Below, in pieces: positions 1 through 64,000 of a DNA stretch of 64,000 bases. Below the pieces are notes generated by a model. That model had not been told where the DNA came from and ran no database searches. It worked only from the letters and a program-made list of their open reading frames with translations. The first letter of the stretch is position 1. Each line of letters opens with the position of its first letter. The stretch comes from an uncultured Planctomycetia bacterium (GTDB lineage: Bacteria > Omnitrophota > Gorgyraeia > 1-14-0-20-64-10). The position numbers and the translations under genes are program-made. Location of the stretch: the NCBI GenBank assembly GCA_964597545.1, contig CAZQXN010000005.1, forward strand, positions 12,647 through 76,646, in the 5' to 3' direction.

Positions 1-426
1 CTGAGAGCTTAAGCACACCTGGGGATAAAGCTCAAATTGCTCCAGCATCCAACCCAAGAGGCGGCTGTTTAAATCCGCCAACCGGGTTCCTGCCCTGAAA
101 AGGATCTCTCGAAAAGAGTCCATGGCAGTCTGAAAGCCCGGGGCCTTGCCATAAGCCTGCTCAAGCGTCTTACACATGCGCCTTGTCCACTCTGGAGTTG
201 ACTCCCGGGCGATGAGCACCTCGTTGATACGGGTCTCAAGTCCTGTGTGCTGAACTGGGACCGTGATCCAGGTTTCGCCGGTTTTAAGGCGCACGCGATT
301 CCTATTCTGAAAGTAATTCTTCCTGAACTGCACGTCATCTAAGAGGATGAGCTTATCGGCTATGCCCACCTTGTGGAAGAAGCCAAGCCACGGCGCAAAC
401 TCCGGTTGATGGATGGTGACACGCAT
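1..426 (-). CDS. WbqC-like family protein, N-terminal part (gene runs off the window start)
   Basis: Manual minus-strand translation from ATG at 426: MRVTIHQPEFAPWLGFFHKVGIADKLILLDDVQFRKNYFQNRNRVRLKTGETWITVPVQH... is open to position 1. It matches the WbqC family N-terminal signature (M-x-V-x-I-x-QP-x-F/Y-x-PW-x-GYF ... NRNRI-T). The track ORF 69..338 is a different frame. Confidence 0.7.
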   Translation of the reverse strand, partial: MRVTIHQPEFAPWLGFFHKVGIADKLILLDDVQFRKNYFQNRNRVRLKTGETWITVPVQHTGLETRINEVLIARESTPEWTRRMCKTLEQAYGKAPGFQTAMDSFREILFRAGTRLADLNSRLLGWMLEQFELYPQVCLSSQ

Positions 427-1092
427 CTATCTTTGCTCCCTCATAAGCATAAAGGCCTCTGCCGCGGCATGACCGCACTGCGCCCCACGCACCCTGGCCA
501 GCGCCTCCAACATCTCGGGACTTCTGGGATGCGGAAAGGGCCGGCTCTCCCGCTCATAAGCTTTCATGGCTGCGCACTTGGTCTTAAGCTCCTTGTCAAT
601 CTTCACGAAAAAATTGGGGGTAAAGGGTACTGCAGTACCCGGGAAAACCTGATGCGTTGCTGATGGGATTTCGTAAGCCAGAATGCGGCGCACAAAGGGA
701 ACCGCAGCTGGGCGCAGGGCGATGTTGGCGGCATGGGCAGTGATCCGGTGATCTTGATGCAGATCCCCTGCGTGCGGAATCAAGATCGATTCCGGCTGGA
801 TTTGGGCTGCCAACTTCTCAAGCAGATCCAAAAGCTCGGTAAAGCGCTCACCTAAGCGTTCATCCGGCAGGTCAAAGAAATGCAGCTGTTGGTACCCCAA
901 GCACTTCTGTGCGGCCCGGGCGCTTGCCTTTTCTGCCTCAATGGCGGCCGGGTCATAGGTGCGCTGATAGGCGCGATTGCACAGGACGGCGACGTGCACC
1001 TCCTCCCCCGCTGCCACATGCCGGGCAATGGCACCCCCGCAGCCCAATACCTCGTCATCCATGTGGGGCGCAACGACAAGAAGCTTAGCCAC
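427..1092 (-). CDS. LmbE/PIG-L family N-acetylglucosaminyl deacetylase
   Basis: 221 aa. HMDDEVLGCGG motif near the N-terminus and an HxxH block are typical of PIG-L/LmbE. GTG start at 1092. The stop overlaps the downstream WbqC-like start (ATGA-type). Confidence 0.8.
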   Translation of the reverse strand: MAKLLVVAPHMDDEVLGCGGAIARHVAAGEEVHVAVLCNRAYQRTYDPAAIEAEKASARAAQKCLGYQQLHFFDLPDERLGERFTELLDLLEKLAAQIQPESILIPHAGDLHQDHRITAHAANIALRPAAVPFVRRILAYEIPSATHQVFPGTAVPFTPNFFVKIDKELKTKCAAMKAYERESRPFPHPRSPEMLEALARVRGAQCGHAAAEAFMLMREQR

Positions 1093-1765
1093 TCAACTGC
1101 CCTCCTGAAGGTTGTAATGTGCGAAGTGTTCGGAATTCCTCCGGCGTGGCACTCAAGGCATGGTCCCGTATGACTTGCGACTCCTTGTTCAGGGTGAAAT
1201 GCTTCTCGATGTAACTTGCCCCGCGCGAGAGCGCGCAGAAACAAGCAGCCAGATCCCGGCAATGATCACTGTAGCCAAAAAAGCCAGACCGATCAAAGCG
1301 GTCCGGAAAATCAACAAGGTCGTAAGCTTCAGTGGGATATTTGGAGCGGCAGTAGATGTAGTACAGCTGCCCCTGAGGCGGGCCAAAGGGCCAGCCTGGT
1401 TTGTCCCACATGCCAAGGGAGACATAAGTTTCCTTCCCCTCAGCCAAGATGCGCTCACACAAGTCCGGCCGATCCACCACGGTGCGGGAAGCGATCTTGT
1501 ATCGGGATAGCTTCACCGCATGCGCCCAGGTGAGGGCCTCGTCACTGAAGATCGAAGCGAACAGCTCAATGCCGGCCTGGTCGCACCAGCGCTTAAGTGT
1601 CAGCACGCGCTCCTCATCCATGGCATTGATCTCACTTGGGCCCGAGCGCCAACCGAACTGAAACTTGGCCAGGTCAGCCCCGGCCTGCTTGGCCTGTTGG
1701 ATGAGCCGGCGGGCCAGCTCCCAATCTCCGTCGTGGTTTAAACCGATCTCAGCGACAAGCAGCAT
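1085..1765 (-). CDS. NeuB-family (N-acetylneuraminate synthase-like) TIM-barrel domain protein lacking the C-terminal SAF domain
   Basis: 226 aa. VAEIGLNHDGDWELARRLIQQAKQAGADLAKFQ, SDH and EKHFTL motifs of the NeuB/PseI/SpsE family are present. The ORF ends right after the barrel with no SAF/antifreeze-like domain. Confidence 0.65.
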   Translation of the reverse strand: MLLVAEIGLNHDGDWELARRLIQQAKQAGADLAKFQFGWRSGPSEINAMDEERVLTLKRWCDQAGIELFASIFSDEALTWAHAVKLSRYKIASRTVVDRPDLCERILAEGKETYVSLGMWDKPGWPFGPPQGQLYYIYCRSKYPTEAYDLVDFPDRFDRSGFFGYSDHCRDLAACFCALSRGASYIEKHFTLNKESQVIRDHALSATPEEFRTLRTLQPSGGQLSG

Positions 1766-2690
1766 CCAGGGGCTCCAGGCATTCTTTAAAGGACAACGTC
1801 ATCTCCACCATGCCGCGCCGCAGATGAAAATCCCCTGTGCTCTGCGTATTGAGGCCCGGAACGGCCGTCACCGCATGGCGGAATCCTGCGGATTTAAGCA
1901 GCTCAATGGTTTCATCGTCAAAATGGCGCGTTTCCCCCTCTGGGTAGGCAAACAACTCCACGGAAGTCCCAAGCTTTGACTCTAGGGCTGCCTTGGAGGC
2001 GCCAATCTGCCGCTCTTTTTCCCTGCGGGGCAGATGCGACAAGACCGGGTGATCCACGGTGTGTGCGCCGAATTGACAGAGGCCCGTTTCGCGCATCTGA
2101 TGGATCTGATTCCAGGTTAAGGTTTGATAATCCTCATAATCGTAGCGAGGCGAGACCTCGCAGCTGAGCTCCATCTCCTTGATGACGGATTCCGTCAGCC
2201 CTGGGGTGGTCTTCAAGAGCAGCTTGATGGTTTTTAAGGCCGCCTCTTTTTCCTCCAGACTGCGCAGAGAGAAAGTTCGATCCAGCGAAGGAAGGATCGC
2301 CTCCGGCAATTCGGTTTCGTTGATCAGGTACTCCAACTTGTCCACCCAAAAGATCCTGGGGGTGTCCACAAATCCGGAAGTCAGAAAGAATGTGGCTGGA
2401 ATTTTGTGCTCCACCAAAATGGGAAGGGCCACGGTGCAGTTGTTGGCAAAGCCGTCATCAAAGGTCACCGCGACCGCTCGAGGCGGAAGCACCCCGTTGG
2501 TTCGCACCTTGAGCAGCTCTGAGAGCCCCATTACGGTATATTCCTTTTCGAGCTGGGCCATTTGGCGCGCAAACACCTCTGCCGTCAAGTGCTTACGCGA
2601 GCAGTTGGCAATGCCGTGCTGCATGGGCTCACGCGTCACGCCATGATAGAGAAGAATGACAAAGGGGTTTTCAGTTGAGTGTTGCGACAT
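1749..2690 (-). CDS. polysaccharide deacetylase (NodB homology domain)
   Basis: 313 aa. TFDDGF...N and HTVDHP blocks characteristic of carbohydrate esterase family 4 / NodB. Confidence 0.75.
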   Translation of the reverse strand: MSQHSTENPFVILLYHGVTREPMQHGIANCSRKHLTAEVFARQMAQLEKEYTVMGLSELLKVRTNGVLPPRAVAVTFDDGFANNCTVALPILVEHKIPATFFLTSGFVDTPRIFWVDKLEYLINETELPEAILPSLDRTFSLRSLEEKEAALKTIKLLLKTTPGLTESVIKEMELSCEVSPRYDYEDYQTLTWNQIHQMRETGLCQFGAHTVDHPVLSHLPRREKERQIGASKAALESKLGTSVELFAYPEGETRHFDDETIELLKSAGFRHAVTAVPGLNTQSTGDFHLRRGMVEMTLSFKECLEPLDAACR

Positions 2691-3381
2691 GGTCTTGAAG
2701 CCTTTGATCGGCCAACGTGAGTTTGTCCTTTGGAATCATCGAATAGTACTGAGAGCGAGAAAGGTCCTGGGGCACTCCTGTCGACAGATGCCCCGTTTTA
2801 AGCTCCTCCAGCACCTCTTCCGCAAGTTCGGCCGCCAAGACCGTTGTATGAAAACGGATGTGGTGCGCGCGCATGTCGCGCGTAAGCCTCAATTTCTTCT
2901 GACGCAGGATCGGTCCGGTATCCAGACGTTGCGCCAGCCTGTGTAGGGTGGTGCCGATCTTCTCAAAATCACCCAGATAAAAAGCCCAGAGATTGGAATC
3001 CAGCCCCCTGTAGTTCGGAAGAATGCCGCGGTGAACGTTCATGCTTAAGCGGGGCAGCGAAAAGAGTTCCTCTGCCACTTTGCCGGTGCCAAAGGTCACT
3101 AAGAAATCCGGATTGAATGTCCGGATTTGCTTGAAGCAGCCCGCATCATTGACGCTGCGGACTTTGAACAGGTTGCTCTGCCCCGAAAAGTCTTTCGGCA
3201 GCGCCTCAAAAAAACGATCCTCATAACGATCGCGGAGTCGTTCGAAAGCCTCATCCTCCGCCTGGTGTGGGGGGTTCGGCGGATCCTGCTCCAAGACGAC
3301 CACCGTTGACGATCCTTGCGCCAGGCGGTTGGCGAAGTAGCGGTGATGCTTGGTGTCGGTGGTCAAGATCACTCCCTTCAT
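2671..3381 (-). CDS. formyltransferase-domain protein (Fmt/PurN-like), putative sugar N-formyltransferase
   Basis: 236 aa. NVHRGILPNYRGLDSNLWAF resembles the N(I/V)HPSLLPxYRG catalytic loop of the formyl_trans_N family. Confidence 0.55.
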   Translation of the reverse strand: MKGVILTTDTKHHRYFANRLAQGSSTVVVLEQDPPNPPHQAEDEAFERLRDRYEDRFFEALPKDFSGQSNLFKVRSVNDAGCFKQIRTFNPDFLVTFGTGKVAEELFSLPRLSMNVHRGILPNYRGLDSNLWAFYLGDFEKIGTTLHRLAQRLDTGPILRQKKLRLTRDMRAHHIRFHTTVLAAELAEEVLEELKTGHLSTGVPQDLSRSQYYSMIPKDKLTLADQRLQDHVATLN

Positions 3382-4790
3382 GGCGAACCCAATGGGGTTT
3401 TTACAGCAGGCAAGCGCTTAAGAAGGGCTTCTTCGGTTGGCTGCAAGTCCCCATGGCCTTTGATTCGCAAGCTTTCCTCCAGGGACATGACGATGTGGCC
3501 GGTCTTTTGGGTGGAGGCCATTTTTTGATCTTGAAGGACATCCCGCCAAAATACCTTGATGGCGCCGTTGTCTACATACAGCGCCTCACGCTCTAAGCGG
3601 ATCTTCTGGTGCATCCCGGGGTTTAAGGGCTCCAGTCCATGTGCGCGGTGGGCAAAATGGAGATCGTAATCTTCATAGACACTTAAAACTGTGTCTGCGT
3701 TGTAGAGCAGCAGGGTGTCCACGGCCTTTTGAATGTGTTCTGCCCGGCGCAGGGGGGTGTGGAGATTAAGTAAAATCAAGATGTCCGGGAAAAACTGATG
3801 CCCCTTTTCCAGAACCTCCACCGCGTGATGCAGGACTTGGGGGTACCATACCTGCGGGCCGGAAAGGTCCGCGGGGCGCAGCTCAGTTATGACCCCTTCC
3901 CTGCCTTGGCAATGCGCTACCACTTGGGGGTCATCGGCGCTGACCAAGATCTGCTCAAAAAGCTGAGCCTCTCGCGCGGCATCCAGCGTCCAATCGATTA
4001 ACGGTTTTCCGGCAAATTCCCTCAGAACGATGTTGGGCATCTCCGGGTAACTGTTCTTAGCCGGCACAACCGCTGTGATTCTGGGCTTCACCTTGCCCTG
4101 GCTTCGCTTGGCCAACTCTCGCTTGATTTGACTGCGCGCAGAAAGTATTCGGTTTTGATCGCGGGAAATCTCCTGAGAATGCTGCCGATAGTAAAACAGG
4201 GGTGTAGAGACATTGGCCACCGGATATCGGTGCATGACCTTAAGCCACAGCTCGTAACCATCCTGCACCTCTGTTGTTTCGCTGTAGCCGCCGATGCTTT
4301 TTAAGATCCGCCTTCGGACCATGGTGCAGGCGCCGTGGGCCGGCAGGTCCAGGAGCTTCGCCTCTTCCCCAATTCGCTTGCGCTGCTCGACTCCCAAGAC
4401 CTTGCCTGCTTCATCCACATACAGGTAGTTCGGATAAACCAGGGCCGCCTCGGGGTGGCGATCCAGATAGCTTGACAAGACCAGCAGTGCGTTTTCGTCC
4501 AAATAGTCATCGGCATCCAGGCGCATGAAGTATTCCCCCCGCGCCGCCTCCAGGGCGGTGTTGGCGCATGCCTGCAGGCCGCGCGATGCCGGATGCTTAA
4601 GAAGACGGATTTTCTGGGGGTACTTTGCAGCGAAGCGTGCCGCGATTGAAGCGGTCTCATCCTGCGACCCATCGTCCACCACCAGCAGTTCCCAGTCTGA
4701 AGCGGTTTGGGCCACTACGCTTGCAATGGCCTGCTCCAGGAACCTGCCGTACTGTTGGCAGGGGATGTAGATTGTGGCCTTAGGGCGCAT
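3378..4790 (-). CDS. bifunctional family-2 glycosyltransferase / acylneuraminate cytidylyltransferase-like protein
   Basis: N-terminal GT2 signature (ATIYIPCQQYGRFLEQAIASVVAQT...LLVVDDGSQDET...RLDADD). C-terminal CTP_transf_3-like block (ITAVVPAKNSYPEMPNIVLREFAGKPLIDWTLDAA...ILVSADD). Start re-placed at internal M (MRPKATIYIP, 4790), just after the upstream gene stop. Confidence 0.7.
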   Translation of the reverse strand: MRPKATIYIPCQQYGRFLEQAIASVVAQTASDWELLVVDDGSQDETASIAARFAAKYPQKIRLLKHPASRGLQACANTALEAARGEYFMRLDADDYLDENALLVLSSYLDRHPEAALVYPNYLYVDEAGKVLGVEQRKRIGEEAKLLDLPAHGACTMVRRRILKSIGGYSETTEVQDGYELWLKVMHRYPVANVSTPLFYYRQHSQEISRDQNRILSARSQIKRELAKRSQGKVKPRITAVVPAKNSYPEMPNIVLREFAGKPLIDWTLDAAREAQLFEQILVSADDPQVVAHCQGREGVITELRPADLSGPQVWYPQVLHHAVEVLEKGHQFFPDILILLNLHTPLRRAEHIQKAVDTLLLYNADTVLSVYEDYDLHFAHRAHGLEPLNPGMHQKIRLEREALYVDNGAIKVFWRDVLQDQKMASTQKTGHIVMSLEESLRIKGHGDLQPTEEALLKRLPAVKTPLGSP

Positions 4791-6165
4791 GAGATTCTCC
4801 TGGTTCTTGAAGGGCGCTGTAGAGCAGCTCTGCGTACCGCTTATAGCCGAGTTGATTAAAGTGGCCTGCGTCTCCATAGAGCCGCTCCTGACGTGCCAAG
4901 CGGCGCAGGTCCGGTGTCACATCGACATAAGCGAGATTGTGCGCGCGCGCAATCCCGGAAAGAACCTCCGAGAGAATGCGCTGGTGTTCGAAGCTTTCGG
5001 TCCATACTTGAGGATCATCGGTTCCGGTGATGCGCTCTGCCTGGTCTGCGTATACCGTGGCCGCCGAGGGAATGTAACTTAGGCAAACCTGAGCCGAGGT
5101 CTGACTGCGCAGATTCTCCAGAGTCTTCGCCACAATCGTCAGTCCCGCGGAAAGCTCATCGCCCGCCTGATCCTTTGCGAGCAGGTCCGGTGAGCAATGC
5201 TCCAGAGGGATGCGCACTTGGGAGGCGCCGATGGTCAGGTGGGCTTCGGGCATCGCCCCGGCTTGAGCCTGAAGGGTTCCCTGAAACAAAGAGGCAATCG
5301 CAGATCCTCTCACCCATCGATCGCTTCGGCGGTTAGGGCGTCCATAGTACTGCTCTAGGGGAGCTGCCCGATCCATGACGCCCTGCAGGCGCAGGGCATC
5401 GGAGAGGTCGTTGCCCTCATAGAAATTCACAATGACAAGATCCGGCCTCTTTTGGATGCCAAAACGCTCAAAGGCCAACAACCACTGTTGAGGTGCTCCG
5501 CCCAGGTCGCCTAAGCTGTATGCCGTTAAGCCGGCGAGTTTCGAAAAGTGCTCGGCGATCGTCACACGGCTCGTTCCGCGGGTGAAGGAATCCCCGAGAA
5601 AAAGAACATCCAGCGTGTTGTTTTTGCTGTAGAGTCCGGGGCGGTTCCTAAAGCCCGCCTCATCGACTACGACTGGAACCCAGCGATCTCCGGCATCCTC
5701 AGTGCGAAGGAGCCCCGAATGATTTGGGGTCAGCCTACGCAGATAGCCCTCTGTCACGTAGTTTCCGGTCAGCAGATCAAAGGGAAGCGCCGGCTGATTG
5801 GGTTTTCCAGATCGGGCTGCATTCAGCGCTGCAGCGCGGGCAATGATGCGGGGTGGCATCTCCTGAAGAAGCTGCTCAGGCACGAGGAAGGGGTTCTGCC
5901 AGAGTGCAAACTCCGCCAGAGCGATAGAGCCGGCACCCCCGACAAAGAGCGCCAAGGCGCGCTTGCTCCAAAGTTCGGATCGACTGATGAAGAGAAGGCC
6001 CCCCGCAAAAAGCGCCATCCCCGCAAGGAACGCAAAACGGGTTTTGGAATATATCCAGATGGCAGCATCCACGCTGGGTTCCAAGGCGAAGAGGGCGGTT
6101 GCGAGCAGCAGAATGATCCCCAGCCCCCGCGTTACTCCCTGCGCCACAAGGGTTGCTGATAACAT
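4780..6165 (-). CDS. membrane-anchored SGNH hydrolase, AlgX/AlgJ-like (putative glycan O-acyltransferase/esterase)
   Basis: N-terminal hydrophobic helices, then a GDS block (VLFLGDSFTRG), a GND block (NFYEGNDLSD) and a C-terminal DAGHFNQLGY resembling the DGHW(N) signature of AlgX/AlgJ. Start probably at the internal M at 6165. Confidence 0.55.
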   Translation of the reverse strand: MLSATLVAQGVTRGLGIILLLATALFALEPSVDAAIWIYSKTRFAFLAGMALFAGGLLFISRSELWSKRALALFVGGAGSIALAEFALWQNPFLVPEQLLQEMPPRIIARAAALNAARSGKPNQPALPFDLLTGNYVTEGYLRRLTPNHSGLLRTEDAGDRWVPVVVDEAGFRNRPGLYSKNNTLDVLFLGDSFTRGTSRVTIAEHFSKLAGLTAYSLGDLGGAPQQWLLAFERFGIQKRPDLVIVNFYEGNDLSDALRLQGVMDRAAPLEQYYGRPNRRSDRWVRGSAIASLFQGTLQAQAGAMPEAHLTIGASQVRIPLEHCSPDLLAKDQAGDELSAGLTIVAKTLENLRSQTSAQVCLSYIPSAATVYADQAERITGTDDPQVWTESFEHQRILSEVLSGIARAHNLAYVDVTPDLRRLARQERLYGDAGHFNQLGYKRYAELLYSALQEPGESHAP

Positions 6166-7937
6166 CAGGCCCACCGCCTCCAGTCTAATTCCACGCAAAC
6201 CTCTGCTGGGACAGAGCGCTGCATGATGTGCGCATTCTTTTGAAGGAGCTCCTCATGGTTTTGGAAGAAGCTCACCAGATCATCCATCCGATAGGTCAAC
6301 CCCTTGCCCTGCTTCTTCATGTCCACCAAAAAGGATCGGATCACTCCGTAGTCTTCCCGAGTATCCATGGTCAAGCGCCAGGAGCGGGCGTGACCGGGGT
6401 CGATCAGGGGGATGTGGCTGGAGCGAAATTGCTCCAGGTGAGCCGTAAGATAGCTTGTCAGGTATTCGCTTACTGAGAGGTCGCGCGCTGCTGCGTGGAT
6501 GTACCGCAGCAACCGGACGTCCAGCACTTCAAAATCCGCTCCCTTGGGCACTGCCTTTAAATCCGAATACTCGGCGCCGCTGGTCAGATGATGTTTGACG
6601 GCGTGATCCACGTACTCCGGATCAATCAGAATGTCGTCTCCTGTGATCCTCAAAATCGCATCTACAGGTTCCCGGCCCAGAGCACCGATCATCCGGCCCA
6701 AGACATCCTGGGTCGGGCCGCGATAACAGCGCACCCCAACTGCCTTCGCCGTTTGTGCCAACACAGCATCTTCGGCAGCCTCAGTTGTGCAGAGCACAAT
6801 CCGGTCTAGGCCTTTGGCCCGCTGAAGGCGCCGCAGCAGGTGCTCGATGGCCGGCATCCCGGCCACATCCAGCATGGCCTTGCCGGGCAGCCTCTCGGAA
6901 GCCATGCGAGCTGCGACCAGCGCCCAAACGGTCTCCTCAAGATCCAGGCGATTGACCGGATGCTCTTCGGGGATATCCCGCTTAAGCTTTTTACCCGCAA
7001 GGAGATTCAGCTCGAGAGGCTCGGCCGAGACGGCCTCTACACGCTTCATCACCAGATCTTCTGGGGTGAGGTTTTCTCCTGCCTGCATGGATCGGTTGGT
7101 CACCCAATGTTTTTTGACTGCCTTGCGGTAATTCTTCTCAGCCCCACTGAACGTTACAGGAGAAACGCCTATGGCCTGCTCAATGGAGCGAACCTGCCCG
7201 ACCCAGTGAGCAAACTCATCGGGATTAAGGGATGAGTAGTAGTCGATGCCCTTCTGGGAGCGGTTCAGTGTAATGTGTTTCTCGAGCACCGTTGCCCCCA
7301 TCCCGACGGCTGCCAGCGGAACGGAAAGCGCCAAGGGGTTTTCGGCATCCACATGGTCCTCACAGCCGATTTCACACCGATCCCCAAAAAGCTCAGCCAG
7401 ATAGCGGATGCGGTCAAGATTACAGTCCTCAACAGCTGTGGGATAACCCTGAAAACCGTGCAGCAGCACCGGGCGGTGTTTGCTCTGCGAACCGGTTAAT
7501 CGTTGAACCGCTTCGGCGATCTCGGGCAAGGTGCATCCGCCAAGCCCCAAGAAGATCTTCTGGGGAGTCTTTGCCAGAGTGTCCAAGAGATGGACATTTC
7601 CCAAATCAGAAGCATGCGCCTTTACCCCGTGCACAGAAAGCTCCTGTGCAAGGGTTTGGGACTGGAGGCCGAAAACGTCGCAATAGACCCTGCCGCGGCC
7701 GCCACGGATCAGCCGAGTCAAAAGCTCCCGCCACACCTCCTGAGTAAAGGCGCGCTGCTTGAAGTGTTCAAAGCGGGAGTGCGCTCGAACCAACATCTCC
7801 TCGGGCTGGTAGACCTGGAACTTCACGGCATCTGCGCCGGCCTCAAAGGCTGCATGTGCCAGTTCAAGCGCGAGGGCGGGATCCCCCTGGTGCGCGCCTG
7901 CAATCTCCGCAATGATTTCAACCGGGGGACGGCTCAC
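6165..7937 (-). CDS. fusion of NeuB-family nonulosonic acid synthase (TIM barrel + SAF) with an acylneuraminate cytidylyltransferase-like domain
   Basis: 590 aa. N-terminal IAEIAGAHQGDPALALELAHAAFEAGADAVKFQ and EKHITLN NeuB motifs, followed by a SAF-like segment. C-terminal LDVAGMPAIEHLLRRLQRAKGLDRIVLCTTEAAED...ITGDD resembles CTP_transf_3 / SpsF-like cytidylyltransferases. Confidence 0.75.
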   Translation of the reverse strand: MSRPPVEIIAEIAGAHQGDPALALELAHAAFEAGADAVKFQVYQPEEMLVRAHSRFEHFKQRAFTQEVWRELLTRLIRGGRGRVYCDVFGLQSQTLAQELSVHGVKAHASDLGNVHLLDTLAKTPQKIFLGLGGCTLPEIAEAVQRLTGSQSKHRPVLLHGFQGYPTAVEDCNLDRIRYLAELFGDRCEIGCEDHVDAENPLALSVPLAAVGMGATVLEKHITLNRSQKGIDYYSSLNPDEFAHWVGQVRSIEQAIGVSPVTFSGAEKNYRKAVKKHWVTNRSMQAGENLTPEDLVMKRVEAVSAEPLELNLLAGKKLKRDIPEEHPVNRLDLEETVWALVAARMASERLPGKAMLDVAGMPAIEHLLRRLQRAKGLDRIVLCTTEAAEDAVLAQTAKAVGVRCYRGPTQDVLGRMIGALGREPVDAILRITGDDILIDPEYVDHAVKHHLTSGAEYSDLKAVPKGADFEVLDVRLLRYIHAAARDLSVSEYLTSYLTAHLEQFRSSHIPLIDPGHARSWRLTMDTREDYGVIRSFLVDMKKQGKGLTYRMDDLVSFFQNHEELLQKNAHIMQRSVPAEVCVELDWRRWA

Positions 7938-9142
7938 AACGCTGCCTCTTCATGGGCCAGCAGGGTACGCAGCTTCTGTGCGATCAAGCGGCCTGCCAAG
8001 CGGTGGCCCTGGGCATTCCAGTGTCCCTCGCCCAGCCGCGGACCAAAGCCGTGCAGAAAAACACCTCTGGATTGGGCCTCGCGGTGCAGCAGCGGTGCCA
8101 ACGCCAACAGGGCAATGTCATGCTGATCGGAAAATTCCTGAAGGCGCCGCTCCGGATAAAACAAATCACTTACCCCCATCTGTTCTTGAAATTGACGGCG
8201 AAGGTTGGAATCCGGATGGACCTGAATACCGTTTGATAAGGTGACCAGTAAGAAACGAGCCCCGCGAGCATGGACTTCGTCACGCATTTCAAGCAGTAGG
8301 CGCTCGGTAACGGTCCAGGCTTTTTTCCAGGTCGCATCTGCTGGGGGACGATAGACCAAGCTGTCCAAACCCGGCTCCTCCCCTGCTGTGGGGGGGAGGT
8401 TGGCTTGGGCCAAACCGCCCCGGGCATTCTGGAGCGCGTTCTTTGCGCGGCTGACAAGCTGCAGGCAGCGCACATGCTCCAGGGCTTGGTAATACAGCTG
8501 AAACGGCCGGCTCTGCCGAGTGCGCCAGGCTACATTCTTTCGGAATGAGTCGTCCAGATGCAGGCGATTGCCTTCAAGCACAAAGAAGGGGATCTGCTGG
8601 TTCTCTTCCAATTCGCGCACGTTGTTGCTGATGTCGTTTCCGGTGCAGAAGGCAAGAAGAACCACATCCGGATCATAGGCCCAGACGCGCCGGCGCAGGG
8701 TGATCAGTTCCTGAGCGGTGCCATAGCCGGAAACGCCGAAATTCATGATCTCCACAGGGCGGTCTTGGAAACCAGGGGATGCCGCCAACCCCTCTTTTGC
8801 GACCCACCAAAAGGTGCGCTCCAAGGGCATCTCCAGGGCAGCGGTATAGGAGTCGCCCAAGACGGCAATGCGTAAAGCCGATGGCGCTTTGCTCAAGTTG
8901 TGCTCCTGGTCTCTAAGCCCCTGAGAGTTGATTTGAATGAAGACTGGCTCCTCAATCTGCTCGCCCTTAAGCCACCCTTGAGCGTTGGGCCGATAAGCAT
9001 AACCCCGCTGTTCGTCAAAAACTCGAAAGGTTGGGTATCCAAAGTCAATCCCCGCCAGCCGCAATCCCGCCTCCAGGAGCAGGAACGCTGCAGTCAAGCC
9101 TCCAAACCCTAAGAAAACCCTAAGTACGCCTGAACGCTTCAT
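7934..9142 (-). CDS. SGNH hydrolase, AlgJ/AlgX-like, N-terminal signal anchor
   Basis: 402 aa. IAVLGDSYT (block I), FGVSGYG, TGNDISNN (block III) and C-terminal GEGHWNAQGH (DGHWN-like). Overlaps the upstream gene by 4 nt. Confidence 0.55.
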   Translation of the reverse strand: MKRSGVLRVFLGFGGLTAAFLLLEAGLRLAGIDFGYPTFRVFDEQRGYAYRPNAQGWLKGEQIEEPVFIQINSQGLRDQEHNLSKAPSALRIAVLGDSYTAALEMPLERTFWWVAKEGLAASPGFQDRPVEIMNFGVSGYGTAQELITLRRRVWAYDPDVVLLAFCTGNDISNNVRELEENQQIPFFVLEGNRLHLDDSFRKNVAWRTRQSRPFQLYYQALEHVRCLQLVSRAKNALQNARGGLAQANLPPTAGEEPGLDSLVYRPPADATWKKAWTVTERLLLEMRDEVHARGARFLLVTLSNGIQVHPDSNLRRQFQEQMGVSDLFYPERRLQEFSDQHDIALLALAPLLHREAQSRGVFLHGFGPRLGEGHWNAQGHRLAGRLIAQKLRTLLAHEEAAL

Positions 9143-10218
9143 GAGCGAAACACCCTTTTAAGCCAAACGAAGAACCGGGGTGAGACACGCTTGATCGCAG
9201 CCTTAGCCCCGACCCAGAGAATGCCAAGCGGAGCCCTCCAGCTGAATGCTTCACCCCCGCGGCCGATATGAAAACCGTACCAAAGCTGCCAGCGAAGCGC
9301 CCAAGCCGACTCTCCCCTCCAACGCAGCAGATGCTCCGGCGGAAGGTAGTCGCTGCGGATCAGACTCAAGGCCTTTGACTTTGCCCGGGCAGGTTTTCGG
9401 CACAAAAAGCCTGGGCCAAAGGAATTGGGTGCCCAGCTGCGGTCCAGTGGGGCGATGATCTCAAACCCGCACGCTTCAAGACACTGCTGGAGCAGGCGCG
9501 GGGTAAACATCGAGATGTGCCCAAAACCCATATGGTAGATGTTGAGATCTCGGACATCCGGAACCTCAACGTAGAGATGCCCCCCGGGCTTCAAATGCAG
9601 ATAGAAATCGGTGAGCGCGCGGTAAGGGCGCGGCAGATGCTCCAACGTGTGGTAGGAATAGAGAAAATCAACGCTTTCCGCCTTCAGTGTTGCGCGAGTA
9701 TAAGGTTCCTGGAGCATGGTTAGGCCCAACTGCTCGCGCGCAAAGCGCGCCGGGGCTTGCGCAACCTCTACCCCGGTTGCCTCCCAGCCCAACCCCTGAA
9801 ATACCCGAAGGCTTCCACCGGCTCCAGCGCCCACATCCACCATCTGACGGCCGCGACCGACTTGAATGTCCGGAAGGAGGCGCGCGATGTCGTGAAGCAC
9901 GGATTGGGTCTCTGTCTCCTCTTGGGCCGAATAGCGCTCAAGGGCATCGGCGCTGTGCTCTGCCATGTCGTCAGCATAAGTGGAAAGCCAGATGCTGTAG
10001 TCCAAATCCAGAAAGGTCAGCCCACAGCGCTTGCAGAGGCGGTAGATGACCCAATGTTGAGGCGCGTGCAGCTGCTTTCGGGCGGATAAAAGGACTTGGG
10101 TATAAGCGCTGCCGCAGAGATTGCAGACGGTCTGCTGACCCATGCGTACTGAGGAGGCTTCTGCCTTGCCGGGAAACCCTTGAGCGGTTACTGCCTTCTC
10201 AAGAACAGGTGAACTCAT
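9139..10218 (-). CDS. class I SAM-dependent methyltransferase with N-terminal Cys4 zinc-ribbon
   Basis: 359 aa. CNLCGS...CKRCG ribbon, then the MVDVGAGAGGSL SAM-binding motif. Confidence 0.7.
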   Translation of the reverse strand: MSSPVLEKAVTAQGFPGKAEASSVRMGQQTVCNLCGSAYTQVLLSARKQLHAPQHWVIYRLCKRCGLTFLDLDYSIWLSTYADDMAEHSADALERYSAQEETETQSVLHDIARLLPDIQVGRGRQMVDVGAGAGGSLRVFQGLGWEATGVEVAQAPARFAREQLGLTMLQEPYTRATLKAESVDFLYSYHTLEHLPRPYRALTDFYLHLKPGGHLYVEVPDVRDLNIYHMGFGHISMFTPRLLQQCLEACGFEIIAPLDRSWAPNSFGPGFLCRKPARAKSKALSLIRSDYLPPEHLLRWRGESAWALRWQLWYGFHIGRGGEAFSWRAPLGILWVGAKAAIKRVSPRFFVWLKRVFRS

Positions 10219-12182
10219 ACAGGCACCAAAATGGGATCCTGCCTAAAAGGGCTGGATGGGGCGCAAGGCGCATCCTCACGGGCAGTTCCCTCAACATCGC
10301 GAACCGCCTGCATGATCTCTGCACGCAGGCGCTCGATCGACTTGCCATCAGAAAAGAAGCTAAAATCTTTGGCCAACCGCTCAAGCCCTGCTTTGGGCCA
10401 AGCATTCTTCAGGAGTCTCCCGACTGCCTGCGCGACATCGTCACCGGATTTGAGGACCCAGGCTCGATTGTATTGCCCCAGGAAGCTGTCGGCCGTGCCC
10501 ATGTGGTCAAAGGCAGCGCATGGAATACCGGCAACCGCTGCTTCTAAGAGTCCTGTGGTGTGGCTGCCCCCTATGACCAAGTCGCTGACCGACATCCAGG
10601 CATAGGTGTCCAGCCATTCGGCATCGGAAGTAATGCGGGCATCTTGAGCAAGAATCTCCTCCAGGCCGAAGGCCAACCACTGGCGCTTTAGCGTTTCTGA
10701 GCGAAAGCGGCAAACCACTTGGAAGTTCCCGGTAAGCGTCTTGAGGCGCCTCAGTCCCTCAAGTAGGGCCTGGGCTCTCGAGCGCAGCACAAACCACTCT
10801 TTGAGGTTCGGCAAAAGCAGCAAGATACGGGGGTGCACAGTGCCAAACTGCCTTTGGCAAGCCTTGAGCAATTCCTGCCTCGCCGGCTTCCGCTGTGCGC
10901 GCAAGATCAGATCCGTGCGATAGGCCCCGATGGGCAACTGGCGCATGCCAGCCCAGTGCGGGCCGAAAAGATCCGCAAAGCCCTTCCCCCAAACACAGAG
11001 CCTGTGGATGGTGGTGTAGCGCATGCCCGGAAGGATTTGAGGAGCGATGGGATTTCCATGGTGCATTCCAAGGGTCAGTCGGTTGAGCTGGCGTGCGACG
11101 ATGGAGCGGACGACATGGGCCGGAGAGTAATCCTGGTACTCCAACCACACCTTATAGCTCACTGTGCGGGCAAAGCGCAGCTCCTTAAGATAGGTTCTTA
11201 TCAGTGCAGCCGAGGCAGCAGCAAACCGCGGTTCCTCCACCCAGAAAAGAGGCCGCAGTGCCAGGCTCCAGGAGCGCAGGCACAGCCCCGCCAGCTCAAT
11301 CAACCCTGCGCGGCCTACAGGCAGCTGCTTTGGGTTGACGTATCGAATCCCCTGCTCCTGCATGCGCTGACGCTGAGCCAGAAGCGCTTGGGTGCTGAGG
11401 CGCCAGTCCCCCTGGCAGAAGAGAACACGCTCTGGGGTAAGTTCTCCGCCCAGCAGCAGACCATCGTCATGTCCTGCCCACTGGGGCTCATTCGGATCCC
11501 GAAAACCTGATGTGAGCGGCATGGCCACATCTGTTTTGATGGGAGTTGCAGTCCGACGTACGCCGCCGCAGAGAATGGCCTCAAGCACTGGGTGAATGGA
11601 GAAGGCAAAAAGGTGGAAGACGTTGATTAACCCCAGGGTATGCGCTGTTCTGCGCAGCAGATGCGCAGCCCTCAACCAGAGGCGCACGCCCACTGGGACC
11701 ATTGCCTGCACCAAAGCGTCCTGAGCCAACTTGTGCTCGTCGAAGCGCTCGGGCAAGAGAACAAGCCGGCCCTCCCGCTTGAGGGCAGCCGCCGTTCGAT
11801 AGAAAAGGGTTTGGGATAAGAGCTCGGGCAGGAGCCTGAGCTTGTAGTAACGCTCAAGGCAATCAGTCTCAATTAAAACACTCATGCGCTGAAAGCTTAC
11901 GGATCTTTGCGCCGAATGAAACAGGCGCTCCATGGGCTCGGCAGAGGCCTCGTTGTTTTTGTGCCAGAGGGGCAGGAAGATCTCTTGTGGAACCTCGGAA
12001 AGATCGGCTCCAGGATTCAACCAGCGGATAAGGCGCAGGGTAGCCTGCACAATCCAAGCGGGCGCCCCCCTGCCCCCATACAGATCGTGCGGCGGGAAAA
12101 ATAGGATGCGCTGGGCGCGCACAAGGGTTCCGCAGGCAAGAAGGGTTTTCCAGATGCTGTGGCGCCCAAACAGAACGGTCAT
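10215..12182 (-). CDS. large hypothetical protein with KpsC/KpsS-like (capsule polysaccharide biosynthesis, GT-B-type) C-terminal region; candidate CMP-ulosonic acid transferase
   Basis: 655 aa. C-terminal SDLVIGGSHTTGLLEAAVAGIPCAAFD resembles the conserved donor-binding stretch of the Capsule_synth / KpsC-KpsS family. Paralogous motifs occur in the 34818 and 41226 genes. Assignment is tentative. Confidence 0.4.
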   Translation of the reverse strand: MTVLFGRHSIWKTLLACGTLVRAQRILFFPPHDLYGGRGAPAWIVQATLRLIRWLNPGADLSEVPQEIFLPLWHKNNEASAEPMERLFHSAQRSVSFQRMSVLIETDCLERYYKLRLLPELLSQTLFYRTAAALKREGRLVLLPERFDEHKLAQDALVQAMVPVGVRLWLRAAHLLRRTAHTLGLINVFHLFAFSIHPVLEAILCGGVRRTATPIKTDVAMPLTSGFRDPNEPQWAGHDDGLLLGGELTPERVLFCQGDWRLSTQALLAQRQRMQEQGIRYVNPKQLPVGRAGLIELAGLCLRSWSLALRPLFWVEEPRFAAASAALIRTYLKELRFARTVSYKVWLEYQDYSPAHVVRSIVARQLNRLTLGMHHGNPIAPQILPGMRYTTIHRLCVWGKGFADLFGPHWAGMRQLPIGAYRTDLILRAQRKPARQELLKACQRQFGTVHPRILLLLPNLKEWFVLRSRAQALLEGLRRLKTLTGNFQVVCRFRSETLKRQWLAFGLEEILAQDARITSDAEWLDTYAWMSVSDLVIGGSHTTGLLEAAVAGIPCAAFDHMGTADSFLGQYNRAWVLKSGDDVAQAVGRLLKNAWPKAGLERLAKDFSFFSDGKSIERLRAEIMQAVRDVEGTAREDAPCAPSSPFRQDPILVPV

Positions 12183-14182
12183 GCTCCGGCCTCCAGCGGT
12201 TGAGGTGCTTGAGCCGCCTTCTCAGATTGAAGCTGCCACAGCCGGGCGTAGATTCCTCCGCGGACTAAAAGGGTTTCGTGGCTGCCCTGTTCGACTAAGC
12301 GGCCCCGATCTAAGACCAAGATTTGATCTGCCTGGGCAACGGTTGAAAGACGGTGGGCGATGATCAAGAGGGTTCTACGCCGCCGCTCGGCTTCGAGCGC
12401 CTCCTGGATGAGCCGCTCTGACTCAGAGTCTAGGGCAGAGGTTGCCTCGTCCAAGATCAGCAGCTGGGGTTGGCGCACCAAGGCGCGGGCCAGCGCAATC
12501 CTTTGGCGCTGCCCACCGGAGAGCCGATAGCCCCTGTCTCCGATCACGGTGCTGTAGCCATCGGCCAGCTCCTTGATAAAGCAGTCTGCATGTGCGGCTT
12601 GCGCCGCAGCCAAAATCTCTTCCTCGGTTGCGCCGGGTTTGCCAAAGGCGATGTTGTCCCGAATGCTTGCGTGGAAGAGAAAGGGTTGCTGGCTGACTAC
12701 ACCCAGATGTTGGCGCCATGCATGCGAAGAGAGGGCAGCCAGGGGTTGCCCATCAACAACGATCTGACCCGAGGTGGGTTCGTAGAGCCTTAGCAGCAAA
12801 TCAGCTACAGTTGATTTCCCAGCGCCGGAAGTGCCCACCAGCGCGGTCATGGATCCGCGCGGCATCTCAAAGGTTAGCCCTGACACCGCAGCTGGTTCAT
12901 CTGGATGATAGGTCAGGGTGACGCGATCGAAAGCAACCTTCCCCTTGAGGCCGGAAAAATCCCTTCCGGACTCTGCGGCTCGGGTGTCTTCCGGCTGTTG
13001 CAGAATTTGATTGAGGCGTCCGATGCTGGGCCCAAAGCGTGCCAGGGTAGTGCGAGCGCTGTAAATGGATCTCAGCCGCGGGGCCATCCGATGCAGCGCC
13101 AATAAGAAGGCCAACAACGAAGGCAAGGCGGCCTGGGTTCCGGAGCCTAAAACAAAGAATCCTCCCAGCAGCAGAGCGCCTGCTCCCAGCACGGTCAGGA
13201 TATCGGTCAGGGGCTCTACGGTGCTGCCCCAAATGCTGGCAAGGCAACGGCTGCGCATCCCCTCTTGCGCCAAGCGCCCCACGGTTTGCGTGGAGCGCTC
13301 TTGTGCGGAAAAGGTATGGAGCGACCGAATGGCCGAAAGGAATTCTGTGGCCCGCTCGCTTAGGGTGACAGTTTTCTCAGTGAAGCGGCGCGCATGCTGC
13401 CCTACCCGGGAGATGGCCTTGCGCAGAGCCCAGGTCATGGCCCCGGCCAATACTGCTGCCACTGCGGTCATGGGCCAGGAAATCCAAAGCATGAGGGCCA
13501 CATAGACAGCGACCAGCAGGACGCTTCGCAACAGGACGTTAAGCTCTGAAATGATTTCATGCAAGTAATTCGTGTGGCTAAGGTAGTCGGTCAGATCCCC
13601 AAGCTTGTATCGGCTGGCAGCAGGAAAGCTTAAATGCATGACACGCGAGAAGATGCGCTTATAGGCGTCGGCCTGAACGCGGGTGTGTAGGATGGCGGCT
13701 GAGACCTCACCCAAGAATTGCAGTAGGCTGCGCAGGACCTGAAAACCGACCGCCAGAAGCACAAGGCTTAAGAACAGCGGTGCTCTGCCCAACGCCAAGC
13801 TCTCCAACCACTGTCCGAATGCACCATAAGTTGCTGCCAGCGTTTGCTCGGGCGAAGCACCCAGCACTTGAAGGCCGACAGCCAAAAGCCCAATGCTGCT
13901 GCCTTCAAAGATGGCTGCAACCAGGTTGGCTGTAAAGGCGAGGGCAAGAAAACCCCAGGCAGGACGGATCAGATCCCAGATCAAAACAAAGGGGTTACGG
14001 TTTTTTTGGATAGCGCGCTGCCGCGCCTTCGGGGAGCTAATGTTCATCACATGAACATCCCATATCCTATCTGGCTTGTCAAGGGGTTTTGAGGGGTGAT
14101 GGGCCGGCAGGCAGACACTGTAACACGTTTGAATATAAGGAGTTACAACATCAAGCCCAAGCGAATTTACACTTGAGAACAA
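12179..14182 (-). CDS. ABC exporter, fused permease + ATPase (MsbA/PglK-like type I exporter)
   Basis: 667 aa. Six predicted TM helices, then Walker A (GTSGAGKST), signature LSGGQRQRIALARAL and Walker B ILDEATSALD. Confidence 0.9.
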   Translation of the reverse strand: MFSSVNSLGLDVVTPYIQTCYSVCLPAHHPSKPLDKPDRIWDVHVMNISSPKARQRAIQKNRNPFVLIWDLIRPAWGFLALAFTANLVAAIFEGSSIGLLAVGLQVLGASPEQTLAATYGAFGQWLESLALGRAPLFLSLVLLAVGFQVLRSLLQFLGEVSAAILHTRVQADAYKRIFSRVMHLSFPAASRYKLGDLTDYLSHTNYLHEIISELNVLLRSVLLVAVYVALMLWISWPMTAVAAVLAGAMTWALRKAISRVGQHARRFTEKTVTLSERATEFLSAIRSLHTFSAQERSTQTVGRLAQEGMRSRCLASIWGSTVEPLTDILTVLGAGALLLGGFFVLGSGTQAALPSLLAFLLALHRMAPRLRSIYSARTTLARFGPSIGRLNQILQQPEDTRAAESGRDFSGLKGKVAFDRVTLTYHPDEPAAVSGLTFEMPRGSMTALVGTSGAGKSTVADLLLRLYEPTSGQIVVDGQPLAALSSHAWRQHLGVVSQQPFLFHASIRDNIAFGKPGATEEEILAAAQAAHADCFIKELADGYSTVIGDRGYRLSGGQRQRIALARALVRQPQLLILDEATSALDSESERLIQEALEAERRRRTLLIIAHRLSTVAQADQILVLDRGRLVEQGSHETLLVRGGIYARLWQLQSEKAAQAPQPLEAGA

Positions 14183-16110
14183 GAATGGTTTATATGATAA
14201 ACCGAGCCTGGTTGAGGTTGTTCAAAGTGGGGATTCTCAAACTGCCGCAGCCAGATCTCAAGGGTCACCAGCAACCAGAGGAAGTGGCCTAAATCTTTCT
14301 GCCCGGACAGGTGATCGTTAAGCGCCCAACGTACGCTTGCCAGGTGAAGATACCGGCTCAGCATAGGCTTCGGTCCACCCAGTAGATCGCAAAGGGAATC
14401 TTTCCAGCTTCCACGAAACCAGGCGGCCAGAGGAACGCCAAAGCCCATCTTACCCCTTCCCCGAATAGGCCCAGGGAGCAGCTCGCTTAACGCGCGCCGC
14501 AAAATCCATTTGGTGGTGCCGCGCTTCAACTTCAGGTCATCCGGCAAACCAAAGGCCCATTCGGTCAGGGGCGTATCCAGGAACGGGGAGCGGACCTCAA
14601 GTCCGTGCGCCATGGTGCAGCGGTCCGCTTTGACGTTGAGGTCGTTCGGGAGATACTCCTCAAAATTGAGTCGAAGCAAGGCAGAGAGGGTCTCCTCCCG
14701 AGGAAGACCATTGAGTGCAGCATAGGCTGGGGGCAAAGAAGCCTTTGCGTGAGAGGGTGCAATAAAGAGATCTGATGGATTTTGATGCAACGCTACCCAC
14801 CGCAGATACCGCTCGCCCAGCGGCAAATCGGCGCTCTCTAAAAAGCGCCTCGCTCGCGCCCAAGGGGAGCGCTGGCTTCTTCCCGGGGGGGCTAATCGCA
14901 GCAGAGCCCGTCCTGCCTTGAGCGCGAGCGGAGGAAGTTCCTCGGCCAGCAATGCGGCTCGGAAGCGCTCGTAGCCGGCAAAGAGCTCATCACCTCCATC
15001 GCCGCAGAGGGCAACCGTCACTTGACTGCTGACCAACTCTGAGAGGAGGTAGGTCGGTAAACCAGAAGAATCTCCAAAGGGCTCGTCGTAATGGGCCACC
15101 AGCTTCTCAATTAGGTCGAACGGTGGAGGATGAACCGTAAAGGCGGTGTGATCTGTCTGGAACTGCTTGGCTGCAATTTCGGCAAAATTCGTTTCGTTGA
15201 AACGCCGGTCCCCTTCAAACCCAATGCTGAAAGTCTTGAGGCTCCCCTTGGGCAGCTGCCTGGCCATCAAGCCCACCACAATGGTGGAGTCAATCCCGCC
15301 GCTCAATAAAGCCCCCAGGGGAACATCTGAGACCATGCGCTTGGTGACTGCTTCAGTCAGGAGTTCCTTCGCTTGGGCGGTTGCCTGCCCCAGGGCAATC
15401 GGGTGCTTTTGCATCGGTGGAAGGGTCCAGTACCGACGAGAAGATACCTTGCCCTGCCCCAGATGAAACTGGAGCCAAGTCGCTGGGGGCACTTGACGGA
15501 TCCCTGCGTAACAGCTCTGGCCCGGCGGAGGAAATCCAAAGGTAACGAGTGAACTCAATGCCCCCTCGTGGATCTTCCGGGGCAGGTGCGCGTGAAGCAA
15601 GAGAGCTTTGATCTCTGAGCCAAAAACTACGCAGTTGGAATGGGCCCAATAGAAGAGGGGCTTCTTCCCGGCTCGATCGCGCACCAAGGTGAGGATCCGG
15701 GCGCGAGAGTCCCAAAGGCAAAAGGCAAACATCCCATCGAGGCGCTGGAGAGTTTTCTCAAGCCCCCACCGCTCCACCGCCTGCAGGATGACCTCTGTGT
15801 CGGATTGGCTGCGAAACTGGCACCCCTCGGAGGCCAGCTGCGATCGAAGTTGGCGGAAGTTGTAAATCTCACCGTTGTGGAGAAGCCAGCGGGTGCCGTC
15901 CGAGTTTGACATCGGTTGACGGGCGGCAGCGGTCAGATCGATCACCTTCAGCCGCGCGTGGACCAGTCCCACCCCGGCCTCGGGGGCAGCTACGCACAGC
16001 TCATCCGGACCGCGATGACGCAGAGACCAAGCCATCGCCTCCAATTCCTGCAGAGAGACAGGCTGACCGTCTGTATGAAGAATTCCGCTAAATCCACACA
16101 TGATTGTCAT
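14167..16110 (-). CDS. asparagine synthase (glutamine-hydrolysing)-family amidotransferase (PseA/WbpS-like)
   Basis: 647 aa. N-terminal MCGFSG catalytic Cys, SGGIDS PP-loop. ATG at 16110. Confidence 0.85.
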   Translation of the reverse strand: MTIMCGFSGILHTDGQPVSLQELEAMAWSLRHRGPDELCVAAPEAGVGLVHARLKVIDLTAAARQPMSNSDGTRWLLHNGEIYNFRQLRSQLASEGCQFRSQSDTEVILQAVERWGLEKTLQRLDGMFAFCLWDSRARILTLVRDRAGKKPLFYWAHSNCVVFGSEIKALLLHAHLPRKIHEGALSSLVTFGFPPPGQSCYAGIRQVPPATWLQFHLGQGKVSSRRYWTLPPMQKHPIALGQATAQAKELLTEAVTKRMVSDVPLGALLSGGIDSTIVVGLMARQLPKGSLKTFSIGFEGDRRFNETNFAEIAAKQFQTDHTAFTVHPPPFDLIEKLVAHYDEPFGDSSGLPTYLLSELVSSQVTVALCGDGGDELFAGYERFRAALLAEELPPLALKAGRALLRLAPPGRSQRSPWARARRFLESADLPLGERYLRWVALHQNPSDLFIAPSHAKASLPPAYAALNGLPREETLSALLRLNFEEYLPNDLNVKADRCTMAHGLEVRSPFLDTPLTEWAFGLPDDLKLKRGTTKWILRRALSELLPGPIRGRGKMGFGVPLAAWFRGSWKDSLCDLLGGPKPMLSRYLHLASVRWALNDHLSGQKDLGHFLWLLVTLEIWLRQFENPHFEQPQPGSVYHINHSCSQV

Positions 16111-16888
16111 TCCCGCGGAAGCGGGAATCCCTAATCATTTCGAAACCGCCGCCTGATCCTCGCCCCTCGATCGGCTCCTCGCTTTCGCGAGGATGGGCAA
16201 GCTTCGCGAGGATAACATTCCACACTCGACCCAACTCATGTTTTAAGCGTTTTATAGGCATCTGCTTTTCTGCGCGCAAAGGTTCGGGTATCTCAAATGG
16301 GGTAAGTTGCTGTTTTAAGGGGCCGGTAAGCTCCTCGACACTTAAAAGATTTCCGCCTGCATCCCGTAATCCAACACCCTGCACAGCATCCCAGACAGTC
16401 CACCTGCCGTTTACCCGCACCAATGAGAGGACCCGCTTGCCGACCCCTTCCTCATGTCGAAGCACTTTCCAAAAGGCGGGATGCCCCGCATAGGTCGCCA
16501 GCGTCGAGAAGAGATCGCTGATTTGATCATCCGCACCATAACCACGCTGGATGATGTTCAAGATGTGGTCATCGACCACTGGGCTGCCGGGCGGCACAGG
16601 ACGAACGCAGCTGCGTACCCAGCTCAAGAGGGCCTTCAGGCGCGCCTCATCCTCTGTGAGCCCTCGCGTGATCTGGGCTGCCAGCCCGCGGTATGCCCCA
16701 TCCCGATGCAAGAACTGATAGAGCTTAAGCCCCAACGGAATTCGGTGTGCTGTGACCACATAGTTCAACCCCTGATGGGTTGCAACGGGCAGCGCAAGAA
16801 TCCCGGTCAGGGCAAGCAAGAAGCCCCCTACGAGGAGGGGCCGGAGGGTGCGCGGTCGCTGTCCCGCCAAAGCCATCGCTTTATCCAC
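16088..16888 (-). CDS. hypothetical signal-anchored protein (C-terminal ~50 aa doubtful because it reads through the repeat element)
   Basis: 266 aa ORF with an N-terminal hydrophobic segment (LLVGGFLLALTGILALPV). No confident family. The tail GRGSGGGFEMIRDSRFRGNDNHVWI is low complexity. Confidence 0.35.
   Translation of the reverse strand: MDKAMALAGQRPRTLRPLLVGGFLLALTGILALPVATHQGLNYVVTAHRIPLGLKLYQFLHRDGAYRGLAAQITRGLTEDEARLKALLSWVRSCVRPVPPGSPVVDDHILNIIQRGYGADDQISDLFSTLATYAGHPAFWKVLRHEEGVGKRVLSLVRVNGRWTVWDAVQGVGLRDAGGNLLSVEELTGPLKQQLTPFEIPEPLRAEKQMPIKRLKHELGRVWNVILAKLAHPRESEEPIEGRGSGGGFEMIRDSRFRGNDNHVWI
16105..16215. repeat. structured element: 8-bp perfect hairpin (attcccgc-ggaa-gcgggaat) plus inverted repeat atcctcgc/gcgaggat and an 11-bp direct repeat ttcgcgaggat x2
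   Basis: Read directly from sequence at 16109-16128, 16156-16163, 16184-16194 and 16203-16213. It lies immediately upstream (minus-strand sense) of the AsnB-like start and inside the low-complexity C-terminal tail of the 16088..16888 ORF. Plus-strand translation gives ...IPAEAGI.../MSFPRKRES..., reminiscent of translated small palindromic repeat elements. Confidence 0.4.
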
Positions 16889-17234
16889 CTAACAACCAGG
16901 GCTCTTTCCCAAAAACCCTCCTTCTGGAGAGGGCAAAGCCACAGGGTTGCGCCCAAAAGGAAGAGAAGAAGACGCCCCCACATTCCCCAAAGGAGAATGG
17001 GCTCAGCCCTGCAGAAAAGCAGCAGCGCATTGATCACGCCCGCAATCACCACAACGAATCCTGCTGCTTGGAGCGGCTGAGCCTCAAAGGCCTCTGAGGT
17101 GTGCCGAAACCATTGGCAGCGGTGCAAGGCTTGAGCCATGCTGCGCAGCTTGGCAAGGATACGATCCCACAGCTTGAGGCAACCTGAGGCCAACCGGCTG
17201 GAGATGAGAAAGGTCTTCCAAGGATCAGGGTTCA
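16828..17234 (-). CDS. small hypothetical membrane protein (two predicted TM helices)
   Basis: ATG at 17234 (MNPDPWKTF...) lies 10 nt before the DUF4330 gene stop, suggesting translational coupling. Hydrophobic stretches FVVVIAGVINALLLF and LLLFLLGATLWL. The longer track ORF (to 17328) overlaps the upstream gene and is likely over-extended. Confidence 0.3.
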
Positions 17235-18259
17235 TCAGAACCCCCCACTGGTTCAACAAGGATGGGCCTGGAGAGCACGATAAGCTCAAGGGGTTTACCC
17301 TGCTGCGGCAAGAAAATCCGATTTCCAATAACGATATGTTCTGCCTCTAGGTTGTAGTAGGGTGGACCACCCGGCACAATCTCGATCTGGCCCATCAAAC
17401 GCATTCGAGCAAAAACCAGATGCACAGCCTCCGAAGCGTCCTCATGAAGCGAAACGATGGGCAGTGCGCGGGATGTCAAAACCTCCAGGATCTCAGCGCT
17501 CACTCGGTCGAAACTGTCCTGGTAAATCCAGCCGGTTCGCAGCTGCTCTATTTGGTTGGGGTCAGAAGCGCGGACGACACAGTAAACCTCCAACGGAACT
17601 GCCGGCATCAACGGCTGGTCAATCCGTATGGCATCCGGTACCAGCAGGGAGAGATCGCTTTGCGGATTGTGCAGGGAGACCGAGTAGGATCCCTTCTGGA
17701 GTGATTGAATCCGATAATAGCTGGTGACATGCTGTGAATCTGTATAGGTCTTGTAGAGGGGGGCCAGGTTTCCCAGGCGGATGTCACAGCCCATCTCCAG
17801 ATATTTCCCCTGGACGATCAATGCGCCTGTTCCCTGCGGTGTAACGCGCAAACCCACCTGGTGGAGCTCTGGTCGCCAGAGGACTTTCAGTGGGGTATTT
17901 TTATAGATCATGCGCCCTCGCCCATTCCGAATCGAGATGGACGCATAGCCCGGGTTTATCTCTACGGGCAGAGCGAAGTCAATCTGCGCCTCATTCAAGA
18001 AACGCGGCACCAGCGCATACTCCCCCACCAGTACAGTGGTGTCGCGGTCAAAACCGCTGCCGGTGAGCATAACTCGTGCGTCGGGGCCGGCTTCGGCCAT
18101 GGCAGGCTCAACACATAAGAGCTTAAGCTCTGCGCTCCCCCGGAGGGTTTGATATCCAAAATAGAGCAGCGGCAAAGCAGAGGCGAGCAGGATCCAAACC
18201 AGCAGATCCAGCAGATGCATTCGGCCGAACACGCGTCCCTGAGAATCTATAATTTTCAT
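17225..18259 (-). CDS. DUF4330-family protein (N-terminal membrane anchor, Ig/TIG-like repeats)
   Basis: 344 aa. N-terminus MKIIDSQGRVFGRMHLLDLLVWILL matches the conserved DUF4330 start. Paralog of the 19659 gene. Confidence 0.6.
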   Translation of the reverse strand: MKIIDSQGRVFGRMHLLDLLVWILLASALPLLYFGYQTLRGSAELKLLCVEPAMAEAGPDARVMLTGSGFDRDTTVLVGEYALVPRFLNEAQIDFALPVEINPGYASISIRNGRGRMIYKNTPLKVLWRPELHQVGLRVTPQGTGALIVQGKYLEMGCDIRLGNLAPLYKTYTDSQHVTSYYRIQSLQKGSYSVSLHNPQSDLSLLVPDAIRIDQPLMPAVPLEVYCVVRASDPNQIEQLRTGWIYQDSFDRVSAEILEVLTSRALPIVSLHEDASEAVHLVFARMRLMGQIEIVPGGPPYYNLEAEHIVIGNRIFLPQQGKPLELIVLSRPILVEPVGGSDEP

Positions 18260-19662
18260 GCCGAACCACCCAAGGCATGCTTACCAGACAGCGCTCGAGG
18301 CCCGACTACAAGTCCCCATCCACCCGCTGAAGCCAAGATCAGCAGAAACGGTAGGACCATGTCCCTCATTCTCAAGACGGTTCCGGCGTTGCCGTTGGTC
18401 AGCGCCCCCAGAAGAATCCATGCACCTAAGAAACAGATGAGATACAGAGAGCGCTTGGCATTCCAAAAAAGGGAGAAAAGGAATCCTGCCAGGATCAGCG
18501 GAAGGAGCAGATACCACATCGCCATAATCGGGTACCAGGCGAGCGAAAAGAGAGAATCCATCCGTTTGGGCAGGGGCTCAACCAAGTAATGATAGATGGC
18601 TCGGCCGGCAGCGCGGCCGACAAAGGGGAGTGTGATCTTATCGCGGGAGGGCGTGTAGAAGGAACCGGGGGTATAGTGTTCCTCAGGAAGGTATCGGTAA
18701 GAAATCCCGGGCGTGCTGCAGAAACCCAAGTGGATTTGAAACGCCCTAAGAAAGAAGGGGCGGACATCCGGCCGAAACCCCACAAAGCCTACCAAAAGCC
18801 CCACGACGATCAAGGCTCGCCAGCGGAACCTCCAGGGATAAACCAAGATCCAGCCCACGGCTGTGCCGCCCAACAGGCCTAAGGAGTAGATCCCCGTTCG
18901 AAGCGTGGCATGAGCCATCAGGCAGAGAAGGCACAGGCCTCCCAGGAGGAGCCGCTGTTTCAGGGGACGCGCCTGCACAATCTTAAACGACAGCAGCAGC
19001 ACCAGGGCTGTCAAGAATAACAGGCTGGACTCCTTGAGATTGCTGGCCGACCAAAGCAGCAAGGAGGGCCACAGCGTTACCGCCACAGAAGCCCACCGGG
19101 CTACCGTGCCGTTGAAGCTGGCCTTTGCCAAGAAGAAAACCAAAAGCGCAAGACCCGCGCCCAAGAGACAGTTAATCCATTTAACCGCAATGGGGCTGTA
19201 TCCGAAGAGCGCGTAAAAGGCACCGACCACATAGGCGTAGCCATTCCAACCGTATGTCTGTTGCGCGCGATAGACGACAACCGGCTCTCGGACGCCCCGC
19301 GCAAACTGGACGATGGCATATCCCCGCTGAGAGAGGTAGTCGCTGTCCCCCATCCGCATGTACCAGCGCGTCTTATCCGTTACGCCCAGATCCCATTCCT
19401 GTGCGGGCCCGTACCGATGCGGCCACTCCTTCTCCATGACAGCCGAGATTCCGTCCAAGCCCAGCGAGAGGGCAACCCTCAGTAAAAAGGCAAAAACAAA
19501 TAGCCTCATGACAAAGCGTTTATCCGGTTGCGCTGCCCTTCTGTGCAGGGCCCAGGCGATACCCGCTGCCAAGGCCAAAAGAAACGCTCCGCCGGGTGAG
19601 TGGGTCCATAGTGCGCCCAGAAGGACGCCGAGAATGCCCAGGGAGGGCAAAGCCCGTTTCAT
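18256..19662 (-). CDS. polytopic integral membrane protein (polymerase/ligase- or GT-C-like, family unassigned)
   Basis: More than 10 hydrophobic helices. Start re-placed at the ATG (MKRALPSLGILGVLLG) that overlaps the upstream DUF4330 stop (ATGA). Confidence 0.5.
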   Translation of the reverse strand: MKRALPSLGILGVLLGALWTHSPGGAFLLALAAGIAWALHRRAAQPDKRFVMRLFVFAFLLRVALSLGLDGISAVMEKEWPHRYGPAQEWDLGVTDKTRWYMRMGDSDYLSQRGYAIVQFARGVREPVVVYRAQQTYGWNGYAYVVGAFYALFGYSPIAVKWINCLLGAGLALLVFFLAKASFNGTVARWASVAVTLWPSLLLWSASNLKESSLLFLTALVLLLSFKIVQARPLKQRLLLGGLCLLCLMAHATLRTGIYSLGLLGGTAVGWILVYPWRFRWRALIVVGLLVGFVGFRPDVRPFFLRAFQIHLGFCSTPGISYRYLPEEHYTPGSFYTPSRDKITLPFVGRAAGRAIYHYLVEPLPKRMDSLFSLAWYPIMAMWYLLLPLILAGFLFSLFWNAKRSLYLICFLGAWILLGALTNGNAGTVLRMRDMVLPFLLILASAGGWGLVVGPRALSGKHALGGSA

Positions 19663-20957
19663 TCCTCTTGCCTCACAAGCTGGAGCAACGGAATGGGCCG
19701 AGAAGCCACCTCTCCCATAACGGATGAGCCAGGAATGCGCACATTGATTTGAGCCCCCTCGAATAATTTCTGACCGCGGCACTCAAGGTATTGCTCCTTC
19801 CAGGAGGTCACGATTTCGATGGGGAGCACTACCTTCACCAGCGCGGATCCACCCTCCCTGCCCTTCTCGGCGCTTAAGACCGTGATGGTTTTGGCTGCGT
19901 TTTCGTCGGCAGTCTGAACCTCAGGGTGATCCGGGTAAAGCCGCGCCAGATCCAAATCGCTCAAGCCGGAAAATCGCAGTACCACCACCGCTCTTGTTGA
20001 GATAGAGCTTTTCGGGGGCGCCAAAGCACCCTTTTCAAGCACTGCCTCTGCGCCATCGGGACGGGTTACCTTCAACGGCAGCCAACCTGGGGCTGAAGGT
20101 CGAAACGGGTGCGGCAGAGTGGCTTTGAGCACCGATGGGCTTAACCGCTGCACCTCTTGCAAAGAAACATCGCCCAGGGTAACCTCGCAACCCTTTCGGA
20201 AATCAGATCCCAGGATCAGCAGCTGCCGCACCTGAGCATCAATCCGATTGGGGCGCACCAATCGGACAGAGAGAGCGGTCTCTTTCTCGGTGGCCGCGGA
20301 GCTTAAGGTGTCGGTTCGGCTTTTGGTGGCAATTCCCTGCCAATGTGCGGTTTCTTCATTGGCATTGGTGACGGTTACGTAATACAAGTCCTGCGTAAGC
20401 CTCTCACCCACAATGGCCTCCAGCCGCGTGGTGCTTTGATGAACGAACCCCAGCACGGGAAATGAATCAATCGCTACCCTGCAATCGGGACCGAAATAAT
20501 CTCCCTTGATGACCAGGAGGGTTGTGTCCATTGTGGTGGGCAGCACCTCCACCTGAGAAATGGAAGGTGCCCAAACCACCTCGAAGGCCTCCTCCAAGAG
20601 CACAAAGCGGCCTCGGCCGTTTCGGATGCCGAGCCGGAAGATCCCCTCCGGGAATTCCTTGGGAATCCCGATGTCAATCCAAACCTTGTTGACAAAGGTG
20701 ACGTTCGCAAACGGAAGGTGGCCCAACTGAGCGGCGGTTTGCCGGTCAAAACCGGTTCCAAGGACCGTTAACTTGTCGGTTTCGCCAGTCACGACACGCC
20801 TGGGAGAAACCTTCTGGATGGCCAACTCCCGTTGCCCCTTTAGGCTTTGCAAACCAAAAACAAGCATCGGCCAAAGCAAGGTCAATAAGAGCAGGCCGGC
20901 CAGGTCTAGGACGTGAATCTTTCCCAGCAATCGCCCCTGAGGATCAACGAGCCGCAA
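19659..20957 (-). CDS. DUF4330-family protein, paralog
   Basis: 432 aa. N-terminus MRLVDPQGRLLGKIHVLDLAGLLLLTLLWPMLVF parallels the 17225 gene. Repeated beta-rich segments. Confidence 0.6.
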   Translation of the reverse strand: MRLVDPQGRLLGKIHVLDLAGLLLLTLLWPMLVFGLQSLKGQRELAIQKVSPRRVVTGETDKLTVLGTGFDRQTAAQLGHLPFANVTFVNKVWIDIGIPKEFPEGIFRLGIRNGRGRFVLLEEAFEVVWAPSISQVEVLPTTMDTTLLVIKGDYFGPDCRVAIDSFPVLGFVHQSTTRLEAIVGERLTQDLYYVTVTNANEETAHWQGIATKSRTDTLSSAATEKETALSVRLVRPNRIDAQVRQLLILGSDFRKGCEVTLGDVSLQEVQRLSPSVLKATLPHPFRPSAPGWLPLKVTRPDGAEAVLEKGALAPPKSSISTRAVVVLRFSGLSDLDLARLYPDHPEVQTADENAAKTITVLSAEKGREGGSALVKVVLPIEIVTSWKEQYLECRGQKLFEGAQINVRIPGSSVMGEVASRPIPLLQLVRQEE

Positions 20958-21912
20958 AGCGCCCCCTCTCGGAGTCTGCGCACCCCCTGTTCAGCCCAGC
21001 GAAGAAGTTCACGACGTTCTGGGCACAGCGCAGCTCCATGGCTGCCCGGGAAGCCTGAGTCAATGAGGAGATGTGGGGCGTGAGGATGGCCTGAGGCATC
21101 TGGGCGAGTGGACCTTGGTACGGTTCGACCTGAAAGACATCCAGAGCCGCCCCTGAGAGGTGGCCTGATTGAAGGGCTTCAGTCAGGGCGACCTCATTCA
21201 CAAGATGCCCCCGGGCGGTATTGACCAAGCGGGCCCCAGGTTTCATGAGGGCAATTTCTGCTTTGTCCAGCAGGGGTCCTGCGTCCGGTTTGCGAGCAGC
21301 ATGCAGAGACACCACATCTGAGCGGCGAAGCAGCTCTTCGAGGGGAACCATGGCGACTCCGCTCGGCACCCCCTGCGCATTGACCTGGGGGTCGGTGGCG
21401 AGGAGGGTGGGTCCGAACGGCCGCAGCAGCGCCGCCGTAGCTCGGCCAATCCGCCCCAGACCTACCAAGCCGATTGTCCACTCCGAAAGGAGGTGGCCTG
21501 TCTCTTTGCGCCAGCGGCCCTGCCGAAAATCATGCAGGTGGCAAGAGAGGTTCCGGGCCAAAGACAAAATCATTGTAACGGCAAGCTGAGCAACCGCTGA
21601 AACCACTTCATCCGGAGTGGTTAGAATCTCGATCTTGTGGTGTCGAGCCGCCTCCAAGTCAATGGAATCGGTCCCGGTGCCGCAGCGGCTGATGCAGCGC
21701 AGTTCCGGAAGGGCCTGAAGTATCTCTGAATCGTAAGGCTCCACTCCAGCCAAAACCGCTTGGGCACCCCGCAGCTCCCTGGCCACCTCCTCCCGGCGCA
21801 ATCGATGACCCAGGGTGTTGCGCCGGAGGCTCAACCCTGCGGTATTGAGGAGCTCAAGGGGACGGTTGTCAGTTTCGCAAAACTGTTGGAGTGCAATATA
21901 AACTGATGGCAC
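20944..21912 (-). CDS. D-isomer-specific 2-hydroxyacid dehydrogenase (PGDH/LDH-D family)
   Basis: Catalytic/NAD domain GLVGLGRIGRATA and RGHLVNEVALTEAL...LDVFQVEP. Start re-placed at the in-frame GTG at 21912 (MPSVYIALQQF...), 5 nt after the upstream gene stop, giving a ~322 aa protein. The 492 aa track ORF N-terminus is a low-complexity over-extension overlapping the 21921 gene. Confidence 0.75.
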   Translation of the reverse strand: MPSVYIALQQFCETDNRPLELLNTAGLSLRRNTLGHRLRREEVARELRGAQAVLAGVEPYDSEILQALPELRCISRCGTGTDSIDLEAARHHKIEILTTPDEVVSAVAQLAVTMILSLARNLSCHLHDFRQGRWRKETGHLLSEWTIGLVGLGRIGRATAALLRPFGPTLLATDPQVNAQGVPSGVAMVPLEELLRRSDVVSLHAARKPDAGPLLDKAEIALMKPGARLVNTARGHLVNEVALTEALQSGHLSGAALDVFQVEPYQGPLAQMPQAILTPHISSLTQASRAAMELRCAQNVVNFFAGLNRGCADSERGRFAAR

Positions 21913-21920
21913 CTGCGGCC

Positions 21921-23069
21921 TCAGGAAGGGTGTGTGGTTTGAACAGCGGCGCCGGGAGTCATGGGAAGCGTTTTTCCGGTGGCGGTACGCTCGCCGATGT
22001 ATTCGAAATAGGGATTGTTGGCAATCTTTTCCGTGAAGAACAGGGCCTTGCGGTGATACAGGTAGGGATTCGAGAAGATGGGGCAGACGCCAAAATGGAG
22101 GCGCCGTCGATCTTCCGCGCAAATGGGATAGTCCGCTATGGTCAGGTCGGTTTTGTAGGTCGGCCACGATTGAATCCGGTTGACCAGGAAAAGGATGCGG
22201 GCGTTCTGCACGGGGGCGGATTGCATGTAAAAATTGAACCAGTCCCGCGTCATCTCGCCAAATGAGGCGCAGTTGAATACCAGGTCCGCGGCATCCGGCT
22301 CCAGCATGCTGAATTTTGGGCAGGGCAGCAGCACAAAGTCGTACTGGCTCAGCCACTTGCGGTTTAGGGTGGTTTCCTGAAGCACTTCTCGGATTCCGGC
22401 AATGCGGGCCTTCGGCATCCACATCTTGAGGAAGTAGCGGGCCAGGAGGAGCTGTTCTGAAAAATCAGCCAGGATATGGTGCGTCCCTGGCCACTCCTGG
22501 CTGACGAGACCCGAGAAGATGCCGTAGCTTGAACCGATATCCAAAACAAGGTCCCCCGCTTTAAGCCCATCGCCGAGCGTATCCCGAAGAACGCTTTGGC
22601 ACCAAATGTGCTTGAGCCACCGGTAGGTCACCGCATGGCCCATGCGCCGGTAGACGAACGGCTGGCCCACCGGCGTGCAGGGATACTTTCGAAGGAGTGC
22701 TTCAGCGGTGGGGCTCGTCCGGATGACTTCCAGGCATTCGTCCAGCGTATGCCGAATTCCACGGCGCCCTCCCCCGATGAGGTTCCGGGGATCAAGTCGG
22801 TTGATGTAGAAGGTGGGGGCATCCGGGATGAAGATCCGAAGCCGGCGAAACTGCCGGAAAGCCTGCGGGTCAATGGAGCCGTCTTGACGAAAGAGACGGC
22901 CGGGCTCCTTGGAAACCAAGGCGCGCCACTTCGGGGGAAGCTTCTGCCTGGGCAGCCCCAGCAAACCTGCCTCTCGGGCCGCCTGGGCATCTGCCTGGAT
23001 CTCGGCCAACACTTCCTGTTCAATCCGGAGGGTGGAATCAGTCATTTTTGACACAGAGAAACCCAACAA
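21921..23069 (-). CDS. methyltransferase-fold protein downstream of CmoA; weak CmoB-like (carboxymethyltransferase) resemblance
   Basis: 382 aa. Rossmann-type stretch DLVLDIGSSYGIFSGLV...HILADFSEQLLLARYF loosely aligns with E. coli CmoB (RTILDVGCGSGYHMW...AVGIDPTQLFLCQFEA). Overlaps the CmoA-like gene by 32 nt. Family assignment uncertain. Confidence 0.45.
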   Translation of the reverse strand: MLGFSVSKMTDSTLRIEQEVLAEIQADAQAAREAGLLGLPRQKLPPKWRALVSKEPGRLFRQDGSIDPQAFRQFRRLRIFIPDAPTFYINRLDPRNLIGGGRRGIRHTLDECLEVIRTSPTAEALLRKYPCTPVGQPFVYRRMGHAVTYRWLKHIWCQSVLRDTLGDGLKAGDLVLDIGSSYGIFSGLVSQEWPGTHHILADFSEQLLLARYFLKMWMPKARIAGIREVLQETTLNRKWLSQYDFVLLPCPKFSMLEPDAADLVFNCASFGEMTRDWFNFYMQSAPVQNARILFLVNRIQSWPTYKTDLTIADYPICAEDRRRLHFGVCPIFSNPYLYHRKALFFTEKIANNPYFEYIGERTATGKTLPMTPGAAVQTTHPS

Positions 23070-23781
23070 AGTTGTACCACTGGAAAAAAGTCTCGGCGAT
23101 CTGGAAACCGGATCGCCTGAAAAGCTCTAGATCTTCATCGATTTGAAACGGTATCAAAACGTTTTCCAAGGCTTCACGCTTTCGCACGATCTCCTCGTTG
23201 CTGTAGCCGTTTCTCTTCTTGAAGGCGTAATAATTCTCGATGAACAGCCGGTTCATCTCGCCGCTGCGGGTCAGCACCTTCTCTGTCACAATGAATGCTC
23301 CGCCGCTGACCATCGATTGGTAGATGTGGCGGATGAGGCGGTCCCTGTACAGGGGGCGAACAAACTGAAGGGTCCAGCAGAGGGTAACAACGCTGGCATT
23401 TTCGAGGGAGAGATCGGGGTCGCTGATGTCCCGGCAGTGGATCTCGATCTGCTGTTCCAACTTCCTCTCTCTAACATGGGTCTTGGCCTGCTGAACCATC
23501 GGCTCCGAGCTGTCGTAACCCACCAACCGGGCCGATGGATCCTGAAGTATCTGGGCAGCGTTGATGAGCGTTGTTCCGGTGGAGCAACCCAGGTCGTAGG
23601 CCCGGGTGCCGGGGAGATAAAACTGCTTGGCCAACTCCTGAATCAGCATCTGCTGCTCCCGGTAAAAAGGGACGCTTCGGACCAACATGTCATCGAAGAC
23701 AGCGGCCACCTCACTGTTGAATTCGAAGTCGCTCCCTCGAGAAGCGGTACCCTGAAACACCTGATCTTTGCTCTTTTGCAT
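23038..23781 (-). CDS. cmoA: carboxy-S-adenosyl-L-methionine synthase homolog (CmoA family)
   Basis: Colinear similarity to E. coli CmoA over the full length: FNSEVAAVFDDMLVRSVPFY / PGTRAYDLGCSTG / ENASVVTLCWTLQF / SGGAFIVTEK / FKKRNGYSNEEIVRKREALENVL / FQWYNFVGF. ATG at 23781 is preceded by a GGAAAGGGG SD-like sequence. Confidence 0.8.
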   Translation of the reverse strand: MQKSKDQVFQGTASRGSDFEFNSEVAAVFDDMLVRSVPFYREQQMLIQELAKQFYLPGTRAYDLGCSTGTTLINAAQILQDPSARLVGYDSSEPMVQQAKTHVRERKLEQQIEIHCRDISDPDLSLENASVVTLCWTLQFVRPLYRDRLIRHIYQSMVSGGAFIVTEKVLTRSGEMNRLFIENYYAFKKRNGYSNEEIVRKREALENVLIPFQIDEDLELFRRSGFQIAETFFQWYNFVGFLCVKND

Positions 23782-23904
23782 GATTGCCTTGCCCCTTTCC
23801 TGCTGCCTCACTGAAAAGAAATCAAACTGCATTCCCTCAACTTCACCGCCGTTTTGAGAACCTTCTCAAAGGGCTCCTCGTTGGCTTGAGTGACATCATA
23901 GAGT

Positions 23905-24813
23905 TCATCTGGTTTTCCTTGCGGAGGGATTCGCAGGTTGTTTCAGAAGGGAGCCTTCTATTACCGACTCAGTATAAGCTCCGGGGTTTCCCTTGTCTAG
24001 GTCTTTAAAAACAGCCTGCTGCAGGGGATCCGCCTCCAAGCAGCGACGCACTTCCGGGATCTCGCGCTGCTCATTGATGCCGCTGTAGCCTCTGGTGAAC
24101 GAAACGCTCATGAGTAGCACTTCATGTTCTACAATTCGGTTCTGATCGATGGATTCGGCTCGTTCCAGGGGGGTACGTGCAAGAGCGCTGTAGCGCCCCA
24201 GGAAATCTTTCCGATAAGCCAAAATCCCAAGAATTCGTCGCAGGGGTCCCGACGCTTCTCCCGCAGGCAGCGGCAAATGAGAGAAGTCGCGCGCGCACAC
24301 CAAAATGCGGCCCGACACTGAAAGGGCGCATTTCACGATCGATCGGTCCGCAAGCTCCTCACCCCTCTCAATCCTGGCCACCGCATTCCACGCAGGGATC
24401 TCCGGCCGCTCCTGGATCGCCTGAACCAGGCGCTCCAAATCGGAGGGAAGCACCAGGATCTCATCTCCTTGAACATTGACGACATGGGTGCAGTCCAAAG
24501 CTTGGGCCGCCTCCGCAACTCGGTCTGTGGCAGCGGGATGCTTGGGCGAGGTCATGAGCACCTGGCCTCCATTTTTCTCAACGACAGCTGCGATTTGGCG
24601 ATCACAGGTGGCGACCACGACGGTAGAAAATCCGCGGCACATCAGGGTACGCCTCCGAACATGCTCAATCATCGGAAGCCCCAAAATCTCCAGGAGGGGT
24701 TTCCCGGGCAGCCGCGAAGAGCCCATTCGAGCAGGGATAACAGCTGCAATTCGAATCATTGAACGCATCATCACACCTACTGGGGTAACGTCCCGCAATC
24801 TATATTGAGGCAC
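23905..24813 (-). CDS. KdsB-like cytidylyltransferase (CMP-ulosonic acid synthetase family)
   Basis: IAAVIPARMGSSRLPGKPLLEILGLPMIEHV matches the KdsB/CMP-Kdo synthetase N-terminal motif. Real start probably an internal M (MIRIAAVIPAR). Confidence 0.75.
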   Translation of the reverse strand: MPQYRLRDVTPVGVMMRSMIRIAAVIPARMGSSRLPGKPLLEILGLPMIEHVRRRTLMCRGFSTVVVATCDRQIAAVVEKNGGQVLMTSPKHPAATDRVAEAAQALDCTHVVNVQGDEILVLPSDLERLVQAIQERPEIPAWNAVARIERGEELADRSIVKCALSVSGRILVCARDFSHLPLPAGEASGPLRRILGILAYRKDFLGRYSALARTPLERAESIDQNRIVEHEVLLMSVSFTRGYSGINEQREIPEVRRCLEADPLQQAVFKDLDKGNPGAYTESVIEGSLLKQPANPSARKTR

Positions 24814-25541
24814 TGGCCGGTGATGGCCGATGCACCCTGAGAAACCAAGAAGTAAACAACCTCAGCGACCTCCTCGACCTTGGGCAATCGGCCCAGAGCA
24901 GTCTGGGTGGAGGCAAAGTTGGACAGATACGCCTCAACGGTTTCGCCCGCCGCAGGAGAAACCGGCTCCCGGAGGGCGGCATGGATCTGCTCGGTTTCCA
25001 CGTAGACCGGACAGACGGCGTTGACACGAATTCCCTTGGGCCCAAGCTCCTTGGCCAGCGACTGGGTGATGCCGTTGACCGCAAACTTGGCGGCGCAGTA
25101 AGCGCTGTTGTTGGTTGAGCCGCGCTTGCCCGCCAGAGAGGAAACGTTGACAATGACTCCTCCTGTGGGCATCCCCTCGGCTGCAGCTGCGCACCCCCAC
25201 AGGGTACCCAAGAGAGAAGTCTCAATCACCTTCTGGACGAAGAGCTCATCAATGTCATGCAGCGATTTCCAACGAGACACCCCCGCGCAGTTGATGAAGA
25301 CGTCCAAAGAACCGAAACGCTCCCTGGCGGCGCGAACAAAGCGGTGCATCCCATCCCGCTGCCGGACATCGACCCGCTCATGAAAAATCCCCTTAGGCAG
25401 CGGGGGTTGCGGGGTTGCGCGCGAGCAAACCGCCACTTGATCGCCCCGGTTGCAGAAAAGTTCCGCAATCGCCCGGCCGATCCCCCGGCTGCCGCCGGTG
25501 ATCACCACACCCCTGCTCTTTTGAGCTTGGTTCTCCTCCAT
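24777..25541 (-). CDS. SDR-family oxidoreductase
   Basis: TGGSRGIGRA cofactor motif and YCAAK catalytic motif. Confidence 0.8.
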   Translation of the reverse strand: MEENQAQKSRGVVITGGSRGIGRAIAELFCNRGDQVAVCSRATPQPPLPKGIFHERVDVRQRDGMHRFVRAARERFGSLDVFINCAGVSRWKSLHDIDELFVQKVIETSLLGTLWGCAAAAEGMPTGGVIVNVSSLAGKRGSTNNSAYCAAKFAVNGITQSLAKELGPKGIRVNAVCPVYVETEQIHAALREPVSPAAGETVEAYLSNFASTQTALGRLPKVEEVAEVVYFLVSQGASAITGQCLNIDCGTLPQ

Positions 25542-25549
25542 TGTGTCCC

Positions 25550-26308
25550 CTAGATTGTCATGGCGGTAAACCCGCCATCCACTGTAACCACCGAACCCGT
25601 TACGAAGCTGGAAGAATCTGAGGCCAACCAGACAACAGCCCCCACCAACTCGCTGGGTTTGGCAAACCGGTTCATTGGGGTGTGCCCCAAAATCTTCTCT
25701 TTTCGTTCCGCATCAATGAAATGCTTCATGCTCCACTCGGTCGGAAGAAAACCGGGCTTGAGTGCGTTGACGCGAACGTTAAAGGGGGCCCATTCCCGCG
25801 CCAGATTCTGCGTCAGGTTCAACACCCCTGCCTTGGCAGCCGAATAGACGAATGCCCTGGACAAGGGAGGGTCGGCAGAGACCGACGTGAAGTTGATGAT
25901 GGAACCAGACTTCTGCTTGATCATGGTCTCTCCGAATACCTGACAGGCATAGAGCGTACCGCCCAGATTCACGCCGAGAATCCAGTCGATCTCCTCTTGA
26001 GTAATCTCGAAGAACGGCGTCGGCGCATTGGCTCCAGCGCCGTTGAGGAGCAGATCCACCCGTCCATGCTTGGCGAGGATCTCTTCTCGACAGCGGATGA
26101 GTCCCTCTTTTGAAGTCACATCGCACGACAGGACATCAACGGATGCGGGCACGCCGGCTTTGCGCGCCTGCTCCTCGGGCGCCGCATCCAAAACCGTCAC
26201 GGCCACCCCGGCTTCATCCAACGCTTTGGCCAGGGTGGAGCAGATGTATCCGGCGCCCCCCACGACAACGGCGCGCTTTCCCTTTAGATTGAACCGATCA
26301 TTTGACAT
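25550..26308 (-). CDS. SDR-family oxidoreductase
   Basis: VVGGAGYICS Gly-rich motif and YSAAK catalytic motif. Confidence 0.8.
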   Translation of the reverse strand: MSNDRFNLKGKRAVVVGGAGYICSTLAKALDEAGVAVTVLDAAPEEQARKAGVPASVDVLSCDVTSKEGLIRCREEILAKHGRVDLLLNGAGANAPTPFFEITQEEIDWILGVNLGGTLYACQVFGETMIKQKSGSIINFTSVSADPPLSRAFVYSAAKAGVLNLTQNLAREWAPFNVRVNALKPGFLPTEWSMKHFIDAERKEKILGHTPMNRFAKPSELVGAVVWLASDSSSFVTGSVVTVDGGFTAMTI

Positions 26309-26933
26309 GGGCTTGTACCAGTTCTTTAAAATGAGTTACGTCCTTTCCGACAGCACCAAAATGGACCCCTGCGGCTTGAGCTGCCCGGGAATCCTCTTGA
26401 GTGTCCCCAAAGAAAACGATTTCTTCCGGCCGCCAGTTTTTACTCTTCTGTAGCTCTTTTAACCACAAGGACTTCTCAACCGGAGCCCCCCGAATCTGAC
26501 GGAAGTATTCCATCCAACCCCTCTGCTTCAAAATCTCCAGGAGCACCTGGTGCGGCGTACTTGAGAGCAGCCCTGTCCAATGGGTTTCCTGCACGTGACG
26601 CAAAAAATCCAAAGCCCCCGGAATCTCGCGAGCCCGAATGATTTGGCCGGTCGTCTCAGCCTCAAAACAGCGGTGAAGCTTGGCGTCCACTTCGGGGGTA
26701 TAGGGCAGTTTCAGAATTGTCTCGTAGACCGTGCGAAACTTAACATCCCTGGGTGTATGGTGATGGTTGTTGCAGTAAGCCAGGATCTCCTCCTGTCTCT
26801 GCGGAAAATCATCAAATACCCGCTCAAACGCCCGTGCCTTGATGGGATTGGAATCGACCAGGGTGCCGTCGAAATCAAAAACCAATCCCCGCGCGCGGGC
26901 AAACCGGCACTGAACCTCCGAAGCCCCTGACAT
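26298..26933 (-). CDS. HAD-superfamily phosphatase (subfamily IA)
   Basis: Motif I LVFDFDGTLVDS and C-terminal FFGDTQED. Confidence 0.7.
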   Translation of the reverse strand: MSGASEVQCRFARARGLVFDFDGTLVDSNPIKARAFERVFDDFPQRQEEILAYCNNHHHTPRDVKFRTVYETILKLPYTPEVDAKLHRCFEAETTGQIIRAREIPGALDFLRHVQETHWTGLLSSTPHQVLLEILKQRGWMEYFRQIRGAPVEKSLWLKELQKSKNWRPEEIVFFGDTQEDSRAAQAAGVHFGAVGKDVTHFKELVQAHVK

Positions 26934-26936
26934 GAT

Positions 26937-27737
26937 TTAAACCTTTTCCTCCTGACGAACCCCTTGGATCAAACTGCGCATCCGCTCCCCCCACTTCCAA
27001 AGCAGGAACACATCTGAGGCCAAAACCACAAAGGTGTACCCGCCCTCAAGGGCGGCTTGAACATTTTGGGCATTGGGATCAACGATCTGTGTCCCGCAGG
27101 CCTTACCTGCCCTGCGGCAGGCCTGAGCAACTTGCGCACAAGCCTGGGTCACCTTGGGATGATTCAGCTGACCCGGCACCCCCACCGAGCCGGAGATGTC
27201 ATAGGGTCCCGCCATCAGACCGTCGACCTCCGGAAGATCCAACAGGGATTCCGCAGCCTCAACTCCGGCCAGGGATTCAATCTGCAAGATCAGGACTGAG
27301 CGCTCGTTCCAACGCTCTACATAGGCATCAAAATCAAAACCATAGGTATGCGCTCGAGCCACCCCGAAGGAGCGCTTCCCTGCAGGCGGATATTTGCACC
27401 AATCGATGAGCTGCTTGGCTTCGCTGACCGTGGAGACATTGGGGGCAATGATCCCGTCGGCCCCGCTGTCGAGTAGACGCCTGACCATCTCTCCATTGTG
27501 GGAGGCAATGCGGGGAAGACACGGCAAACCACCCGCCTGGGAGGCAGAGATGATGGCCTGTGCCTGCTCCATGGAGATGGTGCTGTGCTCCAAATCGATG
27601 CCGATCCAGTCGACCCCGGAGCGGACAAATGCCTCCGTAATGGATGCGTGCCCCAGGGAAGTCCAACCGCCAAAAAGGGGTTCACGGCTTCTGAACCGCT
27701 TGCCGATGCCTTGATCCTGCTCTATGCCGCTCTTCAT
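26937..27737 (-). CDS. HpcH/HpaI-family class II (2-keto-acid/pyruvate) aldolase
   Basis: 266 aa. GGW..LGHASITEAFVRSGVDWIGIDLEH.. pattern typical of the HpcH/HpaI/GarL/YfaU fold. Confidence 0.75.
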   Translation of the reverse strand: MKSGIEQDQGIGKRFRSREPLFGGWTSLGHASITEAFVRSGVDWIGIDLEHSTISMEQAQAIISASQAGGLPCLPRIASHNGEMVRRLLDSGADGIIAPNVSTVSEAKQLIDWCKYPPAGKRSFGVARAHTYGFDFDAYVERWNERSVLILQIESLAGVEAAESLLDLPEVDGLMAGPYDISGSVGVPGQLNHPKVTQACAQVAQACRRAGKACGTQIVDPNAQNVQAALEGGYTFVVLASDVFLLWKWGERMRSLIQGVRQEEKV

Positions 27738-28897
27738 CTTGCACCCTCCTCACGTAGAAATTGAAGGAGCTCTCCCGCAGACCGCTCCATGCTAAAACGG
27801 TGTGCGGCTTTGGGTCCGTTGGTCCGGAGGCGTTCGCGCAAACCAACATCCTCCACCATCCGCACAATCTGGCGGTGCAGAGAATCGGCGCAGCCGGGCT
27901 CGGCCAACAGGCAGTTCTCTCCGTCTGCCGCATATTCCTTCACCCCCTCTACAGCCGTCGTCACCAGTGCCGCACCCGATGCCATGGCCTGTAGAGGCGG
28001 AGCCGGGAATCCATCGTACCGGCTGGGATAAACAAAGATATCGCTCTCCCGAAGCGCATCGGCATACGCGGCGCCATGCAGGTAGCCAAGGTTTTGATCG
28101 AACACCTTGGCCTGCTCCGGGGTGACCCTTCCAACGGAGCGGAGGGTCAGCTGATCACGCACCTGCTTCAAACGACGAAGCGCCTCCACTCCGATCTCCC
28201 TGCCCTTTTGAACGTTGGGATCGCAGTAAAGGGTCACAACCAAGGTCAGGCGATCTGCCTGGTGGGTCGGCGGCCGAAAAAGTGCTAGGTCGACCCCTCC
28301 GGGAATCATCCTGCGAATTGGAATTCCCAGGCGCTCACAGGCCTCCTGCGCCTCAGCGCTTGTGGTAAGCCGAGGGGCGGTAAAGGTGCGCTCCATCTCA
28401 ACCCAATGCTCGAACCAAGCCGCCGCCGCGGGATTGGGGGAGCGCATGGCGCGCTCGAGGTTGACGTGAATCACTGAAACCATCTTGCGCGGGGAGTCGC
28501 CCATCGACTTGAGAAGATGCGGCATCAGGTAAGGAGGATGAACCACAGTAACGCTGTTCTCCTTCCAGCGCTTCGCAGAAGGGACCAGCCCATAACAGCG
28601 GGCTTTCACCCGAGCATCAACCGCATGGTACCGCAATCCGCTCCAGCGCCTCCGAAAGAGCATCTCAAATGGCAGCGCCAACACCAGCTTTGCCCCCCAG
28701 AACCATTTGCGCCATCCCCTGCGTTGGCTTAAAACAAAACGCTTAAAATCCCACCAGTCCACCGCCGGAAAAAGAACAGTCGTGGGCACCCCTTGTCGAA
28801 CAAAAATGTTGGCGGTGTCCGCAGCAATCCGGGTGACAGAGCCGCGGCGATTATGCGAGAGGAGCATCTGCACCGAGAACTGACCGTTTCCCTTCAC
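27734..28897 (-). CDS. GT4-family (GT-B) glycosyltransferase
   Basis: C-terminal DIFVYPSRYDGFPAPPLQAMASGAALVTT with the E-x7-E-like motif. Confidence 0.8.
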   Translation of the reverse strand: MKGNGQFSVQMLLSHNRRGSVTRIAADTANIFVRQGVPTTVLFPAVDWWDFKRFVLSQRRGWRKWFWGAKLVLALPFEMLFRRRWSGLRYHAVDARVKARCYGLVPSAKRWKENSVTVVHPPYLMPHLLKSMGDSPRKMVSVIHVNLERAMRSPNPAAAAWFEHWVEMERTFTAPRLTTSAEAQEACERLGIPIRRMIPGGVDLALFRPPTHQADRLTLVVTLYCDPNVQKGREIGVEALRRLKQVRDQLTLRSVGRVTPEQAKVFDQNLGYLHGAAYADALRESDIFVYPSRYDGFPAPPLQAMASGAALVTTAVEGVKEYAADGENCLLAEPGCADSLHRQIVRMVEDVGLRERLRTNGPKAAHRFSMERSAGELLQFLREEGAR

Positions 28898-28899
28898 CC

Positions 28900-29769
28900 C
28901 TACACCTTCCCCCTGAGGCGCCGCACAACGTTTGCAAGCCCTCCTCGCCAGCGAGAGGAAAAGACCATATCCCGCCGGTCTTCGATCCGAACCGAACCGG
29001 GCTGCTTCCCCCGCAGGGAGACTCCAACGGCAGTTTCAGCCGTTCCGGTTTCCGGAAGGTAACATTCCCGCGGCAGATAGCGATTTTCTCGGCCGCCCAA
29101 CACCATGTGGTTCCGGTAGATCTGGATCTGGGCCTTGGGCCGTTGGCCTCGAATGCGCTCAATCAACTCCTCAAGATTCAGCACAAGATACGGCATCCAA
29201 CCATCGTAGTGATACTGGCAGGAACGCTCTGGGTCCAGCTCTGTTTTTCCGCTGTCCCGAGTTCGCGTCCTTAGGATCAGGGTTTCCTCGGCCGAGCGCA
29301 GCAGCCCAACCAAGAAACCCCATGGGTCTACTTGATGATGCATGACATCCTTCGAATAGACGATTTTCCAACCCAGCCCCTTTCCCCACGCAGTGAGATT
29401 CTCCTGCAGGGTCTTGGCCGGGTCCCCCAGGCAAAACTGGGCCTGGGGATATTTGCTCCTTGCCCGATCCAAAGCAACCGGGGAGATGTCCACTCCAGCG
29501 TAGGTGAGGCTGGGGTAGCGGTACTTGAGGTAACGGTAAAACTCTCCCGTAGCACACCCCATCTCCAGGAGCTTACCCTCTGTGCCGCTGGGATACCACT
29601 CCCGAAGTAGGCTGACATCGTTGAATGACTCGTAATTTTTCAGCAGGTCCGAGACGCCCAAGGAGGAGCGGCGATCAAAGCTGCGAGCATGCTTCTGATG
29701 GCTCCAGTCGGAGAACCACTTGGAAGGAGCACCTGCCGCATGCGCTTGTGTTTCGACCTCACCGCTCAT
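28900..29769 (-). CDS. class I SAM-dependent methyltransferase
   Basis: LLEMGCATGEFYRYL SAM-binding motif I. Confidence 0.7.
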   Translation of the reverse strand: MSGEVETQAHAAGAPSKWFSDWSHQKHARSFDRRSSLGVSDLLKNYESFNDVSLLREWYPSGTEGKLLEMGCATGEFYRYLKYRYPSLTYAGVDISPVALDRARSKYPQAQFCLGDPAKTLQENLTAWGKGLGWKIVYSKDVMHHQVDPWGFLVGLLRSAEETLILRTRTRDSGKTELDPERSCQYHYDGWMPYLVLNLEELIERIRGQRPKAQIQIYRNHMVLGGRENRYLPRECYLPETGTAETAVGVSLRGKQPGSVRIEDRRDMVFSSRWRGGLANVVRRLRGKV

Positions 29770-30503
29770 CTGGATTCAAGGTTCGCAGGTTGCGTTCTCC
29801 GGTTCGAGGCGGTCAGCTTCTCGGCATCCCTGAGAAACATCCCAACGGTCTCTTTGCTGTAAGGATGAACCAACATCCCCTCCAAGAGTTTTGGAACCGC
29901 TGTCACGATGTCTGCCCCTGCCTCAAACCACTGGATGATGTTCAGCACCTCGCGGGTAGACCCCACGATGATTTTGGCGGAAGAACCAAATGCGTCCAGA
30001 AGCCCGCGCAGGCGGCGGATCTCAGCCGCGGAATCGTATCCCATGTTGTTCACCCGTCCCCCGAAGATCGAGACATAGGTCGCCCCCGCCATGGCCGCAA
30101 GCAGGCACTGCTGTGCCGACATCATGGCTGTGACATTGACTCGAATGTCCTCTTCGGCTTCAAGGCGGTGAACCAGCTCCAGATTTTCCGTTCCTCCCTC
30201 TGGGCCGTGGATCGGGATCTTGACGTTGATGTTCTTTGCCCACCCTGAAAAGGTCCGGGCCTCATTGAGCATCTGGTCCGATTCGTTGGTGGTCACCTCA
30301 ACGGAAACCGGCATAGGATCGATTCGGCGGGCAATCTCTCTGATGTGCCGCTCAATCCCTTCCCAACCCCCCTGCACACCATCCTTGACGAGGATCGTGG
30401 GGTTGGTGGTGACTCCGCGGATGATCCCGAGGTGATGGTACCTGTCGATTTCATCCAGCTTGCCTGTATCCAAAAAAATCCCAGTTAAATGTATGCCATT
30501 CAT
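29766..30503 (-). CDS. transaldolase-family protein (fructose-6-phosphate aldolase/TalC-like, short form)
   Basis: 245 aa. GVTTNPTIL motif and overall FSA-like length. Confidence 0.75.
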   Translation of the reverse strand: MNGIHLTGIFLDTGKLDEIDRYHHLGIIRGVTTNPTILVKDGVQGGWEGIERHIREIARRIDPMPVSVEVTTNESDQMLNEARTFSGWAKNINVKIPIHGPEGGTENLELVHRLEAEEDIRVNVTAMMSAQQCLLAAMAGATYVSIFGGRVNNMGYDSAAEIRRLRGLLDAFGSSAKIIVGSTREVLNIIQWFEAGADIVTAVPKLLEGMLVHPYSKETVGMFLRDAEKLTASNRRTQPANLESR

Positions 30504-31126
30504 TCTTTTTGAGCTCCTTCAAAGACTGCGGTCGATTCCCACTTGTTCCCCTGAACCATCAGCCGCGGATCACACACCAAACCATGCCAGACCACAGCCT
30601 GAAAGGCCTCTGTGTGCGGCGTTGTGTTGTTGGGGTTGACGGTAGGAACCACCAAGACATGGGTTCCCTCATGTTTGGCAGCGCCCCCATCCCTGCCGAC
30701 AATTCCCAGAATGTCCATCTCCCGGGTGCGTGCCTCGTCGATGGCAGCGACAAGATTGGTGCTGATGTTGCGTTGGCGAGAGCCCCCTCCAACCGAAAGG
30801 ACAAAAAGGGCATCCCGGCTGCCTGCGCGGCTGGTCTTGAGCCACTCGGAAAAGACCGTTTCCCACCCCTCATCGTTGGTTCGGGCAGTCAGCTCTGCCA
30901 CGTTGTCGGCCGGGGTATAGGCTTCAATTCCGGCGAGCTTGCGAAAATCGCAGACTGCATGAGAACAGTTCCCTGCCGAACCCCCAACACCAACCAGAAA
31001 GAGCCGCCCCCCTTCCTGGCGAAGGCGAACGAGCCGTTCTACGATGCGGTCGGCGGCCTCACGATCCAACTGCTGCGCCACCTGACCGACCTCTTCAAAA
31101 TATTGATCTAAGAATGCCTTGCTCAT
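30500..31126 (-). CDS. SIS-domain sugar-phosphate isomerase, GmhA-like (sedoheptulose-7-phosphate isomerase family)
   Basis: 208 aa. GRLFLVGVGGSAGNCSHAVCDF and LSVGGGSRQ...ILGIVGRDGG colinear with GmhA. Confidence 0.75.
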   Translation of the reverse strand: MSKAFLDQYFEEVGQVAQQLDREAADRIVERLVRLRQEGGRLFLVGVGGSAGNCSHAVCDFRKLAGIEAYTPADNVAELTARTNDEGWETVFSEWLKTSRAGSRDALFVLSVGGGSRQRNISTNLVAAIDEARTREMDILGIVGRDGGAAKHEGTHVLVVPTVNPNNTTPHTEAFQAVVWHGLVCDPRLMVQGNKWESTAVFEGAQKE

Positions 31127-31145
31127 CTTCTTTTATCTTTACCTC

Positions 31146-32840
31146 CTAACCTGATGGAACTTCATCCATAGACACGAGGGACCTCTGACGCTGCAAATCG
31201 TTGTCCACCCGTCTGGCATCTTCCAAGGAGTGAATCTCAGACCAACCCTGCCCAATCTCCATCCCCGCCACCGGGAAGCCGTCCTCCAGCAGATACTGAA
31301 GAAGATCGGTCAAGTCGGCCTGGACAACAGACTCGGCCTCATAGAAGGGTTTCCCGGCAAAGTCATGCTGGACGCGGTCCCAAGCCGCCACCAGCGCCCG
31401 AGTCCCCCCTGAGCGCAAAAAGGCCAAACCGATGAACTCATGTGAAGCCCGGCTGGAATCGATCTTCTGACCGATAGCGGAAATCGGTCTAAAGGGATTC
31501 CAGCGGAGATTGCGCGAAGGGGCGGTAAGCTGCGGCTGAGCCACCACCAAATCCAACGCCTTGGCTCGAGGGGGCAAGTCGCCGAAGGCTCGATCTATCA
31601 CCAAGGTAATGGGGTGCGGGCTCGCTAAGAGCTGCTCTAAGATCTTCTGATCAAAGAGGATGTCGGAGTAGGCGATCAACGCTTCACCCTTGAGGTTATC
31701 TCGAGCCACCAGGATCGATTGGGCGCATCGCCCCGCAGGATAGTCAGGGTTGTGCAAGAGCTGGCAACCGGGCGCCTTGATCTTATCGTGCTGGTATCCA
31801 CCCACCACCGCTATCCGCTCCACACCGCAGGAACGAATGAGATCGGTCTGGCGCTCCAAAACGGTTTTACCTCCCAGCTCCAACATGCAGAGGGGCTTAT
31901 CCTGGAGCAGTTCCTTTAAATCCGATTGAAAACGATGGTCGCGGGCAGCAGGAATCACCGCCTGGATCTTCCTGTGTTTCGAGAATCGTTTCTCCTCCTC
32001 TTTGAGGGCGGGCAACCCTTGAATCTCAAAAACCTCCCGGAGGGTGGAGATCTGATCCTCGATCACAGCGGTAGAGCCGGTCTGGTCGATGCGCTGCAAA
32101 ACTTCCTCCATGGCGCGGATCGAAGCCCTCAGGCCATGGTTGGCATAGATCACCATCCGGAAGCCGTGATCCGCCAGCTCCTGTGCGGTCACCCCGCCAT
32201 AGGTGGTCGGAATGGCCACCAACGGCACCTTCCCCTTGAATGCCCGCGCAAAGGAAAAGATTTCATCCGCAGTGGGAGCTTTTGAATGGATGACGATGCC
32301 GTCTGCCCCGGCCGCCTCGTAGGCGTGGGCGCGTCGAAGCGCCTCAGCCATCCCCTGCCCCGCAATGAGCGCCTCCACCCGGGCAAAAACCATGAAGCCA
32401 GGATCACTCTGGGCGTTCTTTGCCGCCTCGATCTTACCGGCAAACTCCTCAACGGGGGAGAGCTCCTGTCGGGCAGCAATCAGGGAATTTGTTTTAGGAA
32501 AACGCTTATCCTCAATCACCACTGCAGCCAGCCCCGCTGCCTCGAAGCGCTTGACCATGTGCATGACCTGGGTGGCATTCCCGTAGCCGGTGTCGCAATC
32601 GCAGACAACCGGCAGGCAGGAGGCCTCATTGATGTTTCTGGCCGCCTCCAAGTTCTCGGTCATGGTGAGAATATTGGCGTCCGGCAGGGCATGCGCCGTT
32701 GAAATCTCAAGACCGCTTGCCCAGATTCCATCAAAGGAGTGACGCCCAATGAGCTTCGCCCCTAAGCCGTTGTGGGCTCCCACAATTCTTAAGATCTGTT
32801 TCTCTTCAAAGAGGGCCCTCAAGTGCGCTGCTTTGCTCAT
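31146..32840 (-). CDS. bifunctional phosphoenolpyruvate phosphomutase / nucleotidyltransferase (LicC/PntC-like cytidylyltransferase) fusion
   Basis: N-terminal PEP mutase/isocitrate lyase fold with the PepM-diagnostic EDKRFPKTNS (EDKX5NS) and CDCDTGYG. C-terminal AVIPAARDHRF...KPLCMLELGGKTVLERQ NTP_transferase domain. Confidence 0.8.
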   Translation of the reverse strand: MSKAAHLRALFEEKQILRIVGAHNGLGAKLIGRHSFDGIWASGLEISTAHALPDANILTMTENLEAARNINEASCLPVVCDCDTGYGNATQVMHMVKRFEAAGLAAVVIEDKRFPKTNSLIAARQELSPVEEFAGKIEAAKNAQSDPGFMVFARVEALIAGQGMAEALRRAHAYEAAGADGIVIHSKAPTADEIFSFARAFKGKVPLVAIPTTYGGVTAQELADHGFRMVIYANHGLRASIRAMEEVLQRIDQTGSTAVIEDQISTLREVFEIQGLPALKEEEKRFSKHRKIQAVIPAARDHRFQSDLKELLQDKPLCMLELGGKTVLERQTDLIRSCGVERIAVVGGYQHDKIKAPGCQLLHNPDYPAGRCAQSILVARDNLKGEALIAYSDILFDQKILEQLLASPHPITLVIDRAFGDLPPRAKALDLVVAQPQLTAPSRNLRWNPFRPISAIGQKIDSSRASHEFIGLAFLRSGGTRALVAAWDRVQHDFAGKPFYEAESVVQADLTDLLQYLLEDGFPVAGMEIGQGWSEIHSLEDARRVDNDLQRQRSLVSMDEVPSG

Positions 32841-33802
32841 GGGATTTTCCTCGCGACGAATCGTGCAAACGAGCTTAACCCCCGCCTTTGAAGGAACCCT
32901 TGGAACTCCTGGCGCGTGGCATCATCGGCTTCAATCAACTGCCGGTCAAAACCGGACAGCGCCAGGGCAGGATCCTGCAAGCGGTGGGCACGGACGATCT
33001 CCAAATCCAATACCCCGGGAGTGGAAACCTCCAGTAGGTCAAACCCGGCCCCTTCCAATAAAACCTCCAATCCCTTACGGGTAAAGCAGTTGGTTCGATC
33101 TGGGGGACAGAGATAAAGGTTCTTTGCCCCCAACACCGCCATGTCATACCCGGAAAAAACCAAGGCCGTTACAAAGAGCAATCCCTTCTCGCTTAAATGC
33201 GAGCGAACCCTGCTCAGCAGAGAGGTCGGATCATCAACGCGGTCGAGAGATTCCGGCAGAATTGCCGCTTCAAAAGATCCTGCTTCGGGGCCCCACCCAT
33301 GGGCCAAGGCCATCTCGTCGGCCAAAGAAACAGCGCTCAAGGATGAACTGGCCTGAAGCAAGGTGTTCAGCTCGCTGGGTGGACTGTTGACCTCCAGAAG
33401 GCGCGCACTTAAGGTCCCCTGCAGACGAAGCGCCTCCTCGATCCATTCAAGCTTCGGGTGGTGAACATGGTCAACTCTGGAATCGGCCAGCGCCTGATGA
33501 AAACCGTCGGGCGAATGACGCAAACGGCTCGCCTCAGCCAGCACCCCTGCCCAAACTTTCGGCTCGGGGATTTCCACGAGAAAGACCGAACCGCTCATGG
33601 GACAGCGAGCATAATCCAAGCCGCCAATACGGCCATAGGGCAAGAGCCGCTCGCCGGATACCGGAGAGACTTGGCGTCGGCGGGCGCCGGAACGCAGAGC
33701 CTGTCCGGCAATCTCCAGGCAGCGTTGCCGGTACTGCTGCAGTCGCTCCAAGGGTTTGACCGCACCCAGAGGGAACCGGACCTCGGTCTGGATCGTTCTC
33801 AC
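32837..33802 (-). CDS. hypothetical protein, probable class I methyltransferase fold
   Basis: 321 aa. Weak MT-like C-terminal half (LLFVTALVFSGYDMAVLG). No confident motif. Confidence 0.35.
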   Translation of the reverse strand: MRTIQTEVRFPLGAVKPLERLQQYRQRCLEIAGQALRSGARRRQVSPVSGERLLPYGRIGGLDYARCPMSGSVFLVEIPEPKVWAGVLAEASRLRHSPDGFHQALADSRVDHVHHPKLEWIEEALRLQGTLSARLLEVNSPPSELNTLLQASSSLSAVSLADEMALAHGWGPEAGSFEAAILPESLDRVDDPTSLLSRVRSHLSEKGLLFVTALVFSGYDMAVLGAKNLYLCPPDRTNCFTRKGLEVLLEGAGFDLLEVSTPGVLDLEIVRAHRLQDPALALSGFDRQLIEADDATRQEFQGFLQRRGLSSFARFVARKIP

Positions 33803-34821
33803 CTCGCCCCTCCTTTCAGGGAAGGCTCCCGAGAAAAACTGTAGGCGTCCCGGATGATCTCCATAACTGCCAGCGCCTCTTCAAGCGTTCCATGGGTCGC
33901 CGCACGGTTCTCCTGTGCTGCAGCAATGAACTCATCCACCTCTGCCTTCCAGGAATCATCCCGGTCAAAGGTGATCAACTCCTCTCGGGGATTTCCCAAT
34001 GCCATGGCTTCATCCTCGAACTGACGGCGGCCAATGACCAACTGCTCCCTACCGTAACTCCCAGATTTTGAGAGCAGCCCCTGGGCTACCAGATAACCAT
34101 TCTGGCACCCCATCTGAAGTTCAAAGGTGTGCTTCCAGAGTGTTGCCGAAGAGTGCAAAAAGGCGGGGATACCACCTGCAGAGCGCATCAGCACAAAGGC
34201 ATTGTCCTCCACCCCGCACTTCCAGAAAGAGTCGTTCAAAACCGCCTCTACCACCTTGAGCGGCCCCAGAAAGAGCTGGAAAAGATCCAGCATGTGGATC
34301 CCCTGATCCAGCAAAATCCCCCCTCCAGAAACCACAGCTCTGTTTCGCCAACTCTGCCGGTACTCAACTCCGCCCGACTTGCCGTAACTGCCCTTGACGT
34401 AAAGGATCTCACCCAAACCCCCTTCCCCGACCAGCGCCTGGGCAGCCTGGATAGAGGGGTGCAAGCGGTGGTTGAAGCCAAAGACAAGGGTGCACCGGGA
34501 AACCGAAGATGCAGCCTCTTGGATCTTCTGGAGGTCCTCCCAGTTCCTTCCGGGTGGTTTCTCGCAGAAAACACGGCCGCACCGCCTAAGGGCTTGAGCC
34601 GTCAATTCGGCTGTAACGTCGTTGGGGGTGCATACAAAGACGGCGTCGACCGACTCCCAGGGAATCGGTTCCCCCTGGGCAATGAGCGCACCGGCCAACC
34701 CCGCTTCCGCCGGATCCACCCCAGGATCCACCACCCAGATTCGATCCACCTCGGGATGCGCCTTGAGGATCCGGTAGCGGATCTGGCCCATGTAACCAAA
34801 ACCAAAGATCAAGCAATTCAT
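33799..34821 (-). CDS. Gfo/Idh/MocA-family NAD(P)-dependent oxidoreductase
   Basis: N-terminal Rossmann LIFGFGYMGQ and CEKP motif. Confidence 0.8.
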   Translation of the reverse strand: MNCLIFGFGYMGQIRYRILKAHPEVDRIWVVDPGVDPAEAGLAGALIAQGEPIPWESVDAVFVCTPNDVTAELTAQALRRCGRVFCEKPPGRNWEDLQKIQEAASSVSRCTLVFGFNHRLHPSIQAAQALVGEGGLGEILYVKGSYGKSGGVEYRQSWRNRAVVSGGGILLDQGIHMLDLFQLFLGPLKVVEAVLNDSFWKCGVEDNAFVLMRSAGGIPAFLHSSATLWKHTFELQMGCQNGYLVAQGLLSKSGSYGREQLVIGRRQFEDEAMALGNPREELITFDRDDSWKAEVDEFIAAAQENRAATHGTLEEALAVMEIIRDAYSFSREPSLKGGAR

Positions 34822-36422
34822 CCTACGGCGCCTAAGAATTGTCGCATCGAGTGTTCATTCACTGGAATGGCGTATCTCTCCACATACCCTTTAGCCGCGT
34901 TCCATTCCTGCGCAGCTTCCGAAGTGTTTGCCTTGGCATATTGCCTTAAAAGCGTCTGCAGCGTCCCTACAGATTCGGCCCGTTCCCGCCAACCCTCCAG
35001 TTCAAAGAGGGGGTCTACCTCATCCCAACCCTCCGGCTGAAAGTAGATCACCTTAAGCCCGTTGAGGAGGGCAAACAGGACCGAAGAGGTGCCTCGGTAC
35101 AGGACGACTGAGGCGCGTGAGAAATCCTCCTCGATACTTCTGCTGTCGGAAAGTTCCGCGTTAGGTGCCAGCTCCGCTCCTACCTGAAGCAGGGGACGCA
35201 CCCGGTCAAAGGGAAGGACCGGATGAGACCGAAGGATGAAATGGTGGTCTGTGAGCACTTGAGCCGCCCCCAAGGCAGCGTCAAAGAGAAGCTGCGTCTC
35301 ATCCAGATGCCCCTCCGGAAGAACCAGAACAGTTTTTCTCCGGGAAACCGGTGGGCATGCGGCTGCAGGACAACCGGGTAATTTCCGGAATGTGCCAAAT
35401 GGGAGCCGTGCCGAATGCGGGTGGCTGGCGGCCAGCATCTCGCAAGTTCGGTGACCCACGCACAACACCACCTCCGGCCTCCTGCTGGGCGCGTCCATTA
35501 TTTCGGGGGCGAGCAGAGACCTCTGGTGCGGCAGCAGAATGGTGTGTTGATAACCCACCCTGCGGCATCCCGGATGGACCAATTGAATCCCCCTAAAGAG
35601 GAACCCCTCCCATGCATGACCTTCATAGAGACTTGCAAAGAAGCGGGGGTGCCAAATCCGGGCCGCCTCCCGGCCGATCTCCTCAAACAACGCTACAGGG
35701 ACACTCTGGGGCAAGAGGCAATCTTGGGCGGCCCGGAGGAGTATCTCGCGGCTCAACCTATCTTTTTCACGTTCCCCCCGGCGGCGCAAGCGGCGTGAGG
35801 TCTTCAGTGCCCCCCAGGCAAAGCGGATCGGAGCTCCCAGGGGAATGAGGCACAACTCCGGAAGCTCCGGGGTTGGGGCCTTGGCGCGAACCGCTGGACC
35901 CTGCCAGCTCTTCCCGCTGGGATTCCCAAATAGGAACAGAACCCTTGACCCCTGTTCGCCTAAGCGCTCGCCGAAATCCCCAAAATAGAAATCCCTCGTG
36001 CTTGCGGTGCGATCAGGGTGAAAGCGCCACGATTTGACAATTCCGTCAAAGGGCTGGGCAATCAGCCGGTTGAGCACACGCCGGAAACGGAGCCTCATCT
36101 GCACAAGCCGCAGGGTGAAATATCCCGCATAGAGGAGGCTCAGCAGAGCCCGAAGGAGCCAAGAGAAGTTGCCTCCACCCTTGCGCTCCCAGCCAGATGC
36201 ATCCTGGAGAAGCGCTTTCTGGACCGGATGAATCGGGTGTTTGAGATGCATCCAAGGGATGGCCTCAAGCGCCGGATCCGGCACCTGCCTGCGGAGGCGC
36301 TCCATGGCTTCGTGAAGGCATAGGAACTTCACCGGTGCCGGTTTGCAAGCCGAATCCCGCCGCAGGTTATCCGAGACGTCGACGGGTTTCGGTCCCGAAC
36401 GAACCGGTTCAAGCGTTTTCAT
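34818..36422 (-). CDS. hypothetical protein with KpsC/KpsS-like GT-B C-terminal motif (paralog group with the 10215 and 41226 genes)
   Basis: 534 aa. C-terminal VVLYRGTSSVLFALLNGLKVIYF resembles the donor-binding stretch seen in the other two large proteins. Confidence 0.35.
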   Translation of the reverse strand: MKTLEPVRSGPKPVDVSDNLRRDSACKPAPVKFLCLHEAMERLRRQVPDPALEAIPWMHLKHPIHPVQKALLQDASGWERKGGGNFSWLLRALLSLLYAGYFTLRLVQMRLRFRRVLNRLIAQPFDGIVKSWRFHPDRTASTRDFYFGDFGERLGEQGSRVLFLFGNPSGKSWQGPAVRAKAPTPELPELCLIPLGAPIRFAWGALKTSRRLRRRGEREKDRLSREILLRAAQDCLLPQSVPVALFEEIGREAARIWHPRFFASLYEGHAWEGFLFRGIQLVHPGCRRVGYQHTILLPHQRSLLAPEIMDAPSRRPEVVLCVGHRTCEMLAASHPHSARLPFGTFRKLPGCPAAACPPVSRRKTVLVLPEGHLDETQLLFDAALGAAQVLTDHHFILRSHPVLPFDRVRPLLQVGAELAPNAELSDSRSIEEDFSRASVVLYRGTSSVLFALLNGLKVIYFQPEGWDEVDPLFELEGWRERAESVGTLQTLLRQYAKANTSEAAQEWNAAKGYVERYAIPVNEHSMRQFLGAVG

Positions 36423-37359
36423 ACCGAACCCCCATCCGTTTGTCCCTCAGATGCGCCTGCCACGACTTTGGCAACAGGTCCCGCGCCAAGGAACCCGCTT
36501 GATCCCGAAACCAGGCTTGAGGGGAAAGGGCCAAAGCATGCTTCCAATCCCTCCAGGCCTCCGTCTTTCGCCCTGCCCGTCGCAAACAGCGCGCCCGGAA
36601 GAGATGATAATAGGAGAGGCTTCTGCGTAAAACAGCTGCCTCTGGAGCTGGAAAGTTGTCTTCGGCAAGGGCCGACTCAAAGACCTCAATGTACTCTTCG
36701 ACAGCCCTCAGGGAAAAGGAGTCCTGCGCCTCATGCCGGCGCAGCCCCACCAGGGGTTTCTGGAGATTCATCGCCCGAGTGCGCCGTAGCAGCTTCAAGA
36801 AGAGGGCCCGGTCCGAGGCAAAACGGTACGATTCGTTGTACCCACCGACACCTAGAACTGTCTCTCGATGGACCAAGATGCTCCCATGAATGATGCCGGA
36901 ACCCAACAGCTCCGCCCGCCAAATCGCCTCGTGCACTTGGGGCCGAAGGATGACCGACTCCTGGCGCGCGGGATCATCACGAAATTCCCAAATACCCGTA
37001 CCCACGCACCGCAAATCGGAATTTTCATCAACGGCACGCATCTGCTCTTCCAGACGTGTGGGCGCCGAGTAATCGTCGGCATCCATCCGGGCAATCCATG
37101 GAGTCACCGCATGGCGGAACCCCACGTTGAGCGCTGCCGTTTGACCGATGTTGCGCTCCAGGGGGAGAAGCTCCACCCGGGGATCGTTGATGCCGGCAAT
37201 GATGTCACGGGTGGAGTCGGTGGAGGCGTCATCTACAATCAAGAAACAGAAATCCCGATAGCTTTGATTCAAGATGCTCTCCATGGCGACCCTCAAAAAG
37301 GGGGCTCCATTGCGAACCGCCATCAACACCGTGAGCCCATCTCCGCTGGCCAAGCTCAT
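36409..37359 (-). CDS. GT2-family glycosyltransferase
   Basis: LTVLMAVRNGAPFLRVAMESILNQSY...LIVDDASTD...RMDADD. Confidence 0.8.
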   Translation of the reverse strand: MSLASGDGLTVLMAVRNGAPFLRVAMESILNQSYRDFCFLIVDDASTDSTRDIIAGINDPRVELLPLERNIGQTAALNVGFRHAVTPWIARMDADDYSAPTRLEEQMRAVDENSDLRCVGTGIWEFRDDPARQESVILRPQVHEAIWRAELLGSGIIHGSILVHRETVLGVGGYNESYRFASDRALFLKLLRRTRAMNLQKPLVGLRRHEAQDSFSLRAVEEYIEVFESALAEDNFPAPEAAVLRRSLSYYHLFRARCLRRAGRKTEAWRDWKHALALSPQAWFRDQAGSLARDLLPKSWQAHLRDKRMGVRYENA

Positions 37360-38327
37360 CCGCTCACCCCCATCGGCTGCGCGCAGCGTTCCTGAAGCGT
37401 CCGGGACCGGTCCCCCAGAAAACGTTTCAGCCCTAAATGCAAAGAGGGAATCTTATATCCGACGGCTTGCTCGAATCGGCTGGAATCCATGGAAAGCTCT
37501 TTGGCCCGCGGCGCCGGGTGCCCTCCCTCTTCCAATCTGCTGCGTTTGGCATGCGCCATGGAGAAACCAGCCAGTTTCGCCAGCTGGACACCGAAATCAT
37601 ACTTAGAGAGCAGATCCTTGCCTCCCAGATGGAACAGCCCCTGATGGTGTCCGTCCACGAGCCTCTGCACCCCCTCCACCAGATTCATCACGTAGATCGG
37701 CGCAAAGAACACATCCGCATACAACCGGATGGGCAGACCTTGCTCCAGAGAGCGATACAGCCACTCGGCAAAGGTCTTCTTTCTGCCGGAAGACCAACCA
37801 TAAAAGTTGCTTCGCACAATCAGATGGTTTTTGACGCACTGCTCCACCGCCTGCTCCCCTTTGCGCTTGGAGAGACCATACACGGTACGGGGCACCGGAA
37901 TAGATTCCTCGGTCGCCCAAGGCGTGTCACCGTGCAGCACCGCATCGGTTGAGATGTAGACAAACCGGGCATGGGGATTCAGTCGCTTGGCCAAAGTTTC
38001 CGTGGCATCGGCATTGACCGCATAGGCCATGCGATCGTTCTTTTCGCAGGCATCCACATCGGTTATGGCTGCACAGTGAATGAGGAGCTCCGGCGCAAAA
38101 TCACCCATCACGCGATCCAAGAATTTGGAGTCTGTGAGATCTCCGCAACTGCTTCGAATCGGCAGCTTGCCCCAGGAGGGGTTGCGATCTATCCCCATCA
38201 CTTCATGCGTGTTGCCAAAGGCCGATGCCAGGTGAGCACCCAGCAGACCACCAACCCCAGTGATTAAAACGCGCATCGGATCACCATGTTGGGTACAGAT
38301 CCCGGGGAGGCTGTTTCCTTCCCCCAC
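37356..38327 (-). CDS. NAD-dependent epimerase/reductase, RmlD-like (dTDP-4-dehydrorhamnose reductase family)
   Basis: MRVLITGVGGLLGAHL Rossmann motif and RmlD substrate-binding-like body. Confidence 0.7.
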   Translation of the reverse strand: MGEGNSLPGICTQHGDPMRVLITGVGGLLGAHLASAFGNTHEVMGIDRNPSWGKLPIRSSCGDLTDSKFLDRVMGDFAPELLIHCAAITDVDACEKNDRMAYAVNADATETLAKRLNPHARFVYISTDAVLHGDTPWATEESIPVPRTVYGLSKRKGEQAVEQCVKNHLIVRSNFYGWSSGRKKTFAEWLYRSLEQGLPIRLYADVFFAPIYVMNLVEGVQRLVDGHHQGLFHLGGKDLLSKYDFGVQLAKLAGFSMAHAKRSRLEEGGHPAPRAKELSMDSSRFEQAVGYKIPSLHLGLKRFLGDRSRTLQERCAQPMGVSG

Positions 38328-38405
38328 CAGACCCCCTCCGGCCTCGACGCCTCAACAACAACAGCGGCGAGGAGAGGATCTTCAAGCACCAGTAAAAGAA
38401 ACGCA

Positions 38406-39443
38406 TCAGAGCGAAAACTCCTTTCGAATCAGCTCAGCCGCCAAGGCAAATCCCGCGTCGGTCAGGTGGATGCGGTCAACAAACAACCACTGGGGCTGTT
38501 TGAAGGGATCCGAACCGTTCAAATCCAGGAAAGGAACCTCAAATTGATCGCAGAGCCGCTTTGCATCCGCCTGGAATTGATCTTTCCTTTGAGCCAAAAA
38601 AGAGAACAGTGTTTTGTTATACTCTGTACCGATCTGATTGAGGCAGCCAAACAGCTCCTCCTCCTCGGGCACCAACGCCTTGTTGAGCCAAGGGATGGCC
38701 GGCTGCAGAACAAAATAAAGTTTAAACCCAAGACTCTTCTGCAGCAGTGCCCATATGCGCAGGTCCCGCTCCATGCAAGCAAGCCCATCATCATAACGTT
38801 CCTCTGAGCTTCGGCTGGGGGAATCCGACTTACCGGGGACGAACTTCTGCGCGACCTCCTGGGCAAACTGCTGAAACGATCCTCGAACCCCTGTCATCTT
38901 GCCGCGCTTCAAACCCTGCTCAAAGATGGACTGGTAGTAGAAGGCGTTATAGACGGGCGAGGCACTCCCAGCCAGATGGGAGAGGACCAGGTGGTTGATG
39001 CCGGTAAACAACACCACCTGCGCCACATCCTTTGGCAAGTGAAGCAGAAAGATAATGACTTCCTGAGTCGAATTGAACGCTCGCCCTGAAAAATTAAACC
39101 ATGCCGTTGAACCTTTACGGTTCAACTGGCTCGCCAGGGTTGCTCCATCCGAGGAGGCCCCTATGCCAAAAGCAGAACTTGAACCCACCAGGGCTCCCCG
39201 CGGATGATCTCCTTCGTTATATGTCTTCAGGGTAAGGGGCTGGTCCTGCCAAAGGGTGCCGCGGAACCCGTGCTCATCTGTGGTGAATGAAGGGGTCTTC
39301 TGGTTCGGCTGGTGGAAGAACATGACATAGGGCAGCCACCGCTTCTCATCGAGTGCATCGTAATCTCGCATCTGAGGGACCAGGGCATAGCGACGTCCCC
39401 TTGGGGTCGCAAGAGAGGCTTCTGTCCCCATCGCAAGGCTCAT
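38406..39443 (-). CDS. SGNH/GDSL-like hydrolase (putative glycan O-acyl esterase/transferase)
   Basis: 345 aa. GSSSAFGIG (block I-like) and C-terminal DRIHLTDAG (block V DxxH). Confidence 0.45.
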   Translation of the reverse strand: MSLAMGTEASLATPRGRRYALVPQMRDYDALDEKRWLPYVMFFHQPNQKTPSFTTDEHGFRGTLWQDQPLTLKTYNEGDHPRGALVGSSSAFGIGASSDGATLASQLNRKGSTAWFNFSGRAFNSTQEVIIFLLHLPKDVAQVVLFTGINHLVLSHLAGSASPVYNAFYYQSIFEQGLKRGKMTGVRGSFQQFAQEVAQKFVPGKSDSPSRSSEERYDDGLACMERDLRIWALLQKSLGFKLYFVLQPAIPWLNKALVPEEEELFGCLNQIGTEYNKTLFSFLAQRKDQFQADAKRLCDQFEVPFLDLNGSDPFKQPQWLFVDRIHLTDAGFALAAELIRKEFSL

Positions 39444-41233
39444 CCTACCCTCCCCTGTCCCGCTGCGGCCAGCTGCGCGTAACGCCCCTGGCGCTCCATG
39501 AGGTCTGCGTGGGAACCGGCTTCTACAATCCGTCCTTGATCCAGAACCAATATCAGGTCCGCGCGCTGGACCGTAGAGAGCCGGTGGGCAATGATCAAAA
39601 CGGTTCTTTCGCGAGAAAGCCGCTCAATGGCATCCTGAATCAACCGTTCAGACTCAGAGTCCAAGGAACTCGTCGCCTCGTCAAAGATTAGAATCTCCGG
39701 CTCTTCGAGGATTGCCCGGGCAATGGCGATCCGCTGCTGCTGCCCCCCTGAAAGCTTCATCCCCCGCTCCCCCACCACCGTCTCATACCCTTTCGGGAGC
39801 TGCCGGATGAAGGGATCGGCGTTGGCGGTCACGGCAGCCTTGCGGATTTGCTCCGAGCTAATCCCTCCGCGCCCAAACCGTATGTTCTCAGCCACCGTCT
39901 CATGAAAAACAAACCCATCCTGACTGACAAAGCCGATGCGCCTCCTCCAGCTTGCCAGATCCAATTGTGTCAACGCTACACCATCCACCAGAATGCGTCC
40001 GGCACTGGGCTGCAGCAGTCCCAGCACCAAGTGGGCCAGCGTGCTTTTGCCGCTTCCGGAAGGCCCCACCACGGCGGTCACCCTGCCCTGCGCAAGACCA
40101 AAGGAAAGCTCATGAAATAGCTGCGGGCGGCCCGAATAGCCAAAGCTCATTTTGTCGAAAAGAATCTCTCCTCGAAGAGATTTTGCCGGTTGGTCCCCTC
40201 CCTTTGCAGCCAAGTCCGGTTGCGCCAGAGCCTGCTCCACCAGCTGCGCATCCCCCAGCAGCCCCACCACCTCCATTCGCAGCTGTCCCATCAGCGTGAG
40301 AGAAGGCAGCAATTTCAACAACCCCAGCGTCAACATTCCCACCAGCGGTAGGGACTCCACCAAAAGCTCTGGTTGGAGAAACCGAAAGAGCAGCAGGAAC
40401 CCGAACACGAAAAAGACCACTGAAAACTCCAGGAGAACCTTCGGAACGGAGAGCCAGAAGGCATCCTTGGTGTATAAGTTGCGGAAAATCCGGCTCTGCT
40501 CAACGAAGCGCTTGAGCCACAGCGACTGTGTCCCGAAAGCCAGAATCTGTCGAATGCCGCTGAAAAACTCGCTGGCGACAGAGGTTTGGGCGGCGCCGGC
40601 TGCCACCCGCCCCTTTCCCGTGTGATAAGAGATTCTCTGGGAGAGTAGGTGGGTCAAACCGTGATACCCCCAGGTGACAACACCCAAGCCCACCGTGACC
40701 CAGGGCATGGTAAGAAACAACAAGCCCACAATAGCGGTAACCTTTAGCCCCTCCGCGACCAACTGCGCAATCTTCTGCGCCAAAACACCGGCCCGGTTGG
40801 CAGCATTGGAAACGCTGTAGATGAGCTCCCCCTGCTTCTTCTCCAGGAAGAAGAGAAATGACGAGGCGGCGTATGAGCGCATGAGGCGTGTTTTAAGATC
40901 ATGCTGCACCGTGCCGCTGGCATACCCCACCAACGCATCTCGACTCAGCATAGCCAGACACTTGAGGAAGGTGACCGACAAGAGCAGGGCAATGGCGGCA
41001 ACGATCGGATCTGCCAACGGGATCATCTTGACCAAACGAGTCAACAGTGCCAGGAACCCCTGCTGGGTAGCGCTCCCACCGCCCTGATCGAGCAGCGCCT
41101 GAAACACCGGAAAGAAAACAGCGATGCCAAAGCTCTCCAGGACCGAAGCGACCAGGGCCACCCCCAGGATGGCTAAGAGAAGCTTGCGATAGGGACCAAA
41201 AAGTACCCGGAATAACTTAAAAAATTTAAACAT
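39440..41233 (-). CDS. ABC exporter, fused permease + ATPase (MsbA/PglK-like), second copy
   Basis: Walker A GPSGSGKST, signature LSGGQQQRIAIARAIL, Walker B LIFDEATSSLD. Start re-placed at internal ATG (MFKFFKLF, 41233) a few nt after the upstream gene stop. Confidence 0.85.
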   Translation of the reverse strand: MFKFFKLFRVLFGPYRKLLLAILGVALVASVLESFGIAVFFPVFQALLDQGGGSATQQGFLALLTRLVKMIPLADPIVAAIALLLSVTFLKCLAMLSRDALVGYASGTVQHDLKTRLMRSYAASSFLFFLEKKQGELIYSVSNAANRAGVLAQKIAQLVAEGLKVTAIVGLLFLTMPWVTVGLGVVTWGYHGLTHLLSQRISYHTGKGRVAAGAAQTSVASEFFSGIRQILAFGTQSLWLKRFVEQSRIFRNLYTKDAFWLSVPKVLLEFSVVFFVFGFLLLFRFLQPELLVESLPLVGMLTLGLLKLLPSLTLMGQLRMEVVGLLGDAQLVEQALAQPDLAAKGGDQPAKSLRGEILFDKMSFGYSGRPQLFHELSFGLAQGRVTAVVGPSGSGKSTLAHLVLGLLQPSAGRILVDGVALTQLDLASWRRRIGFVSQDGFVFHETVAENIRFGRGGISSEQIRKAAVTANADPFIRQLPKGYETVVGERGMKLSGGQQQRIAIARAILEEPEILIFDEATSSLDSESERLIQDAIERLSRERTVLIIAHRLSTVQRADLILVLDQGRIVEAGSHADLMERQGRYAQLAAAGQGRVG

Positions 41234-43349
41234 GGATGGTATCCTTCTCCAGCACCTCAGCAGAGTGGGCTGGCTCGGAAGGGATATTTGCGAATTCACC
41301 ATCCGGCGACACCGGTAAAATGCCATCGACCGCGGCAATCTGTTCGGTTCCCCATTTCTGGGTGTACCGACGAGCAGCCTCCCGCAGAGCCTCTTCCCGG
41401 CTCTGCCCGCCAACCAAGGCATCACGAAGCCATGTGAGATAACGCTGAATGCGCTCGGAGGTCCCACCATCGCGCAAAACCACCAAATCATTCAGGATCG
41501 CTTCCCACCTGCCTATCCGGTTCGCGTCTTGCGGGTGGGTTCTGCAGCGCTCAACGGCCTGCCAGAGGCTTTCCCAATCATCGAAGAGAACCTCTCCTTT
41601 CGGCAAGCGGTTGAGGAGCTCCACGGAAAAACCCTGCGTTAGCAAGAGTGTCGGTTTCCCTACCAGGCTGCTTTCCAACGCAGCGGTTCCTCCGATCATC
41701 AGCCCCACGGTGAGATCCGCCGCAGCAGATGCAACCATGGGCAGAGGACGAGTATCTCGGGAATCACTTCCAAGCAAAATACATCGGCCGCTGTCCATCC
41801 ATTGTTTTAAATCGTTCCACACCGGGCCAAGCCGCCCAGGCAGTGTGTTCGGAAACTGCGGCTTCAAAAGCAATCCCAGCTTCGGATCGTCCCGAAGGCG
41901 CTCGCACAAAAATTGGTAATCGGCCCGCAGCTGACGACGACCTCCGAGGGTCTTGAGGTTAACACCGAAAGCTTCGTCCAGAAAACAGACCCAGAAACTC
42001 GCCCGGGGAAGGCAGAGCTTTCGCCGCAGGCGCAGCCCGGTTCGGCGAGCTGCCTTAAGCGCATCATCCATCAGATAACCGGCCGTTACAAACTGAGGGA
42101 TCCGGGAACCGGAAGCCCGCTCTGACTCTGCCCGGTTGGGGGCAAAGGCGAAGTGCACGTCTACGGCGGTTCTACGTAGTATTCTCGGCTCGCATTCAAT
42201 AGAGCGCTGAATGCTGACCGAAATCCCTCCCACCGCCTCCTGGGCGCAGTGGAGCGCTTCGCTTTCTGGAAAATGGTCTGCGGTAGAAACGTGCATTCGA
42301 ACTCCGGTCGCCTCAAAGAAGCGGCGCCACCGGTCGAAGTGCCGGTAGAAATCATAGGATGCCCCTTCCAGATAACGTTCAACAGCCGCTTGATGCCTTG
42401 CGTGGCCGAACAAACCAGCCCACAGGCCCTTGAAGGAAGGTTCAAAGAATCCGCCTGAATACATCAGATGTCTCAGTTCGCTCTTTCCGACAACCTCAAT
42501 CCCTGCTGCCGCTAATTGGCGCCGCCGGTCTGAATCTGGTTGGTCTTGGGGGTGCATACAATAAGCCATTACGGTGCCCTCAGGCCAAACCGAACGCCGG
42601 TACCAGAAAAAGTCTGTGCTGAAACGCTTCTTTCTTGATGTCCCGCGCAGGTACACCTCAACGGCCACTCGAACCGCATGCGGACGCTGAGAAAAACGCC
42701 GAAGGAGCCTCTTGGCGCGAAAAACTGACCAGAACCGATACCCGAAAATGACCAAGGCCTGGAACGCTTTTTTCCAGAAGCGGTTTTTTGCTGGAATCGG
42801 TTCCAGGTGTATGCCCCATCGCTGCGCATACCGAGACTGCAGCTCAAAGAGATCATCCTGAGGGACAACCAGAGTGCCCTGTCCGGTCTCGCTGGGATTT
42901 CTCTGGAGAGCCCAGGCAACAACCAAAATCGATCGGAGGCGCTCGGTCAGCTCCAGGTAAGCCTGCTTTGAGGCAAAGGCGTGCAGATAAAACAGGTGCG
43001 AACGGCTCCGCACCAAACGGGCCAACGCCTTCCAGTAGCGAGGATCCGACTCCCAGTATCGGAGTTGAGGCTCCGGACCACCTACGTAGAACTCTTCCAG
43101 CGATGAGGTGACGCCTGGCAGGCGGACATCATCGAAGAAATCGTACTCCAGCTCACGGATGGTTCCCCTCCAGCCCAGAGGGCGCAGGCATTTCACCAAG
43201 AAGCGGGCTGTGGGGCTTACTTCGTAGATCACCCACAACAGCTGGGTGTGCCCCAGGGGGGCGCGGCGCAAAATCCTGCACAGCACCCAACGCAGGAACA
43301 GAGCGCCTCCCAAGCGCTCCACAAAGACAAACGCTGCTGTCCCGCTCAC
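41226..43349 (-). CDS. large hypothetical protein with KpsC/KpsS-like GT-B C-terminal motif (paralog group)
   Basis: 707 aa. ADLTVGLMIGGTAALESSLVGKPTLLL parallels the motif in the 10215 gene. No other recognised domain. Confidence 0.35.
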   Translation of the reverse strand: MSGTAAFVFVERLGGALFLRWVLCRILRRAPLGHTQLLWVIYEVSPTARFLVKCLRPLGWRGTIRELEYDFFDDVRLPGVTSSLEEFYVGGPEPQLRYWESDPRYWKALARLVRSRSHLFYLHAFASKQAYLELTERLRSILVVAWALQRNPSETGQGTLVVPQDDLFELQSRYAQRWGIHLEPIPAKNRFWKKAFQALVIFGYRFWSVFRAKRLLRRFSQRPHAVRVAVEVYLRGTSRKKRFSTDFFWYRRSVWPEGTVMAYCMHPQDQPDSDRRRQLAAAGIEVVGKSELRHLMYSGGFFEPSFKGLWAGLFGHARHQAAVERYLEGASYDFYRHFDRWRRFFEATGVRMHVSTADHFPESEALHCAQEAVGGISVSIQRSIECEPRILRRTAVDVHFAFAPNRAESERASGSRIPQFVTAGYLMDDALKAARRTGLRLRRKLCLPRASFWVCFLDEAFGVNLKTLGGRRQLRADYQFLCERLRDDPKLGLLLKPQFPNTLPGRLGPVWNDLKQWMDSGRCILLGSDSRDTRPLPMVASAAADLTVGLMIGGTAALESSLVGKPTLLLTQGFSVELLNRLPKGEVLFDDWESLWQAVERCRTHPQDANRIGRWEAILNDLVVLRDGGTSERIQRYLTWLRDALVGGQSREEALREAARRYTQKWGTEQIAAVDGILPVSPDGEFANIPSEPAHSAEVLEKDTIHV

Positions 43350-43438
43350 CCGTTGACCTCCTGCCTGATCACTCTAAGTTCTTCCGGGTGAAATAAGCGG
43401 GGGCATCATCTCCGACCCAACGGGATCCAACCTGAAAC

Positions 43439-44560
43439 TTAGACATGAGTACTCACAACCCTTTCATAGCCGTCCAAAAGGCGCTTGAAGTTCTTGCTGA
43501 AATTGGCGCGCTCGCTCACCAACCTTCGATTCGCCTGCCCCATCTGATGACAGCGCTCCGGCTCATCCAATGCCTCAAGGAGGACAGCGGATAGCTCCTC
43601 AACATCCCCTGAGGGATAGCGCCATCCGTTAACACCCGGCTCAACCCATTCCTGATTTCCGTATGCATCCGGTACAGCGACGGCCAAACCGCTCGCCATC
43701 GCCTCCAAGAGGCTGACGGAGGTCCCGTCGCATCGAGTGGTGCTGACGTAGAGATCCGATCCCTGAAAATAAACCGGAACCTCCCTCTCGGGAACCCTGC
43801 CCGGCAAATGGACCCACTCTGAGATGGCCTGCTTTTGAATGAACGCTTCGATCTGGCCGCGGAGAGAGCCGTCTCCGAGCATCAGAAAGCGAACATCCTT
43901 CCTTGTTTCTAGAACGCGCCGCGCCGCCTCCAGGAAGAGCTCGGTGCCGCGGCCAGGCTCCATAGAACGGGCGCTGACAACAATCCTGCAACCGCTCCAG
44001 AAAGGTTTCTTGGGGTTTCTTGTCTCCGGAAAACGATCCAGCTCCACGCCAAAGGGAAGCAGGATAATCTGCTCCGAGCGGACCGCAGTCAAGGAAAGGA
44101 TCCGCTTGCGTACTGTTTCGCAATCTGCGACGACCCGCTGGGCCCTGGAAAGGGTCCACGAGACGATCCAGCGAATCCAGCGAGCCCGTTCCGCAACCAA
44201 CAGCACATCCGAACCCCAAGACATCAGGACCAGCGGTCGAGCCCCCGCCAGAGCGGCATAGAATCCTCCCGTCTGGATGGGGCCGGCATGGACAATGTCC
44301 GGCCGAAGCTTCCGAAGGTACCGGCGCAGGCGAAGAACGGCCACAGCGGCGCTTAAAACGGTCGTCCGGCCCGGCCGGCGCTTGAGCGGCGGCAGTCGCT
44401 TCACCCCTTCCGGTAGGGAGCGGCTCTCCAGTGGATGCGGGTCCCAAGCGCAGGAAAGAAACCAAACCTCGTAAGAGGCCCTGCTCAATCGATCCAGAAA
44501 CCGCCTGTCGTGCGTGCTGTACCCTTGAGAAATGTAAAGAATCCGCCTCTTGGTGCGCAT
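43439..44560 (-). CDS. GT4-family glycosyltransferase
   Basis: DLYVSTTRCDGTSVSLLEAMASGLAVAV...GVNGW. Confidence 0.8.
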   Translation of the reverse strand: MRTKRRILYISQGYSTHDRRFLDRLSRASYEVWFLSCAWDPHPLESRSLPEGVKRLPPLKRRPGRTTVLSAAVAVLRLRRYLRKLRPDIVHAGPIQTGGFYAALAGARPLVLMSWGSDVLLVAERARWIRWIVSWTLSRAQRVVADCETVRKRILSLTAVRSEQIILLPFGVELDRFPETRNPKKPFWSGCRIVVSARSMEPGRGTELFLEAARRVLETRKDVRFLMLGDGSLRGQIEAFIQKQAISEWVHLPGRVPEREVPVYFQGSDLYVSTTRCDGTSVSLLEAMASGLAVAVPDAYGNQEWVEPGVNGWRYPSGDVEELSAVLLEALDEPERCHQMGQANRRLVSERANFSKNFKRLLDGYERVVSTHV

Positions 44561-46080
44561 CAGAAACCCACCCTCTTGCCGCTACGAAAACCGTTTGGAT
44601 AGACGGCCTCGTAATCCAGAAGAAAGGTTCCCCGGCGAGGGACAACCTGCTCTTCCAATCGATACGTATCGGGGTTGTAGACTTGAAAAACCCACGCGGC
44701 GCCCCGCCGAGTAATGGGAGAACGAACCACATGCGTCGGCCTCTTCTCCCCTGCAACCAGATGGACCAAATAGGGAAAACCTCGGCCCAGAAGAGCTTCC
44801 ACGCCCCAATAGGTGTCCAGTTGATCGTTGGAGTTTTGAACCCAAGTGTATGGAATCTGTCTGGAGAAACTCGCCTGATCGATCAACACCCGTTCAGAAC
44901 GAAGGAGTGCCTCTTTGGATGCGGTGAGGGTATCGCAAATGGCCCGATTGATCCGGCAAGCCACCACTTGGTTCCAGGCCGTTCCCTGAGAGACCACAAG
45001 CCCCAGGAATAACGCAGCACTCACAGCAAGCACGCGAAATCTCCCAAGCAGAGGAATCGCTGCAGCAATCAAGAGGACAAAACCAATGGATGACATCCCG
45101 GTATGCCGCCCTAGAATGCCCCATGTCAGAAAGACCGGAGCAACCAAAAGGATGAAGATGGCGGCAGCCAGCCCAAGGGTTGGGGCTGGAACCTTTGGGA
45201 AAGAGGTTCGCTTCAACCAGCGCCAGAGGCCCGCGGCAAAGAGAGCGTTGGCTGCCACCAGCAAGAAGATCCACGGCGCCTCGATGGTTGGAAAGCGGTA
45301 CAGCCCATAGAGAATCCACTTGGCCATCTGCCGGCCGAGGTAAAGCTGGGGAAGCATACTAAAAATGTTGGGTAGAACTCTCACCAGTTGGACATCGGGG
45401 GCTTTTGAATCTGACGCAACCCACCCAAAAACATCAAACCGAAGCAGGAGGTAAGCGGCAACAGGTATGAGAAAAAGAAGGCACGCCTTGGCGCTGCGGC
45501 GCTCTTTCAACCAGGCATAGAGGAGCAAAACCAGCGGCAGGAAGAACCCAAGCTCATACATGAAAAGGGCTGTTGTATAGCAGAGAAATGAGCCAGCCAG
45601 ATGGCCCCACCGTTTCCTCTGAGTGTAGAGAATAAAGAGGATAAGACTTGCCACATAAAGGGTAAAGACCACATTCAGGTAGGTATAGGTGAGGGTATGG
45701 TAGAGTGCCAGTTTATTGGGCAAAAGAAGATAAAACAGTGCGCACAAAAAGGCCCACCCCCGCCGTTCCAGCAGGAGATTCAGCAACAGATAAACCGCCC
45801 AGAGCAACGCTGTGCTGGAGAGAAAGACCAGGCTGACCGCAAACAACGGCTTCTCGGCTGCGAGAACATCCAGGGCATAATGAAAGATCAGGAGGGGGCG
45901 GTCAGGGGTGGACAAAATCTCCTGCCACAAGAAGAGCATGGTGTTCTCTTGGTTGAGGATGGCGAGCCATCGAGCCACATCATCCAAAGAGAGAAAGACC
46001 CGTTCAAATGGAATAAAATGAGCCAATCCATTGACCGCCAGAAGAACCATCAGGGGGAGCAGGTGTCGCTTCATGCTCAT
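44560..46080 (-). CDS. polytopic integral membrane protein (candidate glycan polymerase / GT-C-type transferase)
   Basis: 506 aa with roughly 12 hydrophobic helices. No soluble domain. Confidence 0.5.
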   Translation of the reverse strand: MSMKRHLLPLMVLLAVNGLAHFIPFERVFLSLDDVARWLAILNQENTMLFLWQEILSTPDRPLLIFHYALDVLAAEKPLFAVSLVFLSSTALLWAVYLLLNLLLERRGWAFLCALFYLLLPNKLALYHTLTYTYLNVVFTLYVASLILFILYTQRKRWGHLAGSFLCYTTALFMYELGFFLPLVLLLYAWLKERRSAKACLLFLIPVAAYLLLRFDVFGWVASDSKAPDVQLVRVLPNIFSMLPQLYLGRQMAKWILYGLYRFPTIEAPWIFLLVAANALFAAGLWRWLKRTSFPKVPAPTLGLAAAIFILLVAPVFLTWGILGRHTGMSSIGFVLLIAAAIPLLGRFRVLAVSAALFLGLVVSQGTAWNQVVACRINRAICDTLTASKEALLRSERVLIDQASFSRQIPYTWVQNSNDQLDTYWGVEALLGRGFPYLVHLVAGEKRPTHVVRSPITRRGAAWVFQVYNPDTYRLEEQVVPRRGTFLLDYEAVYPNGFRSGKRVGF

Positions 46081-48122
46081 GCCGTCCTAAAGACAGGTTG
46101 CACCGGCTGGCCTTTCAACCGGCTGGAAACCTCTTGTTTTTCATGCGCCTGGGCAACAATCCGCATGACCGTAGCGTAGACCCTGAGCAGCTCGTCCGCC
46201 TCGGCATCTCCATGGGCAGCGCTGGTCAGATGATACCCGGAAAAGAGGACACCCCGCTTTGCGCACTCCTGCTGAAAAAGACTCTTTAGCGCCAGGGATT
46301 CAGCCTCATCCCGGCCGTGAAACTGAACCACCGTTCGGGGAGCAAATCCCGCGCATTGGGTCAGTTCCCCCAAGCCGCATTCGCGCGCCAGAACGTTGTA
46401 GCCGGCCTGAATTCGTTTCCCCGCGGCCCAAAGTTGCGGCACGACATTGCAGCGAACCATTTTTTCCAAGGTCGCCTTGGCCGCCGCTAAAGAAAGGGTC
46501 TCTCCGCCGAAGGTAAAGGAGAAGAAAACCTCTTCAAAGTGCCGCATCAACGCTCTGCGCCCTACCAGGGCCGAAAGGGGCAAGCCGTTGGCCATCGCCT
46601 TGCCGAAACAAGCCAGATCTGGGATGACGCCGAAATGTTTCTGGGCACCGCCTAAGTCAAACCGAAAACCGGTCAACACCTCATCAAAGATGAGCAGGGC
46701 CCCTTCCCTCTGGGTCAAGGCGCGAACGGCCTCGAGGAACCGGCCCTCGGGAGGCTCCACCCCCACAGGTTCCAGGATGACGGCGGCAACCGCTCCGGGA
46801 TGCTCCGCAAAGATCCGTTTGAGGGAATCCAGCTGGTTGTATTCAAACGGAAAGGTCAGCTTCCTAACCGCCTCGGGAACTCCTCGCCTGCGGGTCGTGG
46901 TGCCAATGGTCCAATCCTGCCACCCGTGATAGCCTGAAGTCGCGATCAACGCCCGCCCGGTCACCGCGCGGGCCAGCCGGACCGCCCCGGTGGTCACATC
47001 GGAGCCATTCTTGCCGAAGCGCACCATCTCGGCGCAGGGAATGAGCGCCGTGAGCATTTCGGAAAGTTCCACCTCCAGAGGATGGGGAAGCGAGAAGACG
47101 GCTCCGGCTTTGAGCTGCTCACAAACAGCGGCGTTGACATCCCGATCGTTGTACCCCAAGATCATCGGGCCCAACGCCATCGCAACATCAAGATACCGGT
47201 TGCCATCGACATCCCAAACCCGAGCCCCTTCCCCTCGCACCAGAAAGCTGGGGGCCACTCCCGGGACAAACTGCGTGGGCCCCTTGCTGAAGGTCTGGGA
47301 GCTGCCCGGCACCACCCGGGCCGCCCGCGCAGCCCACGCTGAAGAGGCAGCCAGCTTGCGCGGAATCTCGGGGAGGGGATCATCCTTCAAGAAAGATTTG
47401 TAATAACCCTCCTCTGAAATCGAGGTTGGGTTGATGGCGGTCAGCTCCGGTGTGGTTCGGACCAATTGCAGAACATCCTCCAGGCAAAAAAGTTGATCGG
47501 CCCCTTTCAGTTTCCGGTAAACCGCCCGGACAAATTCGAGATCCGCCGGGTGATCCACCGACCACTTCAGTCCCGAAAGATCTTCCGGGGCCTCCACGGT
47601 AGCAATCTTAAATTTTCCGAAGTGCTTCATGTAGGGGGTCACATGCTCACGCTCAGAGGCGCCCCGGGCCTGGCGGTGTGCGCGCTCCAACGCTTCAAAA
47701 GAAAAAACCTCTACATCCATACCGTCCGGAAAGCGCTTGCCCATGTTGTTGCTGGCATAATCAAAATCCCCGGAACGAAACCGTTCCACAACCTGGTCCA
47801 GCAGCTTGGGGTCCATCAAGGGGCAGTCCGGGGTGACCCGAACAATGGTGGTCACTCCAAAAGCAACTGCGGCTTGATAGAACCGCTCCAGCACATCAGC
47901 CTCAGAACCGCGGCTTATCTTCAACCCCCGTTCCTCGGCAAACTGCACGAATACATCATCCTGTTTCTGGTCGGTGGTGGCGATGACCACCTCCTCAACG
48001 TAGCGGCTGGCGCGTACACGCTCAATCAACCACTCCAGCATCGGTTTTCCTGCTACCTCGGCCAAAGCCTTGCCGGGAAGCCGGGAAGAGCCCATTCGGG
48101 TCTGGATGATGGCTGCCAGCAT
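46077..48122 (-). CDS. fusion of acylneuraminate cytidylyltransferase-like (SpsF/NeuA-like) domain with class III (GSA-aminomutase-like) PLP aminotransferase
   Basis: N-terminal AAIIQTRMGSSRLPGKALAEVAGKPMLEWLIERV...CPLMD. C-terminal VWDVDGNRYLDV...GKNGSDVTTGAVRLAR...LLIFDEVLTGFRF...FGKAMANGLP (class III aminotransferase). Confidence 0.75.
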   Translation of the reverse strand: MLAAIIQTRMGSSRLPGKALAEVAGKPMLEWLIERVRASRYVEEVVIATTDQKQDDVFVQFAEERGLKISRGSEADVLERFYQAAVAFGVTTIVRVTPDCPLMDPKLLDQVVERFRSGDFDYASNNMGKRFPDGMDVEVFSFEALERAHRQARGASEREHVTPYMKHFGKFKIATVEAPEDLSGLKWSVDHPADLEFVRAVYRKLKGADQLFCLEDVLQLVRTTPELTAINPTSISEEGYYKSFLKDDPLPEIPRKLAASSAWAARAARVVPGSSQTFSKGPTQFVPGVAPSFLVRGEGARVWDVDGNRYLDVAMALGPMILGYNDRDVNAAVCEQLKAGAVFSLPHPLEVELSEMLTALIPCAEMVRFGKNGSDVTTGAVRLARAVTGRALIATSGYHGWQDWTIGTTTRRRGVPEAVRKLTFPFEYNQLDSLKRIFAEHPGAVAAVILEPVGVEPPEGRFLEAVRALTQREGALLIFDEVLTGFRFDLGGAQKHFGVIPDLACFGKAMANGLPLSALVGRRALMRHFEEVFFSFTFGGETLSLAAAKATLEKMVRCNVVPQLWAAGKRIQAGYNVLARECGLGELTQCAGFAPRTVVQFHGRDEAESLALKSLFQQECAKRGVLFSGYHLTSAAHGDAEADELLRVYATVMRIVAQAHEKQEVSSRLKGQPVQPVFRTA

Positions 48123-49135
48123 CAGGCGCCTCCCAAGGAAACAACCGATCCGGTCCGGATGGAGTGATCAATTCCCTCTGCGACCCGAAGCACCTCGACC
48201 CCGTGGGCAACATCCACTTGAGGGGGCCATCCGTTACGCGCCGAATCCAGGAATGACTTGAGCTCCTCAAGATAGGTGTCCAGAGGCTCTCCCGTGACCT
48301 CCACCGGAAGATAGCGATCCTTCCCCTTCTCGCACACCGTCAAAGCCCCCAGACTGTCATCGACTCGACCTTGGGAGCAATCCCATCGCAGTGCGGCATC
48401 CTCCCCCATCAGCCAAAACCCGCGCCGGTAAGTCGGCTGCAGGCAATCCAGGCTTAAGGTTGCAATCCCTTGGGCGCATGTGTGCAGCAAAACCTTGATG
48501 GTGTCGAACCCGGAAATCTCAAGCGCACTGAGTTTCCCTCCCATGGCCATGACCCGCTCTATCGGACCCATGAAGAAAAGAGCCAAATCAATCTCATGTG
48601 AGCCGTCAAAGATAAGCCCTCCGCCAGCACCCGCCGAAGCCATGTAGCTTTGGCGGTAACTCTTCTGCTTCCACCACTTCGCCAGGTACAGACCGAATTC
48701 AAAGTGAGCCGTCAAGATCTTCCCGAGGACACCGGATTGCACCATCGTTTTCGCGGTTCTGACCGCGGGATGAAAACGAAGATTGTATCCCACCTGAACC
48801 AGTCGCCCGTCGGCCTGTGCGCGCCGAAGAAGCGTTTCGGTCCCATCCACTCCTACCGAGAGGGGCTTTTCCACAAACACATGAGCGCCCGCCTCCAGCG
48901 CCTTCTGGGCCATCTCCACATGTGTCGCCGCGGGGGTGCAGACCAAGACCACATCCGGTCGGCGACCCAGCGCCTCCTCGGGGTTGGGGCAGACCGCAAT
49001 TCCGCAGGCTGCTTGGGTTTTCTCCCGAGCAGAGGGATCGGGATCAACCGCTTCAATGCCCGTGATACCCAGGCGGCGCAGATGATCAATGTGCCTGAGC
49101 CCAATGGAACCGCATCCCAATACCAGCGCCTTCAC
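48122..49135 (-). CDS. Gfo/Idh/MocA-family oxidoreductase
   Basis: MKALVLGCGSIGLRH Rossmann and VEKP motif. Confidence 0.8.
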   Translation of the reverse strand: MKALVLGCGSIGLRHIDHLRRLGITGIEAVDPDPSAREKTQAACGIAVCPNPEEALGRRPDVVLVCTPAATHVEMAQKALEAGAHVFVEKPLSVGVDGTETLLRRAQADGRLVQVGYNLRFHPAVRTAKTMVQSGVLGKILTAHFEFGLYLAKWWKQKSYRQSYMASAGAGGGLIFDGSHEIDLALFFMGPIERVMAMGGKLSALEISGFDTIKVLLHTCAQGIATLSLDCLQPTYRRGFWLMGEDAALRWDCSQGRVDDSLGALTVCEKGKDRYLPVEVTGEPLDTYLEELKSFLDSARNGWPPQVDVAHGVEVLRVAEGIDHSIRTGSVVSLGGA

Positions 49136-49147
49136 GCTCCTTGCCTC

Positions 49148-50218
49148 CTACACATTGACCTGGGTCGCCGTGCGAAGAGCCGGCTGCTTACTTAACAAAA
49201 GGAGTTCCCGCGCCACCCGCAAAGCCCCTTGTCCATCGACCAGGCAAGGACCCGCCTCGGACATGGCAAGCCGAACTTGCCTGTCCAAAAGGATCGGCAA
49301 AAAGGCCTTCCGAAGCTCTGGCAGTGCGTCCGGTTGACGCACGCCGCCGGCTCTCCGGACCGATCCGGCCTGAACCAGATGCTCCAGCTGCCCCTGTTGG
49401 TTGAAAGCGATCTCAAACGCCACGGCGGGACATCCCACGCGAGCCAACTCGTAAAGGGTCTGGCCCGCTCCTGTGACGGCAAGATCCGCCTCCAGAAAAA
49501 GATCCCGGACTTGGTCAGGTGCCTCGATGCAGCGAACCTTGCGGGTCAGCGCGGCTGCGGTGCGGCGAACCTCCTCTGGGTTCCGGAAAAAGGGACCCAA
49601 GACAGCACTCACGCTGAACTGACCCGGTACGCTCTCGAGTAGCCTTAACACCTTTGGCGTCAAGCAGTAAGGATCGGCGCCTCCGAAGATGACGAGCACG
49701 TTTTGGACCTCCGGCCGCACCGGATGGGCAGGAACCTCCCAAAATTCAGAGCGGAGAATAGCGTATTCGGGCCCCTGCAGGAAACGGGTTCCGGGCAAGG
49801 GAGAGCGATACTCCAGCGTGCGCGCATGCGCATCCCCATTGACCACCAGATGGCACGGAAACGGGTGGGGATTGATGTCTTCAATGGCGCAAACCGCAAA
49901 ACCTGCCAGCGTTAGGAATGAAAGGTACTGATCCCCTTCCTCGTCGGAATCAACGATGATCACCCGGCAGTTCCGCTCCTTGGCCATGGCACAGGTTTGT
50001 CTTTGGTCCGCCGGACTCCAGGAGGATGGCGCTCCCAGGGGAAAACCGTCAAACCCAAAGTCCCGCACACGCTTGAGCGCTTCCGGCGCCCCGGAAACCA
50101 GGAAGAAGCTCTTCACTGAAAAGCGCTTGAGTGCTTGCGCCAGAGAGAGACACCGCTGAAGATGTCCCAGGCCCACCCGGTGATCGGCATCTACTCGAAA
50201 GAGGACGTCCATGGTCAT
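49148..50218 (-). CDS. pseG: PseG-like UDP-sugar hydrolase (pseudaminic acid pathway; SpsG/MurG-like fold)
   Basis: VLFRVDADHRVGLGHLQRCLSLAQAL aligns with the Campylobacter PseG N-terminus [26 protein letters not shown]. Confidence 0.65.
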   Translation of the reverse strand: MTMDVLFRVDADHRVGLGHLQRCLSLAQALKRFSVKSFFLVSGAPEALKRVRDFGFDGFPLGAPSSWSPADQRQTCAMAKERNCRVIIVDSDEEGDQYLSFLTLAGFAVCAIEDINPHPFPCHLVVNGDAHARTLEYRSPLPGTRFLQGPEYAILRSEFWEVPAHPVRPEVQNVLVIFGGADPYCLTPKVLRLLESVPGQFSVSAVLGPFFRNPEEVRRTAAALTRKVRCIEAPDQVRDLFLEADLAVTGAGQTLYELARVGCPAVAFEIAFNQQGQLEHLVQAGSVRRAGGVRQPDALPELRKAFLPILLDRQVRLAMSEAGPCLVDGQGALRVARELLLLSKQPALRTATQVNV

Positions 50219-50775
50219 CCCTCGAGCTTTCCGATCGCCTTGAGGAGTGCTGTGGCATACAGGGGATAGAGGGTGTTGTAAACTTCACCAACAGACCGCT
50301 CCCCTGAGAGGGGAATAAACTCCTCCGCCAGGACTTCGCCCTCATCGACCCGCTCTATCATCCGGTGAACGCCGACGCTGGCGCGGGGGCTGCCGTCTCT
50401 CAACATGCGCTCGATCGGCCCGGCTCCTTTGTACTTCCACAGGCAGGGATGCGCGTTAATGCCACCCAGCCGGCAGAGGCGAAGCAGGCGCTCTGGCACA
50501 ATTTCTCGTCCGTGTACAGAGACCACCAGGTCTGCTTCCCGGAAACAGGATTCCGCCCCATCTTGACGGATGGAAGAAAGAATTGGCAGCTTCAGCTCCT
50601 GCGCCAGGCGCTTGAGCGAATCGTCATAGGCCACCACGCCGATGACCCTCAAACCTACGCCCAAGACGGTCAGCAGGCCCATACAGCCTGCCTGCCTGCT
50701 GCCCAGAAAGAGAACCCGAAGGGGAGGATTCACCCTGTGAGACCTCCCCGCTCGAGAAAAGTACGCCTCGCCCAA
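50215..50775 (-). CDS. formyltransferase-domain protein (Fmt N-terminal-like), short
   Basis: INAHPCLWKYKGAGPIERML and GVHRMIERVDEGEVL resemble the catalytic loops of formyl transferases. Confidence 0.5.
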   Translation of the reverse strand: MGEAYFSRAGRSHRVNPPLRVLFLGSRQAGCMGLLTVLGVGLRVIGVVAYDDSLKRLAQELKLPILSSIRQDGAESCFREADLVVSVHGREIVPERLLRLCRLGGINAHPCLWKYKGAGPIERMLRDGSPRASVGVHRMIERVDEGEVLAEEFIPLSGERSVGEVYNTLYPLYATALLKAIGKLEG

Positions 50776-50788
50776 GGTCTAACGGGAC

Positions 50789-51838
50789 TCATCTCAGATC
50801 CCCCAAGCTGACAGACTCCTTGGGGCGTAGATCCCGCAGCGCCTTTTTTCCGATCATCGACGGCAGAGCGCCGGGTGGCGCTCCAGGCAGATGTTTTCCG
50901 TTGCGAAGAACAATCAGGTGGCTTGCCTGCAAGACCTCTCCGGCCCGGACAGCCTGGGAGGTAAAGACCGAGCGGCGCCCAAAATCATGGAGCTCCTTCT
51001 CTGCCGGATGCATCTGTTTGGCCCCGCTTCCCAGCGCCGTCTCGGCGAGATGAACCAACCGAACCATCTCCCGCAACTCATCCGGCTCGACGGCGAAACG
51101 GTGATCTGGTCCAGGCAGCGCATTGCTGAAGGTGAAATGTTTTTCAATCAGGTCTGCTCCCAAGGCTGCCGCGGTCACCGGAGCCAACCACGGGTGGCGG
51201 GAATGGTCTGAAAGGCCGGCGGGAACCTGGAAGGTTGAGCGGAGTGTCTCAAGAGCGCGGATGTTCAACGTCTCCAGAGGAGCCGGGTAAGCGGCGGTGC
51301 ATTGCATCAAGAGGAGTTGTGGGTTGCCGGTCTTCCGGAAGATCTCTACCAGCTCTGAGACCTCATCAAGCTGCGCCGTACCGGTTGAGATGATGACCGG
51401 TTTGCCCTTTCCTGCCACATGTTGGACCAGGGGGAAATGGGTCATTTCATAAGAGGCAATCTTATGCGCGGAAACATACGGATCGCACCGGTCTGCCGAT
51501 TCTTCGTCAAAAACAGAGACCAGGAAAAGGATCTCCAATTCCTTGCACCGGTCCGACAACCGAGGCAACCATTCGTACGGCATTTCCATCTGGCGAATGA
51601 TGTCGTAAATGGATCGGGAATCCTTGAGATAGTCGCTCTTCCCCGCGGATTTCGGATACAGCTTCTCGGCCCGAAACAGCTGGAACTTGACGGCATCCGC
51701 GCCAGCCTGGGAAGCCAACTCCACCAGGCGGAGGGCCTGCTCCAAGCTCCCGTTGTGGTTGGAACCGGCTTCGGCAATGACAAAACAAGCCGCACCCATT
51801 CCAACCTGCCGCTTCCCAATCTGAATCGTCTGCATCAT
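50789..51838 (-). CDS. NeuB-family nonulosonic acid synthase (PseI/LegI/NeuB-type), full length with SAF domain
   Basis: FVIAEAGSNHNGSLEQALRLVELASQAGADAVKFQ, LSDHS, EKHFT, C-terminal SAF-like region. Confidence 0.85.
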   Translation of the reverse strand: MMQTIQIGKRQVGMGAACFVIAEAGSNHNGSLEQALRLVELASQAGADAVKFQLFRAEKLYPKSAGKSDYLKDSRSIYDIIRQMEMPYEWLPRLSDRCKELEILFLVSVFDEESADRCDPYVSAHKIASYEMTHFPLVQHVAGKGKPVIISTGTAQLDEVSELVEIFRKTGNPQLLLMQCTAAYPAPLETLNIRALETLRSTFQVPAGLSDHSRHPWLAPVTAAALGADLIEKHFTFSNALPGPDHRFAVEPDELREMVRLVHLAETALGSGAKQMHPAEKELHDFGRRSVFTSQAVRAGEVLQASHLIVLRNGKHLPGAPPGALPSMIGKKALRDLRPKESVSLGDLR

Positions 51839-51859
51839 CGCCGTCGCTCCGCTCCCTGC

Positions 51860-53575
51860 TTAAAGATCCGCATGCGTGGCACCCTGAACAGCCGGCGCGC
51901 TCATCGGCTGCGCCTCACCGGTATGTGGGTGGCGAACCGTATTCTGGGCGCCCAGTGTCTGAATGGCTCGCCAAGAAAGCTCAATCACCTGTTCATCCGG
52001 CATATCGCTGAAATTGGTTCGAACCTCTTCCCCCTGCTCACCCAGGCGGAGGAGATACTGCTCGATGAGTGTTTCATCGGCCGGCCCGGGGCGGCCGGTC
52101 ACCGCCTTGGCGATCAGCCCGCGCTCAAGCGCCAGGTCCCAAAATGCCGTAGCCGGATAGGCGGTCGTGAAAAAGAAAACCTCAGGGGCCAACCCCACCC
52201 GCTTGCAGAAGTCGACCGTCTCCTGGACCGTCCGGGGGGACTCGCTCGGAGAACCGACCATGAACGAGCAGTCGGCATAACCCATGACGCGTTGGGTTTC
52301 CCGGATCGCCAGCTCCATCTTTTCCAGGGTCTGACCTGACTTATCGATCGCCTTGAGCACCGCGGGGCTGGCCGATTCGACGCCGTAACCGGCCTGGCGC
52401 ATGCCCACCTCATGGGCCTGCTCCAGCATGTGCGCACGTCCCTCTTTCTTCGCCCGAGTGACATCATCAGCGATGATATTGGTTCGGCAGGTTCCGCCCC
52501 AGAGCACCTCAAACCCGGATTCCTTCTTGCGCCGACGCAGTTCCTCGCAGAACTTCAGCGCCCAGCGGTAGTCGGTCATCATCAGATCATCCAGGAAATG
52601 AATGTAGGTCAAACCGTAACGCGCCTTGAGAAACACCATCTCATCGACCACATCGCCAGGCGAGCGCAACCGGTACTGCTTGCCCAGGTAGGCCGCATAA
52701 CAGTAGTCGCAGGCCGTAACCGCGTAGGGGCATCCTCGGGAGGCGATCATCGACGCCGAAGCAGCATCCTCTTGGATCGGTGTGCCTCTGACCCATTTGG
52801 TTGCCCAATTCAGGTGTCCAACGGGATTGCGCTTATACACCTCATCCAGGGGCCAGAGAGAGCGCAGCGGCCAAGGCAGCGCATCCAAACCCGCCACATT
52901 GCTCTTGACGGAAGGGCGCAAGCCATTGTCGATGTATTCCCATTCCCCTGAACTGTTCTTGCGCCGGAACACCACGCCCCGGATCCCATCGTAGGAAACG
53001 CCGGTTTCTATCCGGTGCAGCAACTCCGAGAAGGTCACCTCCCCTTCCTCCTGGATGACGGCGTCAACCCCCATCCGCTTGAGCATGAAGAGCGGCATGG
53101 AAGAGGCGATCCCGCCTCCCAAGACAACGGGAATCTCCGGATGGATCTTCTTGCACAGTCGGGCAATCTGGCGAATCCGGCCGTATTGGGTCACGATGCC
53201 GCCCAAACCAATGAGGTCCGGCGTCTGACGCATCAGGGCCGCGACCACTCGCTCTTCAGTCCAGGCCGACAACGCCTCGCCGGAGAGCTCCATCGGCCCT
53301 TTTCGAGCGGCGTTGAGATCCAGGACGTTCACCCGATGGCCGTCCATCCTGGCGACCGAAGCGATGTAGCCGTGGCCAATCGGCATGATGTTGGGATAGG
53401 ACCATTCCCGGATCGGAGCATTGATGAGCAGGATGTCTAATCCGTTTGCGCGGAGCGGAAATTGTTTGAGGGATTTCTCGTCTGTCAACCGCGGCCAGTC
53501 AGGTCGCAGCACTTCTCCATCTCGGAATCGCTGGTAGAAACGCTCTGGAACTGCCTGGGCAGAGTATCCGGCCAT
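51860..53575 (-). CDS. cobalamin-binding-domain radical SAM enzyme (class B-like) with non-canonical Cys spacing
   Basis: N-terminal B12-binding-like domain (DILLINAP...HRVNVLDLN). Cluster motif read as C-PYAVTA-C-DY-C (CX6CX2C) rather than CX3CX2C. Confidence 0.65.
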   Translation of the reverse strand: MAGYSAQAVPERFYQRFRDGEVLRPDWPRLTDEKSLKQFPLRANGLDILLINAPIREWSYPNIMPIGHGYIASVARMDGHRVNVLDLNAARKGPMELSGEALSAWTEERVVAALMRQTPDLIGLGGIVTQYGRIRQIARLCKKIHPEIPVVLGGGIASSMPLFMLKRMGVDAVIQEEGEVTFSELLHRIETGVSYDGIRGVVFRRKNSSGEWEYIDNGLRPSVKSNVAGLDALPWPLRSLWPLDEVYKRNPVGHLNWATKWVRGTPIQEDAASASMIASRGCPYAVTACDYCYAAYLGKQYRLRSPGDVVDEMVFLKARYGLTYIHFLDDLMMTDYRWALKFCEELRRRKKESGFEVLWGGTCRTNIIADDVTRAKKEGRAHMLEQAHEVGMRQAGYGVESASPAVLKAIDKSGQTLEKMELAIRETQRVMGYADCSFMVGSPSESPRTVQETVDFCKRVGLAPEVFFFTTAYPATAFWDLALERGLIAKAVTGRPGPADETLIEQYLLRLGEQGEEVRTNFSDMPDEQVIELSWRAIQTLGAQNTVRHPHTGEAQPMSAPAVQGATHADL

Positions 53576-53577
53576 CT

Positions 53578-54786
53578 TTACGCCTCCCTCCCGGAGCGAG
53601 ATGGAACATCAGAGGGCAGAACAGCGGGAGGCGGCCGGTGAAACCGCTCCAGCGCCGACCGAACCGAATGGATCACAAAGTCAACCTCGGCATCGGTCAT
53701 CTTCGGGAAAAGCGGCAGGGTAACAGCCCGGTCAAAATAACGCTCTGAGATAGGGTGGTCGCCCCGCGCGCAACCAAAACGCTGCTGGTAGAAGGGCTGC
53801 AGATGAACCGGCCGGTAATGGACATTCACCCCCACTCCCCTGGCCTGAAGCTCAGAAAAAATTTCCTTTCGGGAGGCCCGCAGCTGCTCCAGCGGCAGCC
53901 TGACAGCATAGAGATGCCAGGCATGCCGGCCGTTTCCGGCGGCCTGCAGCTCAAGCCCCAACCCTTGGAAGGCTTGCGTGTAGGCGGCAGCGATCTGGGC
54001 CCGGCGGTCGAGGAAGCGGTCCAGCTTCCCCATCTGCGCCAGCCCCAGCGCGCACTGAAAATCGGTGATGCGGTAGTTGTACCCCAGCCGTTGCATCTGG
54101 GCACCCCCCGGTTCTGGCGGGTTGAGCTTTACCAACCCATGGTGCCGGAAGCTGCGCAAATGCTCCACGAACTCCGGCCGATTGGTCAGCACCATCCCCC
54201 CTTCTCCGGTGGTAATGTGCTTGACCGGATGAAAGCTGAAGACCGTCATCTCCGAATGCGAGCAGCTGCCGACCCGCTCACGCCGGCCTTCACGAGTCAC
54301 CCATTCCGCGCCCAAGGCATGACAGGCATCCTCAACAACCCTCAGTCCCTTCCGGCGCGCGATGTCCCCAATGGCCTCCATGTCGCAGGGCAGTCCCGCA
54401 AAGTGCACCGGCAAAAGAAGGCGAGTCCGGGAAGTAATCCGTTGGGGCAGCCGCTTGGGGTCTAGGTTCAGGGTCTCGGGGTCCACATCGGAAAAAACCG
54501 GTTTGCCGCCAAGGTACACGACAACGTTGGCGGTCGCCACAAAGGTGAGCGGCGTCGTGACCGCCTCTTCCTGCGGCCCAAGACCCGCCACAAAACAGGC
54601 AGCATGAAGGGCAGCGGTCCCGCTGGAAAAAGCGACCCCGAAGCGGGCGCCGCAGCGCTCGGCCACGGCCCGCTCCAGCGCTTCGATGCGGGGCCCTTGC
54701 GTAATCCACTCTGAACGCAGCGCCTCAATCACTGCGTCAAGGTCTTCCTCGTCGAGCCAGTGGCGGCCGTAGGGGATCGGTTTCAC
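53578..54786 (-). CDS. DegT/DnrJ/EryC1/StrS-family PLP sugar aminotransferase (PseC/LegC-like)
   Basis: Family-typical body. Start re-placed at GTG 54786 (VKPIPYGRHWLDEED...), which overlaps the PseB-like stop (GTGA). Confidence 0.85.
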   Translation of the reverse strand: MKPIPYGRHWLDEEDLDAVIEALRSEWITQGPRIEALERAVAERCGARFGVAFSSGTAALHAACFVAGLGPQEEAVTTPLTFVATANVVVYLGGKPVFSDVDPETLNLDPKRLPQRITSRTRLLLPVHFAGLPCDMEAIGDIARRKGLRVVEDACHALGAEWVTREGRRERVGSCSHSEMTVFSFHPVKHITTGEGGMVLTNRPEFVEHLRSFRHHGLVKLNPPEPGGAQMQRLGYNYRITDFQCALGLAQMGKLDRFLDRRAQIAAAYTQAFQGLGLELQAAGNGRHAWHLYAVRLPLEQLRASRKEIFSELQARGVGVNVHYRPVHLQPFYQQRFGCARGDHPISERYFDRAVTLPLFPKMTDAEVDFVIHSVRSALERFHRPPPAVLPSDVPSRSGREA

Positions 54787-55808
54787 CAGCCCTCCCGGTT
54801 GTCCACCAGGGCCAGGTCCACCCCTTGGATCAGCTGTTGAATCTCGTCCTTGGAAAGCCACTGCGTGTTGGCGTTGCTGGCATAGGTGAAATCCGGCGGT
54901 GTCGGTTTTCCCTCAATCCAGTTAATTTCCCGCTGGTGGGGACCAAAATCCGGCAGGATGACGTAAAAATCATCCAGCTCGATGGTTCGGCGCGCATCAT
55001 CAGAAGAAACCAGTACCTCATGCAGTTTTTCTCCCGGGCGAATGCCGACGATTTGGTGGCGGCAGTCAGGCGCAAGCGCCTCTGCCAAATCCACAATGTT
55101 CATGCTGGGGACCTTCGGCACAAAAATCTCGCCGCCGTGCATGCGCTCCAACGCGCTGAGCACCAAATCGACCGACTGATCCAGCGTGATCCAAAAACGG
55201 GTCATTCTCTGATCGGTAATCGGAATGGAGCCAGTCTTGCGCAGCTTGAGAAACAGCGGAATCACGGAACCGCGGGAACCGACCACATTGCCGTATCGAA
55301 CCACGCTGAACTTGGTTTTGTGGGGCCCGGAGTAGACATTGCCGGCAATGAACAGCTTGTCGGAGCAGAGTTTGCTCGCACCGTAGAGATTGATCGGGTT
55401 GGCAGCCTTATCGGTGGAAAGGGCCACCACGTTCTTTACCCCCTGGTCGATGGCGGCATCGATCACGTTGGCCGCCCCTAAGACATTGGTCTTGATCACT
55501 TCCAAGGGGTTGTACTCGGCCGTGGGAATCTGCTTAAGGGCAGCCGCATGCACCACCACGTCCACTCCATTAAAAGCGCGTTGCAGCCTGTCCTTATCCC
55601 GAACATCGCCGATGAAAAAACGCAGTCTCGGGTCGCAGAACTGCCTGGCCATCTCAGACTGTTTCCACTCGTCCCGGCTGAAAATGATCAGCTTCTTGGG
55701 CTGATGATCACGCAAAAGAACTTGAGCAAATTTTTTTCCAAAGGAACCGGTCCCGCCGGTCACCAAAACCACTTTGTCGTTAAATATCATTTCGACTCCT
55801 GTCTTCAT
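54783..55808 (-). CDS. pseB: UDP-N-acetylglucosamine 4,6-dehydratase (inverting), PseB/FlaA1-like
   Basis: MIFNDKVVLVTGGTGSFGKKFAQVLL...LIIFSRDEWKQSEMARQF...RFFIGDVRDKDRL is colinear with Campylobacter/Helicobacter PseB. Start placed at the M whose ATG overlaps the upstream stop. Confidence 0.85.
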   Translation of the reverse strand: MKTGVEMIFNDKVVLVTGGTGSFGKKFAQVLLRDHQPKKLIIFSRDEWKQSEMARQFCDPRLRFFIGDVRDKDRLQRAFNGVDVVVHAAALKQIPTAEYNPLEVIKTNVLGAANVIDAAIDQGVKNVVALSTDKAANPINLYGASKLCSDKLFIAGNVYSGPHKTKFSVVRYGNVVGSRGSVIPLFLKLRKTGSIPITDQRMTRFWITLDQSVDLVLSALERMHGGEIFVPKVPSMNIVDLAEALAPDCRHQIVGIRPGEKLHEVLVSSDDARRTIELDDFYVILPDFGPHQREINWIEGKPTPPDFTYASNANTQWLSKDEIQQLIQGVDLALVDNREGW

Positions 55809-58156
55809 ATTGAATGGGGAAGCCTTCGCTCCCACGCGCATTGCACATTCCGGCCCGAAACAAGCCGTACCAAGAACCGCCCAAACCCATAGTCATCCTT
55901 GCGCCACGGGATGGGATCTTCAAAATAAGCTGGATTGCGCAGTCGACTGAGATGCTTGCCTATCCCGTCAAGGGATGCCAGCTGGGGTATGCGATCAAGT
56001 TGGCGGATAATCATCTCCGGATCAGACTCCAGGAAGCGAATCTGTGAGAGCCAGATGCGACCCATCTGGGCGTTTCCCCGCCGGTGCTCAAGATACGAAA
56101 GGGCAAAGAGACAGGCGATCGTCTCCCAAATCTCCTGCTCCATAACCTGTTGGATGCGCTTCTGCTTGTGCGTGGCGCGCCCACCCCAGCGCACATACCG
56201 ATCACCCATCTGGCGCACCCAAGGACGCAACGGCTGGCCCCCGGTCACCCAACGCAGGTCTGAAAGTGGCAGCGAAGGCAGCAGGTGCCTCAGCAGGAAG
56301 GGTCGGGTTTGAAGGGCCTGCAGCAGGAGGCGCTGCGCTTCTTCGCCCTTGTTCTGCTCTAAGCGTTTCAGACCCAGCATCAACCTCGTCCCAAAGGGAT
56401 CTACCCACCTCCCCCGCTCATCAAAAACCAAATGGCCCTGTATGCGGTAGCCAACTTCGGCCGATTGAAAGGCTGCGAGATTGACCTGAACACCCTCCAG
56501 TGAGGTTTCTCTCAGGGCAGCGGCCAGGAGGTTCCGGAAGTTCTGGCGCTTACGTGAATCCGCGTGGGAATGTCCCGGCGCCAGCTGTTGATGCGGCATG
56601 GCCACCACCCCCTGAATCGCTATCTCCCGGGGTTCAAGGGCATCCAGACGGTCAGAGGCTGAGACATCCCTGCGAATCAGGTCTGCCGTGCGCAAATCAT
56701 CGTAAAGCAGGTAGGTGTTGACAAGACGACCTCGAAAGAGCTCTGCCCGGACCGCAAGCAGGTTGGGAACCGCCAGAAGAACAAAGAGAGCGACAACAAA
56801 AGCGTGACGCGTTGTCTCTGCCCAGCCCAGGCGCCTGGAGATTCCGCCCAACAAAGCGGCAAGACCTAACGACAAGAGAACAGCGAGGATAGGTGTCACA
56901 TAGATCATGTAGCGCGACGGCACAGCCGGAGGGAAGCTCACATAGTGATTGAGCAGGTGCACGAGGACAACGCCATACCAAACCCCCCAAACCACCAGCG
57001 CACCCCTTTTCTTGATGGTCTCTCTGAAGAAGTTCCAGATCAGCAGCACAGTGAGTCCGCCTGCCCAAAGGCTCATTTGAGCCGGAATATAGTGCTGGGC
57101 CTGACTCGAGTCCATGAGCCGCGCTGTCTGCAGCGGATTCAAGAATGTCGCCAAGCTTGTGACCAGAGGCGAAAGGGCGTTGTACGGCAGCAGAAGCTGC
57201 CGCGTATCCCTAAGCGCAAGCCATCCCCATACCAACCCCAGTGAGATCGCAAGCACAATCCACCCCAAGCGCGAATGACGCAAGAAACCAGCTCCGCCCT
57301 TGAGCAGCAGGCGAAAGGCGCCGAGTGCTACGCCTCCCAGCGCCAAGAGCACTCCCCATTTGACACCCGCAGGGATAGCCCACTGTACGATGGCATCATT
57401 GATGATGACATCCCCGGCAAAGGCCAATGCGAAGGTAGGATAAACCAGTGCCGCGACAAAAAGGGGCAACCACCGATTGAAACGGTTGAGGCGCTCCTTG
57501 GGATCACGTGAAACAACCAAAAGGTGCGCCGCAATCAGCAAGGGAGCAATCACAGCGGAGCGCTGCAGAGAAGCCACCACAACCCACGCCAAGGTCCACC
57601 CGTAAAGCCATCGTGCGCCGCTCAGGCTCGATGTCGGGCGAGCTTCAATCTGGAGATAACCAGACAAAACAACCAGGATGGTAAAACAGGCGAAGAGGTG
57701 CTGGAAGGCTGCCGGCCAGAGTACCGCATAGAAATGGGAAAAGGCCGTAAGGAACACAACGGCTGCCCCGAAGGCCACCTCACGAGTCAACTCCATCAGC
57801 CGGCAGACCCGATACAGCAGCGCCGCGGTTGCAGCGTAAACGACGACAGAGACCCCCATCAGGGACTGGATTGGATTGTTTGCGAAAACCGTCACGAGAA
57901 AGAGGTAGCTCTTTAAGACCGGCTGACCAAACTCAATCGGCCAGGGGCCCAGCAGAAAGCGTGCGAGCTCAAGAAAGGATTTGCCCTCCGTCTGTTGGGC
58001 AAGGGTGGGAAGCATCCACCACAGATCATTTTCCGGCAAGGCCATAACCCAGGGCTGGCGGATTATCGCCAGAAAGGCAGCCGCCAGCGCTACGAAACAA
58101 CCGCCGTAAAACCATCTTCCCCCGACCCCTTTCTCGCCAGGAAGCTGCTTTCCCAT
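55805..58156 (-). CDS. large polytopic membrane protein with C-terminal helical-repeat (TPR-like) domain; candidate GT-C-type transferase
   Basis: 783 aa. More than 10 N-terminal TM helices. The C-terminal third is soluble with repeat-like helices. Confidence 0.45.
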   Translation of the reverse strand: MGKQLPGEKGVGGRWFYGGCFVALAAAFLAIIRQPWVMALPENDLWWMLPTLAQQTEGKSFLELARFLLGPWPIEFGQPVLKSYLFLVTVFANNPIQSLMGVSVVVYAATAALLYRVCRLMELTREVAFGAAVVFLTAFSHFYAVLWPAAFQHLFACFTILVVLSGYLQIEARPTSSLSGARWLYGWTLAWVVVASLQRSAVIAPLLIAAHLLVVSRDPKERLNRFNRWLPLFVAALVYPTFALAFAGDVIINDAIVQWAIPAGVKWGVLLALGGVALGAFRLLLKGGAGFLRHSRLGWIVLAISLGLVWGWLALRDTRQLLLPYNALSPLVTSLATFLNPLQTARLMDSSQAQHYIPAQMSLWAGGLTVLLIWNFFRETIKKRGALVVWGVWYGVVLVHLLNHYVSFPPAVPSRYMIYVTPILAVLLSLGLAALLGGISRRLGWAETTRHAFVVALFVLLAVPNLLAVRAELFRGRLVNTYLLYDDLRTADLIRRDVSASDRLDALEPREIAIQGVVAMPHQQLAPGHSHADSRKRQNFRNLLAAALRETSLEGVQVNLAAFQSAEVGYRIQGHLVFDERGRWVDPFGTRLMLGLKRLEQNKGEEAQRLLLQALQTRPFLLRHLLPSLPLSDLRWVTGGQPLRPWVRQMGDRYVRWGGRATHKQKRIQQVMEQEIWETIACLFALSYLEHRRGNAQMGRIWLSQIRFLESDPEMIIRQLDRIPQLASLDGIGKHLSRLRNPAYFEDPIPWRKDDYGFGRFLVRLVSGRNVQCAWERRLPHSI

Positions 58157-58160
58157 GGGC

Positions 58161-59777
58161 TTAAGCCATCACTTTCTTCTGGGAGGCCAGCGACCACCCT
58201 GACGGAATGTAGAGGCTGCGCTGCTTGACCGGGACCCTGCGCTGCAGGTGGGGATTGAGCCGGTTGACAAACCACTCCAAAGGAAAAAGGGGCAAGAGCG
58301 AGATAACCAAGTTGGTCGCGAGGGCAAAGGAGAGCCGAAACAGGTGGAGCCACTCGCCGAGGAACAGATACCAATGGGAACGCAGTTTAAACCACCCCGG
58401 CCCATGCTTTCGGGTGATGACCCCCCAGAGGACCCGGGGCCTAAAGTTGGAAAGGAGATTGTATCGGATAACATCCCGCGTCAATTCCCACTCCGAGGTC
58501 GTCTCCGGAACATAGGGCAGCGGCCTGCGCCGGGACAACGGCAGCGCCATTTCAGAAAGAGAGGAGGTGAAATTTTCCCAATGGCCCTGCTTGCACATTC
58601 TCCGGGAACCTTGGACATCACGGTAGAAGGGGGTACCCGGATAAGGGATTAGGTTGTTGTACTTGATGAAGGTGGGCGAGAGGGAATTCGCAAAGCGGAC
58701 AGTCTCAACCCGATCGGCATGCGTCTCGGTCGGAAAACCAAAGATCATAAAGATGGCCACATCCATCCCATGCTTGCGCGCCACCGCCACCGCATCGCGG
58801 TGCTGCTGGAGCGTCTCCCCCTTATGAACGATGTTGGCCAGGCGCTCCACACCCGTCTCCACACCAAAACCAACCGAATCAAAACCGGCCTCCTTGAGCA
58901 GCGGAACCATCTCCGGGTAGAAATTATCCGCCCGGGTCTGCAGGGAAAAAGAACACTTTTCTTTAAGCCCAGAGGCCTTGAGCGCTGCGCAAATCTCATG
59001 AACGCGAGACTTCTTAAAGCATAGGTTGTCGTCCAAAAAGAAGAGGGACTTGACGCCGAAGCGATTGACCAGGGTGTCCAGCTCACTCATGATGGTTTGG
59101 ATCGACTTGTAGCGGTAGGTAGAGCCGGTCATCATCCGCTGGCTGCAGTAGCTGCACTTGTAGGGACAGCCGCGGGAGGTGACGATAAAGCCCCAGTCAT
59201 AGGTGGTGCGGTGCTTGGCCTTCTCGAGCATATTGACAAACATGTCATAGGGAAAGGGGGGCAAACTGTCTAAGTCTTTGATGAGCGGCTCTTCTGGGGT
59301 ATGAACGATTCTGTCTTCATGTCGGAAGGAAAGCCCTCGGATCGAAGAAAAATCGGTTTCCCCTTGCCGAATGGCGTCGTAAAGCCTCAAGAGAGACCGC
59401 TCCCCTTCCCCGCGCACCACAAAATCGATTGTCGGAAAGGAAAGCATCTCATCCGGCAAAGCGGTGGCGTGGAATCCGCCGACGATCACAGTGGAGTCAG
59501 GGTATTTGGCCTTCAAGAGTGCGGCCAGCTCAAAGGTCCGGGCGGCCTGCGCAGTCAAAACCGTGATGCCAAACACATAGGGCTTAGGCAAACCCTCAAG
59601 CGCATCATCAAGGTTTTGCCAATTGAGCTTGACCACTTCCTCATCGATGATGCGCACCGCATGGCCATGGGCTTTGAGTTGTGCGGCAAGGCAGCCGATC
59701 GACATTGGCAGCGATAACGGCGCAAAACGGCTGATGGAACCACCATAGCCGGCATTGCAGGGATTAATGATGAGCAT
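58161..59777 (-). CDS. cobalamin-dependent (class B) radical SAM enzyme, probable methyltransferase
   Basis: N-terminal B12-binding domain. Canonical SRGCPYKCSYC (CX3CX2C). Confidence 0.8.
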   Translation of the reverse strand: MLIINPCNAGYGGSISRFAPLSLPMSIGCLAAQLKAHGHAVRIIDEEVVKLNWQNLDDALEGLPKPYVFGITVLTAQAARTFELAALLKAKYPDSTVIVGGFHATALPDEMLSFPTIDFVVRGEGERSLLRLYDAIRQGETDFSSIRGLSFRHEDRIVHTPEEPLIKDLDSLPPFPYDMFVNMLEKAKHRTTYDWGFIVTSRGCPYKCSYCSQRMMTGSTYRYKSIQTIMSELDTLVNRFGVKSLFFLDDNLCFKKSRVHEICAALKASGLKEKCSFSLQTRADNFYPEMVPLLKEAGFDSVGFGVETGVERLANIVHKGETLQQHRDAVAVARKHGMDVAIFMIFGFPTETHADRVETVRFANSLSPTFIKYNNLIPYPGTPFYRDVQGSRRMCKQGHWENFTSSLSEMALPLSRRRPLPYVPETTSEWELTRDVIRYNLLSNFRPRVLWGVITRKHGPGWFKLRSHWYLFLGEWLHLFRLSFALATNLVISLLPLFPLEWFVNRLNPHLQRRVPVKQRSLYIPSGWSLASQKKVMA

Positions 59778-59786
59778 GAAATGATC

Positions 59787-60599
59787 TCACTTTCGGGGGG
59801 CACCCCGACGCAGAAACACTTCCCGCAGCAGCTGCAGCAGGTATACTGCGCCCCACTGAAAGATCTTGAGCTTCCTATCCCCGCCGATGCGGGCCGGTTC
59901 ATCCGCTGGAATCTCTCCCCAACGAACACCCCACTTAAGGGATCGAAAGGACATCAAGGGAATCCAATCCACCCGCGTCCGAAAGAGCCTCTCTAGACCC
60001 TCAAACTCCTCGGGTCTGTCCAAGCCCAGCTGCATCGGCAGCTCCTTTCGGTGAGCGCGAAGCATGACCATCGGATCGGTCATGCGGGCAGAACCCCTGG
60101 GGCGTAAAAACCAATTGCTTAAGGTGCGATACATCCAGTTGCCAAAGCGGGTCAGGCTGTCGTCATCATCTGAGATGGCATCCCCCAAATAGCGGGAGGC
60201 AATCACCAGTTCCAGATTCTCCCCCTCTATCTTGTCGAGAAGCTGAGGGATCACCTCGGGGATGGAGTTGCCGTCCGGGGTGAAATAGACCACAACCTCA
60301 CCGCGGATCAACGGCCAAACCTCCTGATAGGCCGACCGGAACCCCGCCCGCTTCTGAACATACACCTGGTATCCCTGCTCACGAGCCCACTCCACGGTGC
60401 CGTCGGTTGAGCCGCCATCAACCACCAAGATTTGGTCCACCCAGCTGCGGCTGACTCTCGGCATGATGTGTCGCATCCCATCAATCTCGTTGAGGGTCAT
60501 GACCACCAGTGTCGCCCTCAGGGTTCTCTGCTTGGGCTTGCCTTGAGCGGCAGCGACAGCTTGGGGTTGCTTTGGCGCAGCGAGGGTTTCTTTGCTCAT
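59787..60599 (-). CDS. GT2-family glycosyltransferase (polyprenyl-phosphate sugar synthase / DPM1-like)
   Basis: VVMTLNEIDGMRHIMPRV...ILVVDGGSTDGT. Confidence 0.75.
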   Translation of the reverse strand: MSKETLAAPKQPQAVAAAQGKPKQRTLRATLVVMTLNEIDGMRHIMPRVSRSWVDQILVVDGGSTDGTVEWAREQGYQVYVQKRAGFRSAYQEVWPLIRGEVVVYFTPDGNSIPEVIPQLLDKIEGENLELVIASRYLGDAISDDDDSLTRFGNWMYRTLSNWFLRPRGSARMTDPMVMLRAHRKELPMQLGLDRPEEFEGLERLFRTRVDWIPLMSFRSLKWGVRWGEIPADEPARIGGDRKLKIFQWGAVYLLQLLREVFLRRGAPRK

Positions 60600-61651
60600 G
60601 GGGTCGCAGTGCTGGTTGAAAAGACGCGTTCAGCCTCAGCCACAGAAAGAGGCGTGGGGGGCTGGGTTTCGGCGTCAAAGAAGATGATGCGTGAACCTGA
60701 GCTTTCAAACTCAAGGGGCACGTGCAACAAGTTCCCTAAGGCTGCGCGAACTGCGGGTTTGTTTTCAGGGCGAACAAAGAGCAGCAGGAATCCCCCGCCA
60801 CCGGCGCCCAAGAGCTTGCCTCCCAAGGCCCCCGCAACACAGGCGCGCTCATAAATCTGGTCGATCATGGCATTGGAGATGCGCGAGGTAATGCTGCGCT
60901 TGAGTTTCCAGCCCTCATCCAGCAGGCGGCCGAAGTCATCCAGGGATCCTTCCCCCTGAAGGATTCTGATCGCCTCACCCACCATCTGGTGCAGCGATCG
61001 GAGGGTCTCGGCTTTACTGTGGGTGGCCTGAATCTGCTCGGCTGCAATCTCAGAGGCAGTGCGAGACAGCCCCGTATAGATAAGCATCAGGTGATCCTGG
61101 AGCGCGGCCAGGCGCTCCCGGCCCAAAAGAATGGGCGAAACCTGAATGGCCCCATCCTTTGAAAAATCGACCCGGTTAAATCCGCCAAAAGCCGCCATCA
61201 CCTGGTCCTGAGAACCAACGCTTTCCTTGAGCCGTTCCTGTTCAACATGGATGGCCTCGGTGGCCAGCTTCATCTTGCTGGGCATCACCCCCTGAAGCCC
61301 GTAAAGGGCATGGAGCAAACCTACAGTGAAGGAGGAGCTGGAGCCCAAACCGGTTCTCGCCGGCAAGTCTCCATCGTGGTGAAGTTCAATCCCGGAGGGG
61401 ACATTCAGGTGGCGCAGCACCTCGCGAACCGAAGGGTGCTTAATCTCCTCGATCTTGCGTACCAGCTCAATCTGGGACCAAACAATCCGGTAGGCATGGT
61501 TAAAGAAGGGCGGCAGCCATCGGCAGGTGATATAGCAGTAGCGCCGGATGGTGGTTGCCAGGGTTGAGCCCCCATGTTCACGAAACCAAGTTGGATAATC
61601 GGTTCCTCCGCCAAAAAAGGAGATTCGAAAGGGCGTTCGGGAGATGATCAT
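60596..61651 (-). CDS. GHMP-family sugar kinase (HddA-like heptose-7-phosphate kinase type)
   Basis: MIISRTPFRISFFGGGTD N-terminus and PARTGLGSSSSF ATP-binding motif. Confidence 0.8.
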   Translation of the reverse strand: MIISRTPFRISFFGGGTDYPTWFREHGGSTLATTIRRYCYITCRWLPPFFNHAYRIVWSQIELVRKIEEIKHPSVREVLRHLNVPSGIELHHDGDLPARTGLGSSSSFTVGLLHALYGLQGVMPSKMKLATEAIHVEQERLKESVGSQDQVMAAFGGFNRVDFSKDGAIQVSPILLGRERLAALQDHLMLIYTGLSRTASEIAAEQIQATHSKAETLRSLHQMVGEAIRILQGEGSLDDFGRLLDEGWKLKRSITSRISNAMIDQIYERACVAGALGGKLLGAGGGGFLLLFVRPENKPAVRAALGNLLHVPLEFESSGSRIIFFDAETQPPTPLSVAEAERVFSTSTATP

Positions 61652-63237
61652 GGGGTCTGACCCCTGCTGTTGAGGGGTCTGACCCCTACTTCGACTCCGG
61701 TGTGTTCACCGATTTTTTCCTTTAGGATTTCTCGTTTTAAGCGATGAGCCGCCATCTGGCGAATGTGCGCCACAGTCTCAGCTCCAAAGGTCTGGCGCAC
61801 CCGCTCCAAATATCGCGGGGAGTTGTAGTATGCCTGAAAAGCTCGATCCCGGAATTCCAGGACTTCGGCTGCGGTCAGATGCTTGGTGGGCAAAGGCAAA
61901 CAATCGGCCGAATGCTGTGAATAGCCGCTCCACTTCTCGGGCAACACCCAGCCCTCTTGCACCGCGGTTTGGTAGAGGTCAGACCCCGGATAGGCCATCG
62001 CAGAATAAAAGTTGGCAAATTCGCAGTTGAGATCCAATGCAAGGTCCAGGGTCTCCTGCATGGTCCTCAGATCATCCTCAGGCAGGCCAAAGATGTAGTT
62101 GCCGATCACATGAATTCCGGCTGCCCAGGTTTTCCCTAAGGTCTCTTTGATGTCTCCCTGATCAAATCCCTTTTGAACATCGTCGCGAACCTCGGTGTTG
62201 GCCGCTTCGATTCCATAGGCCAACCAATTGATCCCTGCGGCCTTGAGCTTAGGGAACATGTCATCTCGAACGGTATCCACGCGCGCATAGGCCCAGATGT
62301 TCAGGTCCAAACCTCGTTCAATGATTCCGTCGCAAATCTCGGATACATGCTTCGGGTTGAGCACAAAGAGCTCATCGGCAAATTTGACGTTCCGCACCCC
62401 GTATTGACTAACCAGGGTATCCAGCTCAGCCAGAACCGCCTGAGGGCTCCACAATCGGTAGGTGTTCACCCCCGCCTTGAAACCGGCGGCCTTCTCCCCT
62501 TCCTTGAAGGGAGCTTGAATGCAGCAAAAGCTGCAGCGAAAAGGGCAGCCCAGGGTGGTATAGATCGCCGCATACGGTTGACGCTCAAGTCCATCCAGGC
62601 AGTGCCAGTTGTGGGCCCTATAGCGTTCCATCGGCAGCAAATCCCAGGCAACGCCGGGCATCTCCCGATCCAAATCCATGACCAATGGGGCCGGGGGATT
62701 TGTCCGGATCACGCCCCTCTGCCAAAAGAGCAAACCGGCAACATCGGTTAAACCCGAGCGACTGCCGGTCCGAAGCGCCTCAACCAGCTGCGCCAGGGTG
62801 ATGGGTCCTTCTCCGCTGCAAACAAAATCGGCAGCCTCTTCCCGAAGGGTTTGCTCAGGCAAAGCGGCAACATGGCCCCCCACCAAGATCACCCTTTGCT
62901 CAGGTGAGGTTTGCTTGACGGCGCGGCAAACCGCCCCGGCAGCAGGCATGTTCTGCGTAGAGGCAGAGGGCTGATGCCCGTAGACCGCAACCGCAACCAG
63001 GAGGGGATTGAGTGCTCGAAGGCGTTCGGCGGCTTGATCGGCCGTCAACCCCTCCGCTGCAGCATCCAGAACCGCCACCCGGAACCCCTTAAGCCTCAAG
63101 TACGTTGCCATCAGTCCCGCCCAAACCGGCGGCTCAATGGCTGAAAGCTTGGATCCCAAAGCCTGGTAGGCCTGGGCCTGGTTGGCCGGATTGACCAGCA
63201 CCACGTCAATGGGCTTAGGCAAAGTTGGCATAGGCAT
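61648..63237 (-). CDS. cobalamin-dependent (class B) radical SAM enzyme
   Basis: B12-binding domain (VVLVNPANQ...FRVAVLDAAAEG), then canonical LGCPFRCSFC. Confidence 0.8.
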   Translation of the reverse strand: MPMPTLPKPIDVVLVNPANQAQAYQALGSKLSAIEPPVWAGLMATYLRLKGFRVAVLDAAAEGLTADQAAERLRALNPLLVAVAVYGHQPSASTQNMPAAGAVCRAVKQTSPEQRVILVGGHVAALPEQTLREEAADFVCSGEGPITLAQLVEALRTGSRSGLTDVAGLLFWQRGVIRTNPPAPLVMDLDREMPGVAWDLLPMERYRAHNWHCLDGLERQPYAAIYTTLGCPFRCSFCCIQAPFKEGEKAAGFKAGVNTYRLWSPQAVLAELDTLVSQYGVRNVKFADELFVLNPKHVSEICDGIIERGLDLNIWAYARVDTVRDDMFPKLKAAGINWLAYGIEAANTEVRDDVQKGFDQGDIKETLGKTWAAGIHVIGNYIFGLPEDDLRTMQETLDLALDLNCEFANFYSAMAYPGSDLYQTAVQEGWVLPEKWSGYSQHSADCLPLPTKHLTAAEVLEFRDRAFQAYYNSPRYLERVRQTFGAETVAHIRQMAAHRLKREILKEKIGEHTGVEVGVRPLNSRGQTP

Positions 63238-64000
63238 CCCTTCGAATGACGTGGTAACCCTTAATCAACTCCGTAATGCCTGCGCGCAAGCTCACCTGCG
63301 GTTTAAATCCTGTTTTTTCAACCCGTTCGTTGCTGACAATGTAATCCCGCTGATCCGGATCAGCCCCCACCTCAGCCTCGGTAAAGTAAAAATCAGGCAG
63401 CTGCTCTCGAATCACCTCGCACAGCTCTCGCTTGGAGAGGTTGGCATCGGATAATCCTACGTTGTAGGGCTGGCCCTTCATGCTGTCAAAGCGATCGATG
63501 GCATGCACGAAAACGCGGGCCACATCCCGAACGTGAATGTAATTTCTCTTGAAGTGACTCTGAAAAAGAACGATGAAGCGGTCGGTGGCCGCCCGATAAA
63601 CAAAGTCATTGACCAACAGATCCAGCCGCATCCTGGGAGATATTCCAAAGGCGGTTGCCAGCCGAAAGGTCACGCTGTTGCCGGCATCGAGAATCACCTT
63701 TTCGGCCTCGACCTTGAGCCGGCCGTAGGTCGAAATGGGTCGCAGCGGCGTCTCCTCCGTGCAATGGGTTCCCTTCTCCCCGACTCCATAACCGCTGTTG
63801 GTGGTCGGAAAGAGGATCCGATGCCCAGGGGAACGCAGGCGAACAAGGCTCTTGATCGCGTCGAGGTTGACCGCTTTCGCCTCCATGGGATCCCGCTCGC
63901 AGATCGGCGCTCCAGTGAGACAGGCCAACGGGATGATCACATCGACCTGCTTGAGCGCTTCCGAAACCAAGCGTTCATCCCGGACGTCCCCCCGCCATAC
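63215..64000 (-). CDS. NAD-dependent epimerase/dehydratase (SDR-extended), C-terminal part; gene continues beyond the window end
   Basis: In-frame upstream translation to the window edge reads YGGGDVRDER-L-VSEALKQVDVIIPLA (the GDVRD...D-V-I-HLAA region of extended SDRs). The Rossmann N-terminus is therefore outside the window. Confidence 0.7.
   Translation of the reverse strand, partial: VWRGDVRDERLVSEALKQVDVIIPLACLTGAPICERDPMEAKAVNLDAIKSLVRLRSPGHRILFPTTNSGYGVGEKGTHCTEETPLRPISTYGRLKVEAEKVILDAGNSVTFRLATAFGISPRMRLDLLVNDFVYRAATDRFIVLFQSHFKRNYIHVRDVARVFVHAIDRFDSMKGQPYNVGLSDANLSKRELCEVIREQLPDFYFTEAEVGADPDQRDYIVSNERVEKTGFKPQVSLRAGITELIKGYHVIRRDAYANFA

Follow-up and report, generated by a model that had tools for sequence, protein, structure and literature searches.

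Gene organization of the locus

The window, that is, the whole analysed stretch of 64,000 nucleotides, contains a module of five overlapping genes on the minus strand, identified from the list of open reading frames and their translations and named here, in gene order, D_A, G, D_B, s and T. D_A (positions 19659-20957, 432 aa) and D_B (17225-18259, 344 aa) encode DUF4330-type bitopic proteins and lie on either side of G (18256-19662, 468 aa), the gene of a candidate compact GT-C-fold glycosyltransferase similar to PMT_2 and GT39. They are followed by s (16828-17235), encoding a small 135-aa membrane protein with approximately two TM helices, and by T (16088-16876), encoding a transglutaminase-like protein of about 262 aa with an N-terminal TM anchor. 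The elements named in a sequence-only reading of this DNA are all present at the positions given there, on the minus strand.

The start codon of D_A is TTG at 20957. It is preceded by GAGAGGGGG and overlaps the stop of an upstream dehydrogenase gene (20944) by 14 nt. The ATG of G overlaps the stop codon of D_A in an ATGA at 19662-19659, as had been noticed earlier and is seen by direct reading, and a second ATGA, absent from the earlier account, joins G and D_B at 18259-18256. The ATG of s (17235-17233) lies in another frame, 11 nt inside the 3' end of D_B; thus it overlaps the end of the D_B gene, and not the stop codon itself as had been proposed. ATGA overlaps are frequent in operons and alone mean nothing special; the arrangement is significant because the G-D gene pair is conserved in related loci (see below).

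DUF4330-type proteins with inserted TIG domains

Judged by their BLASTP alignment (E 4e-29, 29% identity over 256 aa), D_A and D_B are true paralogs, as had been suggested. In D_A, the N-terminal motif MRLVDPQGRLLGK and a single TM helix are followed by three IPT/TIG domains and then by the C-terminal beta domain. D_B has the N-terminal motif MKIIDSQGRVFGR, a TM helix (residues 16-43), two TIG domains (46-127 and 131-213) and a C-terminal domain (221-330). The AF2 model of D_B (pLDDT 92.6) has the TM helix, both TIG domains and the C-terminal domain. The beta-rich repeats of the sequence-only reading are real and turn out to be IPT/TIG domains, which score above the Pfam threshold in both D_A (32.7 bits) and D_B (24.1 bits).

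The DUF4330 label (PF14221) needs a qualification. Both window proteins are below the gathering score of 27.6 bits (D_A 19.9 bits, D_B 23.9 bits), and their matches are limited to the first 34-39 residues, where the motif M-x-x-x-D-x-x-G-R-L-F-G-K and the TM helix correspond to profile positions 1-39. No Pfam match was obtained with the C-terminal domains of D_A and D_B alone. On the other hand, 48 of 53 short relatives match DUF4330, and 48 of 53 match TIG. The C-terminal domain of one relative matches DUF4330 positions 55-167 (33.6 bits), and the same protein with its TIG region deleted matches positions 2-167 with 74.3 bits. The C-terminal profile of the window-type D proteins aligns along its full length to this domain, which links them to the distal part of DUF4330, and a D_B construct with the TIG domains removed scores 27.7 bits. 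Since the C-terminal domain of the relative matches positions 55-167, the D family, by profile comparison, is DUF4330 interrupted, after the anchor and before the C-terminal domain, by an insertion of one to three IPT/TIG domains.

Foldseek search with the D_B model retrieved tandem Ig/IPT proteins. Among the best matches was SGBP-B of Bacteroides (PDB 6e9b, 6e57, 6d2y; E 1.7e-6, probability 1.0, but a TM-score of only 0.2-0.36), which likewise has a lipid or membrane anchor, tandem Ig-like spacers and a distal C-terminal domain. However, this match is driven by generic Ig-like domains, and the anchor type and the cellular compartment differ.

Conservation among the D proteins is highest in the cytoplasmic N-terminal motif, in the TM helix and in an RNGRGR patch. 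Their serine plus threonine content is ordinary (8-13%), and neither S/T/P-rich linkers nor a conserved D/E-x-N-x-S/T sequon were found. No catalytic domain could be recognised in them. In the literature searched, we found no mention of DUF4330 or PF14221.

A candidate GT-C glycosyltransferase

The AF2 model of G (pLDDT 83.3, pTM 0.85) contains about 13 membrane helices, in agreement with the earlier count of more than ten. GT-C enzymes make up 18 of its 19 best Foldseek matches (probability 0.99-1.0). The top ones are STT3, ArnT, Pmt4 and AglB, with probability 1.0 and TMq 0.40-0.47, although the E-values are only about 1e-3 and the TM-scores remain below 0.5. The first periplasmic loop carries an acidic motif, D70 plus G-D106-S-D108-Y (GDSDY), that is invariant in 21 homologs. 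The PMT_2 score of G itself, 19.6 bits, is below the cut-off of 26.1 bits; PF13231 or PF02366 is present in most of 22 homologs, two of which bear the name glycosyltransferase family 39. The predicted fold and the acidic motif thus identify G as a compact glycosyltransferase of the ArnT/PMT/STT3 class. In enzymes with this fold, the donor of the transferred sugar or glycan is a polyprenyl-phosphate carrier, and the reaction takes place on the periplasmic side of the inner membrane.

G resembles the GT-C_A enzymes of the ArnT/PMT type (CAZy GT83/GT39; PF13231 PMT_2, PF02366 PMT) in its polytopic architecture, in the invariant acidic residues of the first extracytoplasmic loop and in the family tags of its homologs. 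Unlike ArnT and STT3, which have a C-terminal periplasmic domain, and PMT, which has a MIR domain, the 468-aa G has only short periplasmic loops. It also differs in being almost always paired with a DUF4330/TIG gene; to our knowledge, no such pairing has been described for ArnT or PMT.

The sequence-only reading had considered a role of the set as a polymerase or as an export scaffold. No convincing likeness to the Wzy, WaaL, Wzx, MOP or ABC families was found in Pfam or in the fold search, and the sole SEDS-type match was RodA, with probability 0.23. Given the GT-C fold and the PMT tags of the homologs, the assignments to a transporter, to an export scaffold and to a Wzy-type polymerase were rejected, although G could still be a polymerising GT-C enzyme.

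Accessory and flanking genes

The protein s matched no Pfam or NCBIfam family. Its two hydrophobic helices span residues 57-75 and approximately 81-100; the second does not reach a strict Kyte-Doolittle threshold, whereas the first does. In three related loci (L001, L006, L022) a homolog is encoded at the corresponding place, and a purpose-built HMM detected matches in ten more (L011, L013, L014, L023, L024, L026, L030, L031, L033, L038). In L005, s forms the N-terminal part of a fusion with a methyltransferase.

T matches Transglut_core of Pfam with 25.3 bits (cut-off 23). Its catalytic cysteine is replaced, G-A-D-D-Q standing in place of G-x-C. T is 45-52% identical to proteins of L006 and L004, and the residue at the cysteine position is D, A or E. 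T was also found in L011, L022, L023 and ERZ27297570. In L004, T forms the C-terminal part of a fusion with a GT-C enzyme of the GT87 family. Both s and T co-occur with the G-D pair in many loci.

Downstream of T lies the gene of an AsnB-like glutamine amidotransferase (14167-16101, minus strand) with Asn_synthase and GATase matches in Pfam; its true start is MCGFSG at 16101. The best NCBIfam match is the XrtA/PEP-CTERM amidotransferase (531 bits, below the cut-off of 816.9). This gene adjoins the module in L001, L006, L022 and L023, and is a frequent downstream companion outside the module core. An ABC exporter is encoded close to G (12179-14182). On the upstream side, the minus strand encodes a D-isomer 2-hydroxyacid dehydrogenase (20944-21924, the upper coordinate being approximate; 2-Hacid_dh_C, 170 bits). 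The listed 492-aa ORF is over-extended, the domain beginning at about residue 207. This upstream neighbour is conserved: in L006, L018, L019, L022 and ERZ27297570 it immediately precedes D or a GT2-G pair.

Conservation of the G-D pair

We considered 35 related loci in which a close homolog of G is present and a flank could be read, from Omnitrophota and Planctomycetia-labelled MAGs and from metagenomes. In 33 of them, D is the direct neighbour of G and has the same orientation, usually with an overlap of 4 or 17 nt, and in look-ups begun from D a G gene was adjacent in four of five cases. The gene orders are G-D-s, D-G-s, G-D-G-D (L010 and L013, where the pair is duplicated as a unit) and D-G-D-s-T. 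The latter is also found in L022, where both D lineages have orthologs: that of D_A upstream of G (49% identity; another, also upstream of G, is in L018), and that of D_B downstream (41-42% identity). The number of D genes and of TIG domains differs between loci. The two paralogs flanking G, correctly described for the window, represent one of several layouts; what is conserved is a single G accompanied by one or more D genes directly beside it, upstream or downstream. A search for G-D fusion proteins gave none.

All D loci examined lie among glycosyltransferase, cytidylyltransferase, AsnB-like amidotransferase and similar genes. This neighbour survey supports the proposed link of DUF4330 to glycan genes and the proposal of a dedicated membrane or envelope glycan module, which recurs inside glycan-biosynthesis loci. 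D can also exist without an adjacent G, as a distant low-GC organism (L021/L023, 36% GC) has the order AsnB-T-D-s-GT4 with no GT-C gene within 8 kb. However, the L023 sequence is only 8 kb long, and G may be located elsewhere in that genome.

Functional interpretation

The explanation that we prefer, and to which we give an even chance, takes D, s and T to be periplasmic accessory subunits that assist a GT-C enzyme in a late, periplasmic step of glycan transfer. G would be a minimal enzyme, essentially the membrane module alone, lacking a large periplasmic acceptor-binding domain. The D proteins would be its bitopic, N-in/C-out partners, docking at it via the conserved cytoplasmic motif and the TM helix, while their periplasmic part would comprise the C-terminal beta domain and a stalk built of one to three Ig-like TIG domains. 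D would provide in trans a function that other GT-C enzymes have within their own polypeptide, namely to hold, position or measure the acceptor glycoconjugate. The protein s and the Cys-less membrane-anchored T would be further subunits, and together they may act late in the periplasm, transferring or modifying the glycan that the surrounding 64-kb operon produces. As the window has a single G for two old D paralogs, the subunits may form one G:D_A:D_B assembly, or there may be two alternative G-D complexes. The physical interaction of G and D, the topology, the role of D, and the donor and acceptor are inferred here, whereas the gene structure with its overlaps, the paralogy, the GT-C fold with its acidic motif, the domain architecture of D and the conserved adjacency of G and D are shown by the analysis.

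Similar layouts are known. In SEDS-bPBP pairs (RodA-PBP2, FtsW-PBP3) and in STT3 with the single-pass OST subunits, a membrane-embedded transferase of lipid-linked sugars is also encoded or assembled with a single-TM protein that has a large extracytoplasmic domain; the analogy is one of layout only. D has no sequence or fold relation to PBPs or OST subunits and no recognisable catalytic domain. In the GtrA/GtrB/GtrC and ArnC/ArnEF/ArnT systems, a GT-C enzyme and a small membrane protein are likewise encoded together, and several related loci also have a GT2 gene directly upstream. However, this GT2 lacks C-terminal TM helices, does not resemble GtrB or ArnC, and has no adjacent ortholog in the window; s, with its two or so TM helices, matches neither GtrA nor SMR; and D and T have no counterpart there.

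Several observations count against the preferred explanation. For the families compared, neither G nor the two D proteins reach the gathering thresholds of Pfam, and canonical DUF4330 may occur in organisms without this GT-C family. The D genes without an adjacent G in L021/L023, the negative search for G-D fusions, and the modest Foldseek E-values and TM-scores of G weigh in the same direction. Moreover, G would not strictly need a partner, since other minimal GT-C enzymes (PimE/GT87, ALG) work without a large periplasmic domain. One alternative, which we consider unlikely though worth weighing, is an envelope module independent of G and made up of D, s, T and the AsnB-like amidotransferase, for instance an anchor, a device for chain length or placement, or a glycan-amidation complex; G would then be merely a frequent neighbour in Omnitrophota-type glycan loci. 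The G-less order in L021/L023, the presence of s and T next to D in many loci, and the status of DUF4330 as a separate family with its own N-terminal motif are consistent with that. On the other hand, where a close G exists D is nearly always directly beside it, mostly with overlapping stop and start codons; the two genes are duplicated together; the T fusion in L004 ties the accessory set to GT-C chemistry; and the G-less case comes from a short sequence.

Another alternative is that the D proteins are the acceptor: a PMT/GT39-like G would attach glycans to their periplasmic Ig-like domains, and D_A and D_B would be membrane-anchored surface glycoproteins. This agrees with the GT39 names of the nearest named relatives and with the protein-glycosylating PMT and STT3 among the top fold matches; extracytoplasmic Ig-like domains and variable copy and domain numbers are common in surface proteins, and genes of enzyme and substrate are sometimes neighbours. 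Yet the ordinary serine and threonine content, the lack of S/T/P-rich linkers and of a conserved sequon, best-conserved regions without any candidate glycosite, and D without an adjacent G in L023 make an acceptor role, raised also in the sequence-only reading, rather improbable. It is very unlikely that G is a Wzy/WaaL-like polymerase or ligase, or an exporter, with D as its export or polymerisation scaffold; a polymerase or an export scaffold had been the initial suggestion. G is indeed polytopic and lies in a glycan locus near the ABC exporter, and some GT-C enzymes (Emb, Aft) are processive or polymerising, AftD being a weak fold match of G; but the profile and fold searches gave no convincing similarity to the corresponding families, and the best matches are non-polymerising GT-C_A enzymes.

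As accessory subunits of a GT-C glycosyltransferase or otherwise, the D proteins are linked to G by conserved adjacency, and this pairing gives the uncharacterised DUF4330 family its first functional context.

Gene organisation

Five consecutive genes were identified on the minus strand at 16088-20957 by ORF calling and translation of the window. The most upstream gene (19659-20957) encodes D_A, one of two DUF4330-type bitopic paralogs (432 aa, N-terminus MRLVDPQGRLLGK). Its TTG start at 20957 is preceded by GAGAGGGGG and has a 14-nt overlap with the stop of the 2-hydroxyacid dehydrogenase gene upstream. The polytopic membrane protein G (18256-19662, 468 aa) starts within an ATGA at 19662-19659 and ends within a second ATGA at 18259-18256. 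The second paralog, D_B (17225-18259, 344 aa), has the N-terminus MKIIDSQGRVFGR. It is followed by s, a small protein of about two TM helices (16828-17235, 135 aa), whose ATG at 17235-17233 lies 11 nt inside the end of the D_B gene. The last gene, overlapping that of s, encodes the membrane-anchored transglutaminase-like protein T (16088-16876). D_A and D_B align with 29% identity across 256 aa (BLASTP, E 4e-29) and, judged from this alignment, are true paralogs.

The sequence-only reading had described two DUF4330 paralogs flanking a protein with more than ten TM segments, and this description is correct apart from two points. The ATG of s overlaps the end of the D_B gene but not the stop codon itself, and the reading recorded the ATGA at 19662-19659 but missed the one at 18259-18256. 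It had also placed a repeat element near the set. However, the window contains no tandem repeats, and the sole candidate near the set is a single palindrome at 16106-16131, unique in the window. It is a perfect hairpin, GGGATTCCCGCttccGCGGGAATGAC, between T and the gene of an AsnB-like glutamine amidotransferase, and is read through as the tail of the T ORF ('...RFRGNDNHVWI'). It may be a terminator, an attenuator or a REP-like element.

Two neighbouring ORFs are over-extended. In the 2-hydroxyacid dehydrogenase ORF (20944-22422, 492 aa) the domain begins near residue 207, and at its full listed length the ORF overlaps the NanM-like gene. For the AsnB-like ORF (14167-16110), the start should instead be placed at MCGFSG (ATG 16101), in keeping with a class-II amidotransferase.

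G as a compact GT-C-fold glycosyltransferase

The AF2 model of G (pLDDT 83.3, pTM 0.85) shows about 13 membrane helices joined by short loops only. Sequence search gave no PDB match, and matches were obtained by fold comparison alone. The top Foldseek matches in the PDB are STT3, ArnT, Pmt4 and AglB (probability 1.0, TMq 0.40-0.47, E ~1e-3). Transporters and RodA rank far below these, and the possibility that G is a transporter or a Wzy-type polymerase was rejected on these grounds.

The score of G against Pfam PMT_2 is 19.6 bits, below the gathering score of 26.1. Sixteen of its 22 homologs (27-55% identical to G) have precomputed PF13231 or PF02366 hits (PMT_2/PMT), and two, in Omnitrophica MAGs, are named 'glycosyltransferase family 39'. 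In the alignment of 21 homologs, D70 and the motif G-D106-S-D108-Y are invariant; they lie in the loop that first follows the early TM helices. GT-C enzymes typically carry an acidic motif in their first extracytoplasmic loop, and D70, D106 and D108 are candidate catalytic residues. Taken together, the fold matches, the invariant acidic loop and the tags of the homologs make G, by its predicted fold, a compact GT-C-fold glycosyltransferase. Within the GT-C_A class it is a new, minimal member: whereas ArnT, STT3 and PMT have a periplasmic domain, G has none.

A three-component Gtr/Arn system was considered and rejected, as both the membrane-anchored GT2 and a flippase of the GtrA or SMR type are missing beside G. 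No GtrB/ArnC/Ppm-like donor synthase adjoining G was identified. In other loci G is preceded by a GT2 that lacks TM helices and thus is not a donor synthase of the GtrB/ArnC type; no ortholog of this GT2 is adjacent to G in the window. The s protein matches neither the GtrA nor the SMR families. RodA-PBP2 and STT3 with its single-pass subunits also combine a polytopic transferase with a bitopic partner. However, the G-D(-s-T) module resembles them in layout only.

The D proteins and DUF4330

Both D proteins contain TIG domains (PF01833; D_A 32.7 bits, D_B 24.1 bits, Pfam cut-off 20.9). The matches to DUF4330 (PF14221, gathering score 27.6) cover profile positions 1-39 in D_A (19.9 bits) and 1-34 in D_B (23.9 bits), and neither protein reaches a full-length match above the gathering score. 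In silico deletion of the TIG domains gave DUF4330 scores of 21.2 bits for D_A and 27.7 bits for D_B. Both proteins have the N-terminal motif and, after it, one TM helix. Across the family, N-terminal residue D18 is invariant and G8 and G12 almost so. The AF2 model of D_B (pLDDT 92.6) consists of a short N-terminal segment, a TM helix (16-43), two Ig-like beta sandwiches (46-127 and 131-213) and a mostly-beta C-terminal domain (221-330). Its fold matches are generic tandem Ig/IPT proteins (the IPT domains of Met and plexin; Bacteroides SGBP-B).

The family was revealed by exhaustive search of representative proteins with HMMER, which yielded 1081 proteins at E <= 1e-3. About 50 of the 150 best are short proteins (260-570 aa) aligned from residue 1, and the remainder of these 150 are giant TIG-repeat proteins. 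The short relatives share the N-terminal motif M-x-x-x-D-x-x-G-R-L-F-G-K; 48 of 53 match DUF4330, and the same number match TIG (E <= 0.01). A word-indexed search with D_B retrieved only D_B itself, and the results of a search with a six-sequence D alignment were dominated by generic TIG proteins.

The C-terminal fragments of D_A and D_B taken alone have no Pfam match. A profile of this domain gave nothing significant against the PDB and Pfam, with weak suggestions of small beta-barrels only. The link to DUF4330 is provided by P0151 (569 aa), a D relative from loci L021 and L023, in which two TIG domains precede a tandem array of three DUF4330 C-terminal domains. The last of these alone matches DUF4330 positions 55-167 (33.6 bits), and P0151 with its TIG domains deleted in silico matches positions 2-167 (74.3 bits). 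The profile of the window-type C-terminal domain aligns from end to end with the C2 and C3 domains of P0151 (16.1 and 11.9 bits), an indirect comparison made via P0151. From these matches and the profile alignment, the D family is, at the sequence level, probably DUF4330, that is, an N-terminal anchor and a C-terminal beta domain, with one to three inserted TIG domains. A search of the literature library for DUF4330 or PF14221 found no paper, and the protein cluster tables contain no names for the proteins.

The s and T proteins

T scores 25.3 bits against Pfam Transglut_core (PF01841, cut-off 23). However, it lacks the catalytic Cys of G-x-C: in three aligned homologs this position is D, A or E, followed by invariant D-Q (G-A-[D/A/E]-D-Q; the register relative to the Pfam motif was set by eye). 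Despite the lack of this Cys, T is 45-52% conserved across loci. Among the proteins collected there are only two fusions of the Rosetta-stone type, a T domain at the C-terminus of a GT87 GT-C glycosyltransferase (L004, 4594-6681) and s fused to a methyltransferase (L005). No fusions of G with D, s or T were found in this collection.

Conservation of the module

HMMs were built for G, D, s and T, and every fetched locus was scanned. The survey of genomic context was anchored mainly on G, with five exact-protein look-ups from D. A scan of JGI metagenomes seeded with a three-sequence D alignment found nothing. The relatives come from Omnitrophota MAGs, MAGs labelled Planctomycetia, and groundwater and sediment metagenomes.

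D adjoins G on the same strand in 33 of the 35 loci where a close homolog of G is present and one flank or both could be read, and the two genes usually overlap by 4 or 17 nt. The order G-D(-s)(-T) occurs in L001, L004-L006, L008, L011, L019, L024, L027-L029, L037-L040, L042 and L043, and the order D-G(-s) in L009, L018, L020, L025, L026, L030-L032 and L034. G-D-D-s was observed in L014, and tandem G-D-G-D in L010 and L013. The order of the window, D-G-D-s-T, recurs in L022. There the wider synteny is also the same: two short-chain dehydrogenases (SDR-SDR), cytidylyltransferase, 2-hydroxyacid dehydrogenase, D-G-D-s-T, AsnB, ABC exporter and the 655-aa protein. Among six distant G-like genes (27-32% identity), four have no D (L003, L016, L017, L036), and those of L039 and L040 have one.

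In the look-ups from D, G is adjacent in four of five cases. The exception is an organism with 36% GC (L021/L023), in which AsnB, T, D (P0151; L021 693-2402, L023 4517-6226) and a 185-aa s homolog occur together, and there is no GT-C gene within 8 kb. In a rough NJ tree, D_A of the window groups with the upstream D of L022 and with that of L018, and D_B groups with the downstream D of L022; therefore the duplication predates the split of these genomes. G and D have been inherited, overlapped and duplicated together.

The glycan array

A single uninterrupted minus-strand array of about 55 genes (427-63970) extends through the window, and at most junctions stop and start codons overlap. Almost all of the genes are glycan-related, and no plus-strand gene of convincing size was found in the 64-kb window. 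The array contains several NeuB and cytidylyltransferase genes and PseB/PseC-like enzymes.

A CmoA homolog (23038-23832) scores 224.6 bits on TIGR00740 (carboxy-S-adenosyl-L-methionine synthase, cut-off 193.3), and a NanM-like sugar O-methyltransferase (21921-23069; TIGR04371, 83 bits) lies directly downstream. The position of this pair within the glycan operon is a hint that a sugar, rather than tRNA, is carboxymethylated. A fusion of PEP mutase with a MobA-like nucleotidyltransferase (31146-32840, 564 aa), found also near the G-D pair of L019, suggests decoration of the glycan with a nucleotide-activated phosphonate.

Two further polytopic proteins (44560-46080, 506 aa, at least 9 TM; 55805-58156, 783 aa, at least 11 TM) match no Pfam family and not the G profile. 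Each could be a polymerase, a ligase, a flippase or another GT-C enzyme. Two half-transporters of ABC_membrane+ABC_tran architecture each lie beside a large protein with no Pfam family (12179-14182 + 10215-12182; 39440-41491 + 41226-43349). The large proteins (655 and 707 aa) have weak C-terminal similarity only (E 0.002), and the first pair is retained after AsnB in L022. The operon also encodes three B12-binding radical-SAM enzymes (51860-53575, 58161-59777, 61648-63237), and three similar genes adjoin the distant G homolog of L003.

Possible mechanism and alternatives

We give about even chances to a model in which D binds G through its N-terminal motif and TM helix and supplies acceptor handling on the periplasmic side in trans, with s and T as further subunits. 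D would be oriented with its N-terminus in and its C-terminus out, and its conserved motif and TM helix would dock onto G. D would thereby provide the periplasmic acceptor-handling part that G is missing, and the variable number of TIG domains may act as a spacer.

Another possibility is that D, s, T and AsnB constitute a module of their own and G is merely a frequent neighbour, as the G-less arrangement of L023 would suggest. However, it is contradicted by the adjacency of D and G in 33 of the 35 loci, by the GT87::T fusion and by the duplication of G and D as pairs, and we consider it rather unlikely. If G is PMT-like, D could be its glycoprotein substrate. This is improbable, as D has neither an S/T-rich linker nor a conserved sequon; a role as a mucin-like O-glycosylation substrate was rejected, its composition giving no support. 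The sequence-only reading had proposed an acceptor, polymerase or export scaffold for the glycan. That G itself is a polymerase, ligase or exporter is highly unlikely, as neither its fold nor its family supports this.

The subunit model, with D docked onto G, may tentatively be taken further, although we find this extension doubtful. In this view the GT-C glycosyltransferase could be a split enzyme, with the DUF4330 proteins as its detachable periplasmic 'arm'. G alone would be inactive or unspecific, exchangeable bitopic partners would confer acceptor specificity or reach, and the stalk of one to three TIG domains would set the working distance from the membrane. With the two ancient paralogs of the window, a single enzyme could then act on two acceptors, or hold one acceptor clamped from both sides. 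Were this the case, the function of the entire DUF4330 family would be defined, and with it a modular principle new to GT-C enzymes.

GT-C enzymes assemble extracytoplasmic glycoconjugates, for example in N- and O-glycosylation, lipid A modification and arabinan synthesis. To our knowledge, no part of their mechanism is less well understood than acceptor recognition. In the module described here, a minimal GT-C enzyme is accompanied by Ig-domain partners that are separate proteins, conserved and co-duplicated; if these partners are real subunits, the module would lend itself naturally to separating catalysis from acceptor handling. The module provides the first testable functional context for DUF4330, with G as a concrete candidate partner, and likewise for the Cys-less transglutaminase-like T. 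It also bears on the envelope biology of Omnitrophota and related bacteria of the PVC group, which are known almost only from metagenomes.

What the first reader, a model, noticed from the sequence alone, without database searches (positions are those of the whole stretch)
21921..23832. CmoA (carboxy-SAM synthase) ortholog plus methyltransferase-fold partner embedded in a glycan operon
The 23038-23781 protein aligns along its whole length with E. coli CmoA (FDDMLVRSVPFY, YDLGCSTG, FKKRNGYSNEEI…ENVL, FQWYNF). CmoA converts prephenate + SAM to carboxy-SAM, normally used by CmoB to carboxymethylate tRNA U34. Here it is followed, with a 32-nt overlap as in cmoA-cmoB operons, by a 382 aa Rossmann-type protein with weak CmoB-like similarity and then by a 2-hydroxyacid dehydrogenase. 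That dehydrogenase could reduce the phenylpyruvate by-product of Cx-SAM synthesis. Sitting after a 123 bp gap inside a sugar-biosynthesis operon, this suggests carboxymethyl transfer to a non-tRNA acceptor (sugar, nonulosonic acid or glycan). That would be an undescribed modification chemistry.
Basis: partly seen in the sequence, partly recalled or inferred. Interest (0 to 1): 0.8.

Follow-up and report, generated by a model that had tools for sequence, protein, structure and literature searches.

The report
Candidate sugar carboxymethylation gene pair
A gene for the enzyme that makes the rare cofactor carboxy-SAM overlaps a sugar-methyltransferase-like gene inside a huge surface-sugar gene cluster, and this pairing recurs across many bacterial phyla, so these bacteria probably add carboxymethyl groups to sugars, a modification I found no report of.

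Summary
Window 23038-23781(-) encodes a full-length CmoA: it passes NCBI's CmoA equivalog cut-off, matches E. coli CmoA at E=4e-45, and keeps the carboxylate-binding Arg199. Its stop overlaps the ATG of a 374-aa class I methyltransferase-fold protein at 21921-23045(-) by 8 nt, not 32.

That partner is not CmoB-like. It belongs to the uncharacterised 'putative sugar O-methyltransferase' family TIGR04371.

Among 30 partner loci found independently of CmoA, spanning at least 8 phylum- or class-level lineages, 25 carry a CmoA-family gene on the same strand. In 23 it is directly adjacent, and both gene orders occur. These loci are Kdo-type or pseudaminic-type ulosonic-acid sugar clusters, as is the window.

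Close relatives of this CmoA elsewhere sit next to two other unrelated methyltransferase-fold families, never next to CmoB.

Best reading (about 0.55): a dedicated carboxy-SAM synthase plus sugar carboxymethyltransferase module.

Not shown: that the partner binds carboxy-SAM, what the acceptor is, and whether the genome has a second cmoA or a cmoB.

The proposed phenylpyruvate-reducing role of the dehydrogenase is not supported.

Non-tRNA carboxy-SAM use is already known (TglF, MccB, phage CmoX). A glycan acceptor and this transferase family would be new.

The parts
23038..23781 (-). cmoA homologue, a carboxy-SAM (Cx-SAM) synthase of 247 aa. The stop codon is at 23038-23040. An alternative upstream ATG at 23832 would add 17 aa.
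   Evidence: TIGR00740 scores 224.6 bits against a cut-off of 193.3. PDB 4gek/1im8 match at E~4e-45 over the full length. Tyr39, Asp62, Gly64, Ser66, Asp89, Asp117, Phe137, Lys198, Arg199, Glu203 and Asn204 of E. coli CmoA are conserved; Asn90 is Ser, Asn132 is Cys and Phe133 is Trp. The public gene call is 247 aa.
21921..23045 (-). Partner: a 374-aa class I methyltransferase-fold protein of the 'putative sugar O-methyltransferase' (TIGR04371/NanM-like) family. It is the candidate Cx-SAM-dependent sugar carboxymethyltransferase.
23038..23045 (-). An 8-nt overlap, ATGACTGA: the partner's start codon overlaps the cmoA stop codon (translational coupling).
   Evidence: Read directly from the sequence. 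The same -8 overlap occurs in L001, L010 and L012, and other small overlaps or gaps occur elsewhere.
20944..21912 (-). D-isomer-specific 2-hydroxyacid dehydrogenase (322 aa, GTG start), 8 nt downstream of the partner. It belongs to the sugar cassette and is not tied to CmoA.
   Evidence: PF02826 at 4e-50 and PF00389 at 2.5e-19. Homologues occur only in loci that also carry the KdsB-like/GmhA-like/HpaI-like cassette, including L016, which lacks CmoA.
23905..24813 (-). KdsB-type CMP-ulosonic-acid cytidylyltransferase, 123 nt upstream of cmoA.
   Evidence: NF003952 scores 200.2 bits against a cut-off of 193; PF02348 at 8e-38.
24777..31126 (-). The rest of a Kdo-like ulosonic-acid cassette: two short-chain dehydrogenases (24777-25541, 25550-26308), a HAD phosphatase (26298-26933), an HpcH/HpaI pyruvate aldolase (26937-27737), a GT4 glycosyltransferase (27734-28897), a methyltransferase (28900-29769), a TalC/FSA-like aldolase (29766-30503) and a GmhA-like SIS isomerase (30500-31126).
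   Evidence: The HpaI + two short-chain dehydrogenases + CMP-transferase combination recurs beside partner homologues in L025, L026, L111 and L112.
46077..55841 (-). A pseudaminic-acid-type nonulosonic-acid pathway in the same island: PseB (54783-55841), PseC (53578-54861), a B12 radical SAM gene (51860-53575), NeuB/PseI (50789-51838), a formyltransferase-like gene (50215-50775), PseG (49148-50218), a Gfo/Idh/MocA oxidoreductase (48122-49135) and a CMP-transferase fused to a class III aminotransferase (46077-48122).
   Evidence: In L003, L005, L006, L007, L010 and L020 homologues of these genes lie in the same locus as the cmoA-partner pair, mostly just upstream.

Best explanation
This is a two-enzyme carboxymethylation module recruited to surface-glycan synthesis.

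Step 1 (inferred from close homology). The CmoA homologue converts SAM plus prephenate into carboxy-S-adenosylmethionine (Cx-SAM), releasing phenylpyruvate.

Step 2 (inferred from conserved gene pairing, fold and family). The translationally coupled 374-aa NanM-like class I methyltransferase-fold enzyme uses Cx-SAM in place of SAM. It transfers -CH2-COO- to a nucleophile, most likely a hydroxyl, on a 3-deoxy-2-ulosonic acid sugar of Kdo type or pseudaminic-acid type. The sugar could be free, CMP-activated or already in the glycan.

Step 3 (inferred from context). The sugar is CMP-activated by the neighbouring KdsB-type enzyme, transferred by the cluster's glycosyltransferases and exported by its ABC transporters.

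The result would be an extra negative charge on the cell-surface glycan, or a handle for further amidation.
For: CmoA identity:
- It passes the NCBI equivalog cut-off (224.6 vs 193.3 bits) and matches E. coli CmoA over its full length at E=4e-45.
- Arg199, which salt-bridges the Cx-SAM carboxylate in CmoA and is not conserved in ordinary SAM methyltransferases (PMC3663124), is kept, as are 8 of the 10 other listed ligand contacts.

Coupling:
- The two genes overlap by 8 nt.

Conserved pairing:
- 30 partner loci were found using the partner alone as query (genome scan L001-L024; contig look-ups L025-L027 and L109-L112).
- 25 of them carry a CmoA-family gene on the same strand; 23 are directly adjacent.
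- Both gene orders occur.
- The lineages are Omnitrophota, Nitrospirae, Dehalococcoidia, Planctomycetes, Peribacteria, Elusimicrobia, Alphaproteobacteria and Burkholderiales.
- Two of the five exceptions are cut by contig ends.

Co-divergence:
- A neighbour-joining tree groups CmoA sequences by the type of their neighbouring transferase gene.

No CmoB:
- There is none in the window (best E=0.07) and none beside 80 close CmoA relatives.

Sugar context:
- The partner passes the 'putative sugar O-methyltransferase' model TIGR04371.
- It always lies in clusters with NeuB/PseI, KdsA-like or HpaI aldolases and CMP-transferases.

Precedent:
- CmoA paired with an unrelated dedicated transferase is established for TglE/TglF, MccS/MccB-CTD and phage CmoA/CmoX.
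Against: - There is no direct evidence that the partner binds Cx-SAM. No ligand modelling was possible.
- Comparison with wider TIGR04371-like relatives found no basic residue specific to the CmoA-linked clade. R67, R142 and K/R145 are shared by the whole superfamily. Only W143, Q198, F195 and P122 are clade-specific.
- Three partner loci with ample flanks (L013, L016, L025) have no CmoA nearby.
- About half of the paired CmoA-family genes are a divergent 'class 2'. They fall below the CmoA cut-off and have Arg199 replaced, with Arg or Lys one position later. Their product is uncertain.
- I found no report of a natural carboxymethylated sugar. My searches were limited and partly badly designed.
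- The rest of the genome could not be inspected for a cmoB or a second cmoA.
Confidence: 0.55

Rival explanations
1. Two ordinary SAM-dependent methyltransferases tailor the same sugar. Either the CmoA-like protein has become a plain methyltransferase, or it makes Cx-SAM for something else and the NanM-like partner simply O-methylates with SAM, as its family name suggests.
For: - The partner passes a model named 'putative sugar O-methyltransferase'.
- No clade-specific cationic residue was found that would single out a carboxylate pocket.
- The cluster holds several other methyltransferases: 28900-29769, 32837-33802 and 9139-10218.
- The class 2 neighbours lack Arg199 at the aligned position.
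Against: - The window protein is a canonical CmoA: above the equivalog cut-off, with Arg199 and the Lys198-Arg-x-x-x-Glu-Asn motif intact.
- CmoA is reported not to O-methylate prephenate and to use the SAM methyl as a nucleophile.
- Two independent methyltransferases would not be expected to stay adjacent, in both gene orders and often overlapping, across at least 8 lineages while the surrounding genes change.
Confidence: 0.22
2. This is a housekeeping tRNA wobble-uridine (cmo5U) pathway. The cmoA is the genome's ordinary copy, and the partner is a non-orthologous replacement of CmoB that happens to sit in a glycan island.
For: - The window's cmoA is a bona fide CmoA orthologue.
- No cmoB is seen in the window, so a replacement would be needed if the organism makes cmo5U.
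- The rest of the genome could not be searched.
Against: - The partner has no specific similarity to CmoB.
- It belongs to a sugar-methyltransferase family.
- In every informative locus it is embedded in ulosonic-acid or polysaccharide genes, never near translation or tRNA genes.
- There are no tRNA genes in the window.
Confidence: 0.05
3. The CmoA homologue supplies Cx-SAM to a different enzyme of the island, such as one of the other methyltransferases or a lipid- or protein-modifying enzyme. The partner's adjacency would then reflect shared regulation only.
For: - Close CmoA relatives pair with other methyltransferase-fold families (F1, F8) in other loci. The donor module therefore moves between acceptor enzymes.
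- One MAG (L002/L008) has two partner paralogues and only one observed CmoA.
Against: - The only gene whose presence tracks CmoA across the partner loci is the partner itself.
- Homologues of the other window methyltransferases are sporadic: MT289 in 2 loci and MT321 in 3.
Confidence: 0.08

Closest known systems
E. coli CmoA-CmoB (Cx-SAM synthase plus tRNA U34 carboxymethyltransferase)
   Same: - The first enzyme is an orthologue-grade CmoA.
- The second gene is a class I methyltransferase-fold protein whose start overlaps the cmoA stop. In E. coli cmoA and cmoB overlap by 4 nt; here the overlap is 8 nt.
   Different: - The second enzyme is unrelated to CmoB beyond the shared fold.
- It belongs to a sugar-methyltransferase family.
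- The genomic setting is glycan biosynthesis, not tRNA modification.
- No equivalents of CmoB Lys91, Tyr200 or Arg315 could be assigned.
Phage CmoA-CmoX(-CmoY) DNA 5-carboxymethylcytosine system (PMC12783734)
   Same: - A CmoA copy is recruited next to a transferase from an ordinary methyltransferase family that has switched to Cx-SAM.
- The carboxymethyl group can serve as a handle for amide ligation. Asparagine-synthase-type amidotransferases recur near the pair here.
   Different: - The acceptor there is DNA cytosine C5 and the transferase is a C5 DNA methyltransferase homologue with a defined Arg that binds the carboxylate.
- Here the transferase is NanM-like, the presumed acceptor is a sugar, and no determinant residue has been identified.
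TglE/TglF (3-thiaglutamate) and MccS/MccB-CTD (microcin C of Bacillus) (PMC10491745)
   Same: A CmoA homologue plus a dedicated carboxymethyltransferase in a secondary-metabolite cluster. MccB-CTD shows that the transferase need not resemble CmoB.
   Different: The acceptors there are a peptide thiol and a peptidyl-cytidylate. TglF is CmoB-like, and the partner here is not.
TIGR04371 'methyltran_NanM' putative sugar O-methyltransferases
   Same: - The partner scores 83 bits against a cut-off of 44.
- It shares W40, F66-R67, R142, D169-x-G171, Y174-G175, D/E194, N258, S261, E264-M265 and N289-R290 with wider relatives.
- It lies in nonulosonic-acid gene clusters.
   Different: - Only residues 123-297 match the model.
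- The clade has its own N-terminal region and its own signatures (W143, F195, Q198-L199, P122).
- It is almost always paired with a CmoA-family gene.
- I found no biochemically characterised member of the family.

Membership tests
CmoA (carboxy-SAM synthase, TIGR00740) | Full-length match above the curated equivalog cut-off | tested here: met
   224.6 bits against a cut-off of 193.3, covering model positions 1-239 of 239. PDB 4gek matches at E=3.9e-45 over residues 4-245.
CmoA (carboxy-SAM synthase, TIGR00740) | Arg199, which salt-bridges the carboxymethyl carboxylate and is not conserved in ordinary SAM methyltransferases (PMC3663124) | tested here: met
   The motif K-R-E-A-L-E-N-V aligns with E. 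coli K198-R199-S-M-L-E-N-V.
CmoA (carboxy-SAM synthase, TIGR00740) | SAM/Cx-SAM contact residues Tyr39, Asp62, Gly64, Ser66, Asp89, Asn90, Asp117, Asn132, Phe137 | tested here: met
   Seven of the nine are identical. Asn90 is Ser and Asn132 is Cys. The Cys132-Trp133 pair is shared by the whole environmental CmoA radiation.
CmoA (carboxy-SAM synthase, TIGR00740) | Catalyses SAM + prephenate -> Cx-SAM + phenylpyruvate | not testable with these tools
   This needs an enzyme assay.
CmoB (tRNA U34 carboxymethyltransferase) | Sequence or profile homology to CmoB, including its unique N-terminal domain of about 100 aa | tested here: not met
CmoB (tRNA U34 carboxymethyltransferase) | Lys91, Tyr200 and Arg315 contacting the Cx-SAM carboxylate | tested here: inconclusive
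   No alignment to those positions exists. Conserved basic residues are present (R67, R142, K145, H146, R94-R95), but most are shared with the wider family and could equally bind the acidic sugar.
TIGR04371 NanM-like putative sugar O-methyltransferase | HMM score above the curated cut-off | tested here: met
   83.2 bits against a cut-off of 44. Only residues 123-297 match model positions 102-273.
TIGR04371 NanM-like putative sugar O-methyltransferase | Class I methyltransferase fold with SAM motif I and an acidic residue at the end of strand 2 | tested here: met
TIGR04371 NanM-like putative sugar O-methyltransferase | Uses SAM to O-methylate a sialic-acid-like sugar | not testable with these tools
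   I found no characterised member. The donor and acceptor need biochemistry.
Cx-SAM two-gene modules (CmoA plus a dedicated carboxymethyltransferase) | A CmoA-family gene conserved next to, and co-oriented with, one particular methyltransferase-fold gene across taxa | tested here: met
   25 of 30 partner-ascertained loci have one; 23 are directly adjacent. Both gene orders occur and at least 8 lineages are represented.
Cx-SAM two-gene modules (CmoA plus a dedicated carboxymethyltransferase) | The transferase prefers Cx-SAM and the product carries +58 Da | not testable with these tools
   This needs ITC or kinetics and mass spectrometry.

The most novel reading that the evidence does not exclude
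Cx-SAM is a general glycan-tailoring cofactor in many mostly uncultured phyla. The NanM-like partner family would be a new class of sugar carboxymethyltransferases that put a carboxymethyl ether on Kdo-type or nonulosonic acids. I found no report of such a modification in natural glycans, and it might be amidated further. At least two more unrelated methyltransferase-fold families (F1, and F8, which resembles TIGR04325) would do the same on other glycan or glycolipid acceptors, each with its own co-diverging CmoA.
Probability: 0.45. Interest if true: 0.85.

Novelty: new variant of a known kind. Interest (0 to 1): 0.72.

Why it matters
- Carboxy-SAM has so far been tied to tRNA, two antimetabolite or antibiotic pathways, and phage DNA. 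A conserved CmoA-transferase pair in ulosonic-acid clusters would extend it to cell-surface glycans. It would predict a new acidic sugar modification (+58 Da) in Omnitrophota, Nitrospirae, Planctomycetes, candidate-phyla-radiation bacteria and some Proteobacteria.
- It would give the uncharacterised TIGR04371-like family a testable function.
- It would offer natural carboxymethyltransferases for biocatalysis.
- Three cultured strains carry the pair (L019 Hoeflea sp. CAU 1731, L022 Flavimaribacter sediminis WL0058, L024 Polynucleobacter bastaniensis), so the prediction can be tested directly. All three have the divergent class 2 CmoA rather than the canonical type found in the window.

Tried and rejected
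- CmoB-likeness of the partner was tested four ways and rejected.
- The dehydrogenase as a phenylpyruvate reductase was rejected on distribution. My first tblastn for it used a wrong reading frame; this was corrected.
- I looked for a Cx-SAM-specific basic residue by contrasting the CmoA-linked clades with wider family members. None was found. The test is weak because the linkage status of the wider members is unknown.
- The search for related loci with the broad alignment A1 failed. The narrower alignment A2 worked.
- An exact-sequence look-up of the partner's contig found nothing. The organism is therefore inferred only from the nearest relative, an Omnitrophota MAG at 74-78% amino-acid identity.
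- The partner has no match in plasmids.
- Rfam and tRNA scans of the window were empty, and the promoter and terminator scan gave no more sites than chance.
- Literature searches were badly designed, because common terms satisfied the filter, and are uninformative. Searches found no report of Cx-SAM-dependent glycan modification or of a characterised TIGR04371 member.
- Kim et al. 2013 (PMC3895326) is not held in the library, so I could not check the prephenate-pocket residues.
- The roughly 630-aa protein that often accompanies the pair elsewhere is not detectable in the window.
Full report
**What is there**

The 64-kb window is a single minus-strand glycan-biosynthesis island. At the flagged position three genes follow one another.
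- A CmoA homologue at 23038-23781.
- A 374-aa protein at 21921-23045, here called the partner.
- A D-2-hydroxyacid dehydrogenase at 20944-21912.

The cmoA ATG at 23781 and the partner ATG at 23045 agree with public gene calls of 247 and 374 aa and with the N-termini of homologues. With these starts the partner's ATG overlaps the cmoA stop by 8 nt (ATGACTGA). The 123-nt gap after the KdsB-like gene (23905-24813) is correct.

**The CmoA homologue is orthologue-grade**

- It scores 224.6 bits on TIGR00740 (trusted cut-off 193.3) over the entire model.
- It matches the E. coli and H. influenzae CmoA structures at E~4e-45.
- Arg199 forms the salt bridge to the carboxymethyl carboxylate. Byrne et al. 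singled it out as the residue that separates CmoA-like proteins from ordinary SAM enzymes (PMC3663124). It is conserved here.
- Tyr39, Asp62, Gly64, Ser66, Asp89, Asp117, Phe137, Lys198, Glu203 and Asn204 are also conserved. Asn90 is Ser, Asn132 is Cys and Phe133 is Trp.
- It is the only CmoA homologue in the window. No CmoB is present; the best tblastn E-value is 0.07, to an unrelated methyltransferase.

**The partner is a methyltransferase-fold protein but not CmoB-like**

- It has no Pfam hit. It passes NCBIfam TIGR04371 'putative sugar O-methyltransferase (NanM)' at 83 bits (cut-off 44), but only over residues 123-297.
- An AlphaFold model built from 37 homologues is confident, with pLDDT 93.5.
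- A profile search of PDB sequences finds no CmoB even at E<=10.
- hhalign against E. coli CmoB aligns only 39 columns around SAM motifs I and II, at 20% probability.
- The claimed 'weak CmoB-like similarity' is therefore just the shared SAM-binding motif.

**The pairing is conserved**

This is the main result. I searched with the partner alone. The sources were a scan of one genome per species (L001-L024) and contig look-ups for members of a more distant clade. Together they gave 30 independent loci.
- tblastn shows a CmoA-family gene on the same strand in 25 of them.
- In 23 it is directly adjacent. In L006 and L007 one or two genes intervene.
- Both orders occur, CmoA then partner and partner then CmoA. 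Several junctions overlap by 4-37 nt.
- Of the five loci without a CmoA-family gene, L002 and L014 end within about 110 nt of the partner. L013, L016 and L025 have ample flanks and truly lack it.
- The carriers are Omnitrophota, Nitrospirae, Dehalococcoidia, Planctomycetes, Peribacteria, Elusimicrobia, Alphaproteobacteria and Burkholderiales.
- The surrounding genes differ between loci, so the pair itself is the conserved unit.

**Two classes of neighbouring CmoA**

- Class 1 comprises the window, L001, L003, L004 and L006-L011. These are canonical: the full-length members tested (L003, L006, L010) score 247-254 bits on TIGR00740, the window scores 224.6, and Arg199 is kept in every member whose sequence reaches that position.
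- Class 2 comprises L005, L015, L017-L024, L026 and L109-L112. These are full-length CmoA-family proteins below the cut-off (73-165 bits). Position 199 is Gln, Ala, Ser or Thr, and an Arg or Lys follows it.
- L005 combines a window-type partner (45% identity) with a class 2 CmoA. The two classes therefore appear interchangeable as suppliers.
- Whether class 2 makes the same cofactor is unknown.

**The reverse test**

A metagenome scan with the window CmoA returned 80 loci at 48-67% identity.
- Only one (L035) contains the partner, and none contains an E. coli-type CmoB.
- In 37 loci the gene immediately downstream is a methyltransferase-fold protein of about 255 aa (family F1).
- In 7 loci it is a protein of about 295 aa resembling TIGR04325 (family F8).
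- These loci also hold GT4 glycosyltransferases, polysaccharide deacetylases, LpxL-like acyltransferases and FAD oxidoreductases.
- F1, F8, the partner and CmoB are mutually unrelated beyond the fold.
- A neighbour-joining tree groups CmoAs by partner type, with E. coli CmoA on a long outgroup branch.
- The window's cmoA therefore belongs to a large environmental radiation of CmoA genes. Each lineage is tied to its own methyltransferase-fold neighbour, and none is tied to CmoB.
- Caveats: the tree has a single housekeeping outgroup, and the functions of F1 and F8 are unknown.

**What the acceptor might be**

The pair sits inside a Kdo-like cassette.
- This cassette comprises a GmhA-like SIS isomerase, a TalC/FSA-like aldolase, an HpcH/HpaI pyruvate aldolase, a HAD phosphatase, two short-chain dehydrogenases and a KdsB-type cytidylyltransferase. 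The last passes NF003952.
- These are functional analogues of KdsD, KdsA, KdsC and KdsB.

The same island holds other ulosonic-acid genes.
- It has a complete pseudaminic-acid-type pathway: PseB, PseC, PseG, NeuB/PseI, a formyltransferase-like gene, and a CMP-transferase fused to a class III aminotransferase.
- It has two further NeuB-family genes.

Other loci show the same two settings.
- The pair lies beside the Pse-type genes in L003, L005, L006, L007, L010 and L020.
- It lies beside the KdsB-like/HpaI/GmhA-like/dehydrogenase cassette or KdsA-like genes in L001, L015-L017, L024-L026, L111 and L112.

A 3-deoxy-2-ulosonic acid is the most economical guess for the acceptor. The exact sugar, the position, O- versus N-alkylation, and whether the sugar is free, CMP-linked or polymer-bound are all open.

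**The dehydrogenase**

- Homologues occur only in loci that also carry the Kdo-like cassette. One of these is L016, which has the partner but no CmoA.
- They are missing from most pair loci and from all 80 CmoA-ascertained loci.
- The dehydrogenase therefore belongs to the sugar pathway. A role in reducing the phenylpyruvate by-product has no comparative support.

**Mechanism and rivals**

I commit to a Cx-SAM synthase plus dedicated sugar carboxymethyltransferase module, at about 0.55.
- Step 1, Cx-SAM synthesis, rests on strong homology.
- Step 2, Cx-SAM use by the partner, rests on conserved and often overlapping gene pairing. It also follows the precedent that CmoA recruits unrelated transferases (TglF, MccB-CTD, CmoX).

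The main rival, at about 0.22, is that the partner is a plain SAM O-methyltransferase.
- In its favour, I could not identify a carboxylate-binding residue specific to the CmoA-linked clade. R67, R142 and K/R145 are shared with the wider family, and only W143, F195, Q198 and P122 are clade-specific.
- Three loci also lack CmoA.

A housekeeping tRNA role is unlikely (0.05), given the family and the invariable glycan context.

**Comparison with known systems and novelty**

- Non-tRNA Cx-SAM chemistry is established, so the concept is not categorically new.
- I found no report of Cx-SAM in glycan biosynthesis, of a natural carboxymethylated ulosonic acid, or of any characterised TIGR04371 member. 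The paper library is incomplete and two of my searches were uninformative.
- The partner's core family is modest in size. At 50% identity there are 116 representatives at E<=1e-30 and 3,177 at E<=1e-3 for the wider superfamily.
- I rate this a new variant of a known kind: a new transferase family and a new acceptor class, predicted but not demonstrated.

**Limits**

The nearest relative is an Omnitrophota groundwater MAG at 74-78% amino-acid identity (L001).
- The remainder of its genome could not be searched for cmoB, a second cmoA or prephenate synthesis.

Noticed in passing
L029-L108 (e.g. L029:1000-1758, L092:2186-3088): Close relatives (48-67% identity) of the window CmoA are followed by two other methyltransferase-fold families: F1 (about 255 aa, 37 loci) and F8 (about 295 aa, resembling TIGR04325, 7 loci). 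The two are unrelated to each other, to CmoB and to the partner. They lie in loci with GT4 glycosyltransferases, polysaccharide deacetylases and LpxL-like acyltransferases. CmoA sequences group by neighbour type in a tree. There may be more undescribed Cx-SAM-dependent transferases.
   Followed up: partly
L005:9220-9930, L015:10953-11705, L017-L024, L026:7255-7968, L109-L112: A divergent 'class 2' CmoA-family clade is paired with partner homologues. It is full-length but below the TIGR00740 cut-off. Arg199 is replaced by Gln, Ala, Ser or Thr with Arg or Lys at +1; Glu203 becomes Lys and Asn204 becomes Gly. Whether it still makes Cx-SAM is unknown.
   Followed up: partly
window 31146-32840 (-): A PEP-mutase-like domain (TIGR02320 at 314 bits, just under the 319.6 cut-off) is fused to a nucleotidyltransferase domain. 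This hints at a phosphonate decoration of the glycan.
   Followed up: no
window 46077-48122, 50789-51838, 6165-7937, 1085-1765, 3378-4877 (-): One island holds three NeuB-family synthases and four or five CMP-transferase domains. Among them are fusions of a CMP-transferase with a class III aminotransferase, of NeuB with a CMP-transferase, and of a GT2 glycosyltransferase with a CMP-transferase. The organism appears to make several different ulosonic acids.
   Followed up: partly
L003:7300-9234, L005:7316-9223, L006:6503-8407, L007:8101-9984, L010:7349-9250, L111:3387-5123: A protein of about 575-650 aa lies directly upstream of CmoA, or between CmoA and the partner, in many loci. It has no hit in the Pfam copy available here, and precomputed annotation calls the shorter form PF27878 PFTS_polysacc. 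It is a possible third component, for example the transferase for the modified sugar. No homologue is detectable in the window.
   Followed up: partly
window 14167-16110 (-); also L004, L007, L011, L018, L036, L037: Asparagine-synthase-type glutamine amidotransferases recur near CmoA modules. By analogy with phage CmoY, they could amidate the carboxymethyl group. This is untested.
   Followed up: no
window 51860-53575 and 58161-59777 (-): Two B12-binding radical SAM proteins of the C- or P-methyltransferase type lie inside the nonulosonic-acid region.
   Followed up: no
window 16088-20957 (-): Downstream of the dehydrogenase lie two IPT/TIG 'choice-of-anchor Z' repeat proteins, a 508-aa protein with a weak PMT_2 hit, and a transglutaminase-like protein. 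These are possibly the glycosylated surface proteins or their glycosylation machinery.
   Followed up: no
L002 and L008: Both contigs come from the same Omnitrophota MAG (JACPXR01). It carries two partner paralogues, 60% and 46% identical to the window's, but only one CmoA was seen. One synthase may serve two transferases.
   Followed up: no

Follow-up and report, generated by a model that had tools for sequence, protein, structure and literature searches.

A conserved glycan-locus cassette that may build a CMP-activated Kdo-like sugar acid through a pyruvate aldolase

The closest described counterparts of the genes considered here are the CMP-Kdo pathway, KdsD-KdsA-KdsC-KdsB with the capsule paralogs KpsF and KpsU, and the NeuB-type pathways to Neu5Ac, Kdn, pseudaminic acid and legionaminic acid. 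To our knowledge, all biosynthetic ulosonate synthases described so far use PEP. Pyruvate aldolases mostly serve catabolism and catalyze readily reversible reactions. A further point of comparison is the lincomycin octose 8-phosphate module LmbR/LmbN, which consists of a small transaldolase and a GmhA-like isomerase (PMC5854111, PMC12945683). Here, we describe a cassette, on which we found no literature, that places a pyruvate aldolase among homologs of several of these components.

The window, i.e., the whole stretch of 64,000 nucleotides that was analyzed, encodes on its minus strand, from 27737 to 23905, an HpcH/HpaI class II aldolase, a HAD phosphatase, two short-chain dehydrogenases (SDRs), and a KdsB-like cytidylyltransferase; Pfam searches thus recover all five genes that a first-pass annotation had placed at 23905-27737. 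These are tightly packed in a single operon, a layout that fits both their junctions of -11 to +8 nt and the 4-nt ATGA-type overlaps at many neighboring gene junctions. From upstream to downstream, the genes are:

34818..36422, minus strand: 534-aa predicted GT-B glycosyltransferase (Foldseek on an AF2 model)
33799..34821, minus strand: GFO/IDH/MocA NAD(P) sugar oxidoreductase, GFO (Pfam)
32837..33802, minus strand: 321-aa protein with a C-terminal Methyltransf_23 domain, MT (Pfam)
31146..32840, minus strand: PEP mutase-cytidylyltransferase fusion of the Ppm-PntC type (PEP_mutase, E 3e-57, plus NTP_transf_3)
30500..31126, minus strand: SIS_2 sugar-phosphate ketose/aldose isomerase, SIS (Pfam SIS_2)
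29766..30503, minus strand: small transaldolase of the TalC/TacTal type, TAL (TAL_FSA, E 1e-39)
28900..29769, minus strand: accessory SAM methyltransferase (Pfam; homolog at the same position in ~10 loci)
27734..28897, minus strand: accessory GT1-family (GT-B) glycosyltransferase, directly upstream of the aldolase (Pfam)
26937..27737, minus strand: HpcH_HpaI aldolase (Pfam, 98.8 bits against a cutoff of 25)
26298..26933, minus strand: HAD-IA phosphatase, HAD (Pfam HAD_2/Hydrolase)
25550..26308, minus strand: short-chain dehydrogenase, SDRa (adh_short_C2, E ~1e-50)
24777..25541, minus strand: second short-chain dehydrogenase of generic type, SDRb (adh_short_C2, E ~1e-50)
23905..24813, minus strand: KdsB/KpsU-like CMP-ulosonic acid synthetase (CTP_transf_3, E 8e-38)
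23038..23832, minus strand: accessory SAM methyltransferase (Pfam; homolog in only 2 loci)
21921..23069, minus strand: 382-aa ORF between this methyltransferase and the next gene (homologs in 2 loci)
20944..21912, minus strand: D-isomer-specific 2-hydroxyacid dehydrogenase, SerA/GhrB/PdxB-like, 2HADH (Pfam)

The synthetase probably starts at the Met at 24768, giving 287 aa, which is also the length of the deposited gene call. As judged from its homologs (310-322 aa), whose N-termini align from 21912, the true start of the 2HADH is the GTG at that position (322 aa); the longer ORF to 22422 is N-terminally spurious, with Pfam domains only at its residues 207-477. The 382-aa ORF has no Pfam match even at E 0.1. 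The PEP mutase fusion (314 bits against TIGR02320, cutoff 319.55), bounded by one 4-nt overlap and one 19-nt gap, is inserted into the operon here and lies outside the conserved cassette: a homolog occurs in only 2/85 loci, and elsewhere within them. Around the block lie many genes for methyltransferases and further tailoring enzymes. The earlier remark that a KdsA/DAHP synthase-like gene is lacking is correct for the window, in which tblastn with a real KdsA gave a best E of 0.83 and no Pfam scan detected DAHP_synth_1. The window also has three NeuB-family genes that had been missed (1085-1765, 6165-7937, and 50789-51838), all outside the cassette.

Presence counts refer to 55 loci, each 18 kb or longer, collected with the aldolase as the sole query; hence, the universality of the aldolase among them is partly an ascertainment effect, and the independent checks, anchored on the cytidylyltransferase, number three, with the aldolase found in 3/3. 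In matching order, the KdsB-like gene recurs in 48 of the 55, SDRb in 47, SDRa in 46, and the HAD gene in 39, a conservation of gene order that goes far beyond chance and spans 10 or more phyla, with CPR bacteria, Chloroflexi, and one archaeal contig among the carriers. Kiloniella laminariae and Halopseudomonas aestusnigri are carriers available in culture. The full order runs GT-B protein, GFO, MT, GmhA-like SIS, TAL, aldolase, and HAD, followed by SDR, SDR, KdsB-like enzyme, and 2HADH. The five genes initially taken as the unit are accordingly the core of a widely conserved, so far unstudied cassette, whereas the conserved unit comprises about 11 genes.

The cassette of the window, type I, lacks KdsA and NeuB, the latter being present in only 4/55 loci. 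Full type I cassettes, in loci without either gene, are found in CPR bacteria (L005/L023), Chloroflexi (L019, L022), and the archaeal contig L061, which also encodes topoisomerase VI subunit A. As these lineages are without an LPS/Kdo pathway, the cassette would there have to make its own 2-ulosonic acid. The most reduced loci retain the aldolase, cytidylyltransferase, and 2HADH (L045) or these together with both SDRs (L168), and two others have GFO, MT, and 2HADH without SIS, TAL, and HAD (L074, L071). In a sister version, type II (~15 loci), a bona fide KDO8P synthase (334 bits with NF003543, cutoff 242) and a CBS protein resembling the C-terminal part of KpsF lie immediately upstream of the aldolase. 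Its order, KdsA-CBS-aldolase-SDR-SDR-cytidylyltransferase, defines a highly conserved, horizontally spread unit, with KdsA ~80% and the aldolase ~78% identical across phyla. GFO, MT, SIS, TAL, HAD, and 2HADH mostly come and go together, and type II has KdsA and the CBS protein instead.

By sequence comparison, the aldolase belongs to a distinct subfamily of the HpcH/HpaI-family class II (Mg2+) pyruvate aldolases, with 1477 relatives at E<=1e-20, the top 120 of which are 59-84% identical. Comparison with YfaU, as proposed in the first-pass annotation, finds the catalytic set kept: H51, R76, E154, and D180 align with YfaU H49, R74, E153, and D179 and are invariant across clades Ia, Ib, and type II (80+ orthologs). 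Further invariant residues, H80, R122, R128, Y132, S182, S184, C214, and D242, are the subfamily's own. The active sites of types I and II are nearly identical, with both the catalytic and the family-specific residues shared.

We propose, at a probability of roughly 45%, that the cassette supplies a surface glycan with a CMP-activated Kdo-like 2-ulosonic acid made via the pyruvate aldolase, every step being read from sequence and gene context. The transaldolase and the isomerase would supply an aldose phosphate. The former (36/55 loci) had been labeled FSA and is better described as transaldolase-type: its closest PDB match is the Thermoplasma transaldolase 3S0C (E 8e-34, against 2e-10 for E. 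coli FSA), it keeps the residues aligned to TacTal D6, E60, K86, F132, and R135, and the FSA-typical Gln and Tyr are not present. The isomerase (41/55 loci) is without CBS domains, and the phosphoheptose isomerase GmhA accounts for all of its best NCBIfam and PDB matches, far under equivalog cutoffs, which favors heptose or octose phosphates over arabinose 5-phosphate; elsewhere, its orthologs adjoin a GHMP kinase and a TAL-like gene. The aldolase would then join the pyruvate enolate to the aldehyde of the aldose phosphate, yielding a 3-deoxy-2-ulosonate phosphate without PEP, KdsA, or NeuB. A pentose 5-phosphate acceptor would give a C8 product, and a heptose or octose phosphate, as the TAL and GmhA-like pair suggests, one of C10 to C11.

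The phosphate would be taken off by the HAD enzyme, a C1-capped, phosphoglycolate-phosphatase-like HAD-IA protein with weak NCBIfam similarity to PGP, which occurs together with SIS and TAL and is missing from type II; by NCBIfam comparison, it is not of the KdsC/GmhB type. The two SDRs may oxidize and re-reduce one hydroxyl, an optional tailoring step and probably an epimerization. SDRa, found in all type II loci, is nearest to D-mannonate oxidoreductase, gluconate 5-dehydrogenase, and KduD (NF006132, 232 bits against a cutoff of 281), and this resemblance to enzymes of 2-keto-3-deoxy and other sugar acids would favor the proposed route. SDRb always co-occurs with SDRa, and both are jointly missing in at least 6 loci, where the order becomes aldolase, HAD, cytidylyltransferase. 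The KdsB-like enzyme is predicted to join CMP to the anomeric C2-OH. Its best solved relative is the E. coli capsule CMP-Kdo synthetase KpsU (1GQ9, E 4e-39); it exceeds the cutoff of the KdsB subfamily model NF003952 (200.2 bits against 193) and, with 42 bits against the PseF model (cutoff 206), is not NeuA/PseF-like. It keeps the QGDE Mg ligand, and in place of the second Mg-ligand Asp (GVD in KpsU) its clade and type II have an Asn (Asn247) followed by Glu.

Transfer of the sugar could fall to the 534-aa protein at the head of the operon, a candidate transferase of predicted GT-B fold. No Pfam or NCBIfam family matches it, and its AF2 model (pLDDT 88.9, pTM 0.88) retrieves GT-B glycosyltransferases in Foldseek with probability 1.0 and E down to 5e-10; homologs, some fused to a GT2, deacetylase, or HAD-IIIA domain, occur in 39/55 loci, including type II. 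The GFO oxidoreductase, methyltransferases, and 2HADH (directly after the cytidylyltransferase gene in 37/55 loci) would tailor the sugar. GFO, a type I component with orthologs in 44/55 loci (46-74% identity), has weak NCBIfam similarity to inositol 2-dehydrogenase and D-xylose 1-dehydrogenase, and MT (35/55) always accompanies it; this pair is missing from type II and is dispensable in L045 and L168, which speaks for tailoring enzymes rather than backbone makers. The SAM methyltransferase at 28900..29769 is confined to a subset of cassettes, and the GT1 gene has a homolog at the matching position in ~10 loci.

The intact catalytic residues and the pairing of aldolase and cytidylyltransferase even in reduced loci make the pyruvate-aldolase route the best reading. 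Of the non-KdsA route initially suggested, the biosynthetic context, the active site, and the absence of KdsA and NeuB stand; the KDO8P synthase of type II tells against it, as that enzyme would be redundant if the aldolase alone made the backbone. A near-identical active site beside a KDO8P synthase means that the aldolase cannot be viewed simply as a replacement for KdsA. The route also assigns no specific role to 2HADH, GFO, and MT, and a C8 product is not assured, because the isomerase is GmhA-like and elsewhere paired with GHMP kinases, though the cytidylyltransferase looks KdsB-like. Type II suggests that the aldolase may instead edit or epimerize a Kdo-type acid. Here, a PEP-dependent KDO8P synthase, in-cassette in type II and housekeeping elsewhere, would make the backbone, and the HpcH enzyme would rework C3-C4 by retro-aldol/aldol, inverting C4 or equilibrating it with pyruvate and aldose phosphate, and the SDR pair and the CMP-transferase would then pull one isomer forward. 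We consider this unlikely, even though the conserved type II unit, the shared active site, the KdsB-like synthetase, and the reduced type I loci of diderm hosts that lack sugar-phosphate supply genes (L045, L074, L168) all agree with it. The window, devoid of KdsA, would need kdsA elsewhere in the genome, and the full type I cassettes of non-Kdo hosts stay unexplained unless the aldolase also works synthetically, in which case this explanation merges with the pyruvate-aldolase route. Moreover, we know of no Kdo epimer in nature, which counts against it.

The co-variation of GFO, MT, SIS, TAL, HAD, and 2HADH, replaced in type II by KdsA and the CBS protein, allows a somewhat less likely scheme in which this module is the functional counterpart of the type II KdsA and the aldolase only tailors the product. 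The transaldolase would give a ketose phosphate and SIS an aldose phosphate, GFO would oxidize C1 to the aldonate, and 2HADH, nearest to SerA/PdxB/GhrB-type enzymes, would oxidize C2 in the logic of Epd/PdxB; the 3-hydroxy-2-ulosonate phosphate would then be dephosphorylated by HAD and activated by the cytidylyltransferase. The TAL and GmhA-like pair has a precedent in LmbR/LmbN (PMC5854111; PMC12945683). However, L045 and L168 have 2HADH but no GFO, and GFO, MT, and 2HADH persist without SIS, TAL, and HAD in L074 and L071; the product would have a hydroxyl at C3, unlike the 3-deoxy Kdo8P, although the part of the aldolase site adjoining C3 does not differ between the two types; and the ever-present aldolase is left without a role. 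That the aldolase and SDRs build a small hydroxy-acid decoration from pyruvate and a small aldehyde, then reduced, with the ulosonic acid of the cytidylyltransferase coming from elsewhere, is improbable: glycan loci often encode acyl or ether substituents, tailoring genes abound around the block, and the nearest aldolases, HpaI and GarL, use small acidic aldehydes, but the aldolase is kept in loci missing both SDRs, it has no conserved ligase, CoA, or ACP gene partners, and the adjacencies aldolase-HAD-cytidylyltransferase and SIS-aldolase-HAD put it in the main line. Gene context effectively refutes a chance neighbor from aromatic or sugar-acid degradation, the scenario under which the first-pass annotation would have fallen. 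Homologs do carry catabolic database names (e.g., 5-keto-4-deoxy-D-glucarate aldolase, RhmA), but the aldolase scores far under the NCBIfam equivalog cutoffs for HpaI, GarL, and RhmA, and hydratase, dehydratase, and transporter partners are all missing. Its start overlaps the upstream GT1-family glycosyltransferase gene by 4 nt, and in the loci examined (>50) the subfamily is seen only inside glycan-biosynthesis operons with a KdsB-like gene, bearing out the biosynthetic reading given initially.

The isomerase, aldolase, phosphatase, and cytidylyltransferase order of the proposed pyruvate-aldolase route mirrors that of KdsD-KdsA-KdsC-KdsB in the CMP-Kdo pathway, with a common logic of C3 and aldose-phosphate condensation, dephosphorylation, and CTP-dependent activation of a 2-ulosonic acid by a clear KdsB/KpsU homolog. 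The parallel with KdsD-KdsA-KdsC is mirrored in L090, where SIS-aldolase-HAD lies shortly downstream of a full KpsF-type A5P isomerase, with a GDP-mannose-dehydratase-like gene between. In contrast to that pathway, the cassette has a single C-C enzyme that forms a 2-oxo acid, a class II pyruvate aldolase of another superfamily branch, and pyruvate rather than PEP would thus be the donor; the isomerase is a GmhA-like SIS_2 protein without CBS domains, the phosphatase HAD-IA rather than HAD-IIIA, the second Mg-ligand Asp of KdsB an Asn, and SDR, GFO, methyltransferase, and 2HADH steps are added. Like the NeuB-type pathways, the cassette would yield a CMP-activated alpha-keto-acid sugar for surface glycans and resides in large glycosylation islands, in the window alongside NeuB-type genes, but it has no NeuB, its cytidylyltransferase is KdsB-like, and its core is without an aminotransferase or acetyltransferase. 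The aldolase shares the fold, metal ligands, and catalytic Arg and His of HpcH/HpaI, GarL, YfaU (RhmA), and the Kdo aldolase activity EC 4.1.2.23, and with them a reaction type, pyruvate plus aldehyde in equilibrium with a 4-hydroxy-2-oxo acid, including 2-keto-3-deoxy sugar acids; those enzymes are catabolic, and its subfamily is only ~33% identical to them. Finally, as in LmbR/LmbN (likened by description) and the GmhA/HddA heptose logic, an adjacent transaldolase and GmhA-like pair may build a higher-carbon aldose phosphate, but where those systems continue with an anomeric kinase and an NDP-transferase, the cassette continues with an aldolase, a phosphatase, and a CMP-transferase.

The block of five genes from which the first-pass annotation had read a possible non-KdsA route to a 3-deoxy-2-ulosonic acid is present as described, with all five families recovered on the minus strand by Pfam and NCBIfam profiles. 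Its genes are separated by -11 to +8 nt and several adjoining genes share 4-nt overlaps; because of these tight junctions it can be assigned to one long operon, in a part of the window where every gene lies on the minus strand.

Mapped genes of the block and its operon
34818-36422 (-), 534-aa family-less protein (hereafter U)
31146-32840 (-), Ppm-PntC-type PEP mutase-cytidylyltransferase fusion, inserted between the Methyltransf_23 and SIS genes
26937-27737 (-), HpcH/HpaI aldolase (PF03328, 98.8 bits against a cutoff of 25)
26298-26933 (-), HAD phosphatase
25550-26308 and 24777-25541 (-), pair of classical SDRs
23905-24813 (-), CTP_transf_3 cytidylyltransferase, KdsB-like (hereafter K)
21921-23069 (-), 382-aa ORF of no assigned function
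20944-22422 (-), 492-aa ORF containing the D-2-hydroxyacid dehydrogenase (2HADH)

Upstream of the block the operon runs, in order, through U, a GFO/IDH/MocA oxidoreductase (GFO), a Methyltransf_23 protein (MT23), the PEP mutase fusion, a GmhA-like SIS_2 isomerase (SIS), a small transaldolase (TAL), a methyltransferase and a GT1 glycosyltransferase; downstream come a methyltransferase, the 382-aa ORF and the 2HADH. The listing of the last as a 492-aa protein is a long-open-frame artefact; its first 170 codons, which lack homology, coincide in a different frame with part of the 382-aa ORF, and the real start is the GTG at 21912. The absence of a KdsA/DAHP-synthase-like gene holds within the window: a tblastn search in which the query was the genuine KdsA of L083, a related locus, gave a best E of 0.83, and Pfam scans of the main minus-strand ORFs recovered no DAHP_synth_1 domain.

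The aldolase subfamily is well populated and tight (1477 proteins at E<=1e-20, the best 120 being 59-84% identical). Scanning one genome per GTDB species yielded 363 relatives, from which 80 loci were taken, and genes were counted by tblastn of all window proteins against 55 loci of at least 18 kb. The aldolase occurs in all 55, K in 48, SDRb and SDRa (the two SDRs) in 47 and 46, GFO in 44, SIS in 41, HAD and U in 39 each, 2HADH in 37, TAL in 36 and MT23 in 35, as against 4 loci with NeuB and 2 with PepM. From these counts and the conserved order U-GFO-MT23-SIS-TAL-aldolase-HAD-SDR-SDR-K-2HADH it follows that the five-gene arrangement is real and non-random, and that the functional unit comprises about 11 genes, with the PepM fusion and NeuB genes of the window lying outside it. 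The carriers span Omnitrophota, Planctomycetes, Elusimicrobia, Chloroflexi, CPR Uhrbacteria, Thermodesulfobacteriota, SAR324, Legionella and Flavobacteriia, along with one archaeal (Methanomicrobiaceae) contig that also encodes topoisomerase VI subunit A; cultured carriers include Kiloniella laminariae, Halopseudomonas aestusnigri and an Aquirufa sp. A full-text literature search for HpcH with cytidylyltransferase, ulosonic acid, Kdo or transaldolase returned no description of the cassette, and the SugarBase preprint on higher-carbon CMP-ulosonic acids deals with di-N-acetylated Leg/Pse-like sugars and does not name such genes (10.64898/2026.04.20.719630).

The cassettes fall into three clades, Ia (including the window), its sister Ib, and II, with Ia and Ib (type I) possessing the full set. 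KdsA was absent in about 40 type I loci. Reduced versions occur: both SDRs are missing in at least six loci, leaving aldolase-HAD-K-2HADH, and loci of some diderm hosts show U-GFO-MT-aldolase-SDR-SDR-K-2HADH (L074), TAL...aldolase-SDR-SDR-K-2HADH (L168) or U-MT21-MT21-aldolase-K followed by an unnamed gene and 2HADH (L045). In some cassettes, though not in the window, a recurrent protein of about 320 aa adjoins the aldolase, the HAD protein or K (L005, 10780-11727; L167, 7464-8426; L045, 11588-12583). Pairwise identity among its copies is 50-64%, and one of them shows weak similarity to NanM (sugar O-methyltransferase; TIGR04371, 31 bits). This protein and the abundance of FkbM, TylF and Methyltransf_23 genes suggest a heavily O-methylated sugar.

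Type II, found in about 15 loci from Bacteroidota, Gammaproteobacteria (including Legionella and Methylobacter), Syntrophaceae and Thermodesulfovibrionia, is devoid of GFO, MT23, SIS, TAL, HAD and 2HADH. Its aldolase is instead directly preceded, on the upstream side, by a genuine KDO8P synthase (NF003543, 334 bits against 242; TIGR01362, 318 against 314) and by a free-standing CBS-pair protein similar to the KpsF/KdsD C-terminus. In L083 (8646-13120) the series is KDO8P synthase, CBS pair, HpcH aldolase, SDR, SDR, KdsB-like protein and GT-B; the other type II loci are L055, L057-L059, L064, L065, L067, L070, L077-L080, L084 and L085. The unit is 67-82% identical between Bacteroidota, Gammaproteobacteria, Deltaproteobacteria and Nitrospirota, which suggests that it spread horizontally as one functional block. 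It is often preceded by a PFTS-motif polysaccharide protein and two uncharacterized proteins of 268 and 319 aa, for which PDB sequence searches gave no match.

The aldolase itself displays the PF03328 profile, metal ligands and catalytic Arg/His of its family, with H51, R76, E154 and D180 matching H49, R74, E153 and D179 of YfaU. These four residues and the family-specific H80, R122, R128, Y132, S182, S184, C214 and D242 show no variation across clades Ia, Ib and II, the type II aldolases being set apart by N81S, E83D, R87P and P99Q only. Given this invariance, it should be an active class II pyruvate aldolase whose substrate differs little or not at all from cassette to cassette. The database names of cassette members are generic or catabolic. 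The aldolase, however, falls far below equivalog level for HpaI (130 against 369), GarL (120 against 407) and RhmA (115 against 441), and the window scans recovered no catabolic partner genes near it; on this context and these scores we rejected a catabolic role, to which we give practically no credence.

Among the neighboring enzymes, the upstream gene that the first-pass annotation had called FSA turned out to be of transaldolase type. Aligned to TacTal (3S0C), it keeps D6, E60, K86, F132 and R135, so that the Schiff-base Lys is present and Glu and Phe stand at the positions of Gln and Tyr in FSA, and it scores 120 bits as opposed to 44 bits to E. coli FSA; on these residues the FSA reading was dropped. 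The SIS protein is closest to the phosphoheptose isomerase GmhA and has no CBS domain. A SIS-anchored metagenome survey, designed as an unbiased check of aldolase essentiality, mostly retrieved orthologs whose neighbors are a GHMP kinase and a TAL-like gene, and only one locus, L090, gave a SIS-aldolase-HAD triad. The recurring context of SDR, GFO-like, GHMP kinase, SIS and TAL-like genes (L117, L139, L143, L146, L148, L161, L164 and others; SIS 53-63% identical) looks like an uncharacterized heptose/octose-type nucleotide-sugar pathway, the combination of SIS, TAL-like protein and GHMP kinase being the logic of such pathways, as with LmbR/LmbN (PMC5854111, PMC12945683). The window has a GHMP kinase related to these at 60596-61651. 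Stereochemical bookkeeping from the altro, ido or talo configurations expected of the transaldolase product gave no consistent assignment. SDRa is closest to the D-mannonate oxidoreductase, gluconate 5-dehydrogenase and KduD, all sugar-acid enzymes, and the HAD protein is a capped, phosphoglycolate-phosphatase-like HAD-IA member, of neither KdsC nor GmhB type.

The nearest solved relative of K is the E. coli capsule CMP-Kdo synthetase KpsU (1GQ9, E 4e-39); it passes the subfamily model NF003952 (200.2 against 193) and falls short of the equivalogs TIGR00466 (116 against 155) and NF009905 (214 against 255). The CTP-binding and first-Mg motifs, PARxxSxRxPGKP and QGDE, are kept. In an alignment of 64 orthologs, the second Mg-ligand Asp (GVD in KpsU) is replaced by Asn247-Glu248 in clade Ia (N247 region, 24073-24075) and by Asn-Glu in clade II; clade Ib keeps the Asp and has Phe, Leu or Met for the conserved Gln of the E-x-x-(E/D)-Q-x-R motif. 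This split probably marks different sugar substrates. A PDB sequence search with U gave no match; its AF2 model (pLDDT 88.9) and a fold search place it in the GT-B glycosyltransferase fold, and some homologs are fused to a GT2, deacetylase or HAD-IIIA domain.

The remainder of the window makes up a very large island of glycosylation genes, with many glycosyltransferases, three NeuB homologs, PseB/PseC-like genes, further CTP_transf_3 fusions, PIG-L and polysaccharide-type deacetylases, two formyltransferase-like genes, three B12-radical-SAM enzymes and two ABC exporters. Its nonulosonic-acid genes lie at 427-7937 and 46077-55841 (-).

Further features of the island
1085-1765 (-), NeuB homolog, truncated
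3378-4877 (-), GT2-CTP_transf_3 fusion
6165-7937 (-), NeuB-CTP_transf_3 fusion
17225-18259 and 19659-20957 (-), TIG/DUF4330-like proteins
18256-19782 (-), weakly PMT_2-like 508-aa membrane protein
46077-48122 (-), CTP_transf_3-aminotransferase III fusion
50789-51838 (-), NeuB with SAF
51860-53575, 58161-59777 and 61648-63237 (-), B12-binding radical SAM enzymes

The pairing of deacetylases and formyltransferases resembles the legionaminic-acid cluster of Ca. Kuenenia (SugarBase preprint, 10.64898/2026.04.20.719630). With NeuB in only 4/55 loci, a tie between the cassette and the NeuB genes of the window was rejected. Genes similar to the B12-radical-SAM enzymes adjoin the cassette in three other loci (L003, L015, L061); those of the island may C-methylate sugars and bear on the reported 'higher-carbon' ulosonic acids. 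The TIG and 508-aa proteins, which lie just downstream of the cassette and have homologs following it in L009 and L047, may be the protein acceptor of the glycan and its transferase. As for the PEP mutase fusion, the window has neither a TPP-dependent phosphonopyruvate decarboxylase (Ppd) nor an AEP transaminase, and the mutase is not joined to Ppd or another PnPy consumer in a conserved unit, as in phosphonate clusters. Candidates for the pull on the unfavorable mutase reaction are the 2HADH, for which VlpB-like reduction to phosphonolactate offers a model (PMC8942020), and the aldolase. A role of the cassette as a phosphonopyruvate sink through either enzyme was rejected, as PepM accompanies it in just 2 loci; the fusion suggests a phosphonate decoration peculiar to this organism.

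The idea of a non-PEP, pyruvate-aldolase route is partly supported: the block is real and conserved and the window is free of KdsA, but type II pairs the same aldolase with KdsA. The most economical way of reconciling the two types is a model that places the aldolase always at one node, the reaction aldose phosphate + pyruvate <-> 3-deoxy-ulosonate phosphate. Type I cassettes would enter this node through the aldolase alone. Type II cassettes would supply it by way of the PEP-driven KdsA, with the aldolase then editing what KdsA has made (inverting C4, for instance) before the SDRs and K draw it onward. We put the chance that the aldolase builds the sugar backbone in the window at a little short of even. 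Favoring this is its tight coupling to K, seen in 3/3 loci fetched through K and in the most reduced loci, and the way in which aldolase-HAD-K, together with the KpsF-type isomerase ... SIS-aldolase-HAD order of L090, copies the KdsD-KdsA-KdsC-KdsB logic. Further, in hosts without a Kdo pathway (CPR, Chloroflexi and the archaeal contig) the type I set is always complete and its locus contains neither KdsA nor NeuB, and GFO and MT23, being losable, look like tailoring enzymes. The main objection remains the union of the same aldolase with a real KdsA in type II. Editing of a KdsA product is the second most probable of the models, though an unlikely one. An oxidative route through TAL, SIS, GFO, 2HADH and HAD has good chemical precedents; nevertheless, loci with 2HADH and no GFO, and the mismatch of a 3-OH with a 3-deoxy product beside an unchanged aldolase site, speak against it and make it rather improbable. 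A small part of our expectation falls outside the five named models, and a slightly smaller one goes to a separate side chain. The boldest reading, to which we give a probability of roughly 0.4, is PEP-independent biosynthesis of a new CMP-activated ulosonic acid by a dedicated class II pyruvate aldolase, in place of a KdsA/NeuB-type synthase, acting on pyruvate and an aldose phosphate derived from the transaldolase and isomerase. The chain would be C8 or C10 to C11, the product perhaps being a higher-carbon acid or else an octulosonic acid of new stereochemistry, and the species using the route, among them archaea and bacteria devoid of LPS, would number in the hundreds.

To our knowledge, all characterized biosynthetic routes to Kdo, sialic, pseudaminic and legionaminic acids begin with a PEP-dependent KdsA/NeuB-type synthase. 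A pyruvate aldolase in the synthase position would extend the enzymology of acidic surface sugars by a new principle, be it as sole backbone former (a PEP-independent synthase) or beside KdsA as a retro-aldol editing enzyme on its product, and the cassette would very likely define a new sugar as well. With relatives in some 360 representatives of GTDB species, of which many are uncultured (Omnitrophota, Planctomycetes, Elusimicrobia, CPR, Chloroflexi), and on the one archaeal contig, it could explain unassigned alpha-keto-acid sugars of environmental glycomics. For glycoengineering it offers a new aldolase, CMP-transferase and GT-B family, and the cultured carriers make the question directly testable.

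Among known systems, the CMP-Kdo pathway is the closest in working logic; however, three of its four defining members are missing from the cassette, which has a SIS_2, GmhA-like isomerase without CBS in contrast to KdsD (SIS with two CBS), a HAD-IA phosphatase in contrast to KdsC (HAD-IIIA) and no KdsA, leaving the divergent KdsB homolog K as the sole counterpart. The cassette is likewise distinct from NeuB-type nonulosonic pathways, in which NeuB shares a unit with a NeuA/PseF/LegF-type CMP synthetase; there is no NeuB in 20944-36422, and K scores 42 against 206 on the PseF model. Its aldolase lies outside the equivalogs of the named catabolic aldolases HpaI, GarL and RhmA/YfaU, and the likeness to the LmbR/LmbN octose-8-phosphate module is one of gene pairing and family types only.
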